Shown one piece after another: positions 1 through 64,000 of a stretch of 64,000 bases of DNA. How positions within the stretch are numbered: position 1 is the stretch's first letter; each line of letters opens with the position of its first letter. This stretch comes from an uncultured Candidatus Saccharibacteria bacterium. Lineage in GTDB: Bacteria > Patescibacteriota > Minisyncoccia > Minisyncoccales > JANBVM01. The notes under the pieces are model-generated. The model made no database searches and had not been told where the DNA came from. It worked only from the letters and a program-made list of their open reading frames with translations. The position numbers were made by a program, and so were the translations under genes. The stretch lies in the NCBI GenBank assembly GCA_964514375.1, contig CAZEQH010000001.1:17303-81302 (forward strand), in the 5' to 3' direction.

Positions 1-139
1 CCGGCTTTTTCGTCACGGCCAGGCCAAGACCAGTTTTTCCATCTAAAGCCGATATTACTTCGAACCCTTCTGATTCTAATGCGTCGCTGAAAGTCTTTTG
101 CAGAGCGGATTCATCTTCAATAAAAAGTATTTTTTTCAT
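1..139 (-). CDS. Response regulator receiver domain, N-terminal part (gene runs off the window start)
   Basis: Hand translation from ATG at 139: MKKILFIEDESALQKTFSDALESEGFEVISALDGKTGLGLAVTKKP, a CheY-like receiver N-terminus. It starts 17 nt downstream of the histidine kinase stop. Confidence 0.6.
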   Translation of the reverse strand, partial: MKKILFIEDESALQKTFSDALESEGFEVISALDGKTGLGLAVTKKP

Positions 140-155
140 AATTTTAATAATTTTA

Positions 156-1127
156 TTAAGGTTTACCCTCTCGACTAGAATTAATAGGAAGCATAAACCA
201 AAACGTCGACCCTATATTTTCTTCAGAAGTAAAGCCCATTTTACCTTTAAGTTTTTTGATGATGGCCTGAGAGATGTAGAGGCCTAGGCCGGAGCCTTCG
301 GTTTGATATTCCCTGATGTTTTTGGCCCGGAAAAATTTTTGGAAGATATATTTTTCTTCTCCCTTGGGTATACCTGCACCATCGTCTTCTATTGAAAAAT
401 ATACATTATTTCCTTTTCTTGAAAGGATTATTTCCACCTTACCCTTCTCTTTTTCATACCTGACGGCATTATCCAGCAGGTTGTCCACCACTATTCTTAT
501 ATGGAGAGGGTCGGAAAAAATCTTTGGAAGATTTCTCTGAGTTTTTAAAATAATTTTTACGTTATAGGCTTGAGCAAAAGACTTATACTCGGAGACAATA
601 TCATTAACTAATCTTCTGAGGGAAAAGAATCTCTTTTTAATGGGCAGCTTGGCAGCTTCTATTCTGGATACGGTTAATAAATCAGAAATAGATTCCTGCA
701 TCCGGTAAATATTTTCCTTGAGAATTTTAAAATATTCCATTTCCTTTTCTTTGTCTTTCCTAATTTTTCCCGAGATCAAAAACTCTATTATCCAGCGAAG
801 GTTAGCCAGAGGAGAACGCAGCTGATGGGTCGCGATACTAATAAACTCTGACTTCATTCTGTTGGCCTCTGCCAATCTTTCCACGCTTTGCATTATGATG
901 TAAGAAAGCCCCAACAACGCTCCCCCTAGGGCAAGGACGAGAAGGGTAACCTCCAGAGGGTCGTTTAGATAACTTGTACCTATCAGGTAGGCGGTGATGG
1001 AAGAGGAGATAATAATAATCCCCATCACCAAAAAAAGGAATTGAGGGCATTCCCAGACAGAAAGATTGTATTTTCTGCACTGACCAAATATGCTTAATTG
1101 CTCAAGAATTCGTTTTGGTTCATCCAT
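156..1127 (-). CDS. Sensor histidine kinase (two N-terminal TM segments, HisKA + HATPase_c)
   Basis: H-box SEFISIATHQLRSPL, N-box DNLLDNAVRY, G1 DDGAGIP, G2 GSGLGLY. The track ORF starts at a GTG (1145); first ATG (MDEPKR) is at 1127. Confidence 0.85.
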   Translation of the reverse strand: MDEPKRILEQLSIFGQCRKYNLSVWECPQFLFLVMGIIIISSSITAYLIGTSYLNDPLEVTLLVLALGGALLGLSYIIMQSVERLAEANRMKSEFISIATHQLRSPLANLRWIIEFLISGKIRKDKEKEMEYFKILKENIYRMQESISDLLTVSRIEAAKLPIKKRFFSLRRLVNDIVSEYKSFAQAYNVKIILKTQRNLPKIFSDPLHIRIVVDNLLDNAVRYEKEKGKVEIILSRKGNNVYFSIEDDGAGIPKGEEKYIFQKFFRAKNIREYQTEGSGLGLYISQAIIKKLKGKMGFTSEENIGSTFWFMLPINSSREGKP

Positions 1128-1179
1128 AAAATAAGTATAACACACTAAAAGATTAAGAAAAATATTGGAAAATCTTTTA

Positions 1180-1208
1180 TTGACGCTCTACTCTAAAAGT
1201 AGTACAAT
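1180..1208 (+). promoter_or_regulatory. Sigma70-like promoter for the tRNA-Pro/tRNA-Gly unit
   Basis: TTGACG (1180-1185), 17-nt spacer, TACAAT (1203-1208), about 38 nt upstream of the tRNA-Pro 5-prime end. Confidence 0.5.
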
Positions 1209-1245
1209 AATTCCATTCCTAAGATAAAAACAGCCCTTAATGTCG

Positions 1246-1316
1246 CGGGGTATGGTGTAATGGTAGCACGAGTCCTTTGGGAGGATTTAGTCCCAGTTCA
1301 AATCTGGGTACCCCGA
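1246..1316 (+). tRNA. tRNA-Pro (UGG), CCA not encoded
   Basis: Hand-folded: acceptor CGGGGTA/TACCCCG, anticodon stem AGTCC/GGATT with loop TTTGGGA, T-arm CCCAG-TTCAAAT-CTGGG. Confidence 0.85.
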
Positions 1317-1342
1317 CGGGATAGTAGCACCCAGAGTAAAAA

Positions 1343-1448
1343 CCTTCGCCGGAGTGAAGCGTAGCGGGCTTGCCTCGCTAAAGTTCGCCGCCGCCGAAGG
1401 CTAAGGTCGTACGTCGCCAAAGGCTATGACGACGGCGCGCGAGCGAAG
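1343..1448 (+). repeat. GC-rich tRNA-flanking repeat (5-prime flank type), copy 1
   Basis: Contains GTAGCGGGCTTGCCTCGC and CGCCGCCGCCGAAGGCTAAGG...GCGAAGG. 1385-1453 matches 51869-51937 with 2 mismatches in 69 nt. Related copy at 42296-42405. Confidence 0.7.
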
Positions 1449-1520
1449 GCGGGTGTCGTATAAAGGCTATTACCCAGCCCTTCCAAGGCTGTGATGAGGG
1501 TTCGATTCCCTTCACCCGCT
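1449..1520 (+). tRNA. tRNA-Gly (UCC), CCA not encoded
   Basis: Acceptor GCGGGTG/CACCCGC, anticodon stem CAGCC/GGCTG with loop CTTCCAA, T-arm GAGGG-TTCGATT-CCCTT, discriminator U. Confidence 0.85.
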
Positions 1521-1553
1521 CAAAAATTGTAAATAATTTTTAAACGAGGATTG

Positions 1554-1603
1554 TTCGCCTCTATTCGAGAGTGAAGCGGTTCCAAAAGGCGCTTGCCTCA
1601 GAG
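1554..1603 (+). repeat. GC-rich tRNA-flanking repeat, degenerate copy downstream of tRNA-Gly
   Basis: GAGAGTGAAGCGG...GCGCTTGCCTCAGAG parallels GGAGTGAAGCG...GGGCTTGCCTCGC at 1351-1378. Confidence 0.5.
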
Positions 1604-1606
1604 ACT

Positions 1607-1638
1607 AAAAAACACGGCTTTTAAAAAGCCGTGTTTTG
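1607..1638. terminator. Bidirectional intrinsic terminator (tRNA unit on + / rny on -)
   Basis: Perfect hairpin ACACGGCTTT-TAA-AAAGCCGTGT, flanked by an A-run and a T-run. Confidence 0.75.
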
Positions 1639-1656
1639 GAATTAAAATGGAATGGT

Positions 1657-3186
1657 TTATTTTGCGTATTCTATAGCCCTGCTTTCCCTGATAACGGTCA
1701 CCTTGATTTCTCCGGGATATCTCAACTCTTCTTGTATTCTACTGGCGATATCTTTGGCTAATTTTTTAGACTGGAGGTCGCCTAATTCCTCCGGCCTTAC
1801 AAAGACCCTTATTTCCCTCCCCGCTTGAAGAGCCCATGCTTTCTTGACCCCCATAAAGGAGGTTGCGATATCCTCCAATTCGGATAACCTCTTCAAATAG
1901 TTTTCCAGGCTTTCCTTTCTGGCTCCCGGTCTAGCTCCTGATATTTGGTCTGCAACCTGTACTATTACAGCTTCAATACTTTTCACAGGATATTCTCCAT
2001 GGTGGGATTTCATTGCTTCTATCACTTCTTTCTCTATGCCGAACTTCTCCAGAATCTTTATTCCGATGTCCACGTGGGAGCCTTCAATCTGGTGGTCTAC
2101 CGATTTTCCTATATCGTGGAACAGTCCAGCTTTTTTGCAGACAGAAGCATTGGCTCCGATTTCCTGTGCCAGGAAAGAAGCCAGGTAAGCTACTTCAATG
2201 GAGTGGAGCAGCACATTTTGGCCGTAACTGGTCCGGAATTTTAATCTGCCCAGCAGTTTCAGTAATCTTTCGTTCAGTCCCAACATTCCCAGTTCATATG
2301 CCGCTGTCTCTCCGGCTTTTTTAATTTGGGCGTCTATCTCTTTTCTGGCTTCCTCAACTTTTTCTTCTATTCTGGCTGGCTGTATTCTTCCGTCCAATAT
2401 AAGCTTTTCCAGAGCCATTTTGGCTATTTGCCTTCTGGCGGGGTCAAATCCTGAAATTACCACCGTTTCCGGGGTCTCGTCAATAATAATTTCCACACCC
2501 GTCAGCTTCTCCAGGCTGCGTATATTCCTTCCTTCCTTTCCGATAATTCTTCCTTTGATATCTTCGTTGGGGAGGGCTACCGTGGAGGTGGTAATCTCCT
2601 GAGCTTGGGAAACGGCATACTTTTGGATTGCAGTAGCTAATATTTCTTTAGCCTTCATTTCAAATCGCTCATAGCCTTCCTGTTCCATCTTGTTGATTTT
2701 TTCCAGGATGTCTATTTTATATTCTTTCTCTACTTTATCCAGAAGTTCCATCTTAGCCTCCTTGCTGCTGATACCTGAAACCTTCTCCAGCTTTTCTATG
2801 GCTTGCCTTCTCATGTTCTCCAAATCATTTTTGATTTCCTTTACTCTCTCTATTTTCTCCTGGAGTTTCTGTTGGTTCACCTCAAAATCAGATATCTTTT
2901 TGTCCAAGATACTTTCACGCTTAGATAAGAGTTGTTCTGCTTTGAAAAGTCTTCTTCTTCTAACCTCTTCTTCTTTTTTACCCCTCTCTATTATGAAAGA
3001 AGCCCTTTCCTTTGCCCGAGAGACTATGCCTTCAGTTTCTTTGGCGGCCTTTTCGATTCGCTTTTGAATCTTGGCCTCTATTGTCTTCCAGTCTCGTTTG
3101 GCAATTGATTGACGAACATAATATCCGAGGATTACTCCTATAGAAAGGCAGCACAAACCCCCGATTAACAGTATTAACGGATTCAT
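1657..3186 (-). CDS. rny: Ribonuclease Y
   Basis: N-terminal TM helix, long coiled coil, KH motif GRIIGKEGRNIRSLE, HD domain (LFHDIGK...HH). 509 aa. Confidence 0.95.
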   Translation of the reverse strand: MNPLILLIGGLCCLSIGVILGYYVRQSIAKRDWKTIEAKIQKRIEKAAKETEGIVSRAKERASFIIERGKKEEEVRRRRLFKAEQLLSKRESILDKKISDFEVNQQKLQEKIERVKEIKNDLENMRRQAIEKLEKVSGISSKEAKMELLDKVEKEYKIDILEKINKMEQEGYERFEMKAKEILATAIQKYAVSQAQEITTSTVALPNEDIKGRIIGKEGRNIRSLEKLTGVEIIIDETPETVVISGFDPARRQIAKMALEKLILDGRIQPARIEEKVEEARKEIDAQIKKAGETAAYELGMLGLNERLLKLLGRLKFRTSYGQNVLLHSIEVAYLASFLAQEIGANASVCKKAGLFHDIGKSVDHQIEGSHVDIGIKILEKFGIEKEVIEAMKSHHGEYPVKSIEAVIVQVADQISGARPGARKESLENYLKRLSELEDIATSFMGVKKAWALQAGREIRVFVRPEELGDLQSKKLAKDIASRIQEELRYPGEIKVTVIRESRAIEYAK

Positions 3187-3364
3187 AATTCAAAATGGGA
3201 AATTGGCTATTTAGAATAATGCTCTTTAAAATCATACTCTCTTTTTAAGAAATTAACTAAATAATTCCAAAATCCGCTGTTTAAACTCATTATTTTCATA
3301 CCATAATTATATAATATTTTATCCAGAAGTCAAACGACTTCCTTGATAAACTTTATCTGAAAGT

Positions 3365-3390
3365 AAAAGCCCGAAATTTTCGGGCTTTTT
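3365..3390. terminator. Intrinsic terminator hairpin
   Basis: AAAAGCCCGAAA/TTTCGGGCTTTT palindrome downstream of the minus-strand gene that ends at 3415. Confidence 0.65.
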
Positions 3391-3414
3391 ACAGGCTTAT
3401 AAATCTTCAGCTAA

Positions 3415-4176
3415 TTATTGATTCACAATCTCTGCCTGACTTTTTTCTTGTATGCTTTCGTTTTTCTTCAAGTCTTCATATATGAGCAAAGAATAAATTA
3501 TCGGAAAGGGAGCGACAATAAAGTCAAAGAGTGAGCCTATAAAGGGAATATGCATGGCTTTGGAAATGGAACTTGTAAGATAAACAATCACGGAAATCAC
3601 CAGCATCATAAGGAACATTCTGACAAAAACCTCCCACCATTTTCCGCTTACCAATTTCTTGCTCCTGGACATAGCTTTTGTGCCCTTTAACCCTTCTATA
3701 ACAAGGACATAAAAGGAAAAGTAAAACCATATACTGAATATTATGCCCGGGATTATGAAGAAAAGATACCCCGCGCTTATTATCAGGCCGGTAAGCATGG
3801 AAATCCAGGCCGCCGACATTATCTTACCTCTGACTTTGCCATAAGATTCCCTAATCCCCGGTTTCTCCTCGCTTTTCGCGATGGCGTATATGAGGGCTAA
3901 GTGAGACCAGACAGCAGTAATCCCGACAATAATTACGCCCAGGACAAACCACAAGAGCAGAAGACCCTTTAAAGGGCTGAAATCGAAAATAGCCGAGGAT
4001 ACTACGAAAGAGAGAAATCCCGCGGCCAGGGCAATAATTAAAAGAGGCAGGAATATCAGCATGGGAACTGCCGTAATTCCCAATAAGGTGCCAAGTCTGG
4101 CATTATAAATTTGCCATGTCTTCTCAAACAGCTTATTGATATTAGGTAAAGAAGGTTCTTTTTGGTTATTATTCAT
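3415..4176 (-). CDS. Multi-pass membrane protein, function unknown
   Basis: 253-aa ORF with about six hydrophobic helices. No catalytic motif recognised. Confidence 0.6.
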   Translation of the reverse strand: MNNNQKEPSLPNINKLFEKTWQIYNARLGTLLGITAVPMLIFLPLLIIALAAGFLSFVVSSAIFDFSPLKGLLLLWFVLGVIIVGITAVWSHLALIYAIAKSEEKPGIRESYGKVRGKIMSAAWISMLTGLIISAGYLFFIIPGIIFSIWFYFSFYVLVIEGLKGTKAMSRSKKLVSGKWWEVFVRMFLMMLVISVIVYLTSSISKAMHIPFIGSLFDFIVAPFPIIYSLLIYEDLKKNESIQEKSQAEIVNQ

Positions 4177-4239
4177 AGAGTTTTAAAGAGTCAAATTTAA
4201 GACTTTTGAAATATTGTACCATAATTTCTCTGGAGAAAA

Positions 4240-4270
4240 AACAAAAAAAGCGGCAGTCACCGCTTCTTTT
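4240..4270 (-). terminator. Intrinsic terminator after the 63-aa membrane ORF
   Basis: On the minus strand: AAGCGG-TGACTG-CCGCTT followed by TTTTTGTTTTTT. Confidence 0.55.
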
Positions 4271-4292
4271 GTTTTAATTAAAGTTAACCCGT

Positions 4293-4484
4293 TTAGTCAA
4301 AATCCATTTCCTCTTGCTCGTTTCTTTGGGCTGATCTCAAATCGGTAAGTACTGTGGGCAGAAGATATACGCCCACAGCTATCAGCATTACACCGATTGC
4401 GTCTCTTAAAAAGATTCCTACGGCTATGAGTACTAGGCAGACTATCAAGGCTGACTTTTCTAAGGAATTCTTACTACGCGACAT
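4293..4484 (-). CDS. Small two-helix membrane protein
   Basis: 63-aa ORF, ATG start, two hydrophobic segments, own terminator. Confidence 0.4.
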   Translation of the reverse strand: MSRSKNSLEKSALIVCLVLIAVGIFLRDAIGVMLIAVGVYLLPTVLTDLRSAQRNEQEEMDFD

Positions 4485-4524
4485 ATATTTATATCTTGCT
4501 TTATAATGCCTATCCTTTCTTTTG

Positions 4525-4917
4525 TCAAGAGTTGAGATGTTTTGTCTTTTCTCTGCGATTTTCTGCCTTTCTTACCTCTTCCTCATCCATACCGAAATAA
4601 TGGGCAATTTCATGCCAGACGGTATTTTTAACGATTTCCCTTATTTGTTCTTCAGAGTGCGCCGCCCTTTCAATCGCTTTTTTGAAAATAGTGATTTTGT
4701 CGGGCAGGACCTGACCGTAGTGCCATCTCTTGGTTTTAGGAATGCCCTCGTAGAGTCCGAATACCGCCCAATTTTTTTTATCTTTCAGTTTTTCGGCTTG
4801 AAGTGCAGTTGGTTCCTCCTCTATTACAATATCCACATTATCTAGCCTCCTCAAGAATTTTTCCGGTATAGCCCTTATCCCTTCATTGACCAGCTGCTCG
4901 AATTTTTCAGAGTCCAT
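4525..4917 (-). CDS. Zincin-like metallopeptidase family protein (HExxH)
   Basis: C-terminal WHEIAHYFG motif on a small acidic protein. Track start is TTG (4923); first ATG is at 4917. Confidence 0.7.
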   Translation of the reverse strand: MDSEKFEQLVNEGIRAIPEKFLRRLDNVDIVIEEEPTALQAEKLKDKKNWAVFGLYEGIPKTKRWHYGQVLPDKITIFKKAIERAAHSEEQIREIVKNTVWHEIAHYFGMDEEEVRKAENRREKTKHLNS

Positions 4918-4967
4918 GTGCAAATTAAAACACCTTAAGACTTGCCCTTTTTTCGGTAGTCCGGTGT

Positions 4968-5228
4968 TTATTTTCCCAAGTTGTTATAAAGCCGGATAGT
5001 GGCATAAACAAGTACCCAAACAGATAAAACTATCATTGCTGCCCCCAGCAAACTGAAACCTGAGCTGACATCATTTGATTCTATCGATGACAGGTTAAAC
5101 CCGGGGGACATACTGGTCACATAAATATGAATAAGTTTCGGGAAAGCCGTCAGCACAACCAGATAGACAATGTAGCAGGCGAGAGCTACGACTGAGGAGG
5201 CGTTTGCTAATTTCGTTGGTTTAAGCAT
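4968..5228 (-). CDS. Small membrane protein, paralog pair member (C-terminus RLYNNLGK)
   Basis: 86 aa, three hydrophobic helices. Shares the C-terminal YN(K/N)LGK with the neighbouring ORF. Confidence 0.5.
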   Translation of the reverse strand: MLKPTKLANASSVVALACYIVYLVVLTAFPKLIHIYVTSMSPGFNLSSIESNDVSSGFSLLGAAMIVLSVWVLVYATIRLYNNLGK

Positions 5229-5237
5229 GGTTTAATA

Positions 5238-5483
5238 TTATTTTCCCAGTTTGTTGTAAACCCAGGCGATTATCACCCCGCCTACAAAGCCGTCGGTAAA
5301 TGCCCAGACAGCCCCTATAACGGCTCCAAGGAGAGAAGGAGTATAGCCAATATAAAGAGATGACAATACTTCTACGATTACCGTTCCCCACCCGAAGATA
5401 GAGGTCATGCCTATTGTAAGAACAAGAAATGCCCACGCTGAGCCGACTGCTAAGCCGAGAGACAAGATGTTTAAGTTTTCCAT
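5238..5483 (-). CDS. Small membrane protein, paralog pair member (C-terminus VYNKLGK)
   Basis: Gly-rich hydrophobic protein. Track start is TTG (5492); first ATG (MENLN) is at 5483. Confidence 0.5.
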   Translation of the reverse strand: MENLNILSLGLAVGSAWAFLVLTIGMTSIFGWGTVIVEVLSSLYIGYTPSLLGAVIGAVWAFTDGFVGGVIIAWVYNKLGK

Positions 5484-5520
5484 ATGATTCAATATTATTA
5501 GATTTCGGCCTTTAAAGCTC

Positions 5521-6120
5521 TTACCATTTTAATAAAAATTTATGACAGTCTTCTTCGTTTCCTTGGCAGGGTTTTATACTGCACGAAGTTTCCTTTCCTA
5601 CAATCATCTGGAGTACAGTGGAAAAATACCCTATAAGATACTGGAGATGAGACGGAATGGTCTTAAAATTTTCCAATCGGAGCAGTAATGTTTTTTTACT
5701 TTTATCCAGATTTTCCACTTTGAGGTTCCCTGCCGTATGATACCTCCTCCACATATTAGGGGCTTCATTTGCGGCCATATCCAGAGAAATCAAAAATCTC
5801 ATGAATAACCTTTTGATGGGTCCTACCCTGGCGTCTATTTTTCCCATCTCTTGGAAGTCTTTATCGTTGAAAGAGAACAATCTCTGTGACAATAGCAGAG
5901 TGATAAAGGCTAGGCCCATTGGGTAGAAGTCCATCAGCTTGATGTCCTTGTAGTCTATAGGATAGCCGGCCTCTGTGATTGCCTTCTCCAATTTTTTCAA
6001 GCCTTCCATACCTTTCCTTTTTAATACAAGGTCGCTGATATTCTTGGGGCCGCTCCCCCTGACTTTTCCGCTGACGCTTATTAATTGTTTAAACTCTTCC
6101 TTGGTGATTGGCGGTTCCAT
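5521..6120 (-). CDS. Paralog family A, member 1 (~200 aa; suspected V4R/DUF2378-like ligand-binding domain)
   Basis: MEPPITKEEFKQL...GKVRG...FYPMG...MWRRYH...C-terminal CQGNEEDCHKFLLKW. Aligns over its full length with the ORFs at 6175, 7553, 9343 and 39833. Confidence 0.7.
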   Translation of the reverse strand: MEPPITKEEFKQLISVSGKVRGSGPKNISDLVLKRKGMEGLKKLEKAITEAGYPIDYKDIKLMDFYPMGLAFITLLLSQRLFSFNDKDFQEMGKIDARVGPIKRLFMRFLISLDMAANEAPNMWRRYHTAGNLKVENLDKSKKTLLLRLENFKTIPSHLQYLIGYFSTVLQMIVGKETSCSIKPCQGNEEDCHKFLLKW

Positions 6121-6174
6121 AAAATATAATAACGGTTAATTTGATAAGTCAAAGGTATTATTTTATAAGATATT

Positions 6175-6774
6175 TTACCAATTCAGAACGAACTCATGAT
6201 AATCGTCACCCTTATGGATGCATTTTCTTTCTTCGCAACTGACCGGTTTTTTGACAATCATCTGAACCAGAGTAGGCAGATACCCCTTAAAGGTCTCGCA
6301 CACCAGGGGTGTAGTATGGAAATTTTTCAAGATAAGCTCCGCATATCCGTCTTTCTCATCTAACTTTTCAACGGACATTTCTCCTATAGTATAGTAGGTA
6401 TGCCACATCCTGGGTACTACTTTTGCCATTCTGTTTAAGGAAAGAAAATATTTCATGAAAAGCCTCACTAAAATGGAATGTTTGATTTCAGCCCTGCCCA
6501 TTTTCTGGAACATCAGGTTATCGTAGTTAAACATTCTTTGGATGAGTGTTAGGGTGACGGCTTCGACCCCTACAGGATAAAGTTCCATCCTCTTTATCTT
6601 GTCATACTCTATGGGATAGCCCAGATCTTTCATTGCTTTCTCTAAATTTTTTAGTCCTTCTTCTCCTTCCTGCTCCGTAAAAAAATCAACGTCGTTTTTT
6701 ATGCCGTTGCCTCTTATCTCCCCCTTAAGATTTATTAATTGTTTAAACTTTTCCTTGGTGATTGGCGGTTCCAT
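6175..6774 (-). CDS. Paralog family A, member 2
   Basis: MEPPITKEKFKQL...C-terminal CIHKGDDYHEFVLNW. An upstream in-frame ATG at 6795 is possible. Start chosen by homology to member 1 (48-nt near-identical 5-prime end). Confidence 0.7.
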   Translation of the reverse strand: MEPPITKEKFKQLINLKGEIRGNGIKNDVDFFTEQEGEEGLKNLEKAMKDLGYPIEYDKIKRMELYPVGVEAVTLTLIQRMFNYDNLMFQKMGRAEIKHSILVRLFMKYFLSLNRMAKVVPRMWHTYYTIGEMSVEKLDEKDGYAELILKNFHTTPLVCETFKGYLPTLVQMIVKKPVSCEERKCIHKGDDYHEFVLNW

Positions 6775-6832
6775 AAAATTTTTGTGATTGTGCATTATAT
6801 TAAGCAGCTTAATTCAAGGCACTGTTATTTCT

Positions 6833-7165
6833 TTATTTTTCTTCCTCAAGCTGGAACTCTCTTTCGGCGTAAGTGCCCTTTTCCATATCTTCCAGACCTC
6901 TTTTCTCGCTTTTCAATCTTTTCTGGGCGTCCCCGGTTTTATATGCCTGTTCGATAATATCGTCATATCTGCCGGGATGGGACTCTTTTACTTTTTCTTC
7001 AGCTGAAACATAATCTAATTCTAATTTTATATCCTTGTCTTTTTCTTCCCGTAAGGCCTTCTCAAATAACGCTTTAATTCTGGGAATGTGGTAATCACTA
7101 CTTATCAAGGCAACTTTTTCCCAACCCTTTTCCTCTTTTAATTCTAATGTTTCGGGATTCCTCAT
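6833..7165 (-). pseudogene. Stand-alone C-terminal fragment of a DUF218/YdcF-like domain
   Basis: KVALISSDYHIPRIKALF resembles the DUF218 TSxxHxxR motif. The N-terminal half of the domain is absent. The track ORF begins at TTG 7201; first ATG is at 7165. Confidence 0.4.
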
Positions 7166-7211
7166 ACTCTTATTATAGCCCTTATAGTCTTTATGGAGCA
7201 AACCTTTTTCT

Positions 7212-7237
7212 AATAAAAAGTGGTGCGAGACGCACCA
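7212..7237 (-). terminator. Intrinsic terminator after the 71-aa ORF
   Basis: Minus strand TGGTGCG-TCT-CGCACCA followed by CTTTTT. Confidence 0.5.
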
Positions 7238-7246
7238 GTGATTGGC

Positions 7247-7462
7247 TTAAAAATCAAGCGGTCTGCGATGCATTCTCGCCCTTTCATAAAAAGCTCCTAA
7301 TTCTGTGACCTGCTTTGCAGAGATAAGTTCTTCCGCTATGAGTTCGTCGAACAGGTCCTTAAATTCTCTGATTTGCTCTTTATATTTTTCCGCATCCTTT
7401 TTGATTTTTTCAGCCTTTTTTTCTATTTTTTTCTTTAATTTTAAAAGTTCTCTAAGACTCAT
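7247..7462 (-). CDS. Small Lys/Glu-rich coiled-coil protein
   Basis: 71-aa ORF with ATG start and its own terminator. No recognisable domain. Confidence 0.4.
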   Translation of the reverse strand: MSLRELLKLKKKIEKKAEKIKKDAEKYKEQIREFKDLFDELIAEELISAKQVTELGAFYERARMHRRPLDF

Positions 7463-7552
7463 AAGCTCTTTTTAAGCCTTCTTATTCTCCCTGTCAAACA
7501 AAAAAGCGGACTGAGTGTCCGGGTTTTTGAATGAAAATACCAATAATAATCA

Positions 7553-8167
7553 CTACCACTTCAGCAGGAAGTCATGATATTTATCCCCCTTGTAAACGCA
7601 GTTAATTTCCTCCCCCGTTACTTTTTTCCCCGTCACTATCTGTATGGCAGTGCAGTAGTATCCAATAAGAAAATGGCAGTAAATGCGCGGCGTATCAATG
7701 GGATAAACGGGATAATCCTTCATGCGGATAATGACATACCTCTGTTTTTCACTGTAATCCGGCACCGTAAGCTCCCCTACGGTAAGCATCATCTTGTACA
7801 TTTTTGGGGCGGATTCAGCTGCCTTGTCGATGGAAATCAAATATTTTAACCAGAGCCGTAAGAGATTAGGAAGTTTGAAGCAGAATCTCCCCATTCCCTG
7901 AAATTTTTGTTCGTCATAATGAAATAGCTTTTTGATAATGGCGAAAGCGAGGAAACTCCACCACAGAGGATAAAAAGACATCGCGCTTATCTCATTATAC
8001 TTTAGCGGACATCCGAGATTCTGCGATGCCTCTTCCAATTTTTTCAGCCCTTCTTTTTTGTGTTCCTGGAGAATGTATCTTCCATAGTTTTTCAACGCCA
8101 AACCTCTTACTTGTCCTTTTATCTTCTTTATCTTCTCCAGCTCATCTTTGGAAATTATTTCTTCCAT
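7553..8167 (-). CDS. Paralog family A, member 3
   Basis: C-terminal CVYKGDKYHDFLLKW. Its start overlaps the PAP2 gene end by 13 nt. Confidence 0.7.
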   Translation of the reverse strand: MEEIISKDELEKIKKIKGQVRGLALKNYGRYILQEHKKEGLKKLEEASQNLGCPLKYNEISAMSFYPLWWSFLAFAIIKKLFHYDEQKFQGMGRFCFKLPNLLRLWLKYLISIDKAAESAPKMYKMMLTVGELTVPDYSEKQRYVIIRMKDYPVYPIDTPRIYCHFLIGYYCTAIQIVTGKKVTGEEINCVYKGDKYHDFLLKW

Positions 8168-8715
8168 ATATTAATATTAGCAAAAAACCGCCCGGTAAAA
8201 TAGGAAGTTATATACCCAGTAAGCATCCCGATAATCATTCCGGCCAGAATGTCTGATGGATAATGCACCCCTGCGATAATGCGGCTTATATTCATCAAAA
8301 CAGCGGCGGTAAAAAAGCCGATACCCCACTTTTTATTGTAAAAATAAATAGCGGCTGCCATTGCAAAGAAAAAAGCAGAATGACCGGATGGAAATGACCA
8401 TTCTTTGTCGGAATAAAACCACCCGTTTGATAAGAGCTTGTGGACCTGAAAGGCGAGAAAGGGGCGAGGACGATGGTAAAAGAAACGAATAATTTCTGTT
8501 ATTCCGAGACGGGCGACAATGATTGATATTACGGTTGTCCAGAACATATAGAGCTTTTCTCTCTTTGAATACACTGAAAAACACAAGAACAGAAGAAAGG
8601 TGGCAACGACAAAATACTGTAAATAAGAAGCGAAGAATACTACTAAAATATCAAAAAGCCGGGATTTGCCGGAGAAGTTATTAAGAAGATAGAATAATTC
8701 TATATCCAACACCAT
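8155..8715 (-). CDS. PAP2-family membrane phosphatase (BcrC/PgpB-like)
   Basis: PAP2 motifs YHRPRP, PSGHS, SRIIAGVHYPSD; multiple TM helices. Confidence 0.85.
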   Translation of the reverse strand: MVLDIELFYLLNNFSGKSRLFDILVVFFASYLQYFVVATFLLFLCFSVYSKREKLYMFWTTVISIIVARLGITEIIRFFYHRPRPFLAFQVHKLLSNGWFYSDKEWSFPSGHSAFFFAMAAAIYFYNKKWGIGFFTAAVLMNISRIIAGVHYPSDILAGMIIGMLTGYITSYFTGRFFANINIWKK

Positions 8716-8745
8716 ACAGTTATACTAGAAGCGTTTTGAGATAAA

Positions 8746-9150
8746 TTACCAGTCAATAATTTTTTCCTTGATACAGAAAGGTATAATCTGATTCTCTATG
8801 GACGGCGGGAGTTTTATCTTCTGTCTTTTATAGTTTTTTCCTACAAATCTGTATTCTTCCAATTCCGGGTCAATTAATTGAATTTTTCCTTTCAGGTTGA
8901 CTAAATAAGCCGATAGCCTGACTATTGCCTCATCAAAAACTGCTTTGTCTTCAAAATCGCCCAGCCTTTTAACAATCTCGGCTTCGCAATTGAATTCTTC
9001 CTTGATCTCCCGTCTCAAACATTCCTCTTCCGTCTCTCCCTGTTCGATTCTGCCGCCCAGACTAGTCCACATGTCCTTACCTACTTTGCGGACCATTAAA
9101 AATTTATTGTCTTTGACGACAACCGCTATTATTTTGTGTATCTTTCTCAT
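8746..9150 (-). CDS. NUDIX hydrolase
   Basis: Nudix box GGRIEQGETEEECLRREIKEEFNCE. Track start is TTG (9165); first ATG is at 9150. Confidence 0.85.
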   Translation of the reverse strand: MRKIHKIIAVVVKDNKFLMVRKVGKDMWTSLGGRIEQGETEEECLRREIKEEFNCEAEIVKRLGDFEDKAVFDEAIVRLSAYLVNLKGKIQLIDPELEEYRFVGKNYKRQKIKLPPSIENQIIPFCIKEKIIDW

Positions 9151-9284
9151 AGCTTTACGTAACAAAGTACAAGAATACTCGCAATTATTCTTCCTCTTTA
9201 ATTTTTTGTTCTCTCTCCATGATAGTGTTATTTTGAAGGATTATTACATTATAATCTTTTAACAATATTTTAAACAACCCGCTA

Positions 9285-9310
9285 AAAACCACCTCTTCGG
9301 GTGGTTTTAC
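9285..9310. terminator. Intrinsic terminator downstream of family A member 4
   Basis: AAAACCACC-TCTTCG-GGTGGTTTT. Confidence 0.65.
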
Positions 9311-9342
9311 GTGGTCTGTGCAACCAGGCGAGGCGGATTATC

Positions 9343-9945
9343 CTACCAGCTCAAGATAAACTCATGATATTCGTCACCCCTATGGATACATTTCGTTTCT
9401 CTGCAAACCGGATCCTTTCCGATAATCATTTCGAGAATAGCGGCTATATAACCTTTAAAAACGTAGCACAAAAAGGGATGAGTGCGAAAATTTTCAATCC
9501 TTACAATAGCGTATCTTTTCTTCTTATCGTATTCTGTAATTTTTAAATTGCCGAACTTATAGTGTGCTTCCCACATCCTTTGCGCGTTCCTTGCCGCCAT
9601 ATCGATGGAAACAAAGTATCTCATAAAAGCCCTTATGAGCATAGAAGAAATTTTGGCCTCAGTTCTTCCCATTTTTTCAAAATCCTTTTCTTTGTAATTA
9701 AAAATTTTACTGACGGCGATATCAAGAGCAACAAGTGCTCCTACAGGATAAAGAGCGGTTCTTTTAATATTTTTGTGATTGACTGTATAACCTGCTTCTG
9801 CCATCGCGTCCTCTATTTTTTTTAACTCCTTCTCTCCTTTCTGTTCCAGGATAAAGTCAAAATCAAGCATGATGCAATCGCCGGTAATCTCTCCTTCGAT
9901 TTTTCTTAACTCCACTAGCTCTTCTTCTGTGAATGTTTTTTCCAT
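9343..9945 (-). CDS. Paralog family A, member 4
   Basis: C-terminal CIHRGDEYHEFILSW. Track start is TTG (9960); first ATG (MEKTF) is at 9945, 19 nt downstream of the HD gene end (9964). Confidence 0.7.
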   Translation of the reverse strand: MEKTFTEEELVELRKIEGEITGDCIMLDFDFILEQKGEKELKKIEDAMAEAGYTVNHKNIKRTALYPVGALVALDIAVSKIFNYKEKDFEKMGRTEAKISSMLIRAFMRYFVSIDMAARNAQRMWEAHYKFGNLKITEYDKKKRYAIVRIENFRTHPFLCYVFKGYIAAILEMIIGKDPVCRETKCIHRGDEYHEFILSW

Positions 9946-9963
9946 ACTACATAATTGCAATAT

Positions 9964-10515
9964 TTAACTGAATTCTTTATGCCAACTGTGAAATATCTTC
10001 AGTTTATCTTTACCAAACTTACCAATATTCTTTTCGACCTCCTTAAAACTTAATTCTTGCCAGAGCAGACTTGGTGTTTTTGAATAGAAGAGGTCAGCAT
10101 AGCTAATAATCCTGTCTTCTATTCTGTCTGCCATAATATCTTCTGGCGGAAAAGGCAGCCCTTTGTTAATAATCTCTTCTTTTGTGATACCTAAGCCAAT
10201 ATGATTTCTTGCTACTCTCGCATATTCAGATAGACCTTCTGTTTCTAAAATCTTTTGACCCTCTAATGTATGCAGTATATAGGGCCTATTTCCAGTGCAA
10301 TGTATTTCTTCATCTTTCGTGTGTATTATTCCAATATCATGCAGCATGGATGCTTCTTCAATAAAACTAATCTGTTCTTCAGAAAGCCCCAGTTTCTTAC
10401 CAATTTTAACTGCTTTTGTCGTAACTAAAATTGCATGGATAATATATAGAGGATAAACGGGTGAATCCGGCTTGATATATTTATGGATTATTTTGAAATA
10501 ATCTACTTTTTTCAT
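9964..10515 (-). CDS. HD-domain phosphohydrolase
   Basis: HAILV...MLHDIG...ARNH...YADL, the HD superfamily metal-ligand pattern. 183 aa. Confidence 0.8.
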   Translation of the reverse strand: MKKVDYFKIIHKYIKPDSPVYPLYIIHAILVTTKAVKIGKKLGLSEEQISFIEEASMLHDIGIIHTKDEEIHCTGNRPYILHTLEGQKILETEGLSEYARVARNHIGLGITKEEIINKGLPFPPEDIMADRIEDRIISYADLFYSKTPSLLWQELSFKEVEKNIGKFGKDKLKIFHSWHKEFS

Positions 10516-10529
10516 TACCCAATTATACC

Positions 10530-10553
10530 AAAAACCCGGGACTAAATCCCGGG
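10530..10553 (-). terminator. Intrinsic terminator after the 116-aa membrane ORF
   Basis: Minus strand CCCGGG-ATTTAGT-CCCGGG followed by TTTTT, then GGTATAAT (a possible -10 for the HD gene). Confidence 0.6.
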
Positions 10554-10603
10554 TTGGCAGGGTGGTCTACGCGACCAGGTTCGAACTTGCCATTTAATAA
10601 AGA

Positions 10604-10954
10604 CTAATTAACTAGATATGTTTTTAATGAGTATACCAGCATTAAAATTGGGATTAAAAGACCAATAATCAATAAAATCACTTCCTTAAGGTTGTTTTTA
10701 ATACTTGCTTCTTTGCTTTTCATCATTGCTATTATGGCCAGTACTCCGAAAAGAAGTGATAAATAAGGAGAAAAACGCATACCCGCTGTAATTATTGAGT
10801 ATATAAACCAGTGGAAAGGGGATTCAATATCTGGAGGAGTTTTCGGATAAAACATTACTCCTATAAGAAAGGATATTATAGGTATTACAACGGCGAAAAC
10901 AAAACACGCAATAGCTAGTTTAGTAATCCTCTCTTTTTGTAATTTTTCTTCCAT
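10604..10954 (-). CDS. Small membrane protein, tandem paralog 1
   Basis: 116 aa, MEEKLQKE..., three or four TM helices. Similar layout to the adjacent ORF. Confidence 0.5.
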   Translation of the reverse strand: MEEKLQKERITKLAIACFVFAVVIPIISFLIGVMFYPKTPPDIESPFHWFIYSIITAGMRFSPYLSLLFGVLAIIAMMKSKEASIKNNLKEVILLIIGLLIPILMLVYSLKTYLVN

Positions 10955-10955
10955 A

Positions 10956-11315
10956 TTATCTAATTAGAAAAAACCAAAATAAAATAACCATCCAGATTGC
11001 CAACAAAAGAATGATAGCTAGCATAATCTTTTCCTTACTTAAATTCTTTTTAGCGCCTATGTCTTCTGTTTTCTCCTTGATTTTACATTTATTTATAAAA
11101 GCTACTATAACTAAGATGATGGCCAATATAGGAGAAACAAAAATTCCTGTTATAATCAAGAAGAATACAACCTGCTGGAGAAGAGATGGATTACGAGGGA
11201 GTTCTGGGAAGAACATTATTCCTATAAGAAACAACGCGATAGGCATTACAGCGAAATAAAGGGTCAATTCCATTAATTTGTTGTCACCTTTCTTTTTTTC
11301 TTTTTCTTCTTCCAT
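10956..11315 (-). CDS. Small membrane protein, tandem paralog 2
   Basis: 119 aa, MEEEKEKKK...FLIGIMFFPELP versus FLIGVMFYPKTP in the neighbour. 1-nt gap between the two genes. Confidence 0.5.
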   Translation of the reverse strand: MEEEKEKKKGDNKLMELTLYFAVMPIALFLIGIMFFPELPRNPSLLQQVVFFLIITGIFVSPILAIILVIVAFINKCKIKEKTEDIGAKKNLSKEKIMLAIILLLAIWMVILFWFFLIR

Positions 11316-11424
11316 ATTATTTAATTATACTCTAAAAATCAAAATTTGAAAAAACTTTTATACAGCTTGATTCTCGCTACCGAGAGCATAGAGTCAAATT
11401 ACTAAAAACCAAATACTAACTACT

Positions 11425-11450
11425 AAAACCCTCCGTTTATGAGGGTTTTC
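11425..11450 (-). terminator. Intrinsic terminator of the tRNA-Lys/tRNA-His unit
   Basis: AAACCCTC-loop-GAGGGTTT. The same stem sequence recurs at 59484-59511. Confidence 0.6.
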
Positions 11451-11452
11451 AT

Positions 11453-11478
11453 GGGCTTGCCCTGAGCGAAGTCGAAGG
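11453..11478 (-). repeat. tRNA 3-prime trailer repeat (CCTTCGAC...GCTCAGGGCAAGCCC type)
   Basis: Minus strand reads CCTTCGACTTCGCTCAGGGCAAGCCC directly after tRNA-His. Related copies at 35254, 45774 and 59334. Confidence 0.6.
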
Positions 11479-11553
11479 GGTGGTCGACGGGAATCGAACC
11501 CGCACATCTCCTCGGCCACAACGAGGCGCTTTGCCAATTAAGCTACGACCACC
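11479..11553 (-). tRNA. tRNA-His (GUG) with G-1, CCA not encoded
   Basis: Acceptor GTGGTCG/CGACCAC preceded by an extra G. Anticodon stem CCTCG/CGAGG with loop TTGTGGC. T-loop TTCGATT. Confidence 0.85.
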
Positions 11554-11707
11554 ATAATTTCAAATCCCAAATCCTAAACTCCAAGCTCCAAATAAATACC
11601 AATAACCAAATTTCTAATTAAGCAAGTCGAAAACTTTGTATTTGAATTCTGATGCTTCGAATTTATTTGGGATTTGGATATTGGGATTTAGAATTTCTCT
11701 CTAAGTG

Positions 11708-11780
11708 TGCCCCCACCAGGACTCGAACCTGGAACCAATTGCTTAAGAGGCAACTGCTCTGCCAATTGAGCTACGGGGGC
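11708..11780 (-). tRNA. tRNA-Lys (CUU), CCA not encoded
   Basis: Acceptor GCCCCCG/TGGGGGC, anticodon stem GTTGC/GCAAT with loop CTCTTAA, T-arm CCAGG-TTCGAGT-CCTGG. Confidence 0.85.
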
Positions 11781-11916
11781 CTGGCGATAATACCTTAATA
11801 TCTTACTATGGAAAAGGGGAAATGTCCATGCCTCTTTATTCATTTTATCACAACCAAAAACCCGGGTCTCCTGCCAGCTGGCGGATCCCGGGCTTTGATG
11901 TGATAGATAATTATTT

Positions 11917-12519
11917 TTACTCCTTGGTTTTAATCACCTGGTCTATAATTCCGTATTCCTTGGCTTCTTCCGGAGACAGATAGAAGTCGCGGTCGGTATC
12001 TTTTTCTACTTTCTTTAAGTTCTGGCCGGTGTGTTTGGCAATTATGTGATTTACCTTGTCTTTAAGCCGGATGATGTGTTTTGCGGCAATTTCAATCTCT
12101 ACGGCCTGTCCTCCCACCCCACTTACGGCTACCTGGTGCAGGAGAATCTGGGCATTGGGCAGGGCAAACCTTTTCCCCTTGGCTCCTGCAGCCAGCAGTA
12201 CGGCAGCTCCCGAAGCAGCAGACCCTACACAAACGGTTGAGACCGGACAGTTTATATATTGAATGGTGTCATAGATGGCTAAGGCCGAGGTCAGCACTCC
12301 ACCCGGTGAGTTAATGTATAACTGGATGTCTTTCTTGGGGTTCTGGGAAGCCAGGAAAAGCATCTGGGCAATAATGGAGTTTGCTATGGGGTCGACAATA
12401 GGCCCTCCCAGGAAAACAATCCTTTCTTTCAGGAGCCGGGAATAAATGTCATACACCCGCCATCCCTGCTGGGTTTTCTCCACGACGTTGGGAATGATGT
12501 TGTTGTTTTTAGGTTTCAT
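11917..12519 (-). CDS. clpP: ATP-dependent Clp protease proteolytic subunit
   Basis: [11 protein letters not shown] (Ser), LLHQ (His), [20 protein letters not shown] (Asp region). 200 aa. Confidence 0.95.
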
Positions 12520-12538
12520 AATAGTAGTGTAGTGATTT

Positions 12539-13882
12539 TTAATTATTTTTTGTCTGTTTTTTTAACCGTTTTTGCCTTTTCGTCTTTTTTTCCTCTTCCC
12601 CCTCTTTTCCTTCGTCTTTTTCTTCTTTTCCCTCTTCTTCCTTTACGTCCTCTGCAATCTTTTCACTTTTCTTATCTTCCTCTTCCTTCATGACCTCCGC
12701 ACCCTCTGCACTTTTCGGCTCCTTTTCATCATCTTCCTCGTCTACATCAATCTTTCTTTCATCAGAAGGACTTCGAACATCTATTTTCCAGCCGGTGAGT
12801 TTGGCGGCCAGCCTGACGTTCTGTCCGTCTTTGCCGATAGCCAGCGACAGCTGGTCTTCCGGGACTATAGCTAAGGCCTTGTTTTTGGGAAGAATTTTTA
12901 TTTCCACCACTTTTGCCGGACTCAGGGCGTTGGCAAGGTATTCCTTGGGATCGTCTGAGTATTCGACGATGTCTATTTTTTCCCCTCCCAGTTCGTTTAT
13001 GATTACCTGCACCCTGGTTCCTCTTTGGCCTACAGCAGCTCCTATGGGGTCTATGCTTTCCTCTTTGGAAAAAACGGCTATTTTGGTTCTGGAGCCTGCT
13101 TCCCTGGCGATTGATTTTATTTCTACGGACCCCGAAGCTATTTCGGGCACCTCCAGCTCAAAAAGCCGTGAAACCAGCTTAGGATAGGCGCGGGAAAGAA
13201 AAATTTTAGGACCCTTAGGGGTTTCCTCCACCCTTAAGACGTACAGCTTCAAGCGCTGGCCCGGCCGATAGAATTCCCCGGGTACTTGTTCCTCTCTGGT
13301 AAGAACTCCCAAAGTTTTCCCAATGTTCAGTAAGATGTTCCTTCCTTCTATTCTTTGTACAACCCCGGATATTATTTGTTCTTCCTTTGATTTAAATTCT
13401 TCAAAGACCATTTTCTTTTCTGCCTCCCTGATGCGTTGCATAATCACCTGTTTGGCGGTTTGGGCTGCGATGCGTCCGTAATCCTGATGAGGTTCCAGGG
13501 GCAGAATAAGTTCCTCGCCCGGTTTTATCTCAGAGTTTATCTTTTCGGCGTCTTCTACCATAATATGCTTTTCCGGATGAAAACGGATTTTACCTTTTTC
13601 TTCGTCTCCCTCTTCCTGGTCGGCGGCTTTGGTTTCCTTCATTGCTTCCAACTCTTCCTCGGAATAAATCATGTCTTTGTCGACAACTAGCTTTATCTGC
13701 CAAAACTTAACCTCACCTGTCTCTGGTTCCAGTTCAGCCTTGATGACTTGTCCTTTTTCTCCATAGTCTTTTTTATATGCCGCAGCCAGCGCCTGTTCAA
13801 TGGTTTCCACTACTATCTCTCTGGGAAGACCTTTCTCTTCCGCAATTTGGGCGATAGCTGAGGCAAAATTTTTAAAATTCAT
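12539..13882 (-). CDS. nusA: Transcription termination/antitermination factor NusA with a long Lys/Glu-rich C-terminal tail
   Basis: NusA N-domain, S1 ([18 protein letters not shown]), two KH repeats ([35 protein letters not shown]), then about 70 aa of E/K-rich tail. Confidence 0.95.
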
Positions 13883-13963
13883 ATATTTTTATTTAGATTA
13901 ACAGCTGATATTATTTCAAAAAAATGTCCGATTTTAGGGCGGACTCTTTTATCCTATCAAAAA

Positions 13964-14653
13964 TTATGATTTAGTCAAGCACCGGACTACCTTTTTGATT
14001 CTCGGCTCCTTATAGGGTTTGTCGTCGTCGAAGACCAACCTGTTTTTTATTATTTCGGTTTTAAAAATGTGTTTCTTGCTCTTGGCATTCCTCGCCATTA
14101 ATTCGGTAAGAGGACTGAGTCTTTTTAGAAAGATGGGAGCCAGACAAAGGATGCCGAAGGTGCCCACCGGGCTGAATTTATTAAAGTGGGCAGACAGCAC
14201 CAGGAAAAGAATCAAAAGCAGAATAGTGGCTTCGGCGGCATTCCAGGTTAGGGCCATCAGGACGGGCAGGATTAGAGAAAAACCTATTATTTTTGGAGAG
14301 AGAGCCAGGGCCGCTCCCACGAAAGTGCCTATTCCTCTGCCTCCGGCTAATTTCAGGAAGAAGGACCAGTTGTGCCCTACTACCGCAGCCGCTCCGGCCA
14401 GGGCCTGGAGGCTGGGAGGAAGATTGAACCTTTGGGCTATCCTGACGGCTGCATATCCTTTAGCCACGTCCAGTATGCCGGTTGCCACACCTTGCCACTT
14501 GCCTATGTTCTTAAATACATTAGAGCCGGAAGTTTTCCGCCACCCTATCTTCAGGATGTTCTGCTGGGTAGTAAGGCGGGTAATAATGTAGCCGAAGGGG
14601 ATAGAACCCAACAGGTAGGAAAGTACAATTATTGAAAGATTGGTCCAATTCAT
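13964..14653 (-). CDS. PlsY-family acyltransferase paralog (divergent, C-terminally extended)
   Basis: LLGSIPFGYII, TSGSNVFKN, DVAKGY, GHNWSFFLKLAGGRG follow the PlsY motif order with substitutions. 229 aa. Confidence 0.65.
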   Translation of the reverse strand: MNWTNLSIIVLSYLLGSIPFGYIITRLTTQQNILKIGWRKTSGSNVFKNIGKWQGVATGILDVAKGYAAVRIAQRFNLPPSLQALAGAAAVVGHNWSFFLKLAGGRGIGTFVGAALALSPKIIGFSLILPVLMALTWNAAEATILLLILFLVLSAHFNKFSPVGTFGILCLAPIFLKRLSPLTELMARNAKSKKHIFKTEIIKNRLVFDDDKPYKEPRIKKVVRCLTKS

Positions 14654-14657
14654 AAAG

Positions 14658-15245
14658 TTAAAGCTTAAGGGGACTTTTGGGTTCTTCCCGGCGGATAAGA
14701 CGTTTGATATTTTCCCTTAAGGCAAATGAGAGAATGAGAGCTCCCGTTATCCCGAAGGCAAGATATTGGGGAAAGAAAAAGTAGAGAAAGATTGAAAATA
14801 ACCAGGGGAAAAGCAGATTGGCCAGGGCAGTGATTTTTGTGGCGGCGAAGAGGAGAAGCCATACTGCAAATGCCGGAATAAAAAATTTTATTCCGACTAA
14901 TCCCAGGCAAGCTCCCAGAAAAGTAGAACCTCCCTTACCTCCCTTAAACTTGAAAAAAACAGGAAAGATATGTCCGATGGTCGGCACTAGAGCTACCGCC
15001 ATTAATTGCCAATCATTTTCAAGCAGCGGGCGGAACAATAAGACAGGCAGAACTCCCTTTGAAAAATCAAGTACGGCCGCCAGACTGCCCCATTTCCATC
15101 CCGCTGCCCGCGCCACGTTGGTGGCGGTGGCGGACTTGCTCCCTATATTGGTAATGTCGATTCCTCGGTATTTGGCTACGATATGGCCGAAAGATACTGA
15201 ACCGACAAGGTAAGAAAGTACGGATATTGATAAAAAAAGAATCAT
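14658..15245 (-). CDS. plsY: Glycerol-3-phosphate acyltransferase PlsY (acyl-phosphate dependent)
   Basis: YLVGSVSFGHIV, GSKSATATNVAR, DFSKG, GHIFPVFFKFKGGKG. 195 aa, multi-pass. Confidence 0.8.
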   Translation of the reverse strand: MILFLSISVLSYLVGSVSFGHIVAKYRGIDITNIGSKSATATNVARAAGWKWGSLAAVLDFSKGVLPVLLFRPLLENDWQLMAVALVPTIGHIFPVFFKFKGGKGGSTFLGACLGLVGIKFFIPAFAVWLLLFAATKITALANLLFPWLFSIFLYFFFPQYLAFGITGALILSFALRENIKRLIRREEPKSPLKL

Positions 15246-15248
15246 AAT

Positions 15249-16799
15249 CTACAAGGGGATATTGCCGTGTTTCCTGGGGGGTCGGCTTTCCCTTTTGTTA
15301 AGCAGGGACTCCAGTATTTTTATCAAAACCATTCTTGTCTGGGCCGGATTTATTATCTTATCGATTTGGCCGAGCTCAGCCGCTTCATAGGGGTTGAGAA
15401 AGGATTTTTTTAACTCCTCTATTTTTTCTTTTTCCAATTTTCCGGGATTTTTGCTTCTTTCCAGCTCTTTTCTGTAGATAATCTTCACTGCCTGCTCGGG
15501 ACCCATGACGGCAATTTGGGCCGAAGGCCAGGCCAGTACGGTGTCGTATCCTAATTTCCTGGAAGCCAGGGCGATATAGGCGCCGCCGAAAGCCTTTCGC
15601 AGTATAAGGCTTATTTTAGGAACAGATGCCTCCGAAAAAGCATAGAGCACCTTGGCTCCGTGCCTGATGATGCCTCTTGTTTCCTGGTCCACGCCCGGAA
15701 GGTATCCCGGCGTATCTACCAGGTTGATAAGTGGGATATTGAAGGCGTCGCAGAATCTTACAAAACGGGCTATCTTATCCGAGGAATCAATATCCAGGGT
15801 GCCGGCCATGGATTTAGTCTGGTTGGCTACTATGCCCGCTACCATTCCTCCCATTCTGGCTAAACCTACAATGGCGTTGGCGGCAAAATGGGGATGGATT
15901 TCGAAGAAAGAGTTTTTATCCGCTATTTCCGCGATCACTTCTTTCATATCATACCCCTTCTCGTCTTTTTCCGGAACCAGTTCCAGAAGCCGGTAGTTTT
16001 CCTCTTGTTCGAAAAGCTCTGCCAGCAGGCTTCTTTCTCTGGGAGGATTCTCAAGATTGTTCTGAGGAATGTACGAAAGCAGTTTTTTAACAGCTGAAAA
16101 GCAATCTTTTTCCGAATTGAATGAAAAGTGAGCGCATCCGCTTTTGGCGTTATGTACCTCAGCCCCTCCCAAACCCTCAGAAGAAACCTTTTCTCCGGTA
16201 ACTTTTTCTATAACCTGGGGACCCGTAATGTACATCTGCGAGATTCCCCGCACCATGAATACGAAATCGGACAGGCCCGGGGCGTATGAGGCGCCTCCCG
16301 CAGAAGGCCCTGCTATTACGGATATTTGAGGAATAATACCGGAAGCCTTTATCATTTCCCGGAACAGGGAGGCGTAGCCGTCCAAACTGGATATTCCTTC
16401 CTGGATTCTGGCTCCACCAGAATCTATTATGCCGATAACGGGACTGCCCGTTTTTCTAGCTAATCTAATGACCTTGACTATCTTTTTTCCATGCATTTCT
16501 CCGAGCGACCCTCCTATCTTGGAAAAGTCCTGGCTGTATACGCAAACCTGACGGCCGTTAATTTTTCCAAAGCCCGTTATGACCGCATCCCCGGAAACCT
16601 TCTTTTCCTCAAGTCCTAATTTGGTAAACCTGGTTTCAACAAAAGGATCCAGCTCCTCAAAGGTTTCCAGGTCAAGAAGAAGCTCAATCCTTTCCCTGGC
16701 GGTAAGTTTCCCTTTCTGATGCTGCTTCTCGGCCAATTCGGGGTTGTTGAGTCCTTTTTCTTTCTTATTTAATTGTTTAATGTCTTCTTCAAAGCTCAT
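15249..16799 (-). CDS. Acyl-CoA carboxylase carboxyltransferase subunit (PccB/12S type)
   Basis: 516 aa. KLTARERIELLLD, GFGKINGRQVCVYSQDF...GGSLGE, IGIIDSGGARIQEG are typical of fused alpha/beta carboxyltransferases. Confidence 0.9.
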   Translation of the reverse strand: MSFEEDIKQLNKKEKGLNNPELAEKQHQKGKLTARERIELLLDLETFEELDPFVETRFTKLGLEEKKVSGDAVITGFGKINGRQVCVYSQDFSKIGGSLGEMHGKKIVKVIRLARKTGSPVIGIIDSGGARIQEGISSLDGYASLFREMIKASGIIPQISVIAGPSAGGASYAPGLSDFVFMVRGISQMYITGPQVIEKVTGEKVSSEGLGGAEVHNAKSGCAHFSFNSEKDCFSAVKKLLSYIPQNNLENPPRERSLLAELFEQEENYRLLELVPEKDEKGYDMKEVIAEIADKNSFFEIHPHFAANAIVGLARMGGMVAGIVANQTKSMAGTLDIDSSDKIARFVRFCDAFNIPLINLVDTPGYLPGVDQETRGIIRHGAKVLYAFSEASVPKISLILRKAFGGAYIALASRKLGYDTVLAWPSAQIAVMGPEQAVKIIYRKELERSKNPGKLEKEKIEELKKSFLNPYEAAELGQIDKIINPAQTRMVLIKILESLLNKRESRPPRKHGNIPL

Positions 16800-16822
16800 A
16801 TCTTCTTTATTTTCACCCTATG

Positions 16823-17341
16823 TTATTCGCTTATTATTTTCAACTGATGCTTAAGTTCTTTAACTATTTGATTGATAATATCCCTGTTATCCACCTTCCT
16901 CCCAATTTCTATTTTAAGTGAAGTGGCGGTATTTTCCAGTTCCGCGGGGAACTTGCCTATATTGGTATTAAGGCCGATACCCATAATGGAAAATTTTACC
17001 TCAGACCCTATGACGGCTTCCGTAAGGATGCCTGCCACCTTTTTCCGGTTAATGTAGACGTCATTGGGCAGCTTGATAAGAGGTTCTAAATCGAAGTTTT
17101 CCTTGATAACCTTGGCGACCACAAAAGCTGCCAGGATGGTAAGAGTCTGTATGTCTTCCACCGTGCTTTTCGGCAGGATTACGGAAAAATAAAGGCCGCC
17201 TTTCGGGGAAAACCAGAAATCTTTTTTTCTGCCGTGGCCCGCCGTCTGTTCTTCGGCCCAGACAACCAGCCAGGGTTTATGTTTTTTCCCCTTAGCTAAA
17301 ATATTGGTGGAGGAAACTTTTTTATATTTCTCAATTTTCAT
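16823..17341 (-). CDS. birA: Biotin-protein ligase, catalytic domain only
   Basis: STN...EEQTAGHGRKKDFWFSPKGGLYFSV...NDVYINRKKVAGIL. Short (172 aa), without an HTH or a C-terminal domain. Confidence 0.75.
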   Translation of the reverse strand: MKIEKYKKVSSTNILAKGKKHKPWLVVWAEEQTAGHGRKKDFWFSPKGGLYFSVILPKSTVEDIQTLTILAAFVVAKVIKENFDLEPLIKLPNDVYINRKKVAGILTEAVIGSEVKFSIMGIGLNTNIGKFPAELENTATSLKIEIGRKVDNRDIINQIVKELKHQLKIISE

Positions 17342-17343
17342 AA

Positions 17344-17742
17344 TTATTCCATTATAATTAATACGGTTCCTTCCTTCACGTTTTGTTCTTTTTCCACTTT
17401 AATCTTTTTTATCTTTCCTTTGGAATCTGAAACAATTTCATTTTCCATTTTCATGGCAGACAGGAGGATTACCTTCCTGTCCTTTTCTATAGATTCTCCT
17501 TCCGCCACGAAAATTTCAGAAACCGTACCGGAAATGGGAGCTCTTATTTCTTTTTCCCCAAAATTTTTTTTGGGCAGGGAAGTTCCGGCAAGGGAAAGAC
17601 CTTGGCCCTTCTCACCACCTTTCTGCTTAAAGTTAAATTCTTCTCCTCCCACTTTTATTTTAACAGAGTCTGTCCCCTCGGGCTTTATTTCCACTACATA
17701 TTCTTTATTCCTGATATTCAGTTTAAACTTTTTTTCCTTCAT
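17344..17742 (-). CDS. Biotin carboxyl carrier protein
   Basis: C-terminal biotinyl domain with the SAMKMENEI biotinylation motif. 132 aa. Confidence 0.85.
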   Translation of the reverse strand: MKEKKFKLNIRNKEYVVEIKPEGTDSVKIKVGGEEFNFKQKGGEKGQGLSLAGTSLPKKNFGEKEIRAPISGTVSEIFVAEGESIEKDRKVILLSAMKMENEIVSDSKGKIKKIKVEKEQNVKEGTVLIIME

Positions 17743-17747
17743 AATTA

Positions 17748-19292
17748 TTATTTGCGGAACATCCGCAGGCGTTCTGCCATAATCCAGCTGGAAACCTTAC
17801 CCTCGCCCTTGTTCAAAGGGCCGTTTCCGTTTTGTCCGATACTTTTGTAAATCTGGAATATTATATCGGCTAACTCCTTATTGCTTAATTCTTTTTTCTG
17901 GGGGGGCTTTTGAAAACAGGGCTGGCAGGAGAGTTTATCAAGAATTTTGCTTTTCTCAATAAAGTTAGTGGTGAAGTCACCTCGGAGAAAAGCGTCATTT
18001 TCTACCAGAAGGTTAAAAAAGGGAATGGTGGTGGGTACTCCTTCTATCACCATTTCTCCCAGAGCCCTCTTTAGTCGGGCTATGGCCTCTTCTCTGGTTT
18101 TCCCATGTGAGATTACTTTGGCCAGCAGAGAGTCAAAGTAAGGATAAATTTCCTGTTCCTCATGCAGGAAGGTATGCAGAAATATCCCCTGGCCTCCGGG
18201 AGGGATATACTTCTGGATTACGCCCGGGGTCGGCATGAAGTTTTTCTGGGTATCTTCAGCATTTATTCTAGCCTCCACGGCCCAGCCATTGAAGTTGATG
18301 TCACCCTGGGAAAAAGAGGTTTCCTGGCCCTGGGCTATTCGTATCTGCTGTTCCACAATATCCACTCCAGTGATGGCTTCGGTGACCGGGTGTTCCACCT
18401 GGAGTCTGGGATTGGCTTCCAGAAAATAGAAGTTCTTGTGTTCATCCATTAAGAATTCAATAGTTCCTGCTCCATTATATTTAAGTTTTGCGGAAAATTT
18501 GACCGCCAGGTTTCTTATATTGTTTCTTTCTTTTTCGTTGAGAAAAGGGGAAGGGGCTTCTTCAAATAGTTTCTGGAATCTTCTCTGAATGGTGCACTCC
18601 CTTTCTCCCAGATGAACAACTTTTTTCCGGTCTCCCAGCACCTGGACTTCGATGTGACGGGCATTAGGAAGGTGTTTTTCCAGGAAGAAGTCTGTTTCAG
18701 AAAAAGCAGTGGCAATCTGCCTCTGGATACCGTCCGAAATATTAAAGAGGTCTCCAAAATCAATTTTTCCGTCAATTACCCTTATCCCTATGCCTCCTCC
18801 TCCCTTTTGGGCCTTGAGTATAAAAGGAGGTTTTATCCGGTAAACCCATTTTACCAGGTCTCTTTTTGTCTTAATCGGTCCGTTACTTGCGGGAAGGGTG
18901 GGTATTCCGATTCTTCGGGCAATTCTTTTGGCTTCAACCTTATCTTCCAGCTTCCTTAAAGTATTGAAATGGGGACCTATAAAACGAACCCTGTGCTTTT
19001 CGCAGAGCCTGGCAAATCTCCAATTTTCCGACAAGAAACCGTAACCGGGATGGATGGCATCGGCCCTGGAAGCCTTGGCTATCCTTATGATTTTTTTTAT
19101 ATCAAGGTACCCGGCTGCTCCTTCCTTTTCCAGGAAATAGTATTCATCGGCCAACCTGGTTTCCAGAAAATTATGCTCCTGTCCCACTGTAGGGCAGAGA
19201 GCTACCGTCTTGATATTCATTTCCCGGCAGGTTCTTATGATCCGCAAGGCCACTTCTCCGCGGTTGGCTACAAGGATTTTTTTAATCTCCAT
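17748..19292 (-). CDS. accC: Biotin carboxylase (ATP-grasp) with a ~60-aa C-terminal extension
   Basis: KILVANRGEVALRIIRTCREM, ATP-grasp core, EANPRLQVEHPVTE. 514 aa. Confidence 0.9.
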   Translation of the reverse strand: MEIKKILVANRGEVALRIIRTCREMNIKTVALCPTVGQEHNFLETRLADEYYFLEKEGAAGYLDIKKIIRIAKASRADAIHPGYGFLSENWRFARLCEKHRVRFIGPHFNTLRKLEDKVEAKRIARRIGIPTLPASNGPIKTKRDLVKWVYRIKPPFILKAQKGGGGIGIRVIDGKIDFGDLFNISDGIQRQIATAFSETDFFLEKHLPNARHIEVQVLGDRKKVVHLGERECTIQRRFQKLFEEAPSPFLNEKERNNIRNLAVKFSAKLKYNGAGTIEFLMDEHKNFYFLEANPRLQVEHPVTEAITGVDIVEQQIRIAQGQETSFSQGDINFNGWAVEARINAEDTQKNFMPTPGVIQKYIPPGGQGIFLHTFLHEEQEIYPYFDSLLAKVISHGKTREEAIARLKRALGEMVIEGVPTTIPFFNLLVENDAFLRGDFTTNFIEKSKILDKLSCQPCFQKPPQKKELSNKELADIIFQIYKSIGQNGNGPLNKGEGKVSSWIMAERLRMFRK

Positions 19293-19911
19293 AAATGTAT
19301 GGTTTTTTTGAAAGGATTGATATTTCTCTCATTATAATGTCGGTAGTCTTTCTTAAAAGTTTGTAATATCGGCCGTTATCTTCACTTATTCCTTCCTCTT
19401 CTGAAAACCTTAAAGGTTTTCCTATGGATACTATCCTTTTGGCAGAATACGGCACCCTGCTGAGACCTATGGTCAAAACGGGGCAGCCGCTTCTCAGGGC
19501 TAATTCCGCCACGCCGGTTTTTCCTCTCAGCAATCCTCTCTTTCTGTTGGTATCTCCTTCCGGGAAGAGCACGACAATTTCCCCTTTTTCCAGACAGCTT
19601 ATCATTTTTTCCATAATGGTTTTTCTGTCACCCGCCTTTCTGTTAATGATTATAGGCTCTGAAAAATAATAAAGAAGGCCTGATTGGACAGCAGTCATAA
19701 TGGTATCCAGAGCGCCCACGAAACGCAAGCTTCTCAGCTTTTCTTTCAGTACGTTGCCGATAAACCAGTAATCTAAACTGTCTATGTGGTTGGAGGCCAC
19801 AATGAAGCTTCCCTGCTGGGGTATATTCTCCCTACCCTCTATCCTGTCCGTAAAAAGGTTGGCGGCAGGCAGCGTGAGAAGCCTGCAGAACCAAACAAAA
19901 AGTGTTTTCAT
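19282..19911 (-). CDS. plsC: 1-acyl-sn-glycerol-3-phosphate acyltransferase family protein
   Basis: Acyltransferase motifs NHIDSLD and FPEGDT. 11-nt overlap with accC, 4-nt overlap with the upstream plsC. Confidence 0.8.
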   Translation of the reverse strand: MKTLFVWFCRLLTLPAANLFTDRIEGRENIPQQGSFIVASNHIDSLDYWFIGNVLKEKLRSLRFVGALDTIMTAVQSGLLYYFSEPIIINRKAGDRKTIMEKMISCLEKGEIVVLFPEGDTNRKRGLLRGKTGVAELALRSGCPVLTIGLSRVPYSAKRIVSIGKPLRFSEEEGISEDNGRYYKLLRKTTDIIMREISILSKKPYIYGD

Positions 19912-20576
19912 TTTTCTTCCATCTGAGACTTTAATAAGGCTATTTCCCTCATTACCTTGTCCGTTATCTTGATAAGAAAATCCCTTTTTTCTATATCGTT
20001 CAATTCTTCTTTCTTTCTTCCCTCCAGCTCTTTTTCAAAGTAGATGGGCTTTCCAATGTTTATTTTAATGATTCTTTTAATTTTCAGTTTTCCGCCCGGG
20101 GGCAGCAGTTTGAAGGTGCCGCTGATGGCGGCCGGAAGAATAGGGGTTCCTGTCTCAAAAAAAATTTTCGCTACTCCCCATTTTCCTCTCCCCAATTTTC
20201 CGGTCCTGGTCCTGGTGCCTTCGGGATAAATAATCAAACTGTCGCCTTTCTTTGCAAATTCTATCGCCTCTTCTATCACTTTTCTTTTCGAGCCTTCATC
20301 TTTTCTGTTGAGGCGAATAACGCCTGCTATAAAGTAGACAATGTATAATATCAGCTTGGCCAGGCCTTCGTAGTTATCGGTCTGTCCTATAAAATGGAAT
20401 CTTCGGGGTACGCAGATATAGCCGTTGGCTATTTCGTCCAGATGGCTTTGGTGGTTGGTGGCCAGTATAAAATTCCTGTCAGGCAAATTACCCCATCCTT
20501 TTACCTGTCGGATAAATAATCTCTTGACTATGGGTGCTAAAAATATTTTACAGAACCAGGAAACAGCTCTGTTCAT
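19908..20576 (-). CDS. plsC: 1-acyl-sn-glycerol-3-phosphate acyltransferase
   Basis: NHQSHLDE and YPEGTRTRTG motifs. Start trimmed to MNRAVSWF (ATG 20576), which gives an ATGA overlap with the upstream stop. The track ORF extends to 20675 inside the FabK gene. Confidence 0.85.
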   Translation of the reverse strand: MNRAVSWFCKIFLAPIVKRLFIRQVKGWGNLPDRNFILATNHQSHLDEIANGYICVPRRFHFIGQTDNYEGLAKLILYIVYFIAGVIRLNRKDEGSKRKVIEEAIEFAKKGDSLIIYPEGTRTRTGKLGRGKWGVAKIFFETGTPILPAAISGTFKLLPPGGKLKIKRIIKINIGKPIYFEKELEGRKKEELNDIEKRDFLIKITDKVMREIALLKSQMEEK

Positions 20577-21511
20577 AGTTCTTCCGCCTTTTCCCGAATA
20601 ATTCTCCGGGAATCTTCCATTATATCTTTTATTATTTCGGCGCAGGTTTTGATGTCTGAGATTCCGCCGGCACATAATCCGCAGAGCAGGGGTGCATGCT
20701 CTATGTTGCCGCTCTCTATCTTGGAGCTAGAGAATCTGTCAGCCCTTATCTCTTCCGGAAAGGCATTCTGCTCTTCCATTTTCTTGATTTTCTCGGTCAG
20801 TTTATTTTCGATGGCTCTTACCGGATATCCGGTAAACCTGGCTGCCACAATAATGTTTTCTTCCGTCGCTTCCAGGATGGCCTTCTTATAGTTATCATGG
20901 GCCAAACATTCTTTGCTGGCGAGGAACCTGGTGCCCAGCTGGACTCCATCTGCCCCCAGCATGAAAGCTGCGGCAGCTGTCCTGCCGTTGTATATCCCGC
21001 CTGCCGCAATAAGGGGTATATTGAGGTATTCGGCTGCCTGGGGGACAAGGACCATAGTTGTGACTTTACCAATATGGCCTCCTGATTCCAGCCCCTCAAC
21101 TACCACTGCATCAGCCCCGTTATCCTCCATTTTTTTAGCTAACCGTGACAATCCTACTACCGGAATTGCTTTGATTCCGGCCTTTTTTAAATAGGGAAAA
21201 AGAGGCAGAGGGTTGCCTCCACCGGTAAATACGATGGGAACCTTCTCCTTTATGACCACCTCGGTAAGCTCCTGTATTTTAGGATTTCTCAACAGGAGAT
21301 TGGCACCGAAAGGTTTGTCGGTAAGTTTTTTTGTCTTCTGAATTTCCTCTTCCAGCCAGGAAGCGGGCAGAAACCCTGCTCCTATTACTCCCAATCCGCC
21401 GGCATTGGAAACCGCTGAAACCAAGGCAGAATCAGATATTCCCGCCATACCTCCCTGAATAATGGGATACTTTATTTCGAGAAGCTCGGTCAGTTTATTT
21501 TTTTTGGGCAT
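20573..21511 (-). CDS. NMO/FabK-type FMN-dependent enoyl reductase
   Basis: YPIIQGGMAGISDSALVSAVSNAGGLGVIG and GADGVQLGTRFLASKEC, the nitronate monooxygenase/FabK TIM-barrel pattern. 312 aa. Confidence 0.75.
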   Translation of the reverse strand: MPKKNKLTELLEIKYPIIQGGMAGISDSALVSAVSNAGGLGVIGAGFLPASWLEEEIQKTKKLTDKPFGANLLLRNPKIQELTEVVIKEKVPIVFTGGGNPLPLFPYLKKAGIKAIPVVGLSRLAKKMEDNGADAVVVEGLESGGHIGKVTTMVLVPQAAEYLNIPLIAAGGIYNGRTAAAAFMLGADGVQLGTRFLASKECLAHDNYKKAILEATEENIIVAARFTGYPVRAIENKLTEKIKKMEEQNAFPEEIRADRFSSSKIESGNIEHAPLLCGLCAGGISDIKTCAEIIKDIMEDSRRIIREKAEEL

Positions 21512-21522
21512 GTTGGTATGTA

Positions 21523-23019
21523 TTAGTCGTTAACTATTAAAGGGTCTTTTTTTAGGATGCTGTTGGCCTCTTCAACAAGTTCTGTCAGCAGTTCCTTTAC
21601 GGTAACTATCTTTTCTATTCTCCAGAAATTGGAACCTGCAAAGACCAGTCCGTTTTCTATGTCTCCCTTACGGGCGTTTTCCAGCGCTTCTAGAATACAG
21701 TAACTCTTATCGCATACTATGCCTATGCATCCCTGGCATTTTTTAGGGTCGGGCTTGGGGGCTTTGCCTGCCAGGATTTTATCGACGAGAGGACTGCGGA
21801 TGGCTCTGCCCGGCAGGCCTACGGGCGAATGAATGATTACTCCGTCTTCTTTACTCGCTTTCAGGTAAGCTTCTTTGAAGTTTATGTGTGCGTCGCATTC
21901 CTTAGTGGCTACAAAACGGGTAGCCATCTGCACTCCTTTGGCTCCCGCCCTGAGCATCTCTACTATGTCTTTTCCGTCAAAGATGCCGCCGGCCGCTATT
22001 ACCGGTATTCTGACCTCATTCACCACTTCCTTCACAATATCTATGGTCTTGCGGAAGGGATGTCCTTCTGGAAATCCGAGATGACCTCCGGCATCCTTTC
22101 CTTCTATCACTACAGCAGCAGCTCCCATATCCTCTCCCTTTTTGGCTACTTTAAGCGACGAGGCCATGGAGAATATGGGCACATTGAATTTTTCTCCGAG
22201 CTTGAAAATGTCGTTTCTAAATCCGGCGCCCTGGATTACCAGATTAATGCCTTCTTCCATGGCCGCCGTTACAAGTTCGGTGAAACGGCTGACGACGCCC
22301 ATAATATTGATACCTATCATTCCTTCTGGGCCGGCGATTTCCCTGGCTTTTCTGATTTCTGCCTTCACTTCTTCAGGATATCTTATGCCGGAAACAGCTA
22401 CTATCCCCACAGCTCCATTCTTGGCAACGTTTCCTGCCAGATTGTGCAGGGCCACCCTTACCGCCATGCCTCCCTGGATGATGGGGATTTTAGCAAAGAC
22501 GCTTCCTATCTTTAAGGGAGGTAATTCTTTCTTGGCAATGGGCTTTCCCTGTTTCGCTTCCTCTTTTTTTTCTGCTAATTTGTCTTTATCCACCACGGCC
22601 ACTACGAATCTTACTTCGCATTTCCTGTCTCCCTTGACCAGGACCTCCCCGACGAAGTTGGCTATCTTCTGACCATAAAACCCTAGGAGTTTTACCTTGT
22701 ACTTTATTTTATCTCCCGGGAATACAGGCTTGAAAAATAAAGCGCTCCTAACCTGATAGGCCAGGAGATGTTTGTCCTTATGGCTTTTCCCCATTTTCTG
22801 CCTTAGGAGGACGGTAGCGGTCTGAGCCATTCCTTCCACCATCAATACGCCGGGCATAATGGGAAAGTCCACGAAATGTCCTTTAAAATAGAGGTCCTGC
22901 GGCGAAGTGTTTTTATAACCTATAATGGTATTTCCTTTAATACTCTCTATCTCTTCCACCCAGAGGAAAGGGTCATCATAGGGAATGATTTTCTTAATCT
23001 GTTCTTTATTAAACATCAT
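21523..23019 (-). CDS. Fusion protein: FabZ-like hot-dog dehydratase (N) + NMO/FabK-type reductase (C)
   Basis: N-terminal FKGHFVDFPIMPGVLMVEGMAQ. Linker KDKLAEKKEEAKQGKP. C-terminal PIIQGGMAVRV...GAKGVQMATRFVATKEC. 498 aa in one uninterrupted frame. Confidence 0.8.
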   Translation of the reverse strand: MMFNKEQIKKIIPYDDPFLWVEEIESIKGNTIIGYKNTSPQDLYFKGHFVDFPIMPGVLMVEGMAQTATVLLRQKMGKSHKDKHLLAYQVRSALFFKPVFPGDKIKYKVKLLGFYGQKIANFVGEVLVKGDRKCEVRFVVAVVDKDKLAEKKEEAKQGKPIAKKELPPLKIGSVFAKIPIIQGGMAVRVALHNLAGNVAKNGAVGIVAVSGIRYPEEVKAEIRKAREIAGPEGMIGINIMGVVSRFTELVTAAMEEGINLVIQGAGFRNDIFKLGEKFNVPIFSMASSLKVAKKGEDMGAAAVVIEGKDAGGHLGFPEGHPFRKTIDIVKEVVNEVRIPVIAAGGIFDGKDIVEMLRAGAKGVQMATRFVATKECDAHINFKEAYLKASKEDGVIIHSPVGLPGRAIRSPLVDKILAGKAPKPDPKKCQGCIGIVCDKSYCILEALENARKGDIENGLVFAGSNFWRIEKIVTVKELLTELVEEANSILKKDPLIVND

Positions 23020-23756
23020 ATTGATAACCCTCCGTCGATTTTGATTATGGTTCCCGTGATAAATCCGGCTTTTTTCGAGGACAGGAAGGCCACCAGGTGG
23101 GCAACCTCCTCGGGTTTACCGAATCTGCCCAGAGCGGTTAGTTTTTTAACCTGTATTTTGAAATCTTCCGGAAGTCTTTCCGTTAATGAGGTTTCTATGA
23201 AACCGGGCGCCAGCGCATTAACGGTAACCTCAAACCTTCCTACTTCCTTTGCCAGAGCCTTAGTAAAACCTGCAATACCTGCTTTGGCGGCTGCGTAGTT
23301 AGTCTGGCCGAAGTTGCCCCGGAGCCCTACTAGGGAGGACATGTTAATTATCCTGCCTTTGCTCTCTATTATCATGGGCAGGGCGGCTTTGGTGCAATTG
23401 AAGACTCCTGTGAGATCAATATCTATTACGTTCTGCCATTCCTCCCGGCTCATCTTAGCTAGGGTTCTGTCTTTGCATATACCTGCGTTATTAACAAGAA
23501 TATCCAATTTCCCGAACTCTTTTTTTACCGTTTGCATCATGACTTCTACTTCATCCAGGCTGGATACGTCGGCCGTAAAATAAGCAGCCTTCGTTCCCTT
23601 CCCTTCTAAATCACCTTTTAGATTTTTAAGACTCTCTTCCTGTGCCTTAATGTCATTTAAAGCGATTAAGGCGCCTTGGGAAGCAAGTTCCAGGGCAATA
23701 ACCCTGCCTATTCCTTGAGAGGAGCCGGTAATAAGAACTACTTTTTCTTTAAGCAT
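23016..23756 (-). CDS. fabG: 3-oxoacyl reductase (SDR)
   Basis: TGSSQGIG, NNAGI, S...YAAAKAG catalytic pattern. 246 aa. 4-nt overlap with the downstream fusion gene. Confidence 0.9.
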   Translation of the reverse strand: MLKEKVVLITGSSQGIGRVIALELASQGALIALNDIKAQEESLKNLKGDLEGKGTKAAYFTADVSSLDEVEVMMQTVKKEFGKLDILVNNAGICKDRTLAKMSREEWQNVIDIDLTGVFNCTKAALPMIIESKGRIINMSSLVGLRGNFGQTNYAAAKAGIAGFTKALAKEVGRFEVTVNALAPGFIETSLTERLPEDFKIQVKKLTALGRFGKPEEVAHLVAFLSSKKAGFITGTIIKIDGGLSI

Positions 23757-23763
23757 AGAATAT

Positions 23764-24372
23764 TTAAATTAGTTTATTGGCGATTTCGGAAACCTTTATT
23801 TTTGATAAATAAATTAATCCTCCCAGAATGCTTTTCAGACAGTCTCCGAACAGAAAGGGATAAAGCCCCAAAGACAATACCTTGGGGGTCCCTACATACT
23901 CTGTTAACCATAAAAGACCCGGTATGTAAATGACCATGGAGCTCGCGGCCATGGCCGCAATTGCTGAGAGAAAATTCTTACTTTTTATTTTTTCTGTCAG
24001 ATATCCTGCAGTAAAAGCGGCTGCCGGAAAGCCGAGAATATATCCGAAGGTCGGACTCAGAATGTAAGCCAGACCTCCTCCGTTTGAAAACCAGGGAAGA
24101 CCCGACAGGCCTCCTGCCAGATAGATAAGCTGGGCTGCTGCGCCCTTCTTCTTTCCCAGTAAAGCTCCGCTTAATATAACGGCTAGGGTCTGGAGGGTAA
24201 AAGGGACGGGACCCAGCCCCGCTTTTATTCCCGCCGATATGCCCGTCAGAACGGAAAAAACGAAGACTAACGTAATATCCTTCAGTGCCTGCAAAAATTT
24301 CATCTTGGCAGGGGAAAAGGTAAAATCCTGCAGAGTTGACCTTGAGGGATTAGTAGAATTGTTCGATGTCAT
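23764..24372 (-). CDS. bioY: Biotin transporter BioY
   Basis: PFTLQTLAVILSGALLG...GLPWFSNGGG...SPTFGYILGF. An internal ATG (MKFLQ, 24303) is an alternative start. Confidence 0.85.
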   Translation of the reverse strand: MTSNNSTNPSRSTLQDFTFSPAKMKFLQALKDITLVFVFSVLTGISAGIKAGLGPVPFTLQTLAVILSGALLGKKKGAAAQLIYLAGGLSGLPWFSNGGGLAYILSPTFGYILGFPAAAFTAGYLTEKIKSKNFLSAIAAMAASSMVIYIPGLLWLTEYVGTPKVLSLGLYPFLFGDCLKSILGGLIYLSKIKVSEIANKLI

Positions 24373-25417
24373 ATTGGACTTCTTTTATCTCCCTTCCTGT
24401 TATGGGAATATCTTGAATTTTAATATTTTTGAGATACTCTGGCAAATCCTTCTGGAATGTGATTTCCGCAAAAACCCTTTCTAAATTGAAGGCGTTGAAG
24501 CTAGCCAATACAAGGCCTAAAGAGGCCGTGTAACCCGTTGATTTTCTAATGGATATTCCTTCGGCCACTGTAAGAAAAGAAGGCAGGATTTTCTGAAGAC
24601 AGGAAACTATTTTTTGATATTCGTTGAGATATTTGGCGGAGAGAAACGAATCTTTTTTAATCAGCTTGAGGGTATTATCGAGAGCCCCTCTTACCTTTAA
24701 TTTGCTGTCTAGTTTAAGAATAGGGAGATTAATCACGACATCGCTGCTGAATACTTCTTCTGATATTCCAAGAGAGATACCGTCAATCTCTTTCTCGAGA
24801 AAATTAGTTTGGGCGATATCTAGCGGGGATAGTCCGTTTTGCTGACATATTTCCAGTAGGCGGGATTTGGCGGCGGAGGCTTCTATTGGTATTTCTCCAA
24901 AGGCTTGGGCGGCCACCTTAATGTTATTTTTGGAAGCTCCCTGGTTCAGCAGATATTTAACGGCTGCGTTTAAAAATTGAGGGCTAGTATTTTCCCTGAA
25001 ATATGGATGCTGGGCGGAAATTAGAGTAGGAAGCACTAAAATCTTTGAATCCCTATCCAGGTTTAACCCCCCGGGCCTTAAGAGCGAGACGGTCCGTTCT
25101 ACCGCTTCCAGAATATCGTATTTTGCCCGCCATATAGATACCGTATCTTCACCCGGCAAGGATTTGATTTCAAAGTCGTCTCCTATGCCGTATTCCTTTA
25201 TTGATTTGAATGTCCAGTGATTTTTATTTTCATCCTCCAACACCAAGACAAAATAGGGTACCTGCGGATGGAGAATGGTGGGTATGCTGACCTTGGAAAC
25301 ACCAATGACTTTAATCCTTTCGCCTTCGTTTATCCTTTCCAATTTCCGGAAGCAGTCGGGACATTTTCCGACAGGATACTGCCATGTTTTTTTACACTGC
25401 GGACATTGGTAAAACAT
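24350..25417 (-). CDS. Fusion: DUF35-like zinc ribbon/OB fold (N) + DUF362-like domain (C)
   Basis: N-terminal CPQC...GKCPDC followed by an OB-like segment, as in thiolase-associated DUF35. The C-terminal ~235 aa (VINLPILKLDSKLKVRGALDNTLK) resemble DUF362. Confidence 0.55.
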   Translation of the reverse strand: MFYQCPQCKKTWQYPVGKCPDCFRKLERINEGERIKVIGVSKVSIPTILHPQVPYFVLVLEDENKNHWTFKSIKEYGIGDDFEIKSLPGEDTVSIWRAKYDILEAVERTVSLLRPGGLNLDRDSKILVLPTLISAQHPYFRENTSPQFLNAAVKYLLNQGASKNNIKVAAQAFGEIPIEASAAKSRLLEICQQNGLSPLDIAQTNFLEKEIDGISLGISEEVFSSDVVINLPILKLDSKLKVRGALDNTLKLIKKDSFLSAKYLNEYQKIVSCLQKILPSFLTVAEGISIRKSTGYTASLGLVLASFNAFNLERVFAEITFQKDLPEYLKNIKIQDIPITGREIKEVQYDIEQFY

Positions 25418-25465
25418 ATTTGTGTATTTTTAAAATGTTAGCAGAAATGATAGACTATATATTAC

Positions 25466-25978
25466 ATGAAAACACTTTATTTGCCAGCGGAGATTAGGGA
25501 GGAACTCAGGAAACCCTGGGGTATCTCCATCTTCGGCACTGAAAAAGAAATAAGGGAAAAATACAGCCAGATTATAAAGGAGAAAAAATACAGCCAGGTC
25601 ATCACGGTAGGAGACAAGTGCTCTCTCAGCCTTACCTCTGATATTAAAATATTTGATGGGAAGATAAACCGGAAAGGCATAGAGAGCATCATTCCTTTTG
25701 AGTTGAAGGTTTTTAATCCTGCAGGCACTATCCAGGAAGAGGCGTGGCAGACTGTCGAGGAGGCTATTCGGGGAAAAAAGAACGTTTTTGTGAAAGGAGA
25801 GGAAGACCTTCTTGTAATTCCCGCGGTCTTGCTGGCGCAGAAGAATACGGTCGTGGTGTACGGATTGCGCGGCAGGGGAATATGTCTGGTGGAGGTTTCC
25901 CCTAAAATCAAACAGGATTTCCAAAACATAATAAGCAGATTCCAGGCTAGACGGTCCTCTGAAGAATGTGAACCGTAA
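25466..25978 (+). CDS. DUF359 family protein (archaeal-type GTP-dependent dephospho-CoA kinase family)
   Basis: VITVGD, IFDGKINRK, VKGEEDLLVIPAVL, VVYGLRGRG match my recollection of DUF359 conserved blocks. The 3-prime end overlaps the convergent thiolase by 32 nt. Confidence 0.65.
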   Translation: MKTLYLPAEIREELRKPWGISIFGTEKEIREKYSQIIKEKKYSQVITVGDKCSLSLTSDIKIFDGKINRKGIESIIPFELKVFNPAGTIQEEAWQTVEEAIRGKKNVFVKGEEDLLVIPAVLLAQKNTVVVYGLRGRGICLVEVSPKIKQDFQNIISRFQARRSSEECEP

Positions 25979-27074
25979 CACTGCCTCCAGTCCCTCCGAT
26001 ATTGTGGCAGAGTCCCGTTCTTGGAACGGGATTTATTTGTCTTTCTTTTTCACATCTGCCCCTTATCTGCTTTGTAATCTCGTAAATCTGGGCCAGCCCT
26101 GTGACCGATATGGGATGTCCCTTGGCTTTTAGGCCCCCGGAAGTATTAACAGGAAGCGCACCGTCCCGGTTGATTTTTCCGGAACGGATAAGCGCGGCCC
26201 CCTTACCTTCAGCGCATAATCCCAGGTCTTCATAAGAAAATAATTCCACAGACGTGAAGGCATCGTGAACCTCAGCTATTTCAATATTCTCAGGCTTCAG
26301 CCCGGCCTGTTGGAAGGCCTGATGGGCGGCCTTTCCCGTAGCCAGAAAGTGATGCAGGTCTTTCCGGCCGAAGGTAAGCATGTGGTCTGTGGCGAATCCC
26401 GAGCCGATAATCTTGACGTCTGTTTTATCACGGGTGAGAACCGCCGCCGCTCCTCCGTTTACCGACAGGGAACAATCCATAAGACGGAGTGGGGAAGCTA
26501 CCACGGGAGAATTTTTAATTTTATCCAGAGATACGGGGCGCTGGTAAAAATAGGCCTTAGGATTAAGGGCCGCATTCTGGTGGTTCTTAAAGGCGACGAG
26601 GGCCAGATCATCCATAGAGGCCCCGTATTTTTGCATATACTGCTGCCATACCAAAGCATTCTGGACCGGAAATAAAAGCCCTTCCGTCTGTTCTATCATC
26701 CTTTCGGAAGCGGATAGTATCCAGTCAACGGTTACTTCACTTCTGTTGTCAACGAGCTTCTCCCCGCTTACTACCAGTACGTTGTTAAAACCTAAGCGGT
26801 TGGCCGTCCAGACAGCCACTCCTCCCCCTGCGCATACGGAAGGCAGCTCTATGATAGGGACATTGGTCTTGAATATATCGGATACCACTGATACCTTATG
26901 GGTTTGGTGTTCTCCTCCGGCTGCACTGGATACGGCCGAGATTACGATAGCATCCATGTCGGATATGCCCATGGAGGCATCCTCCAAGGCTTCCAAGGCA
27001 GCCTCAAAAGCCTGTTTCCACCAGGGTTTTTGGGAATAATCAAACTTTGTCATTCCTACTCCTTTGATATACAT
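25947..27074 (-). CDS. Thiolase-superfamily condensing enzyme, archaeal/SCP-x-like type
   Basis: 375 aa. Nucleophile region ELPSVCAGGGVA. C-terminal NTSGGLKAKGHPISVTGL and CHNIGGTGGS. No KAS-type motifs. Confidence 0.8.
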   Translation of the reverse strand: MYIKGVGMTKFDYSQKPWWKQAFEAALEALEDASMGISDMDAIVISAVSSAAGGEHQTHKVSVVSDIFKTNVPIIELPSVCAGGGVAVWTANRLGFNNVLVVSGEKLVDNRSEVTVDWILSASERMIEQTEGLLFPVQNALVWQQYMQKYGASMDDLALVAFKNHQNAALNPKAYFYQRPVSLDKIKNSPVVASPLRLMDCSLSVNGGAAAVLTRDKTDVKIIGSGFATDHMLTFGRKDLHHFLATGKAAHQAFQQAGLKPENIEIAEVHDAFTSVELFSYEDLGLCAEGKGAALIRSGKINRDGALPVNTSGGLKAKGHPISVTGLAQIYEITKQIRGRCEKERQINPVPRTGLCHNIGGTGGSVTVHILQRTV

Positions 27075-27087
27075 AGAAATAAAAAAA

Positions 27088-28872
27088 TTAGTTTTCTGGA
27101 AGCCAGCTTACAGTGAGGCACCCTGAGCCGAAACCGGCTGTACTGGCGGCAGGATTGGCACCTATGAAAGACACTTCTGCTTCCATTCTGCTTTTTAATT
27201 CCTTCTTCATTAATTCCGCCTCCTCGAAATTGTCGCTGTGGCCTATCAATATCCTGATTTTTTTACCGTCCTTCCTCTTTTTTTTACTGACCCTGATGGT
27301 TTTTTTGACTAGGGCCTGACGGTAATCTTCTGCCAATACCACACCTCCCTTCCTATACTGTCCCTTTTTAATTTCAAATAGGGGGTTGAGTTTGATTATC
27401 TTGTCAACGTTACGCGCCCATCTCACATAGGAAGATTTCATCCCCTCCACTTTATCAAGCAGTTTTAGGTCCTTTGCGGCGATATAGGAACGGACTTGTG
27501 GAATGAGCTCTCTGAGCTTTTTTATTATATCTTCCAGTTCCCACTGTTCCTGTATTAATTCTATAGCGCGCAGCAATATCAGAGATTCTCCTCCGGCAGT
27601 ATTCAGCGAATCTAATACGAAAACTCTTTTAGGGTTATCCAATCCTTTTTTTGCCTCCATGCCGTTTTTGAATGAATTGAAGATTTTGGAAGAACTGGTG
27701 ATACACAGCACTTTTTCAAAGTTTTTCAGCTGTTCCTGAAAGATTTTGAAATAATCATCTGCGTTCGGCGGAGAGAAGGAGGGCATAGAAAAATCTTTTC
27801 CCTCTTCCCTTGAATGAAAGAGGACACTGTCTTCAAGAGGGGGCACGCTTCGAAAACTAATTTTTTGGATTTGATATCTTTCTTCTATCTTGGGTAGCAG
27901 GAGCGCTTGGTTGTCGACCATCAATCCTATGGATATCGTTCTCAAAGATTGCTCTCCCGCTATTTCATTGGACATGTCTTCCATCCTCAGGTCCCGGATT
28001 TGCCCCAAATTCCTCATCACTTGTTTTACCTCTTCAGGATAATCGGTGTGGATATGTATTTTTATCCTATTTTTTACCCTGACAATGTCAAGGCAGTTGC
28101 CTAACCCTTTCAGTTTTTCCGTGATTTCCTGCTGACTGAAAGGAGAATCCTCAATCAGGGAAACTATTTCATATCTGTTGGACAGCACCTGGATGAATCT
28201 CTTGATTTGTTCTGCGGAAGATTCTTCCTTTTCTTCTGCCGCCGTTTCCTTTTTCCCTTCCAGTGTCTCCAGATAACTTTCTAGTATAACGAGAAATCCC
28301 AGGCCTCCCGCATCTACCACATTGGCTTTTTTAAAGATTTCCATCTTTTCCCTGGTTTCCATAAGGGCCTTCCCGGCATTCTCTTTCGCTCTCCTGAATA
28401 TTTTTATAAGGTCCTGTTCTTTTTTAGATTGCTCCCGGAAGGTTGCGGCCGCCTCATCAATTACGTCCAGTATGGTTCCATCTCTGGGATGCTGTATGCT
28501 TTCTCTCGCTCTGTCGGCTCCTTTTTCGAAACCTCTGGCTAATCTTTCGGCGTCCAAAGACTCCGGACTGGAGCTTGACGATATTCCCTCCAAGAATCCC
28601 GCTAAAAAGCCGGTATAAATTACACCGGCATTGCCTTGAGCCTGGCTCAGCGCTCCTTCCAGTATGGCATCGGCCAGGCTGGAGATATTTTCGAATTCTT
28701 TATTTTCGACAGCTTCTTTTATGCCGGACAGGGTCTTGGCGATATTATTGCCGGTATCCTGGTCCGGTACGGGAAAAACGTTTATTTTATTGATTTCTTC
28801 TTTTTCCTGTTCAATCTTGCTCCAAGAACTCAACATCATCTCCTTTAATTCTCTTTTTGTGAGATGTAGCAT
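27088..28872 (-). CDS. DAK2 (DhaL-like) domain fused to a DegV-like domain; FakA/YloV-like fatty acid kinase component
   Basis: N-terminal FPVPDQDTGNNIAKTL (DhaL nucleotide site). YloV-like middle (IHIHTDYPEEV). C-terminal DegV blocks (SFSPPNADDYF, CITSSSKIFNSF, VLDSLNTAGGESL). Confidence 0.75.
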   Translation of the reverse strand: MLHLTKRELKEMMLSSWSKIEQEKEEINKINVFPVPDQDTGNNIAKTLSGIKEAVENKEFENISSLADAILEGALSQAQGNAGVIYTGFLAGFLEGISSSSSPESLDAERLARGFEKGADRARESIQHPRDGTILDVIDEAAATFREQSKKEQDLIKIFRRAKENAGKALMETREKMEIFKKANVVDAGGLGFLVILESYLETLEGKKETAAEEKEESSAEQIKRFIQVLSNRYEIVSLIEDSPFSQQEITEKLKGLGNCLDIVRVKNRIKIHIHTDYPEEVKQVMRNLGQIRDLRMEDMSNEIAGEQSLRTISIGLMVDNQALLLPKIEERYQIQKISFRSVPPLEDSVLFHSREEGKDFSMPSFSPPNADDYFKIFQEQLKNFEKVLCITSSSKIFNSFKNGMEAKKGLDNPKRVFVLDSLNTAGGESLILLRAIELIQEQWELEDIIKKLRELIPQVRSYIAAKDLKLLDKVEGMKSSYVRWARNVDKIIKLNPLFEIKKGQYRKGGVVLAEDYRQALVKKTIRVSKKKRKDGKKIRILIGHSDNFEEAELMKKELKSRMEAEVSFIGANPAASTAGFGSGCLTVSWLPEN

Positions 28873-28981
28873 ATAAGTCCTATCTATTAACAGAATTTCA
28901 ATAATGCTGATGTGCTTCTATTGTCAGCATTGTTTCCGGAGGCGTTCAAATGACGGAGCGTTTGGTCAGTCGGCAGCATGC

Positions 28982-29635
28982 TTACTTGAACTTTTCCTCC
29001 AGTTCTTTCAGAATCCTGGCGGCCAAATCCTTTCCGCCCAGTCCGAAGGCTAATCCTACGGTTAAGGCGGTGGTAGCTACCATTCCTATGAAAATGGCTA
29101 AGATTAAAGGTTGGGTAATCCTTAATTGATAGAGGATGGCCAGTATGGCAAAAAACCAGATTATCCATCGTATAGAAGTGCCTAAAAATTTTGAGTAAAT
29201 TATTTTTTCCTTTTCCAGTGTCCCCACTACCACCTTTTGGGAAAAGTCTGCCAGGAAGGCTGCCACTATGAAAATCAATGCCGCCGTAAAGATGTTGGGC
29301 AGATAGATTATTACCTGTCGGAGCAAGGAACTAAACTGGCTTAGACCGAGAAGGTCAGAGGCGCTCATTAAAAACAGCAGTATGATGAACCATTTTATTA
29401 TTTCGCCAAAAAATTTGGCGCCGTCCAGTTCTATATCCAGCCTGGCGAAAGCAGAGTAGATTCCTATCCTTTTCAGGACTTGGTTGAGTCTGATTTTATA
29501 TAGGAAGGCCTTCACCAGGTTTTCTATAAACTTGGCGGCGAAAATTCCCACAAGGAAAAGAAAGCTTGCTCCCAAAATAGAGGGAGAAATACCGGTCAAA
29601 GTATTTAATAATGAGTTAAATATTTCTTGGAACAT
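28982..29635 (-). CDS. Multi-pass membrane protein (repeated conserved-TM-helix type)
   Basis: 217 aa, about five TM helices, two internally similar halves. No catalytic motif. Confidence 0.55.
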   Translation of the reverse strand: MFQEIFNSLLNTLTGISPSILGASFLFLVGIFAAKFIENLVKAFLYKIRLNQVLKRIGIYSAFARLDIELDGAKFFGEIIKWFIILLFLMSASDLLGLSQFSSLLRQVIIYLPNIFTAALIFIVAAFLADFSQKVVVGTLEKEKIIYSKFLGTSIRWIIWFFAILAILYQLRITQPLILAIFIGMVATTALTVGLAFGLGGKDLAARILKELEEKFK

Positions 29636-29646
29636 ATTGCCTTATT

Positions 29647-30207
29647 TTACCATTTTGCCTGATGGAGATTCAAGATGTAACCCAGCCTGTTTACTGCTAT
29701 ATGTAAGAAAAAGGTTAACAGCAGCAGGGTAATCCAAACGGTCATAGGAATGTTAACTATAGGAAAGAGGGTTAATATAAAAGACGAGCCGATGACGTAA
29801 TTAGTCTGGTCGAAGGGAATGAATGGAGCTCCTGGTTTCAGATTTAACCTTCTCTTGACTAAGGCAAACAAAACATCTCCTGCCACAGCTCCTCCCGAAA
29901 GCAGGAGTCCGAGCGCCGGTATGTTAACCTGGCGGTAATTAAAGAGGCTTATATCTGCGAATGCTGGAAAGCGGAAAAGCCAGGACTGGAAGAAGATTAC
30001 GATTAGCCCTGCAATAACGCCGCAGACAGCTCCCCGCCATGTTTTATGGGAACCCAGCAGAGGTTTTCCATCTACAAAAATTTTCCCAAAATCTATGGGT
30101 TTATCAAGAAAATTTAACAGACCCAGTTTCTTGGCAAGAGGAGGCGTCATATTGGTGAAATAGGCCGGGAGGAAAAAATAAAAGCTGGAAATCAGCAGCT
30201 TGAACAT
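29647..30207 (-). CDS. CDP-archaeol synthase (CarS/DUF46)-like CTP transferase
   Basis: FLPAYFTNMTPPL...PIDFGKIFVDGKPLLGSHKTWRG matches the archaeal CarS signature as I recall it (PAYxAN...PID.G...G.R.LG..KTWRG). 186 aa, multi-pass. Confidence 0.65.
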   Translation of the reverse strand: MFKLLISSFYFFLPAYFTNMTPPLAKKLGLLNFLDKPIDFGKIFVDGKPLLGSHKTWRGAVCGVIAGLIVIFFQSWLFRFPAFADISLFNYRQVNIPALGLLLSGGAVAGDVLFALVKRRLNLKPGAPFIPFDQTNYVIGSSFILTLFPIVNIPMTVWITLLLLTFFLHIAVNRLGYILNLHQAKW

Positions 30208-30249
30208 GATTAGCTTATTTGAGATTTGGTTTTATGTTAAGATTAATCT

Positions 30250-30930
30250 ATGAAATGCGATTTTCACGTGCATACCTGTTATTCCTATGATAGCACTTCT
30301 CATCCTCATCAAGTAGTGCAGAGGGCATTGGAAAAAGGAATCGGATGTTTAGCCGTTACCGACCACGGAGAAATAAGGGGAGCTTCGGCCGCGAAAAAGT
30401 ATGCATCCGATAAATCAGTTTTAATTATAACGGGTATTGAGGTCAAGAGTAAATCGGGCGATATTATAGGGTTGGATGTGAAAAAGATTATTCCCGACGG
30501 CTTGTCGGCATCCGAAACCATAGCCGCAATTAAAGAACAGGGAGGATTGGCCGTCGTTCCTCATCCCTTTTCCCGCATTTACGGCTTTAGAAGCGACATA
30601 TCAGATTTTATCGGGCAAATAGACGCCCTGGAGGTCAGGAATGCCCTATTATCCAAACATGAAAACGAAAAAGCCTGGCAGTGCGCCAAAGAATACGGTC
30701 TCGCTTTTACAGCGGGTTCTGACGCCCATTCTCTGGAAGGTCTTGGACGGGTTTTTCTTGAAATCCCCGGCATCAACCTTAATGAAGAACAGATTCTGGA
30801 GGCGGTGAAATTGAAAAATGGAGTGCCTCGAGGGTCAGAAGCAAATTTTACGGAGAAGGCCGTGAGCTTCTGCCAGAGGACTTTTGCTAAAATAAGTCAT
30901 TATGCTGGAGCAAAAAAGGCAAAAATTTAA
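30250..30930 (+). CDS. PHP-domain metal-dependent phosphoesterase
   Basis: MKCDFHVHTCYSYDS, AVTDHGE, VVPHPF, GSDAHS, the PHP His/Asp ligand set. Confidence 0.85.
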   Translation: MKCDFHVHTCYSYDSTSHPHQVVQRALEKGIGCLAVTDHGEIRGASAAKKYASDKSVLIITGIEVKSKSGDIIGLDVKKIIPDGLSASETIAAIKEQGGLAVVPHPFSRIYGFRSDISDFIGQIDALEVRNALLSKHENEKAWQCAKEYGLAFTAGSDAHSLEGLGRVFLEIPGINLNEEQILEAVKLKNGVPRGSEANFTEKAVSFCQRTFAKISHYAGAKKAKI

Positions 30931-31498
30931 ATTTGCCGAAGAAAGGATTGGGAGCTTTTTTGCTAAATTCGGGTTGAACGCCAATAACTATACCGTAATT
31001 TCTATCTTTTTAATTTTACTTTCTTTTTATTTTCTAAGCAGGGCCGATTTTATTCCATCCCTAATCTTTTTTCTGGCGGCAGGTTTCATGGATTTGGTTG
31101 ACGGGGCAGTAGCCCGGTTCAATAAAAAAGCTTCCAAGAGAGGAGCTTATCTGGACACCGTCTGCGACCGTTATGTTGAGGGGATAATCTTTTTAGGATT
31201 CCTTACCCTGCCCCTGCCTTACTATTTTTCTATTCCGGCCAAGGTATGGATATTTATTGCCTTTTTCGGCTCGCTTATGACAACCTATGCCAAGGCCGCA
31301 GCCAAGGAAAAAGGATTAGTTTCAGAGGAATTAAAGAAAGGCCTATTGGGCAGAGGAGAGAGGATGATTCTGATTGCTCTGGCCATGGTTCTCGGGGCTT
31401 TCAACATTTATTGGATCCTCTATCCTATTATCGCGCTGGCTGTTTTTTCCAATCTCACGGCTCTCCAGCGCATTTATCTATCCCTCGCTCCAAGATAA
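30902..31498 (+). CDS. CDP-alcohol phosphatidyltransferase
   Basis: DLVDGAVARFNKKASKRGAYLDTVCDRYVEG fits DGxxAR...G...D...D. 198 aa, multi-pass. 29-nt overlap with the PHP gene. Confidence 0.85.
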   Translation: MLEQKRQKFKFAEERIGSFFAKFGLNANNYTVISIFLILLSFYFLSRADFIPSLIFFLAAGFMDLVDGAVARFNKKASKRGAYLDTVCDRYVEGIIFLGFLTLPLPYYFSIPAKVWIFIAFFGSLMTTYAKAAAKEKGLVSEELKKGLLGRGERMILIALAMVLGAFNIYWILYPIIALAVFSNLTALQRIYLSLAPR

Positions 31499-32362
31499 GG
31501 CCAGGGCATCGGGGCCCGCTATGGCGCCTACCACGTTGTTGACCAGATTAATAAAAATAATCTGGCTGTTTTTAATCTCCTGCTCAACCATACCTTTTAG
31601 GCGGTTAGCAGCTGCCAGGTTGTCTCCGTGGGTGATAACCACTCTTATACGCTGGCCCTCAGCTGCGGATTTTTTAGTCTTCTCCTGAATTGTTTTGGCC
31701 AGGGCAACGGCCGTGTCTTTGGCTCCGAACTTCACTCCCATAGGTTTTAAGGCTCCTTTCTGCATTCCGATTACCGGACGGATTCCCACGTTTCCCATTT
31801 TTCTTACCCATCCTGCTACTGTAGAAGACATGCGGCCGGAAAATTCTATCCATTTGGGGTCCTGGAACACTATAGTAAGGTGCGTCCTGTCCCGCCAGAA
31901 TTTTTCCAGGTTTTCCGCAATCTGCCCGGCGTTTAATTCCCCTTGTTCCAGAAGCTCTTGGGCTTTCAAAACCATAAGGGCTTCGGCTCCGCTGGCGTTT
32001 AAGGAGTCTACCACGAAAACCTTCTCTCTCTTTTCGGCAGGCAGGAATTTTTTCGCCTGTATGGCGGAATTATAGGTTCCGGAAAGCTTGGAGACTATGG
32101 TGACGCATATTAATTCTTCAAATTTTTCAAATTGCTTATTATAAACGTCCAGAAAATTCTTGGGAGAGGGCTGGGACGTTTTACCGAAGGTTTTCATTCC
32201 TCTTTTTTCTACCTCTCTCATTTTTTGATAAACGTTTTCTCCGGGCAGGTCCTGGATTTCCGGCCAGTCTAATTTGACCGGCACTACCCCTATGTCGTAT
32301 TTTTCTATTATTTCATGGGTTAAATCTGCGCCTTCGTCTGTCACTAATCCGATTTTTTCCAT
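31478..32362 (-). CDS. DegV family fatty-acid-binding protein (FakB-like)
   Basis: IGLVTDEGADL, TSQPSPKNFLDVY, VSKLSGTYNSA, VVDSLNASGAEAL. 294 aa. Confidence 0.9.
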   Translation of the reverse strand: MEKIGLVTDEGADLTHEIIEKYDIGVVPVKLDWPEIQDLPGENVYQKMREVEKRGMKTFGKTSQPSPKNFLDVYNKQFEKFEELICVTIVSKLSGTYNSAIQAKKFLPAEKREKVFVVDSLNASGAEALMVLKAQELLEQGELNAGQIAENLEKFWRDRTHLTIVFQDPKWIEFSGRMSSTVAGWVRKMGNVGIRPVIGMQKGALKPMGVKFGAKDTAVALAKTIQEKTKKSAAEGQRIRVVITHGDNLAAANRLKGMVEQEIKNSQIIFINLVNNVVGAIAGPDALALSWSEG

Positions 32363-32405
32363 AGTATGAAAATCATTTTAAATTAATTTGAAAGCGACCT
32401 TTTCC

Positions 32406-32798
32406 TTAAATGGCCAGATGCCTGACCGCGGCTTTCTTTTTTTCAAAGTTGATGTTGACGGCTATAACACCTATCTCCCATTTTGAGTCCAGAGGTATTT
32501 TGTTCTTTGCCAGCCAGTATTCCGCGCTCCTGATTATCTTTTTCCTTTTGGCTGAATTTACTTTTTCTTCTGGACGTACCGGTCCATTCAGAGAAGACAG
32601 CGTCTTCACTTCCATAAAGGAGATAACATCATCCTTTTTGGCCACGATATCCAGTTCCCCTTTCTGGGGTCCCCGGGATGTGCGGAAGCAGAAATTGGTG
32701 TCCAGTATGCGGTAACCTTTCTTTTCAAGATAGGAACGGGCGATTTTTTCTCCCAGCTCCCCGACCTTCTTGGTTTTCATAAAATGGTTTCGAGCCAT
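32406..32798 (-). CDS. YraN/UPF0102 family endonuclease-like protein
   Basis: GELGEKIARSYLEKKGYRILDTNF...GELDIVAKK...FMEVKT. Start trimmed to ATG 32798, because the track ORF runs into tRNA-Ala. Confidence 0.75.
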   Translation of the reverse strand: MARNHFMKTKKVGELGEKIARSYLEKKGYRILDTNFCFRTSRGPQKGELDIVAKKDDVISFMEVKTLSSLNGPVRPEEKVNSAKRKKIIRSAEYWLAKNKIPLDSKWEIGVIAVNINFEKKKAAVRHLAI

Positions 32799-32811
32799 AT
32801 TATAAAGATTT

Positions 32812-32885
32812 TGGTGGACCTGACGGGAATCGAACCCATGTCTCTGCAATGCGAATGCAGTGCTCTGCCCCTGAGCTACAGGCCC
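32812..32885 (-). tRNA. tRNA-Ala (CGC), CCA encoded
   Basis: Acceptor GGGCCTG/CAGGTCC with G3:U70, anticodon stem CTGCA/TGCAG with loop TTCGCAT, 3-prime ACCA. Confidence 0.9.
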
Positions 32886-33511
32886 TCTATAATTTTCCGG
32901 AGTTCAGTCAGTGAAGTTGTCTTAGTCCCTCGGTAATCGGCCAATTTGTTTTTCCGGTCGATTAAAATTGTCTTTATGCCTAATTTTTCAGCAGGGGCGA
33001 TGTCCCTTTCCGGGTCATCTCCTATCATTACTGCTTTGTCGGGATTTACTTGGAAACTTTTCAGCACCGTCAGGAAGACCTTGGGATCAGGCTTCAGGAA
33101 ACCCGTTTCCACCGGAGTGAAAATTTCCCCAAAATTTTTCAGTTCAGAACTTTCAACCAGGAACTTTGCGCTGTCGGTAAGAATAGTTTTCTTGCCGGGC
33201 AGTTTCAGGATTTCTTTTACGTCATCGTATAATTTATAGGCAATGTTTTCCCGGAGAAAATCCGCCAGTCTTATCATGTTTTTCTTTCTTTGATTGTCGC
33301 TGAAATCTTTCAAAAGCTGACGGCTGAAGTCTTCCCAGTTTTTTGCAAAACACATTAGTTTGGAAAAGGCGTGAGAAAATTTTTCGGCATCGGTCTCCCT
33401 TTTTATGTTGATGCCGAAAATCCCCAGCTGGGAAAAGAATTTCCGGGGTTCATAGTCTTCAGCGAAAGCCAGGGTATTCCAGAAGTCAAAAATTATAAGC
33501 TCAGGCTTCAT
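32876..33511 (-). CDS. HAD-superfamily hydrolase
   Basis: IIFDFWNTL (motif I variant), TDS (motif II), MIGDDPERD (motif IV). The stop TAG lies 10 nt inside the tRNA-Ala 5-prime end. Confidence 0.7.
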   Translation of the reverse strand: MKPELIIFDFWNTLAFAEDYEPRKFFSQLGIFGINIKRETDAEKFSHAFSKLMCFAKNWEDFSRQLLKDFSDNQRKKNMIRLADFLRENIAYKLYDDVKEILKLPGKKTILTDSAKFLVESSELKNFGEIFTPVETGFLKPDPKVFLTVLKSFQVNPDKAVMIGDDPERDIAPAEKLGIKTILIDRKNKLADYRGTKTTSLTELRKIIEGL

Positions 33512-33543
33512 GTCTATTTTAAGTTCCTGTCCTGATTATGCTT

Positions 33544-33614
33544 TCGGGATGCTGGGAATCGAACCCAGGCCGCAGGCTCCCGATGCCTGTGTACTACCGT
33601 TATACTACATCCCG
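33544..33614 (-). tRNA. tRNA-Pro (CGG), CCA not encoded
   Basis: Acceptor CGGGATG/CATCCCG, anticodon stem CAGGC/GCCTG with loop ATCGGGA, T-arm CTGGG-TTCGATT-CCCAG. Confidence 0.85.
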
Positions 33615-33616
33615 TA

Positions 33617-35089
33617 TCAGGTGACCCAGTATTTCTTTTTGGTCATCTGGTCTCTTTTTATTTCAATTTTTTCGATGTATTTGCGGGCCGCAAAAGCAGC
33701 AGAGGAAAGTTCTTTAGCAGGCAGCCCACCCATTTCCTTAACCATTTTTCTAAGAAAACTCCTCTTATTGCTTTTCGGTTCTTTCAAAACTTCACTAAGC
33801 AGGATGTCCAGTATCTGGCCTACGGCAGGCCCCTCCTTTATGTCCATCATTTTCATTACCTCGTGGCCGTCGATTTTAAGCATCCTAGTTGAAATAGGAT
33901 CTTGGGCAACCTTGTCTATCACATACTTCATATGTCTGAGCTTGTATGGTTCAGCCTTGGGAACCCCTGAGCCGATTCTATCGGCCATCCTGACTTGAAG
34001 AAGTTCTTCCATATTCTCTGATCCCACCTGCCTTACCAATCTTCTGACGGAACTTTTTCCGACTTCTTCCGGATTATAATAAAAAAGGTGATACCTTACC
34101 AGTTTTACTATCTTTTCTGCGTCCTTTTTAGGAAATTTCAACCGGTTTAAGATGCGGGCCGTTATCCTGGCTCCGACTATCTCGTGTCCGTAGAAGGTAG
34201 CCTCTTTTCCCTTGCCTCTTTTACTTTTGGGCTTTCCTATGTCGTGCAAGAGAGCAGCCAACCTTACATGCTGGTTAAAATCCCTTTTGGCAGCGTAATC
34301 CAGGGAGCGCACGGAATGCTCATAGCAGTCGTATATATGATGTTTGCTCTGCGATATCCCGCGGCTTTCTTCTAATTCCGGGATAATATAGCGGAGCAGG
34401 TTCAATTTTCTTAATAGCTCTATGCCCTCAGCGGCTCTTTCCGACATGACAATTTTTACCAATTCATCCCTTATCCTTTCTTTAGAGATGTCTTTCAGGA
34501 GCTGTGAATTATTTTTAATGGCCTGATAAGTTTTGTCCTCTATTTTCCAGCCGCGGCCGAGCTTGACCGCAAATCTGACAGCTCTCATCATCCTTAGGGC
34601 GTCTTCCGAAAATCTTTCTTCGGGAGTCCCGACTGCCTTGATTATCCTATTTTTGATATCTCTCTGTCCTCCGAATGGGTCGATAAGCTTTTTCTTTCTC
34701 TCACTAGGTTCTTCCCAGCCTATGGCTATGGCATTGACGGTGAAATCTCTCCTGGACAAATCCTCTTCTATGGTTTTAGCGAAGGTAACTTTATCGGGAT
34801 GGCGCTTGTCGGCATACTGGGTTTCCAGCCGGTAAGTGGTAACATCGATCTCCCGCAGTCTGTCGTCCTGGCTGCCGGTTTGGACGGTCACCGTAAAAAA
34901 CCTGTTTTTATAGTAGCTTTTGGTAAATATCTTTTGTATTTGCGAAGGCCGGGCGTTGGTGGCAATGTCCCAATCCTCAGGTTCTGCACGGCTTAAAAAA
35001 TCTCTCACGCACCCGCCCACCACATATCCTTCAAATCCTGATTTCTTCAGTTTGCGGAGTACTGATTTTATTTCTTTGGGAAGCTCCAT
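33617..35089 (-). CDS. cca: CCA-adding tRNA nucleotidyltransferase with HD domain
   Basis: GYVVGGCVRDFL, DWDIAT, TYR, RRDFTVNA head-domain motifs plus LLHDIGK HD domain. 490 aa. Confidence 0.9.
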   Translation of the reverse strand: MELPKEIKSVLRKLKKSGFEGYVVGGCVRDFLSRAEPEDWDIATNARPSQIQKIFTKSYYKNRFFTVTVQTGSQDDRLREIDVTTYRLETQYADKRHPDKVTFAKTIEEDLSRRDFTVNAIAIGWEEPSERKKKLIDPFGGQRDIKNRIIKAVGTPEERFSEDALRMMRAVRFAVKLGRGWKIEDKTYQAIKNNSQLLKDISKERIRDELVKIVMSERAAEGIELLRKLNLLRYIIPELEESRGISQSKHHIYDCYEHSVRSLDYAAKRDFNQHVRLAALLHDIGKPKSKRGKGKEATFYGHEIVGARITARILNRLKFPKKDAEKIVKLVRYHLFYYNPEEVGKSSVRRLVRQVGSENMEELLQVRMADRIGSGVPKAEPYKLRHMKYVIDKVAQDPISTRMLKIDGHEVMKMMDIKEGPAVGQILDILLSEVLKEPKSNKRSFLRKMVKEMGGLPAKELSSAAFAARKYIEKIEIKRDQMTKKKYWVT

Positions 35090-35181
35090 ACAACTTGATT
35101 CTATATAAATTTATTGTTTTTTTCAATTTCTTTGATAAACTGGGAACAACAGTTTCAGATTCCTGGAATTGCTTAAATTCC

Positions 35182-35253
35182 GCCCCCGTAGCTTAATGGA
35201 TAAAGTTCTGGTCTTCGGAACCAGCGATGAGGGTTCGACTCCTTCCGGGGGCA
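35182..35253 (+). tRNA. tRNA-Arg (UCG), CCA not encoded
   Basis: Acceptor GCCCCCG/CGGGGGC, anticodon stem CTGGT/ACCAG with loop CTTCGGA, T-arm GAGGG-TTCGACT-CCTTC. Confidence 0.85.
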
Positions 35254-35289
35254 CCCTTCGACTCGCTTCGCTCTCTCAGGGTAAACCCC
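35254..35289 (+). repeat. tRNA 3-prime trailer repeat (CCTTCGAC type)
   Basis: CCCTTCGACTCGCTTCGCTCTCTCAGGGTAAACCCC immediately after the tRNA-Arg discriminator. Confidence 0.6.
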
Positions 35290-35315
35290 TTTACTGAAAC
35301 TACGGGGCGTAAGGA

Positions 35316-35344
35316 TTGATAAAACAATTCTAAAAAGTTAAAAT
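35316..35344 (+). promoter_or_regulatory. Sigma70-like promoter positioned for a leaderless transcript of the 338-aa gene
   Basis: TTGATA (35316-35321), 17-nt spacer, TAAAAT (35339-35344). The ATG is at 35351, 7 nt after the -10, with no Shine-Dalgarno. Confidence 0.5.
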
Positions 35345-35350
35345 AAAATA

Positions 35351-36367
35351 ATGATAAAACTGCCTAATATTTTAATATTTATCTTGCTGGTTTTTCTCAT
35401 AGTTCCCTCGGGCGCGGGAGCCCTTTGCGAGGGGCCGATAGTACCCTGCGGGAGGGAGGGTACTCCGGAGTGCTCGGTTTGTCATCTTTTCGAGCTTTTT
35501 AATAATGTTCTTGAGTTTCTGCTGACCTGTCTGGTTCCCATTATTGGTGTTTTTATGCTGGTGTTAGGAGGCTTTTATTTTCTTTTTTCAGGTTCCAGTC
35601 CTGCCATGATGAATCAGGCCAGGTCTATTTTCACAGCCGCTTTGATAGGCATTATCATTATTTTTTCTTCCTGGGTGGTGCTGAATACCTTTCTGAGCAC
35701 CATCGGGGTGGCAGAGTGGACCGGGCTGGATTCCGGCTGGTGGCAGATTAACTGCGTTTATAACTCTGGTGACGACGGAGACGGCGGCGATGGTGACGAC
35801 GGAGACGGCGGAGACATTGACGATACCGGAACGCCCGGTGCCTGCTGCGGGGAATGTATGAGATGGAACGCTGCCGGTGACAGCTGCAACGTGCCCTTAA
35901 AAACTAATTGGGGTTACGCCGAATGCGCCTGCACGGGACCAAACAGGGCGTGCATTATGGGAGAGTGCGTCACCTGTGACGGGAAAATATTTTCAGACGG
36001 CTGCGGCGGTTGCACTAATCAGAAAGGCGCCGAAGATTCAGAGTTTGTTTGCTGGAGGGAGGCGGGCTCGGGGCAGTCCTGCAGTTCCTTCTGTTCAGCT
36101 TTCGGAGGCGACTGCGCTTCAGGTACCTGGGACGACAATACCAGTTGCGGTGTGTGCAGGGCTTTTCATCCGGCTACTCACAGCGCAAACTGCGATGGCT
36201 CCGGTAGCAGTGGTGCCCCGTATACAGATAAGGCGTCCAATATCTGGGGAGAGACGTGGTATAACTGCCGTTACAGAGAGTCCCAGCTTTGGGTTTCAAG
36301 CGGCGCTCTGTCCTGCGGTGCCGGGCCGGGAAGCGGTAACAGGCGTTTCTGTGTTTGTGCAGAATAG
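35351..36367 (+). CDS. Pilin-module family member with the two-helix module at the N-terminus, Asp/Gly linker and Cys-rich C-terminal domain
   Basis: Signal/TM segment, CxxC, helix-SGSSPAMMNQARS-helix module as in 56176-59164. DGDGGDGDDGDGGD linker. ~170-aa Cys-rich tail. Confidence 0.7.
   Translation: MIKLPNILIFILLVFLIVPSGAGALCEGPIVPCGREGTPECSVCHLFELFNNVLEFLLTCLVPIIGVFMLVLGGFYFLFSGSSPAMMNQARSIFTAALIGIIIIFSSWVVLNTFLSTIGVAEWTGLDSGWWQINCVYNSGDDGDGGDGDDGDGGDIDDTGTPGACCGECMRWNAAGDSCNVPLKTNWGYAECACTGPNRACIMGECVTCDGKIFSDGCGGCTNQKGAEDSEFVCWREAGSGQSCSSFCSAFGGDCASGTWDDNTSCGVCRAFHPATHSANCDGSGSSGAPYTDKASNIWGETWYNCRYRESQLWVSSGALSCGAGPGSGNRRFCVCAE
35768..35815 (+). repeat. Two copies of a 24-nt tandem repeat inside the CDS
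   Basis: GGTGACGACGGAGACGGCGG occurs at 35768 and 35792. It encodes the Asp/Gly linker. Confidence 0.8.
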
Positions 36368-36411
36368 GTGCGACAAACAAAAGGTTGAAAAAACAATAAA
36401 TTATTAAAAAT

Positions 36412-36783
36412 ATGCTTTTTATAGAAACTTCACCGGATCCCGCTCACTATAATCACCAGCAAGAGCACGCTGGAGAGGAAAGGAAGGGATCACAAAAGGA
36501 TCAAGACTTTGAGGAAAACAAGGCTATCACCATATTGAGTTATCTCGGCATTCTCTGTCTGGTGCCTCTGCTGCTGAAGAAAGACAGCAGGTTCGCCAAA
36601 TTTCACGCCAAACAGGGTCTAATCCTGACCATAGGCTGGTTTTTTGTGGGTTTCCCCTTTATCGGATGGATTCTTTGGGCCGTACTGACCATTTTTTCCT
36701 TATGGGGTATCGTTAACGTACTAAACGGAAAGTATGTCGCTTTGCCCGTCATAGGAGATCTGGCTGCGAAAATCAACATCTAA
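36412..36783 (+). CDS. Small membrane protein (DUF4870-like)
   Basis: ILSYLGILCLVPLLLKKDS...AKFHAKQGL... pattern with three TM helices. 123 aa. Confidence 0.5.
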   Translation: MLFIETSPDPAHYNHQQEHAGEERKGSQKDQDFEENKAITILSYLGILCLVPLLLKKDSRFAKFHAKQGLILTIGWFFVGFPFIGWILWAVLTIFSLWGIVNVLNGKYVALPVIGDLAAKINI

Positions 36784-36811
36784 CGGTCTTAATCGATTAA
36801 GTAGATTGCTG

Positions 36812-36839
36812 AAAGCTCCGCAAGGTGGCGGAGCTTTTA
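36812..36839 (+). terminator. Intrinsic terminator
   Basis: AAAGCTCCGC-AAGGTG-GCGGAGCTTT followed by T. Confidence 0.7.
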
Positions 36840-36940
36840 AAGAAAATTAATTTTCTGATAGAATGAAGAAAGAGAAAGAAAAAATTAGCGCCGAAAGTAA
36901 CATCTGCATTTTTTAAAATTTCGCCAAGTTTAAAACATAC

Positions 36941-37339
36941 ATGAAAAAAGATTTCAACGAGAAATCCCGCCGCGAAGTTTCAAACGAAGAAATAGAAAAA
37001 ATCTATTCAAAGAAGGAGAAAGAGATAGAAGGTAAGGAAGAAATGGAAAAAAGGGAGTTTTTTCAAGAGAAGGAAAAGATGATTTTAGAAAAGCTGGAAG
37101 AAGAGGGGGTCAAGATGAGAATTGATCCTGATTTGGAAGAAGAGGCTGCAGAGAGAGCGGAAGAGATTAAATCGTTAAATAAAAAGGGCAAGATCAGCCG
37201 CCTTCTCAATTTGGCAGAAGAAAAAGGTATTCCTTTTGCCGTAAAAGTTGCCCTCAGCATTAATGACCCTTATACGCTCGATATCTTCCATGATATTATG
37301 GCTCGGGACGAATTTTATAAGAGATTCAGCGGAAAGTAA
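36941..37339 (+). CDS. Acidic coiled-coil protein, unknown function
   Basis: 132 aa, Glu/Lys-rich. Its stop lies 3 nt before the ATPase start. Confidence 0.5.
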   Translation: MKKDFNEKSRREVSNEEIEKIYSKKEKEIEGKEEMEKREFFQEKEKMILEKLEEEGVKMRIDPDLEEEAAERAEEIKSLNKKGKISRLLNLAEEKGIPFAVKVALSINDPYTLDIFHDIMARDEFYKRFSGK

Positions 37340-37342
37340 CCT

Positions 37343-39802
37343 ATGGAATTATTATACGGGACAATCTTTACCTCGGCACTGGTGCTCGCGGCAGTTCTGG
37401 GTTTTTTATTCTTTAAAAAGAGGGAGAAAGAAAAAATTCTGGGAAGCTTTGACATGTCTCTTTTCCGGGTTACCATGCCGAAGTACCGGCTCAAGAAAGA
37501 AGAGGTCTCTGAGAAAGACGAAAAGGCCGTAATCGGCCAGATGGAACAAGTGCTGTCCAATTTCCTGCATCTTAAAAAACCTGGTTTGTTCAACAGCTTA
37601 TTTTCTGGACTGCCGAGGATAGCTTTGGAAATTTCTTCTCAGATTGGAGGCACGGACATTTCTTTCTATACGGCCGTGCCGAGTTATCTGGAGTCTGCCT
37701 TGGAGAAGTATATTCAGGGAATTTACCCTCGTGCCTCAGTAGAAAAAGTCCCTCAAGATTATACTATATTTGAGCCCGCCGGCGTTACTGCGGGCGCTTA
37801 TTTGAAATTAAAGGAAACCGCCCTTTTTCCTATTAATACCTACAGGAATCTTGAAAAGGACCCTTTGTCGTCTATCACCAATTCTTTAAGCAAGATTGCT
37901 CCTGACGAAGGAGCTGCTCTCCAGATAATAATCAAGCCGTCTGCAAAAAGTTTAAAGCATATCGGAGAAAAAGTTCTTAGTAGAATCAGAGAAGGAGGTA
38001 ATGTTAGCAAGGCTATAGCAGAATCTTTCAGGTCACCCTTAGCTTCCGCACTAGCTGAGGTTTTTAAAATTTTTTCCAGTCTGGAAAAAAATAAGAAATA
38101 TGATTCGGTAGCGGAAGACATAAGGAAAAAACAGCTCAATATAGACGAAAACGTAATTAAGGCTATTCAGGATAAAATTCAGAAGCCGGTTTTTGATGTC
38201 AACATAAGAGCCGTCAGTTCCGCCTCCACCGTAGAAAGGGCAAAGGAAATCCTTAATCATCTGGAGGGAGCTTTTTCCCAGTTTTCCCTTTTTGTTAACA
38301 ATGGTTTTGTGTTTCGGGAGACCGAGGGAAGACATTTAAAGAGACTGATTTACGATTTCAGTTTTAGGAATTTTAACCCAGGTCAGGAAGCGATTTTAAA
38401 CGTGGAGGAACTTACCAGTATTTATCACTTTCCCACGCATTTTTCCGAAATCCCCTACGTTAAAGGGCTTAGAAGCGGAGATGCGGCTCCTCCCTTCGAT
38501 CTTCCGGAAAAGGGGTTGAATCTGATAGGCCGGGTCGTTTTCAGAGGAGAAGAAAAAAAAGTATGTTTTGCCGGCAGGGAAGACAGAAGGAGACATTTTT
38601 ATATTATTGGGCAGACCGGAACGGGTAAAAGCGGCCTCTTAAGCGAAGCCATCAGGCAGGATATGGAAAAGGGAGAGGGAATAGCTGTTATTGACCCTCA
38701 CGGTGATTTGGTGGAAAAAACATTGGCTAATGTTCCAGCAGAGAGGATCGAAGACGTGGTTCTTTTTGAACCCTTTGACGTTGAACGTCCGGTGGGATTA
38801 AACATGCTGGAATACAAGACTCCCGGACAAAAAGACTTTGCCGTTCAGGAAATGATTTCCATTTTTCATAAACTCTTCCCTCCTGAAATTATAGGTCCTA
38901 TGTTTGAACATTATATGAGGAACGCCATGCTTACCATCATGTCTGATTCCGGCAGGCCGGGAACGCTGGTGGAAATACCGCGGATGTTTACAGACCAAAG
39001 TTTTATGGAACACAAACTCCAGAAGGTTACAGACCCCCTGGTCAGGAGCTTTTGGCTTAAGGAGTGGAAGCAGACAACGGGCGCTACTAAATCGGATATG
39101 CTGGGATATGTTGTTTCCAAGGTGGGACGCTTTATCGAGAATGAAATGATGAGGAACATCATAGGGCAATCTCATTCCGGCTTTGATTTGGGAAAAATAA
39201 TGGACGAAGGTAAAATTTTTCTGGCCAATCTCTCCAAAGGCATGACAGGGGAAGTAAATGCATCTTTGCTGGGACTAATCCTGGTTTCTAAAATGCAGAT
39301 GGCGTCCATGAGGAGGTCTCAGGTTCCGGAAAAAGACAGAAGGGATTTTTATCTTTATATAGATGAATTCCAGAACTTCACCACAGACAGCATCGCCACC
39401 ATTCTCTCCGAAGCCAGAAAATACAGACTTAATCTTATCCTGGCGCACCAGTATATACCCCAGCTTACTGATGTTATAAGGGACGCTGTTTTAGGCAATG
39501 CGGGCACCATCGCTGCATTCCGGGTAGGGGCGGATGACGCAGAATTTCTTGAAAAACAGTTTGAGCCGGAGTTTTCCCGTTTTGACCTGGTCAACCTGGA
39601 CAACTATAATTTGGTAATAAAAATGATGATAAAGGGCAAGATGTCAGAGCCCTTCAGAATGCAGACTTTTCCTCCGAAGGAAGGTAATACTCAGGCGGTA
39701 GGGAAAATAAGAGAGACCTCCAGGTTAAAGTATGGAAAAGCCAAGGAAGAAGTGGAGGCGGAGATCTTAGAGAATTCAAAATTGGGCCTTATCGAATCTT
39801 GA
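37343..39802 (+). CDS. VirD4/TraD/TraG-like (T4SS coupling-protein-type) membrane-anchored ATPase with a large N-terminal domain
   Basis: N-terminal TM helix. Walker A HFYIIGQTGTGKSGLL...VIDPHGD. Walker B FYLYIDEFQNF. ARKYRLNLILAHQYIPQL and GNAGTIAAFRVGADDAEFL blocks. 819 aa. Confidence 0.75.
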   Translation: MELLYGTIFTSALVLAAVLGFLFFKKREKEKILGSFDMSLFRVTMPKYRLKKEEVSEKDEKAVIGQMEQVLSNFLHLKKPGLFNSLFSGLPRIALEISSQIGGTDISFYTAVPSYLESALEKYIQGIYPRASVEKVPQDYTIFEPAGVTAGAYLKLKETALFPINTYRNLEKDPLSSITNSLSKIAPDEGAALQIIIKPSAKSLKHIGEKVLSRIREGGNVSKAIAESFRSPLASALAEVFKIFSSLEKNKKYDSVAEDIRKKQLNIDENVIKAIQDKIQKPVFDVNIRAVSSASTVERAKEILNHLEGAFSQFSLFVNNGFVFRETEGRHLKRLIYDFSFRNFNPGQEAILNVEELTSIYHFPTHFSEIPYVKGLRSGDAAPPFDLPEKGLNLIGRVVFRGEEKKVCFAGREDRRRHFYIIGQTGTGKSGLLSEAIRQDMEKGEGIAVIDPHGDLVEKTLANVPAERIEDVVLFEPFDVERPVGLNMLEYKTPGQKDFAVQEMISIFHKLFPPEIIGPMFEHYMRNAMLTIMSDSGRPGTLVEIPRMFTDQSFMEHKLQKVTDPLVRSFWLKEWKQTTGATKSDMLGYVVSKVGRFIENEMMRNIIGQSHSGFDLGKIMDEGKIFLANLSKGMTGEVNASLLGLILVSKMQMASMRRSQVPEKDRRDFYLYIDEFQNFTTDSIATILSEARKYRLNLILAHQYIPQLTDVIRDAVLGNAGTIAAFRVGADDAEFLEKQFEPEFSRFDLVNLDNYNLVIKMMIKGKMSEPFRMQTFPPKEGNTQAVGKIRETSRLKYGKAKEEVEAEILENSKLGLIES

Positions 39803-39832
39803 TTTAATATTCTATAGCCAGCTATTTATTAT

Positions 39833-40438
39833 ATGCCGGAACAAACATTCTTCAAGGAACAGGCAGAGTCCTTTATGAAATTCAAGGGTAAGATAAGAGG
39901 CGTTGGATTAAAGAATTACGCAGATTATATTTTTAAGGAAGAGGGAGAGGAAAGTCTTAAAAGAGTGGAAGATGCAACTGCCCGGGTCGGTTATCCCATT
40001 AAGTACGGAATGCTTAAGAGTATGGAATTTTATCCCTTGGGCTATCAGGCCATTACTATCGAGGCTGTCAGGCAAACCTTAGGGTATACGAATGAAAAAT
40101 TCTACGAATTAGGGAATTTTGAACCAAAGGTTTCTTTTATAATCAAACTTTTCCTCAAATATTTTGTATCCCTTGACAGGTTAGCCAAAGAAGCACCCAA
40201 TATGTGGAGGAAGTACTACACTGTGGGGAATATTAAGGTAACGGAGCTGAATAAAGAACAAAATAATCTGGTTATCAGACTGGAAGATTTCCCCTGTCAT
40301 CCTATACAGTGTCACGAAACACTTAGGGGTTATTTTGCCAGGATGGTACAGATGGTGGTAGCGGATGAGGTGATTTCCAAAGAAACCAAATGCGTATTCC
40401 GGGGCGATGACTATCATGAATATTTGATGGAGTGGTAA
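39833..40438 (+). CDS. Paralog family A, member 5
   Basis: GKIRGVGLKNY...FYPLG...MWRKYY...C-terminal CVFRGDDYHEYLMEW. Starts 30 nt after the ATPase stop. Confidence 0.7.
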   Translation: MPEQTFFKEQAESFMKFKGKIRGVGLKNYADYIFKEEGEESLKRVEDATARVGYPIKYGMLKSMEFYPLGYQAITIEAVRQTLGYTNEKFYELGNFEPKVSFIIKLFLKYFVSLDRLAKEAPNMWRKYYTVGNIKVTELNKEQNNLVIRLEDFPCHPIQCHETLRGYFARMVQMVVADEVISKETKCVFRGDDYHEYLMEW

Positions 40439-40462
40439 TCCTAAGGTTATATTATAAAAAAT

Positions 40463-40490
40463 AAAAACAGCCTTCTGCGGCTGTTTTTTT
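40463..40490. terminator. Bidirectional intrinsic terminator between convergent genes
   Basis: AAAAACAGCC-TTCTGC-GGCTGTTTTTTT. Confidence 0.75.
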
Positions 40491-40512
40491 AAACAAAAGC
40501 GTCGCACAGCGT

Positions 40513-41565
40513 CTATATCTTTTCTTCCAGTCTTACCTTAACATTCATGATGCTTCCTTCCCTCAGCACTCTCAACAGCACTTCTTCTCCTATTTTGTGT
40601 TGCTGCAGTATGTCAGCCAAGGGATTGTCTTCATCTATCTTCTGGCTGTTGCATTCCAGTATGATGTCGTATTCTTTAAGCCCGGCTTCGTCTGCAGGGG
40701 AGCCCTTGATAATGGCTTTTTCTCCCAGATTTTCCCTTACTATCAAGGCGCCGTAATCTACGGGCAGCTTATTGGCCTGCGATATTTCCTTGTTGAGTAC
40801 AAAATACCTTACCCCCAGAAAAGGCCTCTTGATTTTCCCGTGTTTCATGACTTCCTCCAGATTCTTCTTGGCGTAATTAATGGGTATGGCAAAGCCGATG
40901 TTTTCCGCTCCCATGACCATGGCGGTATTAATACCGATGGCCTCTCCCCTGATATTGACCAGCGGTCCTCCTGAGTTACCGGGATTAATAGCGGCATCCG
41001 TTTGTATCAGCCCGCGCAGGCTGGTGGCTTTAACGGGGAATCCTCCTCCGTAGGCCTTTATTTTCCTGCTTAACCCGGAAACAATGCCGGAGGAGAGCGT
41101 ATCTTCAAACTCTCCCAACGGGTTTCCTATGGCCACTACGGTTTCGCCCAATTCTATCTGGGTGGAATCGCCCAAAGCAAGATGGGGGAAATTTTTGCCG
41201 GATATCTTCAAAACAGCAATGTCTATCAAGGGGTCTTTAGCCAAGATCTTGGCCGGATATTTCTTAGTTGGTTCTACGATTACCGTATAGTCTGCGGTCG
41301 GATCTTTAATGACGTGATTGCATGTGATGACGTAACCGTCAGACGTGGCGATAAATCCTGACCCTCCCCCTATTTTAGTCCTCTGCTTGCCCCCTTTTTT
41401 CTGTATCTGGGGTATGACAAACTGCTGTCCTTCGAAAGGAAATAAATAATATCCCTCCACTTTAGGAAGGTCTTTGGAAACAACGATGGTAATGACAGAC
41501 GGGCAGACTTTTTTTGCTATTTCTACTATAGGAGACTTTGACTGCATACAATAAAATTGTAACAT
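40513..41565 (-). CDS. htrA: HtrA/DegP-family serine protease with one PDZ domain
   Basis: Triad context TCNHVI, DIAVLK, GNSGGPLVN. C-terminal PDZ (GALIV...GSPADEAGLKEYDII). Confidence 0.9.
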   Translation of the reverse strand: MLQFYCMQSKSPIVEIAKKVCPSVITIVVSKDLPKVEGYYLFPFEGQQFVIPQIQKKGGKQRTKIGGGSGFIATSDGYVITCNHVIKDPTADYTVIVEPTKKYPAKILAKDPLIDIAVLKISGKNFPHLALGDSTQIELGETVVAIGNPLGEFEDTLSSGIVSGLSRKIKAYGGGFPVKATSLRGLIQTDAAINPGNSGGPLVNIRGEAIGINTAMVMGAENIGFAIPINYAKKNLEEVMKHGKIKRPFLGVRYFVLNKEISQANKLPVDYGALIVRENLGEKAIIKGSPADEAGLKEYDIILECNSQKIDEDNPLADILQQHKIGEEVLLRVLREGSIMNVKVRLEEKI

Positions 41566-41646
41566 AAAAGATTATTGTCAACAATAAATAAATCTGCTAT
41601 TATATTCTTGAACTTTAATGTCTGTTTTCTTTTTCGGAGAGAGGCA

Positions 41647-41721
41647 GTCCCCGTAGTTTAACGGATAAAACAGTGGCCTCCTAAGCCGCGGATGGAGGTT
41701 CGATTCCCCCCGGGGACACCA
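41647..41721 (+). tRNA. tRNA-Arg (CCU), CCA encoded
   Basis: Acceptor GTCCCCG/CGGGGAC, anticodon stem GTGGC/GCCGC with loop CTCCTAA, 3-prime ACCA. One A-C mismatch in the T-stem. Confidence 0.8.
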
Positions 41722-41760
41722 GGTTGCTCCGCAACCCAGCAATTCAGCAAAACTGAATGC

Positions 41761-41837
41761 GGGCCCATAGCTCAGCTGGCCAGAGCGTCGGTATGGCATA
41801 CCGAAGGTCGTGGGTTCAAGTCCCACTGGGTCCACCA
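41761..41837 (+). tRNA. tRNA-Ala (GGC), CCA encoded
   Basis: Acceptor GGGCCCA/TGGGTCC with G3:U70, anticodon stem TCGGT/ACCGA with loop ATGGCAT, T-arm GTGGG-TTCAAGT-CCCAC. Confidence 0.9.
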
Positions 41838-41898
41838 CTTCGCTCCTTCACTTTGTTTTGGAGCTTCGCGGCGCAAGCACAGTGTGATTTACAGGTTG

Positions 41899-42204
41899 AT
41901 GGTATCAGAGAAAATAAGAAGTGGTGTCCCGCGGAGCTATAGAATACAGCGAAGTGGGGCAATAGTCTCTTATGTATATATATTAAAGAGCCAAAGAGAC
42001 AATAGTCACTATATTGGAGTAACCGGAGATTTAAAAAGAAGAATTCAGGAACATAATTCAGCCTCAGTAAAATCTTCTAGGTTAAAACGCCCTCACAGAT
42101 TAATTTGGTATTGTGTTTTTAAAAATAAAGGAAAGGCATATAATTTTGAAAAATATCTGAAATCCAGCTCTGGTTACGCTTTTTCTAAAAAGAGATTTCT
42201 ATAA
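41899..42204 (+). CDS. Small GIY-YIG nuclease family protein embedded in the tRNA cluster
   Basis: YVYILKSQRDNSHYIGVTGDLKRRIQEHN...E.YLK pattern. The track ORF start (41692) runs through two tRNAs. First ATG after them is 41899; the true start is uncertain. Confidence 0.7.
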   Translation: MVSEKIRSGVPRSYRIQRSGAIVSYVYILKSQRDNSHYIGVTGDLKRRIQEHNSASVKSSRLKRPHRLIWYCVFKNKGKAYNFEKYLKSSSGYAFSKKRFL

Positions 42205-42223
42205 CTGTCTGCGCAGCAGACGA

Positions 42224-42295
42224 GCCGCGGTAGCTCAGTGGTGGAGCGTCTCTCTGAAAAAGAGAAGGTCGGTGGTTCAATTCCACTCCGCGGCA
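42224..42295 (+). tRNA. tRNA-Phe (GAA), CCA not encoded
   Basis: Acceptor GCCGCGG/CCGCGGC, anticodon stem TCTCT/AGAGA with loop CTGAAAA, T-arm GGTGG-TTCAATT-CCACT. Confidence 0.85.
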
Positions 42296-42405
42296 CAGGA
42301 CATTGTTATTCGCCTAAGGCTGGGGCTCGCGAAGCAGGTAGCGGGCTTGCCTCGCCGAAGCTAGCCGCCGCCTCTGCCGGCTGGCGGAGGCTAAGGCGAA
42401 CGAAG
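42296..42405 (+). repeat. GC-rich tRNA-flanking repeat (5-prime flank type), copy 2
   Basis: GGTAGCGGGCTTGCCTCGCCGAAGC...GGAGGCTAAGGCGAACGAAGG abuts the tRNA-Gly(GCC) 5-prime end, as copy 1 abuts tRNA-Gly(UCC). Confidence 0.65.
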
Positions 42406-42480
42406 GCGGGTGTAGTATAACGGCTAGTACATAACCTTGCCAAGGTTACGGCGAGGGTTCGACTCCCTTCACCCGCTCCA
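42406..42480 (+). tRNA. tRNA-Gly (GCC), CCA encoded
   Basis: Acceptor GCGGGTG/CACCCGC, anticodon stem TAACC/GGTTA with loop TTGCCAA, 3-prime TCCA. Confidence 0.9.
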
Positions 42481-42528
42481 TTGCAAGCTTAAATATTCAA
42501 CTTTAGAAGGTGTATTTTGGAGTCCTGC

Positions 42529-42551
42529 ATCCCGCCGAGTGCGGGGTTTTT
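42529..42551 (+). terminator. Intrinsic terminator after the tRNA cluster
   Basis: CCCGC-CGAGT-GCGGG followed by GTTTTT. Confidence 0.6.
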
Positions 42552-42557
42552 GCGATA

Positions 42558-42586
42558 TTGACATCATGCCCGGAATGGGATATGAT
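42558..42586 (+). promoter_or_regulatory. Sigma70-like promoter of the 3D-domain gene
   Basis: TTGACA (42558-42563), 17-nt spacer, TATGAT (42581-42586). Confidence 0.55.
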
Positions 42587-42608
42587 TACGCAAACTTGGA
42601 AATTATTT

Positions 42609-43151
42609 ATGTTACTCAAAAAATTAAAGAATAAAGGAAAGAACCAGCATTTTTCCTCAAAGTTTTGGTTTTTAGCCTCAAGCGCCATGCTCTCCATTTT
42701 CTTTACCGGACTCTTATTCCAGATTTATCCTTTGACTGCCCCCAAGCCGGAGGAAAACTTCCCTCTGGCAGACAAAGATGCCCTCCCTCTGGTAATATTC
42801 CAACACAATACCCTGTCTTCTTTTTCTAATCCCGTAAATCCTCCTCCCGAAGTGGAAAGGGAAATACCGGTTATCATTACGGCTTATTCCAGCACTCCTT
42901 CCCAAACGGATGACAGCCCATACATTACTGCCGCTGGAACCTTAGTGAGGGAAGGTATTGTGGCCAACAATTATCTGGCTTTTGGTACGGAAATCAGAAT
43001 CCCGGAGATATATGGGGACAAGATTTTTGTAGTAGAAGACAGAATGAGCGATACCAAAGGTTATTACCATATTGATGTCTGGTTACCCGATTATTACCAG
43101 GCTCTTTCCTTCGGCGCCAAGAGGACCCATATCGAAGTACTCAAGAGATAA
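42609..43151 (+). CDS. 3D-domain (RlpA/MltA-like double-psi beta-barrel) cell-wall protein with N-terminal TM anchor
   Basis: VIITAYSSTPSQTDDSPYITAAGT...GIVANN...FGTEIRIPE...VVEDRM...IDVW. Start set to ATG 42609, downstream of the predicted promoter. Confidence 0.7.
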   Translation: MLLKKLKNKGKNQHFSSKFWFLASSAMLSIFFTGLLFQIYPLTAPKPEENFPLADKDALPLVIFQHNTLSSFSNPVNPPPEVEREIPVIITAYSSTPSQTDDSPYITAAGTLVREGIVANNYLAFGTEIRIPEIYGDKIFVVEDRMSDTKGYYHIDVWLPDYYQALSFGAKRTHIEVLKR

Positions 43152-43171
43152 AGGAAAAATATTTGAATCAG

Positions 43172-43198
43172 AAAACGCCTCTTTAAAGAGGCGTTTTT
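43172..43198. terminator. Intrinsic terminator (perfect palindrome)
   Basis: AAAACGCCTCTTT/AAAGAGGCGTTTT. Confidence 0.75.
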
Positions 43199-43212
43199 CG
43201 CTTTTAATGCTG

Positions 43213-43295
43213 TGCCCGGGGAGGGACTTGCACCCTCACGGAGTAACTCCACTGGATTTTAAGTCCAGACCGTCTGCTGATTCCGGCACCCGGGC
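43213..43295 (-). tRNA. tRNA-Leu (UAA), long variable arm, CCA not encoded
   Basis: Acceptor GCCCGGG/CCCGGGC, anticodon stem CTGGA/TCCAG with loop CTTAAAA, variable arm GTGGAGTTACTCCGT. Confidence 0.85.
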
Positions 43296-43369
43296 GTGAT
43301 TCAGCTACGCTGAATAATTATTAGTAATCAGTCGTTGGTTATTAAGCTAATTACTAATTATTTTATAAG

Positions 43370-43441
43370 AGGCCTGGGTGGGAATCGCACCCACGTATAA
43401 CAGTTTTGCAGACTGTTGCCTTGCTACTTGGCTACCAGGCC
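43370..43441 (-). tRNA. tRNA-Cys (GCA), CCA not encoded
   Basis: Acceptor GGCCTGG/CCAGGCC, anticodon stem ACAGT/ACTGT with loop CTGCAAA, discriminator U. Confidence 0.85.
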
Positions 43442-43479
43442 CAAGAAAGGTTTTCAAACTGGTCAATTTGGATATTATC

Positions 43480-43824
43480 CTATTGTTCTTTTTTCTTCAA
43501 CCGGTCTAATATCGCTTCAACTCTGGCTGCCTGCTCTGCTTTTTTATCATAAACAAATTCTATTTTGGGTATCGGTCTCATTCTTAATCTGGCGTTCAGT
43601 TTTTGCTGCAGGTAGTAAATCTTCCTCTGCACCATCAATAAGGTTTGTTCCTTTTTTTCTTCCGGCAGAATACTCAGAAAAACTTTACATTCCCGCAAGT
43701 CAGGAGATGATATGACTTCGGTAATAGTTACCAGCACTCCGCTCTCAAGACTCAATTCTCTAAGCATTATCCTTGACAGTTCGTCCCTTATAAGACTATT
43801 AACCCTTAAGATTCTTATTGACAT
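43480..43824 (-). CDS. rbfA: Ribosome-binding factor A
   Basis: RILRVNSLIRDELSRIM...VTITEV..SPDLRECKVFLS. 114 aa, directly downstream of infB. Confidence 0.9.
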   Translation of the reverse strand: MSIRILRVNSLIRDELSRIMLRELSLESGVLVTITEVISSPDLRECKVFLSILPEEKKEQTLLMVQRKIYYLQQKLNARLRMRPIPKIEFVYDKKAEQAARVEAILDRLKKKEQ

Positions 43825-43835
43825 GACCTTAATCT

Positions 43836-45335
43836 TTAGAGTTCTCCTTTTTTCCTTTCCTTTTTGTATATTTTTAAAACGTCTCCCTTTTCTATTTTCT
43901 TGCTCCCTTCATATAATATACCCACTTCGTCTCCCTTGGAAGCCTGTTCAATACTTTTTTTATTCTTCTGCAGGTCAACCATCTTTCCCTTGTCTATTAT
44001 TTCTTCTTCTCTGAGAACCTCGATCAGCGTCCCCTTGGTCACCTCGCCTTCGGTTATCCTGCCTCCCACTATCTGACGATTTTTTTTACTCCAGAAAGTC
44101 TTTAATACTTTGAGACTGCCTATGTCTGTTCTGACGTCTTCGAGTCCCAGGGTGCCTTTCATAACCTTTCTTACTTCCTCCACCAGGTCATATATTATTT
44201 CAAAATTCCTTACTTGCACCCTTACTTCTTCTCTCTGCAGCAGTTTTTTGGCGACGGGATTTATTTTTACCCGGAAACCCAGTACGAGGGCGTGTGAGCC
44301 CTGGGCTAGTTTAATATCGTTTTCATTGACATCGCCCACCTCGGATTTAAGTATCCTGATGACTATTTTTTCCTGGGGCAGACTCTTAAGTATTTCTTCC
44401 ACAGCTTCCACGGAACCTGCTACGTCTGTTTTCAAAATAATATTCAACGCTTTTTGCCCAGGTTCCAGGCTTGTCTCAGAAATTTTTCCTTCCTCTGCCT
44501 GAGGATGTTCAGATAAACTCCGTGCCTCATCCAGGCTTGGAAAGGATTTGAATTTTTCACCGACCATAGGCACACTTTCCATGCCCAGACAAACGGCCGG
44601 GTCGCCCGGTAGGGCTTTTTCCATGATTTTTCCCTGAAAATCTTCCAGTATCTTTATTTTTCCCGTGGTGGAAGGAGTGGCTATAACGCTTCCTAATTGA
44701 AGCTGCCCTTCGGTTACTATGAGAGTGGCGGTAGGGCCTCTCTTGCTGTCCATGTATGATTCAATAATTACCCCTGAGGCAGGGTTCTCTGTATCAGCCT
44801 TCAGTTCCTGCATTTCAGACACCAGACCAATCAGGTCCAGAAGGTCTTCTACGCCTTCCCCGGTTTTAGCAGATATTTTTACTGAAGGCACTTTTCCGCC
44901 CAGGGATTCTACGGAAATACCTTCCTTTTGGAGTTCGCTTTCCGCCCGGCGGGAATCCGCCTCCGGCTTGTCGGTCTTGTTAAGTGCCACTATGCAGGGG
45001 ATGTCGGCTTCTTTGATACGCAGTATTACTTCCTTGGTTTGGGTTTCTACTCCTTTAGCACTGTCTATTACCAAGACGGCAATGTCTGCTATTCTTGCTC
45101 CTCGTGATCTCATTTGGGAAAAAGCCTCGTGCCCCGGAGTGTCGATAAAGGTGATTTTTTTACCCTTTCGTTCCAACTGATATGTCCCTATATGCTGGGT
45201 AATCCCGCCTGTTTCCTTTTCGGCTATCCGGCTCTTTCTGATGTTGTCCAAAAGGGTTGTTTTACCGCTGTCTATATGGCCGAGCACTACTACCACGGGC
45301 GGTCTGGTTATTAAATTTTGTTTATTATTCTTCAT
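43836..45335 (-). CDS. infB: Translation initiation factor IF-2 (short form beginning at the G domain)
   Basis: RPPVVVVLGHIDSGKTTLLD, DTPGHEAF, NKTD. 499 aa, without the usual long N-terminal region. Confidence 0.95.
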   Translation of the reverse strand: MKNNKQNLITRPPVVVVLGHIDSGKTTLLDNIRKSRIAEKETGGITQHIGTYQLERKGKKITFIDTPGHEAFSQMRSRGARIADIAVLVIDSAKGVETQTKEVILRIKEADIPCIVALNKTDKPEADSRRAESELQKEGISVESLGGKVPSVKISAKTGEGVEDLLDLIGLVSEMQELKADTENPASGVIIESYMDSKRGPTATLIVTEGQLQLGSVIATPSTTGKIKILEDFQGKIMEKALPGDPAVCLGMESVPMVGEKFKSFPSLDEARSLSEHPQAEEGKISETSLEPGQKALNIILKTDVAGSVEAVEEILKSLPQEKIVIRILKSEVGDVNENDIKLAQGSHALVLGFRVKINPVAKKLLQREEVRVQVRNFEIIYDLVEEVRKVMKGTLGLEDVRTDIGSLKVLKTFWSKKNRQIVGGRITEGEVTKGTLIEVLREEEIIDKGKMVDLQKNKKSIEQASKGDEVGILYEGSKKIEKGDVLKIYKKERKKGEL

Positions 45336-45717
45336 TTTCTTTAACCAAGTTTTCAGGTTCCTCTTTTCTGCCTTCTTCTATGGCTTGCCTTTCTTCTTCG
45401 GAAAGAAGATATTTGGACTTCCCATTTTTAACTGGTTTGGCAAAAACTTTATTGTCTTGGCGGCCGTAGAGGCTGGTGATAACTACGCCGGTATCGTTTT
45501 CATCAAGAAAAGCTATAGAGAAGCTTTGGTCCCCGCCTGCTTCCTTAAAAGGATTGAATCTGACTATTCCTACTTTCTGCACGGATGCCTCAATCTTTTT
45601 TTCTAAAACTTTCAGCTGGTCCGATATCGTTGAAAACTCTTCCCTTAATTCCTGGAAACTTTTCAGGATTTCTTCTAAATTCTCGGGTTCTTTTTCCTTT
45701 TTAAAAAAATCAATCAT
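45325..45717 (-). CDS. DUF4446-like protein
   Basis: VGIVRFNPFKEAGGDQSFSIAFLDENDTGVVITSLYGR...LSEEE. Start trimmed to ATG 45717, because the track ORF extends through the tRNA-flank repeat. Confidence 0.65.
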   Translation of the reverse strand: MIDFFKKEKEPENLEEILKSFQELREEFSTISDQLKVLEKKIEASVQKVGIVRFNPFKEAGGDQSFSIAFLDENDTGVVITSLYGRQDNKVFAKPVKNGKSKYLLSEEERQAIEEGRKEEPENLVKENEE

Positions 45718-45773
45718 ATTTTTAGTTATAATATTTAAGCGAATGTGGCGGACTGCGGCGGAGGGGGTGAGAT

Positions 45774-45857
45774 ACTTCGACAGGCTCAGTATTATCCCCA
45801 TCCCAGGTCCACTCAGGCTTGCCCCGTTTGCACTGAGCAAGCTAAGCGCGTCGAAGT
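45774..45857. mobile_element. 84-nt MITE-like element with perfect 8-nt terminal inverted repeats, bracketed by a 16-nt direct repeat of the tRNA-Ser 3-prime end
   Basis: ACTTCGAC (45774-45781) and GTCGAAGT (45850-45857). GCGGAGGGGGTGAGAT occurs at 45758-45773 and 45858-45873. No ORF inside. Mobility is not demonstrated. Confidence 0.45.
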
Positions 45858-45858
45858 G

Positions 45859-45948
45859 CGGAGGGGGTGAGATTTGAACTCACGGTCCCACTGAAAGCGG
45901 GACAATGGTTTTCGAAACCATCCCTTTTAACCGCTCAGGCACCCCTCC
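45859..45948 (-). tRNA. tRNA-Ser (CGA), long variable arm, CCA not encoded
   Basis: Acceptor GGAGGGG/CCCCTCC, anticodon stem ATGGT/ACCAT with loop TTCGAAA, variable arm, T-arm GTGAG-TTCAAAT-CTCAC, discriminator G. Confidence 0.85.
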
Positions 45949-46039
45949 TCAATAAACATAATATTTTCAAATTACCATTTTTTCCCCGCAAAATCAATGT
46001 TATTTTTCAGCTCGTTAAATAATGATATAATCCAGAAAT

Positions 46040-47044
46040 ATGCGAAGAGAAAAAATAGCAGTTATAGGGGTTGGAGGAAGAACGGGTACCATGTTTGCTT
46101 TCGAACTCAGGAAGGCGGCGGACATTCTGGGCGTAGCAAGAAATCGGGAAGTAGCCATGGTCAAGGAAGGAAAGCTTTTTGTGGTCAGGGGAAAGGAAGA
46201 AGGGGGAAAATTTTCCGGGAAGGTCATCGAAGACAAATATTTTAAGAATAACGCTTTACCTGACTTTATCTTTCTGGCTACTAAAAATCCCGTTGGCCCT
46301 CCCATAAAATACTATTGCAGTCATTATCGGGGAGCAAAAAAACCCGCCCTGATAATATCCCAGAATGGAATCTCGGCCTCAGAGGAGGCTGAAAAAGCTG
46401 TACATGAAGTTTTCGGGAGTGAGGCGGAAAGCGTGAGGATAATCAGGGTAGCTCTTTTTAATCCCATAGATAAAACAGAAGAGGGCGGTTTAGTTAAGAT
46501 GCTCTACTCTCTTCCCGTAAAAGGAGCTTTTGCCCAGGTTGCAGGACAGGCGGATGTCGGCGACATCGCCGAAATCTTTAAACGGGCCGGGCTCCATTTC
46601 AAAAAATTTTCTTCCGGGAAGGCTAAGGCCATGGAATTATCCAAATTATTCCTGAACCTGATAGGTATGGCTTCAGCTTCCAGGGGTATGTCTGTGACGG
46701 AAGGCTTTAAAAACAAAGAAGTATTCTGCGAAGAAGTCAAGGCTCTCAGGGAGTACGTTAAAGCAGTGAGGCTTTCCGGAAAACACTTTGTTAATTTTTC
46801 CCAATATCCTGTTCGGGCGATGGCCGATTTATTATATTTTTTTCCCCCGAGTCTTCTATCGGCAATAAGAAATTTATTGGCCAAAGCAGTCAGTAAAGGA
46901 CGCGAGGGCAAACCCAAGGCTTTGGATGAAATAGAGTATTACAACGGGGCAGTGGTGGAATTGGGTAAGAAAACCGGGATTCCCACTCCTGCCAATAAAG
47001 AAATCTATCGGAGGGCAGTCCGGTTGAAGGAAAATGGAAGATAG
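46040..47044 (+). CDS. NAD(P)-binding oxidoreductase, ketopantoate reductase (ApbA/PanE)-like
   Basis: N-terminal Rossmann KIAVIGVGGRTG. SKLFLNLIGMASA resembles the ApbA C-domain helix. The family assignment is tentative. Confidence 0.45.
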   Translation: MRREKIAVIGVGGRTGTMFAFELRKAADILGVARNREVAMVKEGKLFVVRGKEEGGKFSGKVIEDKYFKNNALPDFIFLATKNPVGPPIKYYCSHYRGAKKPALIISQNGISASEEAEKAVHEVFGSEAESVRIIRVALFNPIDKTEEGGLVKMLYSLPVKGAFAQVAGQADVGDIAEIFKRAGLHFKKFSSGKAKAMELSKLFLNLIGMASASRGMSVTEGFKNKEVFCEEVKALREYVKAVRLSGKHFVNFSQYPVRAMADLLYFFPPSLLSAIRNLLAKAVSKGREGKPKALDEIEYYNGAVVELGKKTGIPTPANKEIYRRAVRLKENGR

Positions 47045-47098
47045 TATGCCGTAAAGAAGTTTGTCTGAGGCAAGCTTCTTTTTCGGAAGAGATAATAG

Positions 47099-47172
47099 TG
47101 GGCGCGTCAGGACTTGAACCCGAAACCTTCTGAATGTAAGTCAGACGCTCTGACCAGTTGAGCTACGCGCCC
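47099..47172 (-). tRNA. tRNA-Val (UAC), CCA not encoded
   Basis: Acceptor GGGCGCG/CGCGCCC, anticodon stem TCTGA/TCAGA with loop CTTACAT, T-arm TCGGG-TTCAAGT-CCTGA. Confidence 0.85.
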
Positions 47173-47269
47173 GGATTTGCCTTCGGCAAATAGTTATTAG
47201 TTTCCAGCCGTTAGCTTTTAGTTTCTAATACTGATTATTATTAACTAATAACTCGTTGCGAAGCAACGC

Positions 47270-47355
47270 TGGTGCCCAGGGGGAGACTTGAACTCCCACG
47301 AGCTAGGCTCACTAGCACCTCAAGCTAGCCTGTCTGCCGGTTCCAGCACCTGGGC
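47270..47355 (-). tRNA. tRNA-Leu (GAG), long variable arm, CCA encoded
   Basis: Acceptor GCCCAGG/CCTGGGC, anticodon stem CTAGC/GCTAG with loop TTGAGGT, 3-prime ACCA. Confidence 0.85.
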
Positions 47356-47361
47356 TGTTAG

Positions 47362-47862
47362 TTATTCGGGGACTTGGCGAGATTTTTCTTCAGTTATCTC
47401 TTCTGGTTTGTTTTCTGAAACAGGTTCCTGCGAAGCCTGGGACGGGACGGGCTGCTGCTCTGGAATTTGCATTTCTTCGCCTTTGCTGCCTTCATCATCA
47501 AACCTTGCTTCACGCTTCCTTTTCTTCCTTTTAAGCTTAGCCTTTTTACCGCTGACGTTCCTCAGGAAATAAAGTTTGGCTCTTCTGACCTTACTTCTTC
47601 TTATTATTTCTATCTTTTTTAGGGTTGGCAGGTGCAGAGGAAATATCCTTTCTACTCCGATGCCGTCCACTACCTTTCGGACTGTGATAGTGGCTCCTAT
47701 TCCCTTGCCGTGCTTCCTGGCTATCACCGTGCCTTCAAAGGCCTGGGTTCTTTCTTTGTCTTTTTCCTTTATCTTTTGGTAAACCTTAACCCTGTCTCCG
47801 GGGCGGATGTCCGGGAGGTCTTTTTTAATAAATTTTTGGGTAACGTTATCTATTTTTTTCAT
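47362..47862 (-). CDS. rplS: 50S ribosomal protein L19 with a ~50-aa acidic/Pro-Gln-rich C-terminal tail
   Basis: PDIRPGDRVKVYQKI...RTQAFEGTVIARKHG..GATITVRK...GVERIFPLH.P. 166 aa. Confidence 0.95.
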   Translation of the reverse strand: MKKIDNVTQKFIKKDLPDIRPGDRVKVYQKIKEKDKERTQAFEGTVIARKHGKGIGATITVRKVVDGIGVERIFPLHLPTLKKIEIIRRSKVRRAKLYFLRNVSGKKAKLKRKKRKREARFDDEGSKGEEMQIPEQQPVPSQASQEPVSENKPEEITEEKSRQVPE

Positions 47863-48515
47863 AGCTTTAAGACTATTATTTTTGCTTCATCAACGGAGGG
47901 CAGCTCTTTCTCCTTTACTACCAGTTTTTCCATGGGCTTTACGGTTTTAAGGCCGAAAACCTTGAGGAACTTGCTAAGGGGGTCTAATTTTACCTTGACC
48001 CTGGGAAGGGCATAGTGCATGGGAATGCTAATCCTCGGCTCTATCTGTGACATTATCTTGGCGGCTTCTTTGGCTGAAATAGTGTAGTTGCCCCCTACTG
48101 GAATCATAAGGATATCAACTTCTCCTATTTTTTCAAGTTGCCCTTCGGTGAGTTCTTTCTGGCCCAGGTCTCCGAGATGACATATAGTTATGCCTTCACT
48201 TTCAATAAGATAGATGGTGTTTCTGCCTCTTTCCTGGCCCTTGGCGTCGTCGTGGAATGAAGGTATACCCTGTATGAAGATATTTTTGATTTCATATTCT
48301 CCGGGACCGTCAATAACAAACGGCTCTCCTGTGACGGCCGTGACATTGTTGTGGTCGTGATGGTCATGCGTCACCAATACTAAGTCTCCGCCGATTCTGG
48401 GGACAGGAAGCCCTACTGATTTGTCAAAAGGGTCAATCAGGATTTTTACCTTAGTTTTTTTATTGGGTTTGGTCCTTATCTCAAAAAAGGAATGACCGTG
48501 CCATAATATTTGCAT
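47859..48515 (-). CDS. MBL-fold metal-dependent hydrolase (UPF0173-like)
   Basis: MQILWHGHSFFEI, LVTHDHHDH. 4-nt overlap with rplS. Confidence 0.85.
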   Translation of the reverse strand: MQILWHGHSFFEIRTKPNKKTKVKILIDPFDKSVGLPVPRIGGDLVLVTHDHHDHNNVTAVTGEPFVIDGPGEYEIKNIFIQGIPSFHDDAKGQERGRNTIYLIESEGITICHLGDLGQKELTEGQLEKIGEVDILMIPVGGNYTISAKEAAKIMSQIEPRISIPMHYALPRVKVKLDPLSKFLKVFGLKTVKPMEKLVVKEKELPSVDEAKIIVLKL

Positions 48516-48578
48516 AATTTCAAAAATCTGTTAATCTTACCCTTAAACTCTATCACAGTTCATGCTTTAATTCAACTG

Positions 48579-48607
48579 TTGAAAATTTTAAAATAGTATT
48601 GTAAAAT
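48579..48607 (+). promoter_or_regulatory. Sigma70-like promoter of the S1 gene
   Basis: TTGAAA (48579-48584), 17-nt spacer, TAAAAT (48602-48607). Confidence 0.55.
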
Positions 48608-48622
48608 GAACCACATCTAAAC

Positions 48623-49705
48623 ATGGAAAAAAATTATATGAAAAAACTGTTAGAAGAAAATGATATGCTTAGACCTCCAAAAGTGGGGGAAATAATTGAA
48701 GGTGCGGTAATAGGCAAGGGAAGGGCTGCGATTTTTTTGGATTTGGGGCCGATAGGCACGGGCAAAATTTACGGCAGAGAATTTTTCCAGGCTAAAGAAG
48801 AACTTAAAGGTTTGGACATAGGAGACAAAATATTCAGCAAGATAACGGGATTGGATACAGAAGACGGATTTATAGAGCTTTCCGTCAGTAAAGCCTCCAG
48901 GGAATTAACTTTCAGCCGTCTCAAAGAGAAGAAAGAAAAGGGAGAGATGATTACCATTAAGGTTTTGGGGGCTAACAAGGGCGGTCTGATGGCGGAAATA
49001 TCAGGCATATCCGCCTTCCTTCCTGTTTCTCAGCTTTCTTCCGAACACTATCCTAAAGTGGAAGGAGGAGACAAGACAAAGATATTGAAGGAATTGCAGC
49101 AGTTCGTGTCTAAGGAAATGGAAGTCAAGGTATTGGACCTGTTTCCCAAAAAGGAGCAGATTATACTCTCCGAAAAAGCCAAGGACATTGACCGCATCAA
49201 GGGACTCCTTCAAAACTATAAAGTGGGAGACGTGGTAGAAGGGGAAATTACCGGCATCACGGATTTCGGGGCTTTTATCAAATTTCCTTTGGAGGGCGAA
49301 GAAGCAGAGCGTCTGGAGGGATTAATCCATATATCTGAATTGGATTGGAAAATAATAGAGGACCCCTCCGAAGTAGTCAGCGTGGGGGAACACGTAAAGG
49401 CTCAGGTAGTTGATATCTCCGACAACAAGGTGTCTTTATCACTCAAAGCAATGAAGAAAGACCCCTGGGAAAACATCAGGGATGACTATCAGAAGGGCCA
49501 GGTTATTACAGGCAAAGTAACAAAACTGAACCCCTTCGGAGCCTTTATACAGGTTAGTGATAAAATTCAGGCCCTCTGTCATGTTTCGGAATTTGAGAAT
49601 GAAAAAATGGAAGAGGCACTAGAGATTGACAAAGAATATAAGTTTGAAATTCTTTCCATAGACGAACAGGAACACAAGATGAGTTTGAGAATGGTAAAAG
49701 ATTAA
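48623..49705 (+). CDS. rpsA: Ribosomal protein S1-like protein with four S1 domains
   Basis: Four repeats of the S1 pattern (GEIIEGAVIG..., ITIKVLGANKGGL, VVEGEITGITDFGAFIKF, VITGKVTKLNPFGAFIQV). 360 aa. Confidence 0.85.
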   Translation: MEKNYMKKLLEENDMLRPPKVGEIIEGAVIGKGRAAIFLDLGPIGTGKIYGREFFQAKEELKGLDIGDKIFSKITGLDTEDGFIELSVSKASRELTFSRLKEKKEKGEMITIKVLGANKGGLMAEISGISAFLPVSQLSSEHYPKVEGGDKTKILKELQQFVSKEMEVKVLDLFPKKEQIILSEKAKDIDRIKGLLQNYKVGDVVEGEITGITDFGAFIKFPLEGEEAERLEGLIHISELDWKIIEDPSEVVSVGEHVKAQVVDISDNKVSLSLKAMKKDPWENIRDDYQKGQVITGKVTKLNPFGAFIQVSDKIQALCHVSEFENEKMEEALEIDKEYKFEILSIDEQEHKMSLRMVKD

Positions 49706-49742
49706 CAAATCGGCCAGGTTTAGTTTTATATACTCTTTGGGA

Positions 49743-51644
49743 ATGAATACTCTTGTAAAAAATTTCATTTTTATTGTTCTGATATTCATCGTGATATCAG
49801 CTGTGTTCAGTTTGTTCTTCCAGCAGTCCACTCAGGTAAAGGAAATTTCCATTACCCAGCTGGCTGAGCAGATAAAACAGGGTCAGATTAAGACGATAAC
49901 GGTGTCGGGCAATGAGCTGACAATTACCTATAATGACGGTTCTGAGGGAAAATCGGTTAAGGAAGATGGCACCGCTCTCTCCGCCACTTTAAAGAATTAC
50001 GACGTTTCAGGACAGGAACTCAGCGCAGTTAACATAGAAGTTAAAGATACTGGCGGAGGAGTTTCAGCATGGCTGGGCCCGGTGCTGTTTTCCATACTGC
50101 CCCTGATATTGTTCGGCGTGTTTTTCTGGATGATTTTTAGACAGGCCAAGAGCGGAGCCATGCAGACATTCGATTTTACCAGAGCCAAAGCCCGCCTTTT
50201 CGGAGCAGAGGGCCACCCCAAGGAGAAAATCACTTTCCAGGATGTGGCTGGGCTGAAGGAAGCCAAGGAAGAACTGAAAGAGGTGGTGGACTTTTTAAAG
50301 AATCCCAGAAAATATACCAAGATGGGAGCCAGAATTCCCAGAGGTATTCTCCTGCTGGGACCGGCCGGCGTAGGAAAGACCCTTTTGGCCAGGGCAGTGG
50401 CCGGCGAAGCCAACGTCCCCTTTTTCCATACTTCAGGCTCCACATTTGTGGAACTATTCGTGGGTACGGGGGCAGCCAGGGTAAGGGACCTCTTTGAAGA
50501 AGCCAAGAAGAGAGCCCCTGCTTTGATTTTCATCGACGAACTGGATGCCGTGGGGCGTATGAGAGGGGCAGGAATCGGCGGAGGTCATGATGAAAGAGAA
50601 CAAACGCTCAATCAGCTGCTGGTGGAAATGGACGGTTTTGAACGCGACACCAACGTCATCATTATCAGTGCTACCAACAGGGCAGATATCCTGGACCCGG
50701 CGCTTTTGCGCCCCGGGAGATTCGATCGCAGGGTAGTTTTGGACCTTCCCGACATTAACGACAGAGAGGAGGTTTTGAAAATCCACTGCATAGGCAAACC
50801 TTTAGCTGCGGACGTCAAGGCCAGGGAGATAGCTGAGAGGACTCCCGGTTTTTCCGGAGCGGATTTAGCTAATGTGGTGAATGAGGCAGCCATACTGGCC
50901 GCCAGGCGCAATAAACAGCAAATCTATCAGGAAGAGTTTCTGGAATCCATAGAGAAAGTGCTTTTGGGTCCTGAGAGAAAGAGCCACATCCTTTCCAAGA
51001 AGGAAAAGAAAATAGCCGCCTTCCATGAGGCGGGGCATGCTTTGATATCCAGTATACTGTCCGATGTGGAGCCGGTCAGAAAGATTTCCATAATTGCCAG
51101 GGGATTTGCTGCAGGCTATACCTTGAAGATGCCGAAGGAAGAGACCAAAATTAAGACAAAAAAAGAATTTTTGGCGAAGATGACCATTCTGCTCGGAGGC
51201 TACTGTGCAGAACGGCTTAGGTTTGGACAAATTACCACCGGCGCTTCCGACGACCTGAAAAAGGCTTCTGACCTGGCTAGAAAACTGGTGAAAAAATACG
51301 GGATGTCAAGATTAGGCCCCATTTCTTTTGGAGAGGAGGAAGAACTGGTTTTCCTAGGGAGAGAAATTTCAGAACAGCGGAACTATTCTGAGAAGGTGGC
51401 TACCATGATAGACGAGGAAGTAGCTAAGTTTATAAAAAATGCTGAGAGGGAAGCCCTTAAAATATTGAAAAAAAGGAAGGGTCTTCTTAAGAAAATAGCG
51501 GAAACCCTGGTTGAAAAAGAAACCATCGAGAGGGAAGAGTTTGAGGCATTGATAGGAAAAAACCAGACGGATAAGGGCAAGGAGAAAAAACCTTCCGGGA
51601 AAACAAGGAAAAGAGCTGTTCGGGTAAAAGTTAAAAGTATTTAG
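49743..51644 (+). CDS. ftsH: ATP-dependent zinc metalloprotease FtsH
   Basis: Two TM helices, [30 protein letters not shown] region, HEAGHAL. The track start at 49737 is TTG; first ATG is at 49743. Confidence 0.95.
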
Positions 51645-51717
51645 GGGCGTGTAGCTCAGCGGTTAGAGCACGTCTCTTATAAAGACGGGGTCCGTGGTTC
51701 GATCCCACGCACGCCCA
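51645..51717 (+). tRNA. tRNA-Ile (UAU), CCA not encoded
   Basis: Acceptor GGGCGTG/CACGCCC, anticodon stem CGTCT/AGACG with loop CTTATAA. Begins on the nucleotide after the ftsH stop. Confidence 0.8.
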
Positions 51718-51846
51718 CCGGTTTCTGGAAGAAACCTGGTAATCAGTCGTTAGCTTTTAGTAATTAGATTATTGCCGGCGTTTCGCGATAACAAAAATCT
51801 AAAAACTCATTACTAATTACCAATAACTATTCAGCTCCGCTGAATG

Positions 51847-51934
51847 TGCGGGTTTTACCCGACGAAGCTCGCCGCCGCCGAAGGCTAAGGTCGTACGTCG
51901 CCAAAGGCTATGACGACGGTGCGCGGGCGAAGGC
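51847..51934 (+). repeat. GC-rich tRNA-flanking repeat (5-prime flank type), copy 3
   Basis: 51869-51937 equals 1385-1453 except for 2 mismatches. Abuts tRNA-Val(GAC). Confidence 0.7.
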
Positions 51935-52008
51935 GGGCGATTAGCTCAGCTGGCTAGAGCGTCTGCTCGACACGCAGGAGGTCACAGGTTCAAGTCCTGT
52001 ATCGCCCA
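51935..52008 (+). tRNA. tRNA-Val (GAC) with C at position 33, CCA not encoded
   Basis: Acceptor GGGCGAT/ATCGCCC, anticodon stem TCTGC/GCAGG with loop TCGACAC, T-arm ACAGG-TTCAAGT-CCTGT. The only fold I find puts C, not U, at position 33. Confidence 0.7.
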
Positions 52009-52015
52009 CAAGAAG

Positions 52016-52759
52016 ATGGAAGAAGAGGTTAAAATCATTTATCAGGACGGCAGCCTTTTAGTAATAGACAAACCTCCCAAGGTTGCTGTTTTTTCAGAAG
52101 GAAACAGTCCGACCATAAGCTTAGTGCCTCTCCTCTTGAGGGTTTTCCCCCATCTTGAAGAAGTTGGAAAATCTCCGAGATATGGCATAATACATAGATT
52201 AGACAAAGAGACTTCAGGTATCTTGCTGGTTGCTAAAAACCAGTCGGCCCTGGAATTTTTCCAAAAACAGTTCCGGGAAAGGAAAGTTCTTAAGAAATAT
52301 ATTGCCCTGCTTTGGGGCAACCTCAAAGAAGAGCGGGGCGAAATTGAAACGCTTATAGGCCGTGCCCCGGGCAACCGCCTTAAGCAGAAGGCGTATTTAC
52401 CCCTTGAGCCTTCCGTGGCCGGAAAGAGAGATGCCGTCACGCATTACCGCGTGTTGAAGCGCTTTTCCCAGAAGGTTAGGGGTAGGGATTATTATTACAC
52501 ATTGGTGGAGGCTTCGCCCAAGACGGGCAGGAAACACCAAATCAGGGCTCATTTTGCCTTTCTGAAACATCCGGTGGCCGGAGACAAGCTTTATTCTTTC
52601 AAAGACCAAACGGCTCCGAAATATCTTGACAGACAGTTTCTGCACGCCTCTTCTCTGGAAATAAGTCTTTTTGAAGGAGAGAAGCGAAAGACTTTTAATT
52701 CTTTCCTTCCGGATGACTTAAACATGGTTTTAAAAAATCTCGATGAATATTCTGGATAA
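52016..52759 (+). CDS. RluA-family pseudouridine synthase (no S4 domain)
   Basis: LVIDKP, HRLDKETSGILLVAK, KTGRKHQIRAH. 247 aa. Confidence 0.9.
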   Translation: MEEEVKIIYQDGSLLVIDKPPKVAVFSEGNSPTISLVPLLLRVFPHLEEVGKSPRYGIIHRLDKETSGILLVAKNQSALEFFQKQFRERKVLKKYIALLWGNLKEERGEIETLIGRAPGNRLKQKAYLPLEPSVAGKRDAVTHYRVLKRFSQKVRGRDYYYTLVEASPKTGRKHQIRAHFAFLKHPVAGDKLYSFKDQTAPKYLDRQFLHASSLEISLFEGEKRKTFNSFLPDDLNMVLKNLDEYSG

Positions 52760-53006
52760 ACTAAGAGGCAGGACTGAAGAGCAAAAAAAAATAATCGTCT
52801 GGGCGATTGTGATAGTATTCGGAATCCTCCTTTTTAATTTTTATTTAAAGGCAGCTGTTGAGAAAATAAAAAAGGAGGGCATTGAAGACATCGGGAGTCA
52901 AATGCAGTTTCCCGACATAGAAAAGATGATAAACGATATGCCGAATCCAGGCGATATTAAATCTCTGCCGTCGGGGACACTGCCGTTTCTTAAAGAAAAT
53001 CCATAA
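52743..53006 (+). CDS. Small single-pass membrane protein
   Basis: 87 aa, one TM helix. Overlaps the RluA-type gene end by 17 nt and ends 2 nt before gyrA. Confidence 0.4.
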
Positions 53007-53008
53007 TT

Positions 53009-55540
53009 ATGGCTGAGAAAAAAGAAAAGAATAACAAACAAAATAAGGAGAAAAATAAGGAAGGAGAGGGGAAGGAGAACGTGAGGTTTCAGATAGGGAG
53101 CGTCAGAGACAGAGAGATAGTTCAGGAAATGAGAGAGTCCTACATAGATTATGCCATGTCGGTCATCATCTCCCGGGCTCTACCCGATGTGAGGGACGGC
53201 TTAAAGCCCGTCCAGAGAAGAATACTGTACGCCATGCTTGAGGAGGGCCTTAAGCACGATGCTAAAACCAGAAAATCCGCTACGGTGGTGGGAAGCGTTT
53301 TGGGCAAATATCATCCTCACGGCGACCAGGCCGTGTACGGCGCCGCCGTCAGGATGGCGCAGGATTTTTCCCTGAGATATCCTCTTATCCAGGGGCAGGG
53401 AAACATGGGTTCCATTGACGATCCCAGCGAGTTTGCCGCTATGAGGTATACCGAGATGAGACTCTCGAGGCCAGGAGAGGAGATACTGAAGGACATCGGC
53501 AAGGACACCGTGGATTTCATTGACAACTACGATGGCACCAGAACGGAGCCCGTAGTCCTGCCTTCTCCCTTACCGCAGCTCCTGCTTAACGGATGCGTAG
53601 GAATTGCCGTCGGTATGGCTACCAATATTCCTCCCCACAACCTTAATGAATTGTGCGACTCCTTGATATATCTCTTAGACCACAAGGATGCGGACACGGA
53701 AGACATTTTTGAATTTATCCAGGGGCCTGATTTTCCTACAGGCGGCTATATCTATAACAAGGAGGGCATTATTGAGGCCTATTCCCAGGGCAAGGGACCC
53801 ATACTGGTCAGAGGAAAGACAGACATAGTGGAGAAGAGGAGCGGGGGTCATAAGATTGTCATTACCGAAATTCCTTTCCAGGTCCAAAAGTCCACCTTGC
53901 TGGCGCAGTTCGCCAAGCTGGTAGCAGACGGCAGGATACAAGGTGTAAAGGATATCCGCGACGAATCTGATAAGGAAGGCATGAGAATAGTGCTGGAGCT
54001 GAAAAAGGGAACAAGCCCGAGTAGAATCCTGAACAGACTTTTTAAATTCACAGACCTTCAGAAGAAGTTTCACTTGAATATGGTGTCCCTGGTTAACGGC
54101 ATTCAACCTAGAACGTTAAACTTTGTTGAGGTGCTGGAGTATTTTCTGGAGCACAGGAAGGACGTGGTTACCAGAAGGAGCCGCTACGAACTGCAGAAAG
54201 CCAAGGAGAGAGCCCATATATTAGAGGGTCTCCATAAGTGCCTGGCTCATATAGACGAGGTTATCCGGATTATCAAAAAATCGGAAGACAGAGAGGATGC
54301 CCGCAAGAACCTAATGAAGCGTTTTAAACTTACCGAAATTCAGGCCAACGCCATCCTGGACACGAAACTGGCCTCTCTGGCCAAACTGGAGAGGAAGAAC
54401 ATAGAAGATGAACTGAAGAGTCTAGAGGCCAGTATCAAGGGGCTGGTTGAGCTTCTTAAGAGTCCCGCGAAAATAAAGAAGGTTATCAAAAAAGAGCTGG
54501 AGCAGCTTAAGAAGGATTTCGGGGACGAGAGGAGGACCCAACTCTTTGAACAGAAGATAGGACAGATCGCTGAAGAAGACCTTATTCCCAAAGAAGAAAC
54601 AATTATTACTCTCACTCAGGGAGGGTATATTAAGAGAATTAATCCCAAGACCTATAAAATCCAGAGGAGAGGAGGTAAGGGATTGTTGGGCATGAAGACG
54701 GTGGGAGAGGATATTGTAGAGCACCTCCTTACGGCCAATACCCATGACTATCTTCTTTTCTTCACGGATTCAGGGAAGGTTTTCAGGATTCCTACCTATG
54801 AAATTCCGGAAGGGAGCAGGGTGGCTAAGGGAAGGGGCATATTGAATTTTCTTGAACTGTCTTCTGAAGAAAAAGTGCTGTCTATTATACCCTTAGGTAA
54901 GGACATACAGGAATTGGATTTTCAATACCTGACCATGGTAACAAAGAATGGCCTCATTAAGAGGACTTCTCTGCAGAAATTTAAGAATATCAGAAGGTCT
55001 GGTTTGATAGCCATCTCTCTTAAAAAGGGAGATTTACTCTGCCGGGTTTGTAAGACGGCCGGGGAAGATGAGATGATAATAGTAACCAGGAAAGGTAAGG
55101 CGATAAGGTTTAAGGAAAAGGACGTCAGGTCCATGGGACGGTCGGCAGCCGGAGTAAAGGGTATTAATCTTGGGAAAGGAGACGAAGTGGTAGTCATGGA
55201 TGTTATTTCCAGGAAAAGACTGGAAGATAAGAAAATATCAGACCATTTACTTGTAGTAAGCGAAAACGGCTACGGGAAAAGGACAGCCATCAAAGAATAC
55301 CGGGTTCAGACCAGAGGAGGAGTAGGTTTAATTACCGCCAAAACTACCAAAAAGATAGGCGACCTTGTTTCTGCCAAGATACTTACGGGGGTTGAAGAAG
55401 ACTTAATAGCCATTTCCACTCAGGGACAGGTTATCAGGGTTAAAGCAGGCTCTATCTCCAAGCTGAGCAGGGCTACCCAGGGTGTAAGAATTATGAAGCT
55501 TGATGAAGGAGACAGCATCGCCTCAATAGTCTGCGTGTAA
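53009..55540 (+). CDS. gyrA: DNA gyrase subunit A
   Basis: [27 protein letters not shown] (catalytic Tyr), C-terminal beta-pinwheel repeats. 843 aa. Confidence 0.97.
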
Positions 55541-55573
55541 GATTATTAAGGATAAACAGCAAGGATTCCCTCA

Positions 55574-55596
55574 CCCTCTTTATAAAGAGGGTTTTG
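55574..55596 (+). terminator. Intrinsic terminator after gyrA
   Basis: CCCTCTTTA/TAAAGAGGG followed by TTTT. Confidence 0.7.
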
Positions 55597-55669
55597 TTGT
55601 TGAAAAAGACTTTTACAAAAACCCTAAAGACGGTAAAATGAAATAAATACCTAATAAAAAAACAGAATT

Positions 55670-56179
55670 ATGGCTTTTCTTAATCCACAGAAGATATTAG
55701 AGCTCCTGGGAATAAAGGAAAATTATACTGCCGCAGATTTTGGCTCCGGCTCAGGTGGCTGGGTTATCCCACTGGCCAGATTATTGACCCGCGGTAAGAT
55801 TTATGCCGTTGATATTCTGGAAGAGCCGCTTTCTGCCATGAGAAGCAAATTGAAACTGGAGAAGCTGCTGAATGTAGAGACTGTTAAGGCAGACGTGGAA
55901 AAAAATTCCCGTCTGCTAACCGGCAGCTGCGACCTGGTTCTAATGACCAATCTCCTGTTTGAGGTAGAAAACAAGGATAGGGTTTTTGAAGAAGCTAAGA
56001 GAGTAATGAAATCAGGAGGTAAACTTTTAATAGTGGACTGGAAAAGAGATGCTCCGCTCAGCCCTGCCACTTCCGTTTCCCCAGAGGAGATAAGAGGAAA
56101 GGCGGAGAAGGCAGGCTTCACTCTGGAAAAAGAACTTGACGCAGGCTTTTATCACTGGGGTTTAATCTTCAAAAAATGA
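55670..56179 (+). CDS. Class I SAM-dependent methyltransferase
   Basis: Motif I DFGSGSGGW. Post-I acidic residue (AVDILE). 169 aa. ATGA overlap with the next gene. Confidence 0.8.
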   Translation: MAFLNPQKILELLGIKENYTAADFGSGSGGWVIPLARLLTRGKIYAVDILEEPLSAMRSKLKLEKLLNVETVKADVEKNSRLLTGSCDLVLMTNLLFEVENKDRVFEEAKRVMKSGGKLLIVDWKRDAPLSPATSVSPEEIRGKAEKAGFTLEKELDAGFYHWGLIFKK

Positions 56180-57717
56180 AGTTAAAAGAATCATCTCTTG
56201 AGAGAACTGGTCAATTTTTAATTTTAATGACGCCTCTTATTTTGGCGTCTTTGTTTTTTTCTTTTGAAATCTCAGCTCAGAGTTGTGTTCCAGCCAGGGG
56301 CGACGCATGCGTGCCCAGAATACTAATTGACTGCTGCAGTCCTTTAAGGTGCACTAACCATAACGGCGGAATATGTTATCTTCCAGGAGCCGGCTTATCG
56401 AGGGGAGAGACGTGCTATTCTGGCCAGGAGTGCACTACGGGCCTTTCCTGCACGGGAGGCGTGTGCTGTGACACTAGCCTGGACTTAGGGGGAGGCAGCG
56501 CCTGCTACTGTAGCGGAGAGTGTGCTTCAAATAATTGTTCAGGAGGCGTTTGTACAAATCCCCAGTGTTCAAATTTCCCCAATTGTTTTTGCTGTCCCAG
56601 ATTTGAACCAGGGTGTGATGAGTCAGATTGCGGTATGTCTTATGGTAGTTTTTCAAAAGATTCAAGCAAAAACTGTCCTATTTTAGGAGGAAGACCTTCT
56701 GAGTGCTGCTGCGGTGATTGTGCTTTACTGGGAAAATCCTGCTCTTCTTATAGTTGTTGTCCCGATGCCGTTTGCCTGGGTGGCATATGTAAAAATGAAC
56801 ACTTCAGGGGTGAGAGTTGCGACCCATCATATTATTTCTGCAGCAGTGGTTTGAACTGTGTCGGCACCACCTGCTGTGATCCGGCTCTTTCCCTGCCGGG
56901 AAACTCTGTCTGTTACTGTGACGACGAATGTGATTCCGGTCAGTGTACTGGCGGTCATTGTTATATAGACCCCTGTGAAGGAGTGGACTGCGGTTCCTGC
57001 GCCTACTGCAGCGGCGGTAATTGCCTGGATTATTGTTCCGGCAGCAATGATGACTGCGGCTGCAGTTCCTGCGTTGACTGTGATACCTTGGACGGATGGG
57101 TCAATGAAGGAACACCCTTTAATTGCTGTGATGGAGAAGACAGGGTCTGTATGTGCCGGAATCAAACTAATCGCGATTATTACTGTTCAGGTACCTCATG
57201 TTCTTTCTCCACGGTCGGCAGCAGGGTGGCACAAAGTAGCTGTTACGACTGTCCTTCGGGCAGATATTGCGCGGAAGGCACAGGATGTCTGCTTCCCCAG
57301 ACCAGGGGAGAAGCCTGCAGTCCTTCTGCTCCTTGTAATGCGGGGCTGGACTGTGTGGACGGAGCGTGCTGTGACCCCGCTATCGCTCTCAGCGGTGGGA
57401 CGTCTTGTTATTGTAACGACGAATGCATCTCCGGGGATTGCGAGAATGGACAATGTGCCTCCGGTATCGTGATTATGAACCCTGTTCCGGGTACGGATTT
57501 AGCGGACATTATCAAAAATATAATAAACTTTATCTTTACAGCCTCGCTTTTCATAGCACCCCTGATGATAATTATAGCTGCCTTCGTGCTGGCTACCGCT
57601 GCCGGAGATACCGTTAAGGTGGATACAGCCAAGAAAATAATCTTATGGACCGTCGTGGGGTTTTTAGTAGTATTACTGTCCAAGGGTATCTTTCAGGCAG
57701 TTCAGGGCCTCTTTTAA
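56176..57717 (+). CDS. Giant Cys-rich secreted domain (three ~50-aa repeats) fused to a C-terminal two-helix VirB2/TrbC-pilin-like module
   Basis: Signal-like N-terminus. My hand count is 72 Cys between residues 36 and 430. Repeats at aa 76-126, 211-262 and 377-427. C-terminal helix-AAGDTVKVDTAKK-helix. Confidence 0.75.
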   Translation: MKLKESSLERTGQFLILMTPLILASLFFSFEISAQSCVPARGDACVPRILIDCCSPLRCTNHNGGICYLPGAGLSRGETCYSGQECTTGLSCTGGVCCDTSLDLGGGSACYCSGECASNNCSGGVCTNPQCSNFPNCFCCPRFEPGCDESDCGMSYGSFSKDSSKNCPILGGRPSECCCGDCALLGKSCSSYSCCPDAVCLGGICKNEHFRGESCDPSYYFCSSGLNCVGTTCCDPALSLPGNSVCYCDDECDSGQCTGGHCYIDPCEGVDCGSCAYCSGGNCLDYCSGSNDDCGCSSCVDCDTLDGWVNEGTPFNCCDGEDRVCMCRNQTNRDYYCSGTSCSFSTVGSRVAQSSCYDCPSGRYCAEGTGCLLPQTRGEACSPSAPCNAGLDCVDGACCDPAIALSGGTSCYCNDECISGDCENGQCASGIVIMNPVPGTDLADIIKNIINFIFTASLFIAPLMIIIAAFVLATAAGDTVKVDTAKKIILWTVVGFLVVLLSKGIFQAVQGLF

Positions 57718-57741
57718 GACAACGAAGTTTTGTGGTAAAAT
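57713..57741 (+). promoter_or_regulatory. Possible extended -10 promoter for the 113-aa pilin-module gene
   Basis: TGGTAAAAT (57733-57741) with a weak -35 TTTAAG 17 nt upstream. Confidence 0.35.
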
Positions 57742-57771
57742 CTTATAAGCAGGCAGAAACAGGCAAAAATT

Positions 57772-58113
57772 ATGAAAAATTTAAATTTTAATAATTTCGC
57801 TACTTTAGTTATTACAGGCCTTCTCCTTGGCTCAGTTGTTTGGGGCCAGTCCGTTTCTTTGCCTAATCCTCTGGAGGCGAACAGTTTCGAAGAATTGATA
57901 GACAGTGTCATTAATATTATCTTTTATCTTGCCCTTCTGCTTGCCCCACTGATGGTAATCGTGGCCGGGTTTTTATTTGTTACAGCCGCAGGTGACCCAA
58001 ACAGGGTAACCGCTGCCAAGAGGATAATTCTTTGGACAGCCGTAGGGTTCCTTATTGTTTTGCTTTCCAAGGGTATTTTCCAAGCCGTCACAGGGTTGCT
58101 GTCCTCTCCGTAA
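57772..58113 (+). CDS. Minimal pilin-module family member (signal peptide + two-helix module)
   Basis: 113 aa. ...FYLALLLAPLMVIVAGFLFVTAAGDPNRVTAAKRIILWTAVGFLIVLLSKGIFQAV is almost colinear with the C-terminus of the 513-aa protein. Confidence 0.7.
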   Translation: MKNLNFNNFATLVITGLLLGSVVWGQSVSLPNPLEANSFEELIDSVINIIFYLALLLAPLMVIVAGFLFVTAAGDPNRVTAAKRIILWTAVGFLIVLLSKGIFQAVTGLLSSP

Positions 58114-58203
58114 ATGGAACTTGATTTCCAATACTTTGACAATATTGTATAATCTATATAAAGGTTGTTATAATATAACATTAATAGGAGGAACCAATTC
58201 GAT

Positions 58204-58701
58204 ATGAAAGACTATAAAAAAAATATCTTTCTTTTCTTGATACCGGTTTTATCTTTGATGGCTATGCCTGGTATGGTCTTTGCCCAGCCTCTTCAATGCT
58301 GTAAACTGTCTTCTGCTGTGGAATTTGACGGGCAAACCTTTAGCTCAGGAATCTGGCTGGCAGAACATCAAAACACAAATTGCGACGGCGTCTCAGGAAA
58401 TGAAATCGGAGCCGTTACTTGCAGTCCAACCAACGCCAATATTACCGCTTCCTGTGCTACGCCAAAATGGGGTATAATATGCCTGTTGAATTCAATAATT
58501 ACTATTACCAACTGGATATTCTATATCTTGGTGGTTATGACCGGTTTCCTGGTTATCCTTGGCGGATTTACGATTGCCACAGCCGGAGGCGACCCTTCTA
58601 ATGTGGATAAAGGGAAAAACTACATCCTCTATGCTATGGTTGGTTTGGCCGTTGCTCTATTGTCACGAGCCATACCGGCAGTAGTAAAGGCATTAGTCTA
58701 G
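58204..58701 (+). CDS. Pilin-module family member with a small Cys-containing ectodomain
   Basis: Signal peptide ending VFAQP. ~70-aa domain with 6 Cys. Module ...GGFTIATAGGDPSNVDKGKNYILYAMVGLAVALLSRAIPAVV. AGGAGG RBS 9 nt upstream. Confidence 0.7.
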   Translation: MKDYKKNIFLFLIPVLSLMAMPGMVFAQPLQCCKLSSAVEFDGQTFSSGIWLAEHQNTNCDGVSGNEIGAVTCSPTNANITASCATPKWGIICLLNSIITITNWIFYILVVMTGFLVILGGFTIATAGGDPSNVDKGKNYILYAMVGLAVALLSRAIPAVVKALV

Positions 58702-58753
58702 ATTTAATGAAAATTTAAAAGGTCGATAAAAGTTTTTAAAGAGGAAAATTAAA

Positions 58754-59164
58754 ATGAATAAGAAAATAGTTTCCAGCGTACTTGTGGCTGGCATGATGGC
58801 AGGAACCTTGGTTCCTATGCTAGCCTTAGCCCAGCCCCAGACCGGATGCACCCTAAAACACGACATTGAGGGCTTTACCGCAGATGGATGTACTTCAGGA
58901 GCCTCTATAAATGAAAGCAATCCCATTTGGGGTATTTGCTGCATTATGGATGCAGTACTGACCGTTACCGACTGGATATTCTACGGCTTATTGGTGGTAA
59001 CTGCCCTGTTGGTTATTTGGGGCGGATTCACTATCGCCACAGCCGGCGGCAGCCCTGATAAGGTGGGAGAAGGAAGAAACTACATCCTCTACGCCATGAT
59101 TGGTTTGGCCGTTGCTCTATTGTCACGAGCCATACCGGCAGTAGTGAGAGCTTTGATTTCTTAA
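58754..59164 (+). CDS. Pilin-module family member with a small Cys-containing ectodomain
   Basis: Signal peptide ending LALAQP. Module ...GGFTIATAGGSPDKVGEGRNYILYAMIGLAVALLSRAIPAVV. 46 nt identical to the 3-prime part of the preceding gene. Confidence 0.7.
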   Translation: MNKKIVSSVLVAGMMAGTLVPMLALAQPQTGCTLKHDIEGFTADGCTSGASINESNPIWGICCIMDAVLTVTDWIFYGLLVVTALLVIWGGFTIATAGGSPDKVGEGRNYILYAMIGLAVALLSRAIPAVVRALIS

Positions 59165-59189
59165 AAACCTGAACGAACGAAGAAAATTA

Positions 59190-59219
59190 AATCAACCCCG
59201 TTCAACGGGGTTGATTTTG
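59190..59219 (+). terminator. Intrinsic terminator after the pilin-module cluster
   Basis: AATCAACCCCG-TTCAA-CGGGGTTGATT followed by TT. Confidence 0.75.
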
Positions 59220-59239
59220 TTCTATTTTACGGTTAAAAT
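59211..59239 (+). promoter_or_regulatory. Sigma70-like promoter for tRNA-Leu(UAG)
   Basis: TTGATT (59211-59216, inside the terminator 3-prime arm), 17-nt spacer, TAAAAT (59234-59239). The tRNA starts at 59252. Confidence 0.4.
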
Positions 59240-59251
59240 TAGGAAGCATTC

Positions 59252-59333
59252 GCCCTCGTGGTGGAACAGGTATACACGCAGCGCTTAGGACGCTGTCCCT
59301 TCAGGGTTGCAGGTTCAAATCCTGCCGAGGGCA
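59252..59333 (+). tRNA. tRNA-Leu (UAG), long variable arm, CCA not encoded
   Basis: Acceptor GCCCTCG/CGAGGGC, anticodon stem CAGCG/CGCTG with loop CTTAGGA, T-arm GCAGG-TTCAAAT-CCTGC. Confidence 0.85.
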
Positions 59334-59417
59334 CCCTTCGACTACGCTCAGGGCAAGCTCCTTCGACTCGCTTCGCTCGCTCCCGCCTATTCGGCGAGGC
59401 AAAGCAGAGCAAGATCC
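59334..59417 (+). repeat. tRNA 3-prime trailer repeat, double copy (CCTTCGACT at 59335 and 59360)
   Basis: CCCTTCGACTACGCTCAGGGCAAGCTCCTTCGACTCGCTTCGCTCGCTCCCGCC...GGCGAGGCAAAGC. Its reverse complement resembles the 5-prime flank repeats. Confidence 0.6.
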
Positions 59418-59483
59418 TTTCTTTTGACAAGCTCAGGATAAATAACAATCCATTTTGCTAAAGCTTTGGAGTGCGAAACACCC

Positions 59484-59511
59484 AAAAACCCTCCGTAACG
59501 GAGGGTTTTTA
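59484..59511. terminator. Bidirectional intrinsic terminator (tRNA-Leu on + / hsp20 on -)
   Basis: AAAACCCTCCG-TAA-CGGAGGGTTTT. Confidence 0.75.
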
Positions 59512-59570
59512 GTAATGAGAATTAAGAGTTGTTAGTAATGAATTTCTAGTTATTTTTATATCTTTTAACC

Positions 59571-60158
59571 TTACTCTTCCTTTACTACCTCTATTCTTTT
59601 CTTTCCTTCCCTCATTATTTTGGGCATCCTTATCATTAATATTCCTTCCTTGAGCGTGGCCTCGATGCGTCCCGGGTCTACTTCCACGGGCAGTATTATC
59701 TGCCGGGAAAATTCTCCCCAGTAGCATTCCTGGTAAAAGAAGTCCCCCTTCTCCTGCACTGGCTTTTCCCTTTCTCCCTTAATGGTGATTAAATCCTTTT
59801 CGATGGAGATGTCCAGGTTTTCCGGTTTTACTCCGGCAATAGCAGACTGGATTACCAGTTCTGAATTGGTCTGGTAGACGTCTACTGCCAACTGGCCTTC
59901 TGCCTTGGGCCATTGGCTTTCTTCTTTTTTCTTTACCTGAATCTTTTTACCGTTGACAGCGGCTTTTCTTACTCTCTGCGGAGCAGGCTTTTCCTCAACC
60001 GCTGCCGGACTTTCCTCTTCTTTTTCGGATTCGATATCTATAGGAATTTCCCTGATTTCCTTCTTTTTTACCGCTGTTCCTCCGCCGGCTGGCGGATTCT
60101 TCTCTTCGTCCATAGCCATTCCCTTTTTAAGTTTGTTGAAAAATGATTCATCCGTCAT
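59571..60158 (-). CDS. Hsp20/alpha-crystallin small heat-shock protein with an extended N-terminal region
   Basis: Alpha-crystallin domain DVYQTNSELVIQSAIAGVKPENLDISIEKDLITIKGER...FSRQIILPVEVD...ATLKEGILMIRMPK. Confidence 0.85.
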   Translation of the reverse strand: MTDESFFNKLKKGMAMDEEKNPPAGGGTAVKKKEIREIPIDIESEKEEESPAAVEEKPAPQRVRKAAVNGKKIQVKKKEESQWPKAEGQLAVDVYQTNSELVIQSAIAGVKPENLDISIEKDLITIKGEREKPVQEKGDFFYQECYWGEFSRQIILPVEVDPGRIEATLKEGILMIRMPKIMREGKKRIEVVKEE

Positions 60159-60189
60159 GTAAAAATGAAAATTGTTAATAAATTTTTCT

Positions 60190-60945
60190 TCAGAAACCTT
60201 TTAATTCTTTTAATTTTTTAAAGCCGAAAGAAATTAGTACGGCTGCCAGAAACAACAAGGAGAAAGGAATAAATATATCTATTTGATTTTCCACTTTCAT
60301 TATAGAAAAGTTATAGAGGCCGTGCAAGATAACCGCCAGCGAGATTCCCACGAATATCAGCTTTCCGCGTCTTTTCTTGTCGAAAAAAGAGAGCCCTATG
60401 AAAAAACCAACGGTGGCGGATGATAAGGCGTGCAGAAAAGTAGCCCCCAGGAACCTCAATACCGAAATTTCCACTATCTCTCCCCACAGAGAGGTTCCAA
60501 TGATGGGAAGAAGGAGTTCTCCGGGTCGGGAATACTGACTGCCGACCGACACCAGCACTAGAAGGTTTTCGGCAGCGGCGAACCCAAGGGCGGCAATTAT
60601 CATATAAATCATGGAATCTACGGGTTCGTCATATTCGGGGTCATCCAGGACCTTCAGTTTGACTACCAGGAATTTTAGAAATTCTTCCACCAGGGCCACT
60701 CCTATAAAAAGATTGAGAAAGAAAGCAAGGTTCTCTGGCAAATTCATCGCATCTATCTGATCATAGAAAGCCATTTCAATGAAAATAGCCGGTATAGTCA
60801 ACAGCATGCCGTAGAAGAATATCTTCAGTATCATCAGTTTGGGCTCGGGTTTGACGTCGCGCCTCAGATAAAACTGCAGCCAGATGAAGCTGGGGAGAAT
60901 ACCGAAGAATATGTATAGGGAATAATTAAGTAAGTGATTATCCAT
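60190..60945 (-). CDS. PrsW-family intramembrane metalloprotease
   Basis: EEFLKF (EExxK), HALSSA and HGLYN motifs across about seven TM helices. 251 aa. Confidence 0.7.
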   Translation of the reverse strand: MDNHLLNYSLYIFFGILPSFIWLQFYLRRDVKPEPKLMILKIFFYGMLLTIPAIFIEMAFYDQIDAMNLPENLAFFLNLFIGVALVEEFLKFLVVKLKVLDDPEYDEPVDSMIYMIIAALGFAAAENLLVLVSVGSQYSRPGELLLPIIGTSLWGEIVEISVLRFLGATFLHALSSATVGFFIGLSFFDKKRRGKLIFVGISLAVILHGLYNFSIMKVENQIDIFIPFSLLFLAAVLISFGFKKLKELKGF

Positions 60946-60966
60946 GATTTATTGCGGAAAAAATTA

Positions 60967-62517
60967 CTACAGAAAGGGAGTTCTCTCCTTGGTTTTTTCC
61001 GTCACCCAGAAACCGAGATATCGGCCGAACATCAATCTCGTCTGTGCCTCCAGGGAAGGGATGCTTCCGAAGACTATTAAGGTCAGGGGCAGCACCAGCC
61101 ACTGCAGGCCCAGGGACAACTTTTTGAATTTACTCATATTTTTCGGGCTGGGCGGAAGGAGCAGGAAACTTATAGTAGAAGAAACAAACACTCCGATCAT
61201 GGAAAGGGTCATGAGATTCCTGGTTACCCTGGGAAGATTATATGAAAGAAGCGTGACGTTGAATTTTTCCCCTCCCAGTAACAGAGGCAGCCATCCTAAG
61301 AAGAAGATTAAAAGAGAAACCGTAGCCCAGGACCAGAATCCTTCCAGCATGTTCCATGCCTGATAGAATTTTTGAGAAAAAGAAATTTTCTTATTTCTGA
61401 TGAATCCGAAGAGTAAAAAAGGAATGTCAACGCATCCCCATGCCCAGCGCCTCTGCTGGCGGTATTGGTTGACGATGGTTCTGGTGAGGTTTTTAGCCAG
61501 TACAGCATCCATGGATACAGGGTAATGAAGAGGGATAACATTGTAGTCTCCGTCGTAATGCAGATAAGCTTTCCAGAATATTCTGGAATCGTCGGGTACC
61601 AGATTATTAGGATAGCCCACTTCTTCCACTACGCTGAAGGGAAGGGAATGGGAAGAATATGTAACCAGCACCTCGGGCCTTTCCTGCTGCATCATCTGCC
61701 AGAAGGTGTTGGATGTTGCTACCACGCGGGAAAAACTGGGGGCAGCCCATATGTTGTTATTATAAACCGGAATTGGCTGATAGGAAGACCGCAGAGGTTT
61801 TGCCGCCGTCAGGTGGTGAAAGGTCAGGCAGGAAAAATACTGGGGATAGGGCTTGGTATCTATATCAAAGCTGGATAAGATGATGTTTTTCTTGTTCAAG
61901 CCAAGAGGCTCAATTATTTTCTCTTTTGTCTGTTTCACTGCCCAGGCAACGTTTGAGCCTTTTCCCTTTATCTCTCCGGGGATTCTATCAGGGTGGGCTG
62001 TTATCAGAAAACGGAAAAATTTGTCGGAAAATTTTTTTTCTACCTGACGGGCGGTCTGTTGAGCCTCCTCTCCTGCCCTTTCCTCGGTGGCCAATACCAC
62101 TATCATTCTATCCTTGGGAAATTTACAATCGAGAATAGCCCGACACGAGTGCTCCACCAGCTCTGCGGGCTCCTGATACATGGGCAGGACGATGATATGA
62201 TAGATATCTCTCCAGCCGTCAGTGTCTTTAAGCTCCCCAATCCAGTCCGTGTTAATGTTTTTTTTCATCTGGCGGAAACTGGCAATCTGATGAAAAGACA
62301 GGTAAGCTATTTTCAGCAGCCAATAAAGGTCAAAAATAATAATAAAGAATGCTATTATCGCCGGCGTCATCCAGGAGAGTACAAGAGCTCCTAGGAGAGT
62401 GGCCCAAGACAAAAAACCGGGAACCATCTCCAGGCATCTGTATAGCATTCTCTCTCTCGGGTTTTTGAGGTCGTCTGCCCTAGATAGAGCAATATAGTCT
62501 TTCTTTCCGTTAGTCAT
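60967..62517 (-). CDS. Membrane-embedded processive family-2 glycosyltransferase (cellulose/chitin-synthase-like)
   Basis: N- and C-terminal TM bundles. Cytoplasmic GT2 core with SFDIDT and QQRRWAWG (QxxRW) motifs. 516 aa. Confidence 0.75.
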   Translation of the reverse strand: MTNGKKDYIALSRADDLKNPRERMLYRCLEMVPGFLSWATLLGALVLSWMTPAIIAFFIIIFDLYWLLKIAYLSFHQIASFRQMKKNINTDWIGELKDTDGWRDIYHIIVLPMYQEPAELVEHSCRAILDCKFPKDRMIVVLATEERAGEEAQQTARQVEKKFSDKFFRFLITAHPDRIPGEIKGKGSNVAWAVKQTKEKIIEPLGLNKKNIILSSFDIDTKPYPQYFSCLTFHHLTAAKPLRSSYQPIPVYNNNIWAAPSFSRVVATSNTFWQMMQQERPEVLVTYSSHSLPFSVVEEVGYPNNLVPDDSRIFWKAYLHYDGDYNVIPLHYPVSMDAVLAKNLTRTIVNQYRQQRRWAWGCVDIPFLLFGFIRNKKISFSQKFYQAWNMLEGFWSWATVSLLIFFLGWLPLLLGGEKFNVTLLSYNLPRVTRNLMTLSMIGVFVSSTISFLLLPPSPKNMSKFKKLSLGLQWLVLPLTLIVFGSIPSLEAQTRLMFGRYLGFWVTEKTKERTPFL

Positions 62518-62626
62518 CCTCTATAAAATGATTATAACATTACTTTTTCCTTTCATATATAACTCCATTATAACAGAGATGCCTAATCCGCGTTTAAATG
62601 TCAAAAATCCAATAATTAATAACTAG

Positions 62627-62650
62627 AAAACCGCCTTTCAAGCGGTTTTC
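62627..62650. terminator. Intrinsic terminator downstream of tRNA-Glu
   Basis: AAAACCGC-CTTTCAA-GCGGTTTT. Confidence 0.65.
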
Positions 62651-62655
62651 GAAAT

Positions 62656-62727
62656 TGGCCCCAAGGGGAGTCGAACCCCTGTTGACGGGTTGAAAACCCG
62701 TTGTCCTAACCATTAGACGATGGGGCC
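62656..62727 (-). tRNA. tRNA-Glu (UUC), CCA not encoded
   Basis: Acceptor GGCCCCA/TGGGGCC, anticodon stem ACGGG/CCCGT with loop TTTTCAA, T-arm AGGGG-TTCGACT-CCCCT. Confidence 0.85.
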
Positions 62728-62807
62728 CGCAGACATTTCATGGAATTAATTTTATATAAGAATAGGAAAAAAGCAAGATTTTTGGTTTTCCAGATATTCT
62801 CAAAAAA

Positions 62808-62816
62808 TGGTAAAAT
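62808..62816 (+). promoter_or_regulatory. Extended -10 element upstream of tsaD
   Basis: TGGTAAAAT 10 nt upstream of the tsaD ATG. The same nonamer occurs at 57733. Confidence 0.35.
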
Positions 62817-62825
62817 GGCAGAAAT

Positions 62826-63890
62826 ATGATTATTTTGGGACTAGAAACTTCCTGCGACGACACATGTGTGGGGCTCATTGAGGTTGATGAAAGAAAAAAG
62901 GCCAAGGTTAAGATACTGTCTAACCTTATCTCCTCTCAGGTAAAATTGCACCGCAGGTACGGAGGCGTCTATCCTCTTTTGGCTCGCAGGGAACACAGGA
63001 AAAATCTTCCCTTACTGGTTAAAAAGGCACTCATGGAAGCTGGTAATCCCAGGCCCGACCTGATAGCTGTGACACAGGGTCCTGGATTGGAGCCGTGTCT
63101 GTGGGTGGGCGTCAATTTCGCTTCAGAATTGTCGGAAAAATTCAGAGCACCCCTTTTCCCTGTTAATCATCTGGAGGCTCACATTTATTCCTCCTTTATC
63201 GAAAGAAACCTTGATTTTGAAGAGGTCTTTCCCGCCTTATGTTTGATAGTTTCCGGGGGTCACACTCAGCTTGTTCTGACAAAGGCCTTCGGCAGCTATC
63301 GGCTATTGGGAGAAACCAGGGATGATGCGGCGGGAGAATGTTTTGATAAGACTGCCAGGACATTGGGATTGTCTTATCCCGGAGGTCCTGCCGTAGAGCG
63401 GGAAGCCGCAAAGCTGAAGGCCGCCGGAAAATTAGCGGAAGAGTTCGGGCTTTCGTTTCCCAGGCCGATGAGAAATCAGAAGAATTTCGATTTCAGTTTT
63501 TCCGGCTTAAAAACCGCCGTTCTTTATGACTACCGCAGCCGCAGTAAAAGAGTACAGAAATCAAAGAAATATATCATGGCTGCCGCCGGGGAAATTCAGC
63601 AGGCCATTATAGACGTTTTAGCCCATAAGACTTTGAGGGCAGCTGAGGAATTCAGAGTAAAAAGCATTATTTTGGGAGGGGGAGTAACGGCCAACAAGGA
63701 ACTCAGGAGGCAGTTTAAAAGGCGGCAGAAAAAAGAGCTGCCTGCAGTAAAGCTGATAATGCCTGACCCGGCTTATTCCACTGATAATGCCCTGATGACG
63801 GCAGTAACGGCTTATTATCACTGGCTTGAAAAGAAAACACCCCCCAAAGGGGTATTAAAGGCGGAAGCCAATCTGAAATTGGGAAAATAA
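62826..63890 (+). CDS. tsaD: tRNA N6-adenosine threonylcarbamoyltransferase
   Basis: ILGLETSCDDT, NHLEAHI, SGGHTQL, GGVTANKELR. 354 aa. Confidence 0.93.
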   Translation: MIILGLETSCDDTCVGLIEVDERKKAKVKILSNLISSQVKLHRRYGGVYPLLARREHRKNLPLLVKKALMEAGNPRPDLIAVTQGPGLEPCLWVGVNFASELSEKFRAPLFPVNHLEAHIYSSFIERNLDFEEVFPALCLIVSGGHTQLVLTKAFGSYRLLGETRDDAAGECFDKTARTLGLSYPGGPAVEREAAKLKAAGKLAEEFGLSFPRPMRNQKNFDFSFSGLKTAVLYDYRSRSKRVQKSKKYIMAAAGEIQQAIIDVLAHKTLRAAEEFRVKSIILGGGVTANKELRRQFKRRQKKELPAVKLIMPDPAYSTDNALMTAVTAYYHWLEKKTPPKGVLKAEANLKLGK

Positions 63891-63893
63891 ATT

Positions 63894-64000
63894 TTATTCC
63901 AGATGGATTTTTTTGGTGAATTCCTTTACCGCGGACTTTAAGACGGGATAACTGTCCAGAGCAGGGCTTTCCTGCAGTATTTCCTTTGCCCAATTCCTGG
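63894..64000 (-). CDS. C-terminal end of an unidentified minus-strand gene (runs off the window end)
   Basis: Hand translation gives ...RNWAKEILQESPALDSYPVLKSAVKEFTKKIHLE followed by TAA at 63896-63894. Too short to classify. Confidence 0.3.
   Translation of the reverse strand, partial: RNWAKEILQESPALDSYPVLKSAVKEFTKKIHLE

Follow-up and report, generated by a model that had tools for sequence, protein, structure and literature searches.

CPR bacteria are generally held to take their lipids from hosts (PMC7242380), and a dense cluster of lipid genes in such a genome raises the question of what chemistry, on which acyl carrier, it might perform. The cluster considered here lies in a 64-kb window (the whole stretch of DNA that was analysed) from a CPR bacterium of the Nealsonbacteria/Paceibacteria type with a tiny genome; homologues of the cluster proteins recovered in homology searches were named Nealsonbacteria, Paceibacterota or Parcubacteria. 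Our preferred answer, held with a little better than even confidence, is that the locus is a self-contained module that makes fatty acids on CoA, independently of ACP, and assembles phospholipids. ORF calling placed 12 consecutive minus-strand ORFs between 13964 and 24372, which Pfam and NCBIfam assigned, in order, as follows:

23764..24372, minus strand: BioY biotin transporter component (Pfam BioY, 1.2e-39)
23016..23756, minus strand: FabG-type 3-ketoacyl thioester reductase (NCBIfam 3oxo_ACP_reduc, 292 bits, just below the cut-off of 298)
21523..23019, minus strand: fusion of a FabZ dehydratase (residues 1-146) with a FabX-like FMN/Fe-S NMO domain (residues ~165-498; Pfam FabA and NMO)
20573..21511, minus strand: FabK-type FMN enoyl reductase (NCBIfam enACPred_II, 362 bits, cut-off 453; Pfam NMO, 3.5e-72)
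19908..20576, minus strand: PlsC-type lysophosphatidate acyltransferase 1 (Pfam Acyltransferase; HX4D motif HQSHLD)
19282..19911, minus strand: PlsC-type acyltransferase 2 (Pfam Acyltransferase; HX4D motif HIDSLD)
17748..19292, minus strand: ATP-grasp biotin carboxylase (BC; Pfam Biotin_carb_N, CPSase_L_D2 and Biotin_carb_C; NCBIfam AccC models, ~530-550 bits)
17344..17742, minus strand: biotin carboxyl carrier protein (BCCP; Pfam Biotin_lipoyl; AMKM motif)
16823..17341, minus strand: biotin-protein ligase (BirA), catalytic domain only (NCBIfam birA_ligase, 139 bits against a cut-off of 83)
15249..16799, minus strand: acyl-CoA carboxylase carboxyltransferase, PccB/AccD5 type (Pfam Carboxyl_trans, full length, 2.6e-179)
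14658..15245, minus strand: PlsY acyl-phosphate:glycerol-3-phosphate acyltransferase (NCBIfam TIGR00023, 144 bits against a cut-off of 137)
13964..14653, minus strand: divergent PlsY-like acyltransferase (Pfam G3P_acyltransf, 7.9e-30), the form kept in most related loci (L002-L005, L007, L009, L011)

These identities are those given in an earlier note on this DNA, apart from the finer typing of the NMO half of the fusion, and the overlaps it described proved real when the coordinates were rechecked: junctions 23016/23019, 20573/20576 and 19908/19911 are 4-nt overlaps, 19282/19292 is an 11-nt overlap, and the remaining gaps measure 2-23 nt (the start of the first PlsC must be 20576, giving 222 aa). 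Catalytic motifs were preserved: each PlsC has HX4D, BCCP has AMKM and FabZ has His/Glu. The run had been supposed to start at bioY, but a same-strand gene (24350-25417) shares 23 nt with the start of bioY, and the coupled operon begins with this gene, which encodes a DUF35-like candidate partner for a thiolase whose gene lies just upstream:

24350..25417, minus strand: DUF35-like domain (zinc ribbon and OB fold, residues ~1-90) fused to a DUF362/LarA-like domain (Cys ribbon, AF2 model, Foldseek)
25947..27074, minus strand: archaeal/SCP-x-type thiolase, proposed condensing enzyme (375 aa; Pfam Thiolase_C_1; NCBIfam PRK06064, 319 bits)

The claim that no condensing enzyme was in view was thus wrong, and the thiolase is probably the enzyme thought missing from the cluster. 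Its best PDB matches were 7yvy and 6esq_A, then BbsB and PhlC, and its solved close relatives (6esq, 7pxp and 5m3k) all function with DUF35 subunits. Homologues with 72-81% identity occurred in >120 CPR clusters; the gene was syntenic in 12 loci, and in one more distant lineage (L016) just 35 nt separate it from the DUF35::DUF362 gene downstream. Pfam DUF35 models did not match the N-terminal domain of the fusion protein, whose Cys5, 8, 19 and 22 were invariant in 101 homologues, some of them carrying the JGI name "OB-fold protein." In the AF2 model (pLDDT 89.9), Foldseek matched this N-terminus with prob 1.0 to every solved DUF35 subunit (those of 7pxp, 9vbt, 6esq, 6ok1, 5m3k, 3irb and 9myr), while the C-terminal part resembled LarA-like racemases (E = 9e-9). 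The fusion protein is proposed as a partner or scaffold of the thiolase.

The order thiolase, DUF35::DUF362, FabG, FabZ::FabX-like, FabK, PlsC, BC, BCCP, BirA, carboxyltransferase, PlsY was shared by 18 Paceibacteria/Nealsonbacteria loci, two of them from complete Nealsonbacteria genomes. Pfam searches of every called gene, together with tblastn and an HMM for ACP, found no ACP, FabD, AcpS, KAS or PlsX in the 64-kb window, in agreement with the earlier note, which had seen no FabD, ACP/AcpS or FabH/FabF; nor did ACP, FabD, FabH, FabF, AcpS or PlsX find a match in the 371 kb (19 genomes) formed by the window and the 18 CPR loci. Control loci from Veillonella, Peptococcaceae and Margulisiibacteriota differ in that the FabX-like gene sits inside a plsX-fabH-fabK-fabD-fabG-acpP-X-fabF cluster, with acpP ≤300 nt away in 13 of 16, whereas the CPR loci gave no hit for plsX, fabH, fabD, acpP or fabF. 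A conventional ACP-dependent FAS II whose genes are scattered over the genome, with acpP, acpS, fabD and fabH/fabF elsewhere and the thiolase and its partner serving something unrelated (e.g., acetoacetyl-CoA metabolism), is quite unlikely. In its favor, the sequence in view was a fraction of each genome (~64 kb here and ~21 kb per relative), and one study reports that acpP was horizontally acquired by some Patescibacteria (PMC12455944). Yet when 675 CPR genomes were surveyed, Nealsonbacteria proved to lack AcpS, FabD, PlsX and PlsB (PMC7242380), and the thiolase and DUF35 partner are conserved and syntenic to the same degree as the fab genes.

The reductive enzymes themselves pull in both directions. 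FabG, FabZ and FabK normally use acyl-ACP, and the cluster proteins score as these enzymes, best on ACP-dependent equivalogs, which favors a split FAS II and counts against a CoA-based reading. FabG retains the Ser/Tyr/Lys triad, but it has Phe where E. coli has Arg172, a position that is Arg in 15/15 control FabGs as well; the 19 CPR FabGs have Phe, Leu, Ser or (once) Lys there, and their basic patch at 129-136 is also eroded. The ACP-docking Arg172 is lost from CPR FabG, a point against a split FAS II. The FabZ::FabX-like fusion (70-89% identity in >120 CPR clusters) conserves its catalytic His and the motif CQGCIGIVCDKSYC. Its NMO half, with FMN and a four-Cys cluster, is of the FabX rather than the FabK type and hence no second FabK: its top PDB match was H. 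pylori FabX (7e1q, 181 bits versus ~126 bits for FabK). Loss of ACP-docking residues from FabX also occurs in ACP-using anaerobes and so is uninformative about the carrier. Of the two options that the earlier note left standing, a non-canonical, possibly ACP-independent synthesis wired to phospholipid assembly is favored: neither the window nor the 18 related loci contain ACP, FabD, KAS or PlsX, and the Nealsonbacteria survey and the FabG substitution point the same way. The note's premise of a missing condensing enzyme did not hold.

Whether malonyl-CoA drives the condensation is a separate matter. The acid/base Cys of thiolases (HDCF) deprotonates acetyl-CoA. The thiolase in the window and 12/12 orthologues retain the nucleophile Cys, the GHP His and NIGG but have HDAF in place of HDCF. 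With the acid/base Cys missing and the carboxylase a fixed part of the operon, condensation is probably decarboxylative. It is also worth noting that HDAF occurred in 53/150 thiolase-family representatives (HDCF in 62/150) and in 7yvy, deposited as an acetyl-CoA acetyltransferase, so the motif is no proof of decarboxylative chemistry. The competing possibility, that acyl-CoA and acetyl-CoA are joined non-decarboxylatively as in Sulfolobus, pulled by the reductions, with the carboxylase used otherwise (propionyl-CoA carboxylation or other malonyl-CoA use), seems to us rather unlikely, though it has precedent: the sole characterized KT/DUF35 fatty-acid system uses acetyl-CoA, malonyl-CoA use was disproved for one KT, and the top PDB matches of the carboxyltransferase (1vrg, 1x0u, 7w5u and 1xnw) are named as propionyl-CoA carboxylases. 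Against it, the carboxylase occupies the plsC-plsY interval in 18/18 loci, in an operon that also provides a biotin transporter and ligase for it, no other (methyl)malonyl-CoA consumer is visible, and every CPR orthologue of the thiolase lacks the acid/base Cys that enolate formation without decarboxylation needs. Moreover, where S. coelicolor PccB has D422 the carboxyltransferase carries Ile, the acetyl-CoA-permissive state; with a PccB/AccD5-type protein carrying this residue, the carboxylase-clade placement suggested earlier as a test does not discriminate.

The surroundings of the operon extend the module toward membrane lipids and CoA:

25466..25978, plus strand: DUF359 protein, like archaeal GTP-dependent dephospho-CoA kinase (Pfam DUF359, 2.4e-27; NCBIfam deph_CoA_kin_Thcocales, 8.5e-22, below cut-off)
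27088..28872, minus strand: FakA::DegV fusion joining the catalytic subunit of fatty acid kinase to a FakB-like binding domain (Pfam Dak2, FakA-like_M and DegV; NCBIfam YloV/FakA_VfrB and DegV)
29647..30207, minus strand: CarS-like CDP-(archaeol/diacylglycerol) synthase, presumed to activate phosphatidate (Pfam CarS-like, 6e-34; NCBIfam PRK04032)
30902..31498, plus strand: CDP-alcohol phosphatidyltransferase for head-group attachment, archaetidylinositol-phosphate/PIP synthase-like (Pfam CDP-OH_P_transf; NCBIfam archin_ph_syn, 6.3e-38)
31478..32362, minus strand: DegV/FakB-type fatty-acid-binding protein, fatty acid kinase partner (Pfam DegV, 1.4e-48; NCBIfam DegV and FakB1)

Dephospho-CoA kinase performs the final step of CoA synthesis, and the putative CoA-synthesis gene, antisense within the cluster and in the same position in L001-L003, L005, L007 and L011, was counted for the CoA-based reading. 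The FakA::DegV gene lies 13 nt upstream of the thiolase gene and is conserved in L001-L003, L007, L011, L016 and L018; the CarS-like gene adjoins the cluster in L001-L003 and L006. FakA::DegV is the likely acyl-phosphate source for PlsY, and together with the second DegV/FakB it explains how PlsY could be supplied without PlsX. Both proteins flank the cluster and invite the view that host fatty acids are merely elongated or modified (chain extension, or cis-double-bond insertion by FabZ::FabX) without de novo synthesis, in keeping with the general picture of CPR lipid supply and with the backtracking of FabX on preformed acyl chains (PMC8626469). We regard this as distinctly unlikely: Fak yields an acyl-phosphate rather than a thioester, nothing in the visible sequence (neither an acyl-CoA synthetase nor a PlsX-type transacylase) would load scavenged chains onto CoA, and a full condensation-reduction cycle with a carboxylase exceeds the needs of remodelling. 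Archaea, with which relatives of this clade are associated, have no fatty acids to offer (PMC13293708). The scavenging option of the earlier note holds in part, as a parallel input. A point against our own reading is that the visible sequence showed no thioesterase, acyl-CoA synthetase or phosphotransacylase to connect acyl-CoA with acyl-phosphate.

A product other than lipid is very improbable. The thiolase, an acetoacetyl-CoA-reductase-like SDR (FabG also scores on NCBIfam acetoacetyl-CoA reductase models), a dehydratase and an enoyl reductase do resemble reverse beta-oxidation, and could in principle run a butyrate-like or PHA-like fermentation or a redox sink, but their genes show translational coupling with those of both PlsC and both PlsY proteins, the carboxylase and Fak, and adjoin CDP-lipid genes, and the FabZ, FabK and FabX types are biosynthetic.

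In the CoA-based, ACP-independent pathway that we prefer, BioY and BirA would supply and attach biotin, and BC, BCCP and carboxyltransferase would convert acetyl-CoA to malonyl-CoA. The thiolase, held by the DUF35-like domain, would carry out Claisen condensation on CoA thioesters, probably decarboxylatively with malonyl-CoA as extender; FabG would reduce the 3-ketoacyl-CoA, the FabZ domain dehydrate it and FabK reduce the enoyl-CoA. The FabX-like Fe-S flavoprotein might divert trans-2 to cis-3 intermediates (anaerobic unsaturated fatty acids) or act as a second enoyl reductase. Acyl-CoA would be used by the two PlsC proteins, while the PlsY proteins would take acyl-phosphate made by FakA::FakB and FakB from scavenged or released free fatty acids, and the CarS-like and CDP-alcohol transferase enzymes would complete the phospholipids.

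The ACP-independent idea is not itself new, having been raised for Nealsonbacteria by Probst et al. 2020; for the proposed thiolase/DUF35 mechanism we came upon no earlier published account. In support of a CoA-based route, an archaeal pathway of KT/DUF35, FabG-like reductase, dehydratase and ECR builds fatty acids on CoA (bioRxiv 10.1101/2024.07.05.601840). That this archaeal system, as characterized, works without malonyl-CoA counts against our reading. The CPR system probably combines components of archaeal and of bacterial type, with coupling to PlsC/PlsY and FakAB, and is probably driven by malonyl-CoA as its extender.

The ORF table of the window lists 12 successive minus-strand ORFs at 13964-24372, whose identities rest on Pfam and NCBIfam and which are listed here with their upstream neighbors:

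24372 to 13964, minus strand, in this order: BioY, FabG, FabZ::NMO fusion, FabK, PlsC, PlsC, biotin carboxylase (BC), BCCP, biotin ligase (catalytic domain only), PccB-type carboxyltransferase (CT, full length), PlsY, divergent PlsY-like protein
24350-25417, minus strand: DUF35::DUF362 fusion protein
25466-25978, plus strand: DUF359 protein, antisense between thiolase and DUF35::DUF362, resembling archaeal GTP-dependent dephospho-CoA kinase
25947-27074, minus strand: thiolase of archaeal/SCP-x type, 375 aa (Pfam Thiolase_C_1; NCBIfam PRK06064, 319 bits)
27088-28872, minus strand: FakA::DegV (FakA::FakB) fusion kinase, directly upstream of the thiolase across a 13-nt gap
farther upstream: CarS-like CDP-lipid synthase, PHP phosphatase-like gene, CDP-alcohol phosphatidyltransferase and a second DegV/FakB

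The FabZ::NMO fusion joins a FabA-like hot-dog domain to an NMO domain in 498 aa, and motifs are intact in both PlsC proteins (HX4D), in BCCP (AMKM) and in FabZ (His/Glu). Three junctions are 4-nt ATGA-type overlaps (23016/23019, 20573/20576 and 19908/19911), one is an 11-nt overlap (19282/19292), and the remaining gaps among the 12 genes measure 2 to 23 nt. The genes, their identities, order and junctions are as the earlier note had read them; its placing of the operon start at bioY has to be given up, since the DUF35::DUF362 gene upstream reaches 23 nt into the start of bioY. A promoter and terminator scan returned counts near shuffled expectation and was uninformative on operon boundaries.

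With each species represented by one genome, the scan provided 18 related CPR loci, two of them on complete Nealsonbacteria chromosomes (CP179887.1 and CP179889.1), all with the order thiolase-[DUF359]-DUF35::DUF362-[BioY]-FabG-FabZ::NMO-FabK-PlsC-BC-BCCP-BirA-CT-PlsY and Fak genes frequently upstream of the cluster. Homologues of the FabZ::NMO fusion fall into more than 120 protein clusters (70 to 89% identity), and the named ones are Nealsonbacteria, Paceibacterota or Parcubacteria; identity among homologues is 72 to 81% for the thiolase and 52 to 74% for DUF35::DUF362. Some relatives have an additional gene in the fab part (locus L007, 8850-9851; L016, 8974-9954; L004, 2317-3294), placed either between FabG and the fusion or after the fusion, and missing from the window. 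Its 325- to 333-aa product was considered as a FabH or FabD and rejected, being an ornithine cyclodeaminase/mu-crystallin protein.

Window and CPR loci together (371 kb) were searched with E. coli and B. subtilis proteins by tblastn (E < 1) and with a jackhmmer ACP model (E ≤ 50) iterated on control loci. The controls were non-CPR loci retrieved with the fusion, in which a FabX-like gene (X) stands in the order plsX-fabH-fabK-fabD-fabG-acpP-[X]-fabF. Neither ACP (PP-binding) nor AcpS was matched anywhere in the 371 kb by tblastn or by the ACP model at these thresholds, and 13 of the 16 control loci were positive for ACP. FabD and PlsX likewise had no match in the 371 kb (controls: FabD, 7e-40 to 4e-95; PlsX, 2e-77 to 2e-86), and FabH and FabF had no tblastn match in the CPR loci with controls strongly positive. 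In the window, Pfam matched no ketoacyl-synt or ACP_syn_III domain of a ketoacyl synthase (KAS; FabH, FabF or FabB) and, over all called genes, no ACP, FabD, FabH, FabF, AcpS or PlsX. The statement that the 64 kb hold no FabD, ACP/AcpS or FabH/FabF is thereby confirmed for the window by Pfam, tblastn and the ACP model; the broader remark that no condensing enzyme, ACP or FabD was in view stands for ACP and FabD and falls for the condensing enzyme, given the thiolase at 25947-27074.

FabG, FabZ and the enoyl reductase of type II fatty acid synthesis (FAS II) are all present, with NCBIfam scores (FabG, 292 bits; FabZ domain, 97 to 101 bits; FabK, 362 bits) each slightly under the equivalog cutoff. 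Within the 371 kb searched, the CPR cluster fails the defining tests of ACP-dependent FAS II. Zhang et al. reportedly found in 2003 (J Biol Chem 278:52935) that E. coli FabG binds ACP via R129 and R172. Of the 19 CPR FabGs, 18 carry Phe, Leu or Ser at position 172 and one carries Lys (controls: Arg in 15 of 15); at position 129, Lys or Gln occurs in 18 of the 19, and the basic patch at 129-136 is eroded. These site-specific changes support CoA thioesters as the probable substrates. They alone were used, because over the whole of CPR FabG and FabK the Lys and Arg conserved in controls were retained at 0.65 to 0.67, other residue classes faring no better. In a study of 675 CPR genomes, Probst et al. 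(2020; PMC7242380) describe some Nealsonbacteria with a near-complete FAS II and phospholipid genes that are without ACP synthase (AcpS), FabD, PlsB and PlsX; they propose an ACP-independent route speculatively and leave the source of acyl-phosphate open.

The candidate for the condensing step is the thiolase, which lies about 0.5 kb upstream of the DUF35::DUF362 gene on the same strand. In the PDB it comes closest to 7yvy, followed by the 6esq thiolase (second-best, 171 bits), BbsB and PhlC; the last three each use a DUF35 partner. A DUF35-like gene adjoins the thiolase in 12 loci; the two genes abut in lineages without the antisense DUF359, and in locus L016 the gap is 35 nt with the zinc ribbon kept. 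All 13 CPR thiolases have the nucleophilic Cys (SVC[AGS]GGG) and the His of the GHP motif (KAKGHPIS), and in all 13 the HDCF motif reads HDAF, the motif His being kept and the acid/base Cys replaced by Ala. The active site of KAS I/II is a Cys-His-His arrangement, and the residual thiolase site, which resembles it, would fit a decarboxylative condensation with malonyl-CoA, although as a weak clue. The acid/base role of the Cys is that described for the HDCF motif of SCP-2 thiolase (PMC12329534). As proof of decarboxylative chemistry HDAF was rejected, and it is kept as a clue only, because 53 of 150 family representatives carry it (HDCF, 62 of 150), as does 7yvy, which was deposited as an acetyl-CoA acetyltransferase and for which our literature search found no publication.

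Pfam assigns the protein at 24350-25417 to DUF362 alone. Its first ~90 residues consist of an invariant CxxC...CxxC ribbon (C5, C8, C19 and C22 in all 101 sequences) followed by a beta-rich domain, and several homologues are labeled "uncharacterized OB-fold protein" by JGI. With 32 sequences AlphaFold (AF2) gave a poor model (pLDDT 57), which was replaced by one from 101 homologues (pLDDT 89.9, pTM 0.89). In Foldseek searches of the PDB with this model, the C-terminal part matched LarA-type racemases (7s91, E 9e-9), and the N-terminal ~85 to 107 residues matched nearly all DUF35 subunits solved in thiolase-like complexes, each with probability 1.0: BbsA (7pxp_A), MucABC (9vbt_L), PhlB (5m3k_B, 9skh), ChsH2-DUF35 (6ok1_B), Shy-DUF35 (9myr), Sulfolobus DUF35 (3irb_B) and, at 24% identity, 6esq_G of the Methanothermococcus thiolase/HMG-CoA synthase complex. 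As modeled, the N-terminal domain is a DUF35-like zinc ribbon plus OB fold. We base this assignment on fold and motif rather than on HMMs, because the Pfam DUF35 models did not match the isolated N-terminal 95 residues (generic zinc-ribbon models only, E ≥ 0.007) and a profile search of PDB sequences reached 6esq_E marginally (E 0.81).

Distant relatives of the thiolase of ~500 aa (P0261, P0288, P0296 and P0301) were tried as a source of DUF35 sequences and rejected. They have an OB-like C-terminal extension without a zinc ribbon and no nucleophilic Cys, and on these grounds we treat them as a different system; they may represent a fused, noncatalytic variant of the thiolase/DUF35 theme.

The carboxylase is within the operon in every CPR locus, accompanied by a biotin transporter and a ligase, and has all its parts: BC, a BCCP whose MKM motif provides the biotinyl-Lys, and a carboxyltransferase of two domains. 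The carboxyltransferase most resembles PccB and the enzymes of T. maritima and S. tokodaii, and the Ile of its GGAYIAL motif aligns with position 422 of 1xnw (a D422I entry). Diacovich et al. reportedly found in 2004 that position 422 of S. coelicolor PccB controls acceptance of acetyl-CoA, Asp422 being propionyl-selective. Ile at this position is predicted to be permissive for acetyl-CoA, and is not proof of specificity. In Sulfolobus, the KT/DUF35 pathway that has been characterized runs without malonyl-CoA (bioRxiv 10.1101/2024.07.05.601840).

The stand-alone gene at 20573-21511 is FabK, as first called, and the NMO domain of the fusion is better read as FabX-like than as a second FabK, because H. 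pylori FabX (7e1q family) is its best PDB match (181 bits versus ~126 bits for FabK) and because the catalytic His and FMN contacts are kept. FabX is an FMN/[4Fe-4S] dehydrogenase-isomerase that yields cis-3-decenoyl-ACP for anaerobic unsaturated fatty acids, with cluster ligands C300, C304, C308 and C320 and catalytic His182 (PMC8626469). The CPR domain (39% identity to FabX over 256 residues; ~50% to stand-alone homologues from Veillonella, Peptococcaceae and Margulisiibacteriota) has equivalents of H182 and of the FMN contacts N99 and E175. The subdomain that carries the cluster in FabX has four conserved Cys here (CQGCIGIVCDKSYC); three align with C304, C308 and C320, and the fourth is displaced (CxxCx4Cx4C versus Cx3Cx3Cx11C in FabX). 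The domain would be either an isomerase for an unsaturated branch or an Fe-S-dependent enoyl reductase; in Fusobacterium, overexpression of a FabX homologue partly offsets FabK inhibition (PMC11091888). The ACP-docking residues of FabX (K152, R160, R164 and T130) are lost in the CPR fusion, which has a shorter alpha7 and no R164, but they are equally lost in Veillonella-type homologues that adjoin acpP and use ACP, and this test was dropped as nondiscriminating. In Veillonella and other anaerobes (L019-L033, about 4980-12300), the gene for a FabX-like Fe-S flavoprotein lies between acpP and fabF, beside FabK, and is a candidate for an unsaturated fatty acid route there.

The window encodes FakA, DegV/FakB, PlsY and PlsC with HX4D at neighboring positions. 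A precedent is known from suppressor mutants of S. aureus (PMC13245860), in which thioesters pass to free acid and then through Fak to PlsY without PlsX. FakA::FakB is a predicted source of acyl-phosphate for PlsY, which would answer the question left open in 2020. The DUF359 gene embedded in the cluster, as a CoA-synthesis gene, would fit CoA as the carrier, circumstantially. At 25947-26034 its 3' end and that of the thiolase gene share 32 nt, and the thiolase coding sequence contains a hairpin followed by a T-run (26010-26034, plus strand); the start codons of DUF359 and DUF35::DUF362 are 48 nt apart; the plus-strand ORF is real, and a minus-strand ORF at 25430-25981 was rejected as a gene. 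The head-group genes at 29647-31498 look archaeal (a CarS-like protein of the CDP-archaeol-synthase family, a protein with a PHP domain, and a CDP-alcohol transferase with its top score on archaetidylinositol-phosphate synthase). These genes, the thiolase of archaeal type and the DUF359 kinase together make the lipid locus a bacterial/archaeal mosaic.

Elsewhere in the window, five paralogous ORFs of ~200 aa (5521-6120, 6175-6795, 7553-8167 and 9343-9960, minus strand; 39833-40438, plus strand) have the same Cys/His motif conserved at the C-terminus (C..C..GD.YHEF.L.W), with a weak match to V4R as their sole family match (E 4.6e-6, below cutoff). A PAP2-family phosphatase (8155-8715, minus strand) is a possible lipid phosphatase, and a weak ApbA/ketopantoate-reductase-like gene (46040-47044, plus strand) is possibly another CoA-pathway gene. 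ARAGORN found 20 tRNA genes in the 64 kb, including a tRNA-Ile with anticodon UAU (51645-51719), and Rfam, which confirmed 19, matched only tRNAs in the window; several apparent ORFs at ~41.6 to 43.4 kb are tRNA genes read as protein. T4SS-pilin-like ORFs (35351-36367, 57772-58113, 58204-58701 and 58754-59164) have as neighbors a large, putatively P-loop ATPase-like ORF (37343-39802) and an ORF of 513 aa that is very rich in Cys (56176-57717), and the regions 35351-39802 and 56176-59164 are typical CPR surface machinery.

We put forward, tentatively and with more doubt than confidence, that the cluster encodes an ACP-free fatty acid synthesis in which a thiolase-fold enzyme, left with a KAS-like Cys-His-His site by loss of the acid/base Cys, would dock on a DUF35::LarA-like scaffold and there use malonyl-CoA for a decarboxylative Claisen condensation, and FabG, FabZ::FabX and FabK would act on CoA thioesters; this would be a chimeric archaeal/bacterial pathway by which archaea-associated CPR bacteria could make ester lipids without a fatty-acid-bearing host. 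In our working model, BioY, BirA, BCCP, BC and CT would provide malonyl-CoA, the thiolase on DUF35::DUF362 would condense CoA thioesters, and FabG, the FabZ domain and FabK would finish each cycle, with the FabX-like domain as unsaturated branch or second reductase. Acyl-CoA would then go to PlsC, free fatty acids would be turned by FakA::FakB and FakB into acyl-phosphate for PlsY, and the CarS-like and CDP-alcohol transferase enzymes would finish the lipids. All of these mechanistic claims about the CPR cluster are ones that we infer from sequence.

CPR/Patescibacteria are a textbook case of cells unable to make their own membrane lipids. If the proposal is true, a strongly selected ACP-free cluster conserved at 70 to 90% identity across more than 120 protein clusters would revise that picture for a whole clade and explain where relatives living on archaea obtain acyl chains; it would also be the first bacterial counterpart of archaeal CoA-based FAS, with a carboxylase-driven step added, and would bear on the "lipid divide" and on the evolution of condensing enzymes from thiolases. 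Archaea have no fatty acids on offer, and so an association with Methanothrix fits, circumstantially, with CoA-based synthesis. Such an association is described for Nealsonbacteria (PMC13293708). The general ACP-independent idea is already known, having been published in 2020 as speculation (PMC7242380). In the passages of that paper covered here, and by term search of its supplements, there is no mention of the thiolase/DUF35 pair, a fusion to DUF362, a FabX-like domain, genes for Fak or the structure of the operon; the paper on Nealsonbacteria DGGOD1a reports no lipid pathway, the literature search found no publications on the complete-genome accessions, and the literature searched has no description of the thiolase/DUF35 mechanism, of Fak as acyl-phosphate source or of the FabX-like fusion.

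Among known systems, the cluster matches in outline the gene sets described by Probst et al. (2020, ISME J, PMC7242380), namely, a near-complete FAS II with PlsY/PlsC and without AcpS, FabD, PlsX and PlsB. With the Firmicutes FakAB-PlsY-PlsC route for exogenous fatty acids it shares FakA domains, DegV/FakB, PlsY and PlsC, but FakA is fused to DegV, PlsY and PlsC are each duplicated, and no PlsX joins acyl-phosphate to the thioester pool. H. pylori FabX (7e1q; PMC8626469) and the CPR domain have in common the NMO TIM barrel, the His182 equivalent, N99 and E175, and each has a C-terminal subdomain with four Cys, three of which align; the CPR domain, whose activity is predicted, differs in its fusion to FabZ, shortened alpha7, absent R164 and Cys spacing. 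The Veillonella-type FAS II (L019-L033) has homologous and adjacent FabG, FabK and FabX-like genes (43 to 52% identity), whereas the CPR cluster has the thiolase/DUF35 pair, Fak and carboxylase instead of acpP, fabD, fabH, fabF and plsX, a FabX-like domain fused to FabZ, and a FabG that has lost the docking Arg172. The Methanothermococcus thermolithotrophicus complex (6esq/6et9) has a related thiolase (171 bits) and the same DUF35 fold (24% identity, probability 1.0), but no HMG-CoA synthase occurs in the window or the related loci, and HDAF replaces the HDCF of 6esq. Schmerling et al. (2024, bioRxiv 10.1101/2024.07.05.601840) describe a FAS complex of Sulfolobus acidocaldarius made up of a KT (Saci_1121) with DUF35 (Saci_1120), a FabG-like ACR, a dehydratase of MaoC type and an enoyl-CoA reductase of MDR type. 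Shared with the CPR cluster are an SCP-x/archaeal-type thiolase gene beside a DUF35-type zinc-ribbon/OB gene, a FabG-family SDR ketoreductase, and CoA thioesters as carrier in an organism without ACP machinery, both of the latter presumed for the CPR bacterium. The CPR cluster differs in having FabZ rather than MaoC and an FMN-dependent FabK rather than an MDR reductase, in the fusions of DUF35 to a DUF362/LarA-like domain and of FabZ to a FabX-like domain, in the complete biotin carboxylase system within the operon, in a thiolase without the HDCF Cys, in the joining of the module to PlsC and PlsY genes, and in its bacterial host. Judged from its genes, the CPR cluster would have its closest functional analogue in this archaeal FAS complex.

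What the first reader, a model, noticed from the sequence alone, without database searches (positions are those of the whole stretch)
29647..31498. CarS/DUF46-like (CDP-archaeol synthase family) gene next to a PHP phosphoesterase and a CDP-alcohol phosphatidyltransferase in a genome with bacterial PlsY/PlsC
Seen: the 186-aa multi-pass protein carries FLPAYFTNMTPPL...PIDFGKIFVDGKPLLGSHKTWRG. I recognise this as the conserved core of archaeal CDP-archaeol synthases. It is divergently paired with PHP (HVHT...DH...HP...DAH) and a CDP-alcohol phosphatidyltransferase (DGxxAR...G...D...D); the last two overlap by 29 nt. No CdsA-type gene is visible in the window. Established: CarS activates archaeol-type lipids with CTP and is distantly related in fold to bacterial CdsA. 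Inference: this homolog may replace CdsA and make CDP-diacylglycerol (or an ether lipid). The transferase would add a head group and the PHP enzyme would remove the terminal phosphate, together completing a phospholipid head-group pathway.
Basis: partly seen in the sequence, partly recalled or inferred. Interest (0 to 1): 0.65.

Follow-up and report, generated by a model that had tools for sequence, protein, structure and literature searches.

The report
Archaeal-type lipid head-group genes in CPR bacterium
A tiny-genome (CPR/Patescibacteria) bacterium carries an archaeal-type three-gene module for activating and decorating membrane lipids, set inside an otherwise bacterial fatty-acid lipid gene cluster, so it probably uses an archaeal enzyme family to do the job of the bacterial enzyme CdsA.

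Summary
29647-30207(-) encodes a full-length CarS-family protein: Pfam PF01864 at 118 bits, and a confident model whose only significant PDB match is ApCarS. PHP (30250-30930,+) and a CDP-alcohol phosphatidyltransferase (30902-31498,+) overlap by 29 nt.

The window is Patescibacteria (Paceibacterota/Nealsonbacteria-like). At least 172 species genomes encode an orthologue. In 80 loci it sits in a conserved acyl-lipid supercluster (FakA-DegV, DegV, PlsY, PlsC, Fab genes, thiolase, sometimes UppS). No CdsA was found in the window or in 1.2 Mb of related loci.

The transferase is AIPS/PIPS-like and keeps both arginines that bind a phospho-alcohol's phosphate. The same CarS + transferase + PHP trio occurs as tight operons on DPANN-type archaeal contigs.

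About 9 of 80 related loci also carry a GGPP-synthase/GGGPS/DGGGPS/GGR ether-lipid set. The window does not.

Best reading (about 0.5): a CdsA replacement making CDP-diacylglycerol, followed by a phospho-head-group transferase and a PHP phosphatase. The main rival is a true CDP-archaeol (ether-lipid) role. Substrate specificity and genome-wide absence of CdsA remain untested. New variant of a known kind; moderately high interest.

The parts
29647..30207 (-). CarS-family (PF01864) five-helix membrane CTP:lipid-phosphate cytidylyltransferase, 186 aa. This is the finding's core gene.
   Evidence: Pfam 118 bits, full length. NCBIfam CarS equivalog 135.6, below its cutoff of 148. ApCarS 5GUF: phmmer E 6.6e-12. 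AF2 pLDDT 93; Foldseek 5GUF TM 0.70/0.81 against TmCdsA about 0.4. K55, D111, K118, R119 and D133 are conserved; N136 is clade-specific. dN/dS 0.11.
30250..30930 (+). PHP-family metal-dependent phosphoesterase, 226 aa. Predicted phospholipid head-group phosphate phosphatase.
   Evidence: PF02811 + PF13263; CehA/McbA domain model 91.8, above its cutoff of 80. H6, H8, D14, H39, E64, H105, D158 and H160 are invariant in 45 orthologues. AF2 pLDDT 95; nearest folds are RNase AM, TM0559 and Cv1693. Divergent neighbour of CarS-like in 41 of 76 loci. 34% identical PHPs lie next to CDP-alcohol transferases and CarS on archaeal contigs L094 and L095. Cationic amphipathic C-terminal helix.
30902..31498 (+). 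CDP-alcohol phosphatidyltransferase of the AIPS/PIPS type, 198 aa. Overlaps PHP by 29 nt.
   Evidence: PF01066. Best NCBIfam hit is archaetidylinositol-phosphate synthase at 130.5 (cutoff 180), then PIP synthase at 81; PgsA models reach only 24-29. PDB hits are IPCT-DIPPS and PIP synthases. All 8 motif residues plus R151/R154/R190 (= MtPIPS R152/R155/R195) are conserved in 30/30 orthologues.
28982..29635 (-). 217-aa membrane protein with MscS-type conserved TM helix repeats, directly downstream of CarS-like. Role unknown.
   Evidence: PF05552 61 bits. Adjacent to CarS-like on the same strand in 49/80 loci. dN/dS 0.04.
27088..28872 (-). FakA-DegV fusion (fatty-acid kinase with a fused FakB-like domain). 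Supplies acyl-phosphate for PlsY.
   Evidence: Dak2 + FakA-like_M + DegV. Within 5 kb of CarS-like in 38/80 loci.
31478..32362 (-). DegV/FakB-type fatty-acid-binding protein.
   Evidence: PF02645 166 bits; TIGR00762 171.5.
25947..27074 (-). Archaeal-type thiolase-domain protein. Candidate condensing enzyme of an ACP-independent fatty-acid pathway.
   Evidence: Thiolase_C_1; NF004720 318.8 bits. Syntenic in 25-30 loci.
19282..20675 (-). Two PlsC-type 1-acylglycerol-3-phosphate acyltransferases (19282-19911 and 19908-20675).
   Evidence: PF01553 at 87 and 77 bits.
13964..15245 (-). Two PlsY glycerol-3-phosphate acyltransferases (13964-14653 and 14658-15245), directly next to NusA.
   Evidence: PF02660 at 104.5 and 136.5 bits. 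In five related loci the ether-lipid genes are inserted between these two PlsY genes.
15249..23756 (-). Fatty-acid synthesis block that also spans the two PlsC genes listed separately above: ACC carboxyltransferase, biotin ligase, AccB, AccC, PlsC x2, FabK, FabZ-FabK fusion, FabG.
   Evidence: Pfam.
8155..8715 (-). PAP2-family lipid phosphatase. Rival candidate for the head-group dephosphorylation, or an Und-PP phosphatase.
   Evidence: PF01569 85.8 bits. Best NCBIfam hit is an undecaprenyl-diphosphatase at 60 bits; PgpB scores 29.7.

Best explanation
The three genes form a lipid head-group module of archaeal type that this Patescibacteria (Paceibacterota/Nealsonbacteria-like) genome uses within a bacterial acyl-lipid pathway.

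**Proposed route**
1. FakA-DegV and DegV turn fatty acids into acyl-phosphate.
2. PlsY and PlsC make phosphatidic acid.
3. The CarS-family enzyme transfers CMP from CTP to that lipid phosphate, giving CDP-diacylglycerol. This is the job done by CdsA in other bacteria.
4. The AIPS/PIPS-like transferase swaps CMP for a phosphorylated alcohol. Inositol-1-phosphate is most likely; a glycerol phosphate is possible.
5. The PHP phosphatase removes the terminal phosphate to give the mature lipid (PI or PG type).

**Shown:** family, fold and conserved catalytic core of all three proteins; purifying selection; conserved synteny; the archaeal counterpart operons.

**Inferred:** the diacyl substrate, the identity of the alcohol, the PHP substrate, and the absence of CdsA from the whole genome.
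For: **CarS family and fold**
- Pfam, PDB sequence match, model and fold search agree.
- K55, D111 and K118 align with TmCdsA K167, D219 and K226, which are essential. D133 is invariant.

**Distribution**
- 172 species genomes, all Patescibacteria-type.

**Synteny in 80 loci**
- 55 have an acyl or prenyl lipid gene within 5 kb.
- 46 have Fak, PlsY or PlsC within 5 kb.
- PlsY is directly adjacent on the same strand in L071-L083.
- UppS, the classic neighbour of cdsA, is adjacent or in the cluster in 12 loci.
- UppS has no CdsA beside it on three long contigs.

**No CdsA found**
- No signature or phmmer hit in the window plus 83 loci, apart from weak hits to the CarS-like proteins themselves.

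**No ether-lipid genes in the window**
- No GGGPS, DGGGPS, GGR or polyprenyl synthase in 64 kb.
- Both sites where relatives carry them are uninterrupted here: PlsY-PlsY-NusA, and after FabG.
- The window's CarS clade, including the complete genomes CP179887 and CP179889, is acyl-only within the 10 kb held on each side of the gene.

**Transferase and PHP**
- The transferase keeps the CDP-alcohol motif and both phosphate-binding arginines in 30/30 orthologues (PMC4634129).
- PHP lies next to an AIPS-like transferase on L094 and a PgsA-like transferase on L095 in archaea.
- PHP is replaced by a His_Phos_1 phosphatase in L038, L070 and L073.

**Selection and lipid data**
- dN/dS 0.10-0.15 for the trio.
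- Lipids of CPR-sized cells were all acylglycerols, and Nealsonbacteria have PlsY and PlsC but no PlsX or ACP (PMC7242380).
Against: - Characterised CarS enzymes discriminate against phosphatidic acid, and AfCarS does not complement an E. coli cdsA mutant (Jain 2014, as reviewed in PMC9385802).
- The protein is a clear CarS, not a CdsA, in sequence and fold. No substitution separates CarS-like proteins of acyl-only loci from those of loci with ether-lipid genes.
- About 9 of 80 related loci carry GGPPS, GGGPS, DGGGPS-like and GGR genes in the same cluster, so the ancestral role may be CDP-archaeol synthesis.
- N136 replaces an Asp found in 124/135 other family members. It lines up with the CdsA D246/D249 pair, so catalysis may be altered.
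- The whole genome could not be searched for CdsA.
- No inositol-1-phosphate synthase was seen in the window or the loci.
- The NCBIfam equivalog cutoffs for CarS and AIPS are not reached.
Confidence: 0.5

Rival explanations
1. It is a genuine CDP-archaeol synthase. The trio activates and decorates isoprenoid ether lipids (DGGGP or archaetidic acid) to give archaetidylinositol-type lipids. Those lipids would be made by genes elsewhere in the genome or scavenged from archaeal hosts.
For: - Family, fold and AIPS-like partner are archaeal in type.
- The nearest labelled relatives are DPANN archaea at 41-44% identity.
- Archaeal contigs hold the same trio next to UbiA.
- Five related loci have GGPPS-like, GGGPS (TIGR01769 200.7, above its 161.55 cutoff), DGGGPS-like (235 bits) and GGR genes in the same cluster. 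Three more have UbiA and GGR, two of them with a polyprenyl synthase.
- Known CarS enzymes prefer DGGGP over phosphatidic acid (PMC9385802).
- Nealsonbacteria attach to Methanothrix (bioRxiv 10.1101/2022.04.20.488981).
Against: - None of these ether-lipid genes is in the 64-kb window, and both insertion sites are empty.
- The window's clade is acyl-only within the sequence held.
- The gene is most tightly linked to Fak, PlsY and PlsC, which are also present in every ether-gene locus.
- CPR-size-fraction lipids were all acylglycerols.
- E. coli lysate supports Nealsonbacteria growth, which its authors took to exclude a need for archaeal lipids.
Confidence: 0.27
2. The PHP protein is not a lipid phosphatase. 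It is a nucleotide or oligoribonucleotide phosphoesterase of the RNase AM / pAp-phosphatase type that merely sits nearby. The terminal phosphate would be removed by another enzyme, such as the PAP2 protein at 8155-8715.
For: - The closest characterised PHP structures and models are RNase AM and 3',5'-nucleotide bisphosphate phosphatase.
- A PAP2 lipid phosphatase is encoded in the window.
- In 12 or more loci PHP is next to CarS-like with no transferase detected nearby.
Against: - PHP lies next to CarS or the transferase in 48/80 bacterial loci and on two archaeal contigs, with two different phospho-alcohol transferase types.
- The 29-nt overlap suggests coupled translation.
- It is replaced by an unrelated phosphatase family at the same place in L038, L070 and L073.
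- It has a cationic amphipathic C-terminal helix, conserved in orthologues and in L095.
- It lacks the roughly 60-70 extra residues of RNase AM-type proteins (226 against about 290 aa).
- The PAP2 protein scores best as an Und-PP phosphatase.
Confidence: 0.25
3. The CarS-like protein is a CTP-dependent lipid kinase or another CTP-transferase acting on polyprenyl substrates, for example undecaprenol recycling in the manner of dolichol kinase, rather than a liponucleotide synthase.
For: - UppS is adjacent or in the cluster in 12 loci.
- From my own knowledge, the wider CTP-transferase superfamily includes CTP-dependent dolichol and phytol kinases.
- The clade-specific N136 shows an altered active site.
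Against: - It matches CarS, not the kinase branch, over its full length with the CarS fold.
- A CDP-alcohol transferase that needs a CDP-lipid donor is its frequent neighbour.
- The uppS-cdsA pairing is itself the canonical bacterial arrangement (own knowledge).
Confidence: 0.05

Closest known systems
CDP-archaeol synthase CarS (Aeropyrum pernix ApCarS, PDB 5GUF; Archaeoglobus fulgidus AfCarS)
   Same: - Same Pfam family over the full length.
- Same five-helix fold (TM 0.70/0.81).
- Same conserved polar core: N19, D39, K55, G110-D111, K118-R119-R120, D133-Q134, H169.
   Different: - Bacterial host.
- About 27-30% identity to ApCarS, and below NCBIfam's equivalog cutoff (135.6 < 148).
- Invariant Asn at position 136, where 92% of the family has Asp.
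- Embedded in a Fak/PlsY/PlsC/Fab cluster rather than next to GGGPS/DGGGPS in this genome.
- The predicted substrate is therefore diacyl phosphatidic acid, which characterised CarS enzymes use poorly.
Bacterial CDP-diacylglycerol synthase CdsA (TmCdsA, PDB 4Q2E/4Q2G)
   Same: - Predicted reaction and pathway position: after PlsY/PlsC, near UppS, before a CDP-alcohol transferase.
- Distant homology, with shared K, D and K residues (TmCdsA K167, D219, K226).
   Different: - 186 aa and five helices, against about 270 aa, nine helices and a dimerisation domain.
- No CdsA signature.
- Foldseek TM only about 0.4.
- PF01148 matched marginally over 70 positions.
Archaetidylinositol-phosphate synthase and bacterial PIP synthase (MtPgsA1 6H53, RsPIPS 5D92), and the PIP phosphatase step
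   Same: - The transferase scores best against AIPS and PIPS models.
- It has the D1xxD2GxxAR...GxxxD3xxxD4 motif and both phosphate-binding arginines.
- A two-step route with a phosphorylated intermediate is expected.
   Different: - Below the equivalog cutoffs.
- No inositol-1-phosphate synthase seen nearby.
- The only identified bacterial PIP phosphatase is the PgpA-like BT_1525 (PMC9246714). It is called unidentified for mycobacteria and archaea (PMC4634129, PMC9385802). Here the candidate is a PHP-family enzyme.
Bacteria with archaeal ether-lipid genes (Ca. Cloacimonetes and other FCB-group bacteria; one Parcubacteria genome noted by Villanueva et al. 2021, PMC7852524)
   Same: Some relatives of the window's organism carry GGGPS, DGGGPS-like and GGR genes next to bacterial lipid genes.
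   Different: - The Cloacimonetes MAGs lack CarS and are proposed to use CdsA instead.
- Here the reverse is seen: CarS is present, no CdsA was found, and in this window there are no ether-lipid core genes.

Membership tests
CarS / CDP-archaeol synthase (PF01864) | Full-length match to the family HMM above the gathering score | tested here: met
   118 bits against a cutoff of 22; residues 1-186 on model positions 1-175/175.
CarS / CDP-archaeol synthase (PF01864) | NCBIfam equivalog NF003114 score at or above its curated cutoff (functional equivalence) | tested here: not met
   135.6 bits against a cutoff of 148.
CarS / CDP-archaeol synthase (PF01864) | Five-transmembrane-helix CarS fold | tested here: met
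   AF2 pLDDT 93.2. Foldseek: 5GUF E 4e-6, TM 0.70/0.81, the only hit with E <= 0.001.
CarS / CDP-archaeol synthase (PF01864) | Conserved polar core of the CTP/metal cavity | tested here: inconclusive
   K55, D111, K118, R119 and D133 are identical in all 135 other representatives and in ApCarS. N136 replaces an Asp present in 124/135.
CarS / CDP-archaeol synthase (PF01864) | Genomic company of GGGPS and DGGGPS, the source of the DGGGP substrate | tested here: not met
   None in the 64-kb window. Present in about 8-9 of 80 related loci. The rest of the genome was not searchable.
CarS / CDP-archaeol synthase (PF01864) | CTP:DGGGP cytidylyltransferase activity with preference over phosphatidic acid | not testable with these tools
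   Needs an enzyme assay.
CdsA / phosphatidate cytidylyltransferase (PF01148) | Full-length family match and the S-x-[LIVMF]-K-R-x4-K-D...H-G-G-x-D-R signature | tested here: not met
   Only 25.5 bits over profile positions 169-238 of 264. No signature match.
CdsA / phosphatidate cytidylyltransferase (PF01148) | Nine-helix dimeric CdsA fold | tested here: not met
   Foldseek against 4Q2G/4Q2E: TM 0.38-0.42, E 0.2-0.5.
CdsA / phosphatidate cytidylyltransferase (PF01148) | Pathway position: linked to PlsY/PlsC and UppS, upstream of a CDP-alcohol transferase (works like CdsA) | tested here: met
   Synteny in 80 loci and three UppS neighbourhoods.
AIPS/PIPS-type CDP-alcohol phosphatidyltransferase | D1xxD2GxxAR...GxxxD3xxxD4 motif | tested here: met
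   D64, D67, G68, A71, R72, G81, D85 and D89. Conserved in 31/31, except R72, which is K in 7.
AIPS/PIPS-type CDP-alcohol phosphatidyltransferase | Two arginines that bind the acceptor's phosphate (MtPIPS R155 and R195) | tested here: met
   R154 and R190, plus R151 of the RxxR motif, in 30/30 orthologues (PMC4634129).
AIPS/PIPS-type CDP-alcohol phosphatidyltransferase | Equivalog-level score (NF040950 AIPS or NF045883 PIPS) | tested here: not met
   130.5 < 180 and 81.1 < 170. PgsA models reach only 24-29 bits.
AIPS/PIPS-type CDP-alcohol phosphatidyltransferase | Inositol-1-phosphate synthase in the genome | tested here: inconclusive
   None recognised among the annotated ORFs of the window or the loci. 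The rest of the genome was not searchable.
PHP-family phosphoesterase | Complete set of metal-binding His/Asp/Glu residues and the PHP barrel | tested here: met
   H6, H8, D14, H39, E64, H105, D158 and H160 are invariant. pLDDT 95. PHP structures are the top hits.
Phospholipid head-group phosphate phosphatase (Pgp/PIP-phosphatase function) | Hydrolysis of PGP, PIP, AGP or AIP | not testable with these tools
   Inferred only from gene linkage across domains and from replacement by His_Phos_1.

The most novel reading that the evidence does not exclude
Paceibacterota cross the 'lipid divide' at the head-group stage. They run an archaeal-derived CarS + phospho-alcohol transferase + PHP module on bacterial diacyl lipids in place of CdsA.

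In some species the same single CarS also serves a complete archaeal-type ether-lipid core pathway (GGPPS, GGGPS, DGGGPS, GGR) encoded between two PlsY genes. That would give naturally mixed membranes.

The PHP enzyme would then be the long-missing archaetidyl/phosphatidyl-inositol-phosphate (and glycerophosphate) phosphatase of DPANN archaea and CPR bacteria.
Probability: 0.3. Interest if true: 0.8.

Novelty: new variant of a known kind. Interest (0 to 1): 0.62.

Why it matters
**1. A gap in CPR lipid synthesis.** CPR bacteria are usually described as unable to make their own lipids. Nealsonbacteria were noted as having a 'near-complete' pathway (PMC7242380). The CDP-activation step and the source of acyl-phosphate were not explained. 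This cluster offers candidates for both: the CarS-like enzyme and the FakA-DegV fusion.

**2. CarS as a 'lipid divide' marker.** CarS and CdsA are treated as enzymes that keep archaeal and bacterial lipids apart. A CarS clade working in a PlsY/PlsC context would be a natural counter-example, and an easy one to test by cdsA complementation and in vitro assays. This is all the more so because some relatives also carry GGGPS and DGGGPS.

**3. The missing phosphatase.** The phosphatase that finishes PI or AI synthesis is unidentified in archaea and mycobacteria. The cross-domain linkage of PHP with transferases gives a concrete candidate.

Tried and rejected
- **ApCarS structure paper** (Ren 2017, PMC5674157) is not held. 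Lipid-groove residues could not be named, and I did not try to compare grooves.
- **Walking beyond the window** to the rest of the 83.8-kb contig failed. Only short metagenome contigs carry the end genes.
- **Whole-genome search for CdsA, GGGPS or MIPS** was not possible.
- **AFDB fold library** was unavailable.
- **Promoter and terminator scan** of 28.8-32.5 kb was at chance level.
- **Cluster look-ups** of ten more family representatives gave no organism names. The DPANN affinity therefore rests on two labelled proteins and two archaeal-context contigs. The NJ trees are rough, and I draw no rooting from them.
- **Residues fixed differently** between CarS-like proteins of ether-gene loci and acyl-only loci: none found.
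- **ORFs on the minus strand at 25430-25981** were rejected as spurious. The real gene is the plus-strand DUF359 ORF.
- **A decaying relic** was rejected because of dN/dS 0.11 and the invariant core.
- **E. coli CdsA probe**: the sequence came from memory and served only as a search probe.
Full report
**1. Observation**

- CarS-like: 29647-30207(-), 186 aa.
- PHP: 30250-30930(+), 226 aa.
- CDP-alcohol phosphatidyltransferase: 30902-31498(+), 198 aa.

PHP and the transferase overlap by 29 nt. CarS-like and PHP are divergent with a 42-nt spacer. The transferase and a DegV gene overlap tail to tail by 21 nt.

Family scores:
- CarS-like: PF01864 at 118 bits (cutoff 22) over the whole model. The CdsA family PF01148 gives only a marginal partial hit (25.5 bits, 70 of 264 positions). 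NCBIfam's CarS equivalog scores 135.6, just under its cutoff of 148.
- PHP: PF02811 + PF13263, and it passes the CehA/McbA metallohydrolase domain model.
- Transferase: PF01066. Its best NCBIfam models are archaetidylinositol-phosphate synthase (130.5; cutoff 180) and PIP synthase (81). PgsA models reach only 24-29 bits.

**2. The organism and the window**

The window has 20 scattered tRNA genes and T4SS-pilin-like genes. It also has bacterial housekeeping genes: NusA, IF-2, FtsH, GyrA, RNase Y, ClpP.

Homologues of the CarS-like protein are named by their sources as Patescibacteria, Nealsonbacteria or Paceibacterales. A scan of one genome per species found relatives in 172 stretches. The best 80 are all Patescibacteria-type MAGs and include two complete Nealsonbacteria genomes.

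Around the finding lies a lipid supercluster:
- PlsY x2
- acetyl-CoA carboxylase subunits and biotin ligase
- PlsC x2
- FabK, a FabZ-FabK fusion, and FabG
- BioY and DUF362
- a DUF359 protein resembling GTP-dependent dephospho-CoA kinase
- an archaeal-type thiolase
- a FakA-DegV fusion
- a small MscS-TM-like membrane protein
- then CarS-like, PHP, the transferase and DegV

No CdsA is in the window. Pfam on nearly all long ORFs found none. A CdsA-signature regex and a phmmer probe over all ORFs of at least 70 aa also found none.

**3. The CarS-like protein**

- The only PDB sequence match is ApCarS 5GUF (E 6.6e-12).
- The AlphaFold model is confident (pLDDT 93.2, pTM 0.86).
- Its only significant structural match is 5GUF (TM 0.70/0.81). 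TmCdsA follows at TM about 0.4.
- A profile of the clade aligns to a CdsA probe so that K55, D111 and K118 fall on the motifs KTW-G and GD-x6-KR. In TmCdsA these positions are K167, D219 (Mg/K ligand) and K226, all essential (PMC4083444).
- Across 135 other family representatives, K55, D111, K118, R119 and D133 are invariant.
- One position differs. N136 is invariant in this clade, but it is Asp in 124/135 others, including ApCarS and the DPANN proteins. By its DxxD pattern it lines up with CdsA D246/D249. I cannot say what this change does.
- dN/dS against the closest relative is 0.11, so the gene is not decaying.

**4. Neighbourhood across species**

Of the 80 species loci:

| Feature within 5 kb of CarS-like | Loci |
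|---|---|
| Any acyl or prenyl lipid gene | 55 |
| Fak, PlsY or PlsC | 46 |
| MscS-TM-like gene | 49 |
| PHP | 48 |
| Transferase | 30 |

- PHP is divergent and within 400 nt in 41 of the 76 loci that hold enough upstream sequence.
- In the more distant loci L071-L083, PlsY is immediately adjacent on the same strand.
- UppS is directly downstream in L019, L020 and L026, and in the cluster in nine more loci.
- On three long contigs, the Pfam-annotated neighbourhoods of UppS show no CdsA. Two of them have CarS-like in the same cluster.
- In L038, L070 and L073 a histidine-phosphatase-superfamily gene overlaps the 3' end of CarS-like where PHP is absent.

**5. The transferase and PHP**

*Transferase*
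- All eight residues of the CDP-alcohol motif are conserved.
- R151, R154 and R190 are also conserved in 30/30 orthologues. [quoted passage not shown]
- The acceptor is therefore very probably a phosphorylated alcohol, and the product needs a phosphatase.

*PHP*
- It keeps a full metal-binding set.
- It models confidently.
- It resembles RNase AM, TM0559 and pAp-phosphatase folds. The fold alone does not give a substrate.
- Its C-terminal helix is amphipathic and cationic in 45 orthologues. This fits docking on an anionic membrane surface, but that is an inference.

**6. Archaeal counterparts**

- A search of 1.84 billion representatives found 1,569 family members at E <= 1e-3.
- The nearest labelled ones outside the clade (41-44% identity) are from Woesearchaeota and Nanoarchaeota.
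- The Nanoarchaeota contig L094 has PHP followed by an AIPS-like transferase, then UbiA, CarS, another transferase, a clear PgsA, PIG-L and a GT4 glycosyltransferase.
- Contig L095 carries ribosomal protein S17e and Alba, so it is archaeal. It has CarS, a PgsA-like transferase and PHP as three overlapping genes.
- The window's PHP is 34-35% identical to both archaeal PHPs (E 1e-24 and 3e-19).
- The trio is therefore an archaeal operon type, and PHP follows two different phospho-alcohol transferase types.
- This, together with its replacement by another phosphatase family in one bacterial clade, is my basis for calling PHP a head-group phosphate phosphatase.
- The phosphatase of this step is described as unidentified in archaea and mycobacteria (PMC9385802; PMC4634129). 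Only the PgpA-like BT_1525 is known, in Bacteroides (PMC9246714).

**7. Ether-lipid genes in relatives**

Five loci (L041, L042, L044, L045, L054) show this gene order: CarS - MscTM - FakA - PlsY - GGR - UbiA - polyprenyl synthase - PcrB - PlsY - NusA.
- GGR passes TIGR02032 (188.5 > 158.8).
- UbiA scores best as DGGGP synthase (235 bits; cutoff 296).
- The polyprenyl synthase scores best as IdsA/GGPP synthase.
- PcrB passes the GGGP synthase equivalog (200.7 > 161.55).

L012, L029 and L036 have FabG - UbiA - GGR, followed in L012 and L036 by a polyprenyl synthase; the L029 locus ends within GGR.

The window has none of these genes by tblastn. Both insertion sites are uninterrupted here.

In a tree of the 80 CarS-like proteins, the ether-gene loci form two separate clades among acyl-only loci. 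No residue is fixed differently between the two groups. The window's clade, which includes the complete genomes, shows only acyl-lipid genes within the sequence held.

**8. Interpretation**

*Best reading (about 0.5).* In this genome the CarS-family enzyme takes the place of CdsA and makes CDP-diacylglycerol from the phosphatidic acid produced by FakAB, PlsY and PlsC. The AIPS/PIPS-like transferase then adds a phospho-alcohol, and PHP removes the phosphate.

*Against it.*
- Characterised CarS enzymes prefer DGGGP.
- AfCarS does not rescue an E. coli cdsA mutant (PMC9385802).
- Absence of CdsA is shown only locally.
- N136 is unexplained.

*Main rival (about 0.27).* A true CDP-archaeol role on endogenous or scavenged ether lipids.
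- In its favour: the relatives with ether-lipid genes, and the attachment of Nealsonbacteria to Methanothrix.
- Against it: CPR-size-fraction lipids were all acylglycerols, and E. coli lysate supports Nealsonbacteria growth.

*Smaller rivals.* PHP may be an unrelated nucleotide phosphoesterase. The CarS-like protein may be a polyprenol kinase.

**9. Novelty**

- Annotation pipelines already label these proteins 'CDP-archaeol synthase'.
- Probst et al. 2020 noted the near-complete lipid pathway of Nealsonbacteria.
- Villanueva et al. 2021 noted one Parcubacteria genome with GGGPS and DGGGPS.
- In the searchable literature I found no description of the following: CarS in Patescibacteria, its fixed place in the acyl-lipid cluster, the cross-domain trio with PHP, or the N136 change.
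- I therefore rate it a new variant of a known kind, with moderately high interest.

Noticed in passing
L041:12915-18090 (also L042, L044, L045, L054): Between two PlsY genes, five Paceibacterota loci carry GGR, a DGGGPS-like UbiA, an IdsA/GGPPS-like polyprenyl synthase and a GGGPS that passes the NCBIfam equivalog cutoff. All lie in the same cluster as CarS-like, PHP, the AIPS-like transferase and FakA. This is a near-complete archaeal-type ether-lipid gene set interleaved with bacterial acyl-lipid genes. No G1P dehydrogenase was seen nearby.
   Followed up: partly
L012:15698-19534, L029:17844-20537, L036:14823-18965: A second arrangement: FabG, then a different UbiA-family prenyltransferase (weak, unspecific NCBIfam hits), then GGR, followed in L012 and L036 by a polyprenyl synthase (the L029 locus ends within GGR). 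In L017, GGR sits between FabZ and FabG, so in some loci GGR might serve as an enoyl reductase rather than a prenyl reductase.
   Followed up: partly
window 28982-29635 (-): A 217-aa membrane protein with two MscS-type 'conserved TM helix' repeats sits directly downstream of CarS-like in 49/80 loci. It is the most constrained gene of the group (dN/dS 0.04; 91% identity to L004). Its role is unknown; it could be a partner of the CarS-like enzyme.
   Followed up: partly
window 27088-28872 (-) and 31478-32362 (-): A FakA-DegV fusion and a separate DegV (fatty-acid kinase system) flank the trio. They would supply the acyl-phosphate that PlsY needs. This answers the question raised by Probst et al. 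2020 about Nealsonbacteria having PlsY but no PlsX.
   Followed up: partly
window 15249-27074: The fatty-acid synthesis block has ACC, FabG, a FabZ-FabK fusion, FabK and an archaeal-type thiolase, but no ACP, FabD, FabH or FabF. It also has a DUF359 protein resembling archaeal GTP-dependent dephospho-CoA kinase (25466-25978,+). This fits an ACP-independent, CoA-based pathway of the kind proposed for archaea.
   Followed up: no
window 29800-29811 (codons for D133-N136 of CarS-like): Asn136 is invariant in the Paceibacterota clade and Asp in 124/135 other CarS-family representatives. It aligns with the DxxD pair of CdsA, whose second Asp is a Mg2+ ligand. The consequence is unknown.
   Followed up: partly
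L038:10504-11184, L070:10537-11157, L073:2699-3343: In one Paceibacterota clade a histidine-phosphatase-superfamily (His_Phos_1) gene overlaps the 3' end of CarS-like, and no PHP is nearby. This looks like a non-homologous replacement of the phosphatase partner.
   Followed up: partly
L094:1261-9371 (Nanoarchaeota contig JBHPDN010000020.1): An archaeal lipid head-group island: a radical SAM protein (509 aa), two PHP genes, an AIPS-like transferase, UbiA, CarS, a second transferase, PgsA, a PIG-L deacetylase and a GT4 glycosyltransferase. PIG-L and GT4 suggest glucosaminyl-inositol lipid synthesis.
   Followed up: partly
L090:3472-6297: A second bacterial lineage (its contig has a class A PBP) has a short CDP-alcohol transferase, an unknown 192-aa ORF, CarS-like (Ser at the N136 position) and a flippase-like/LPG_synthase_TM protein in a row.
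   Followed up: no
window 8155-8715 (-): A PAP2-family lipid phosphatase that scores best as an undecaprenyl-diphosphatase. No UppS is in the window, although UppS is in the lipid cluster in 12 related loci.
   Followed up: partly
window 32406-32885: The longest UPF0102 ORF (TTG start at 32849) overlaps tRNA-Ala (32812-32885, minus strand). Gene calls on identical metagenome contigs give a 124-aa product, so the true start is probably further downstream.
   Followed up: no
L051, L052: Two MAG contigs labelled 'Candidatus Pacearchaeota archaeon' carry the bacterial-type context (UPF0102, PlsY, FakA-DegV, PHP) and a CarS-like protein 50-53% identical to the window's. They are probably mislabelled Paceibacterota bins.
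   Followed up: no
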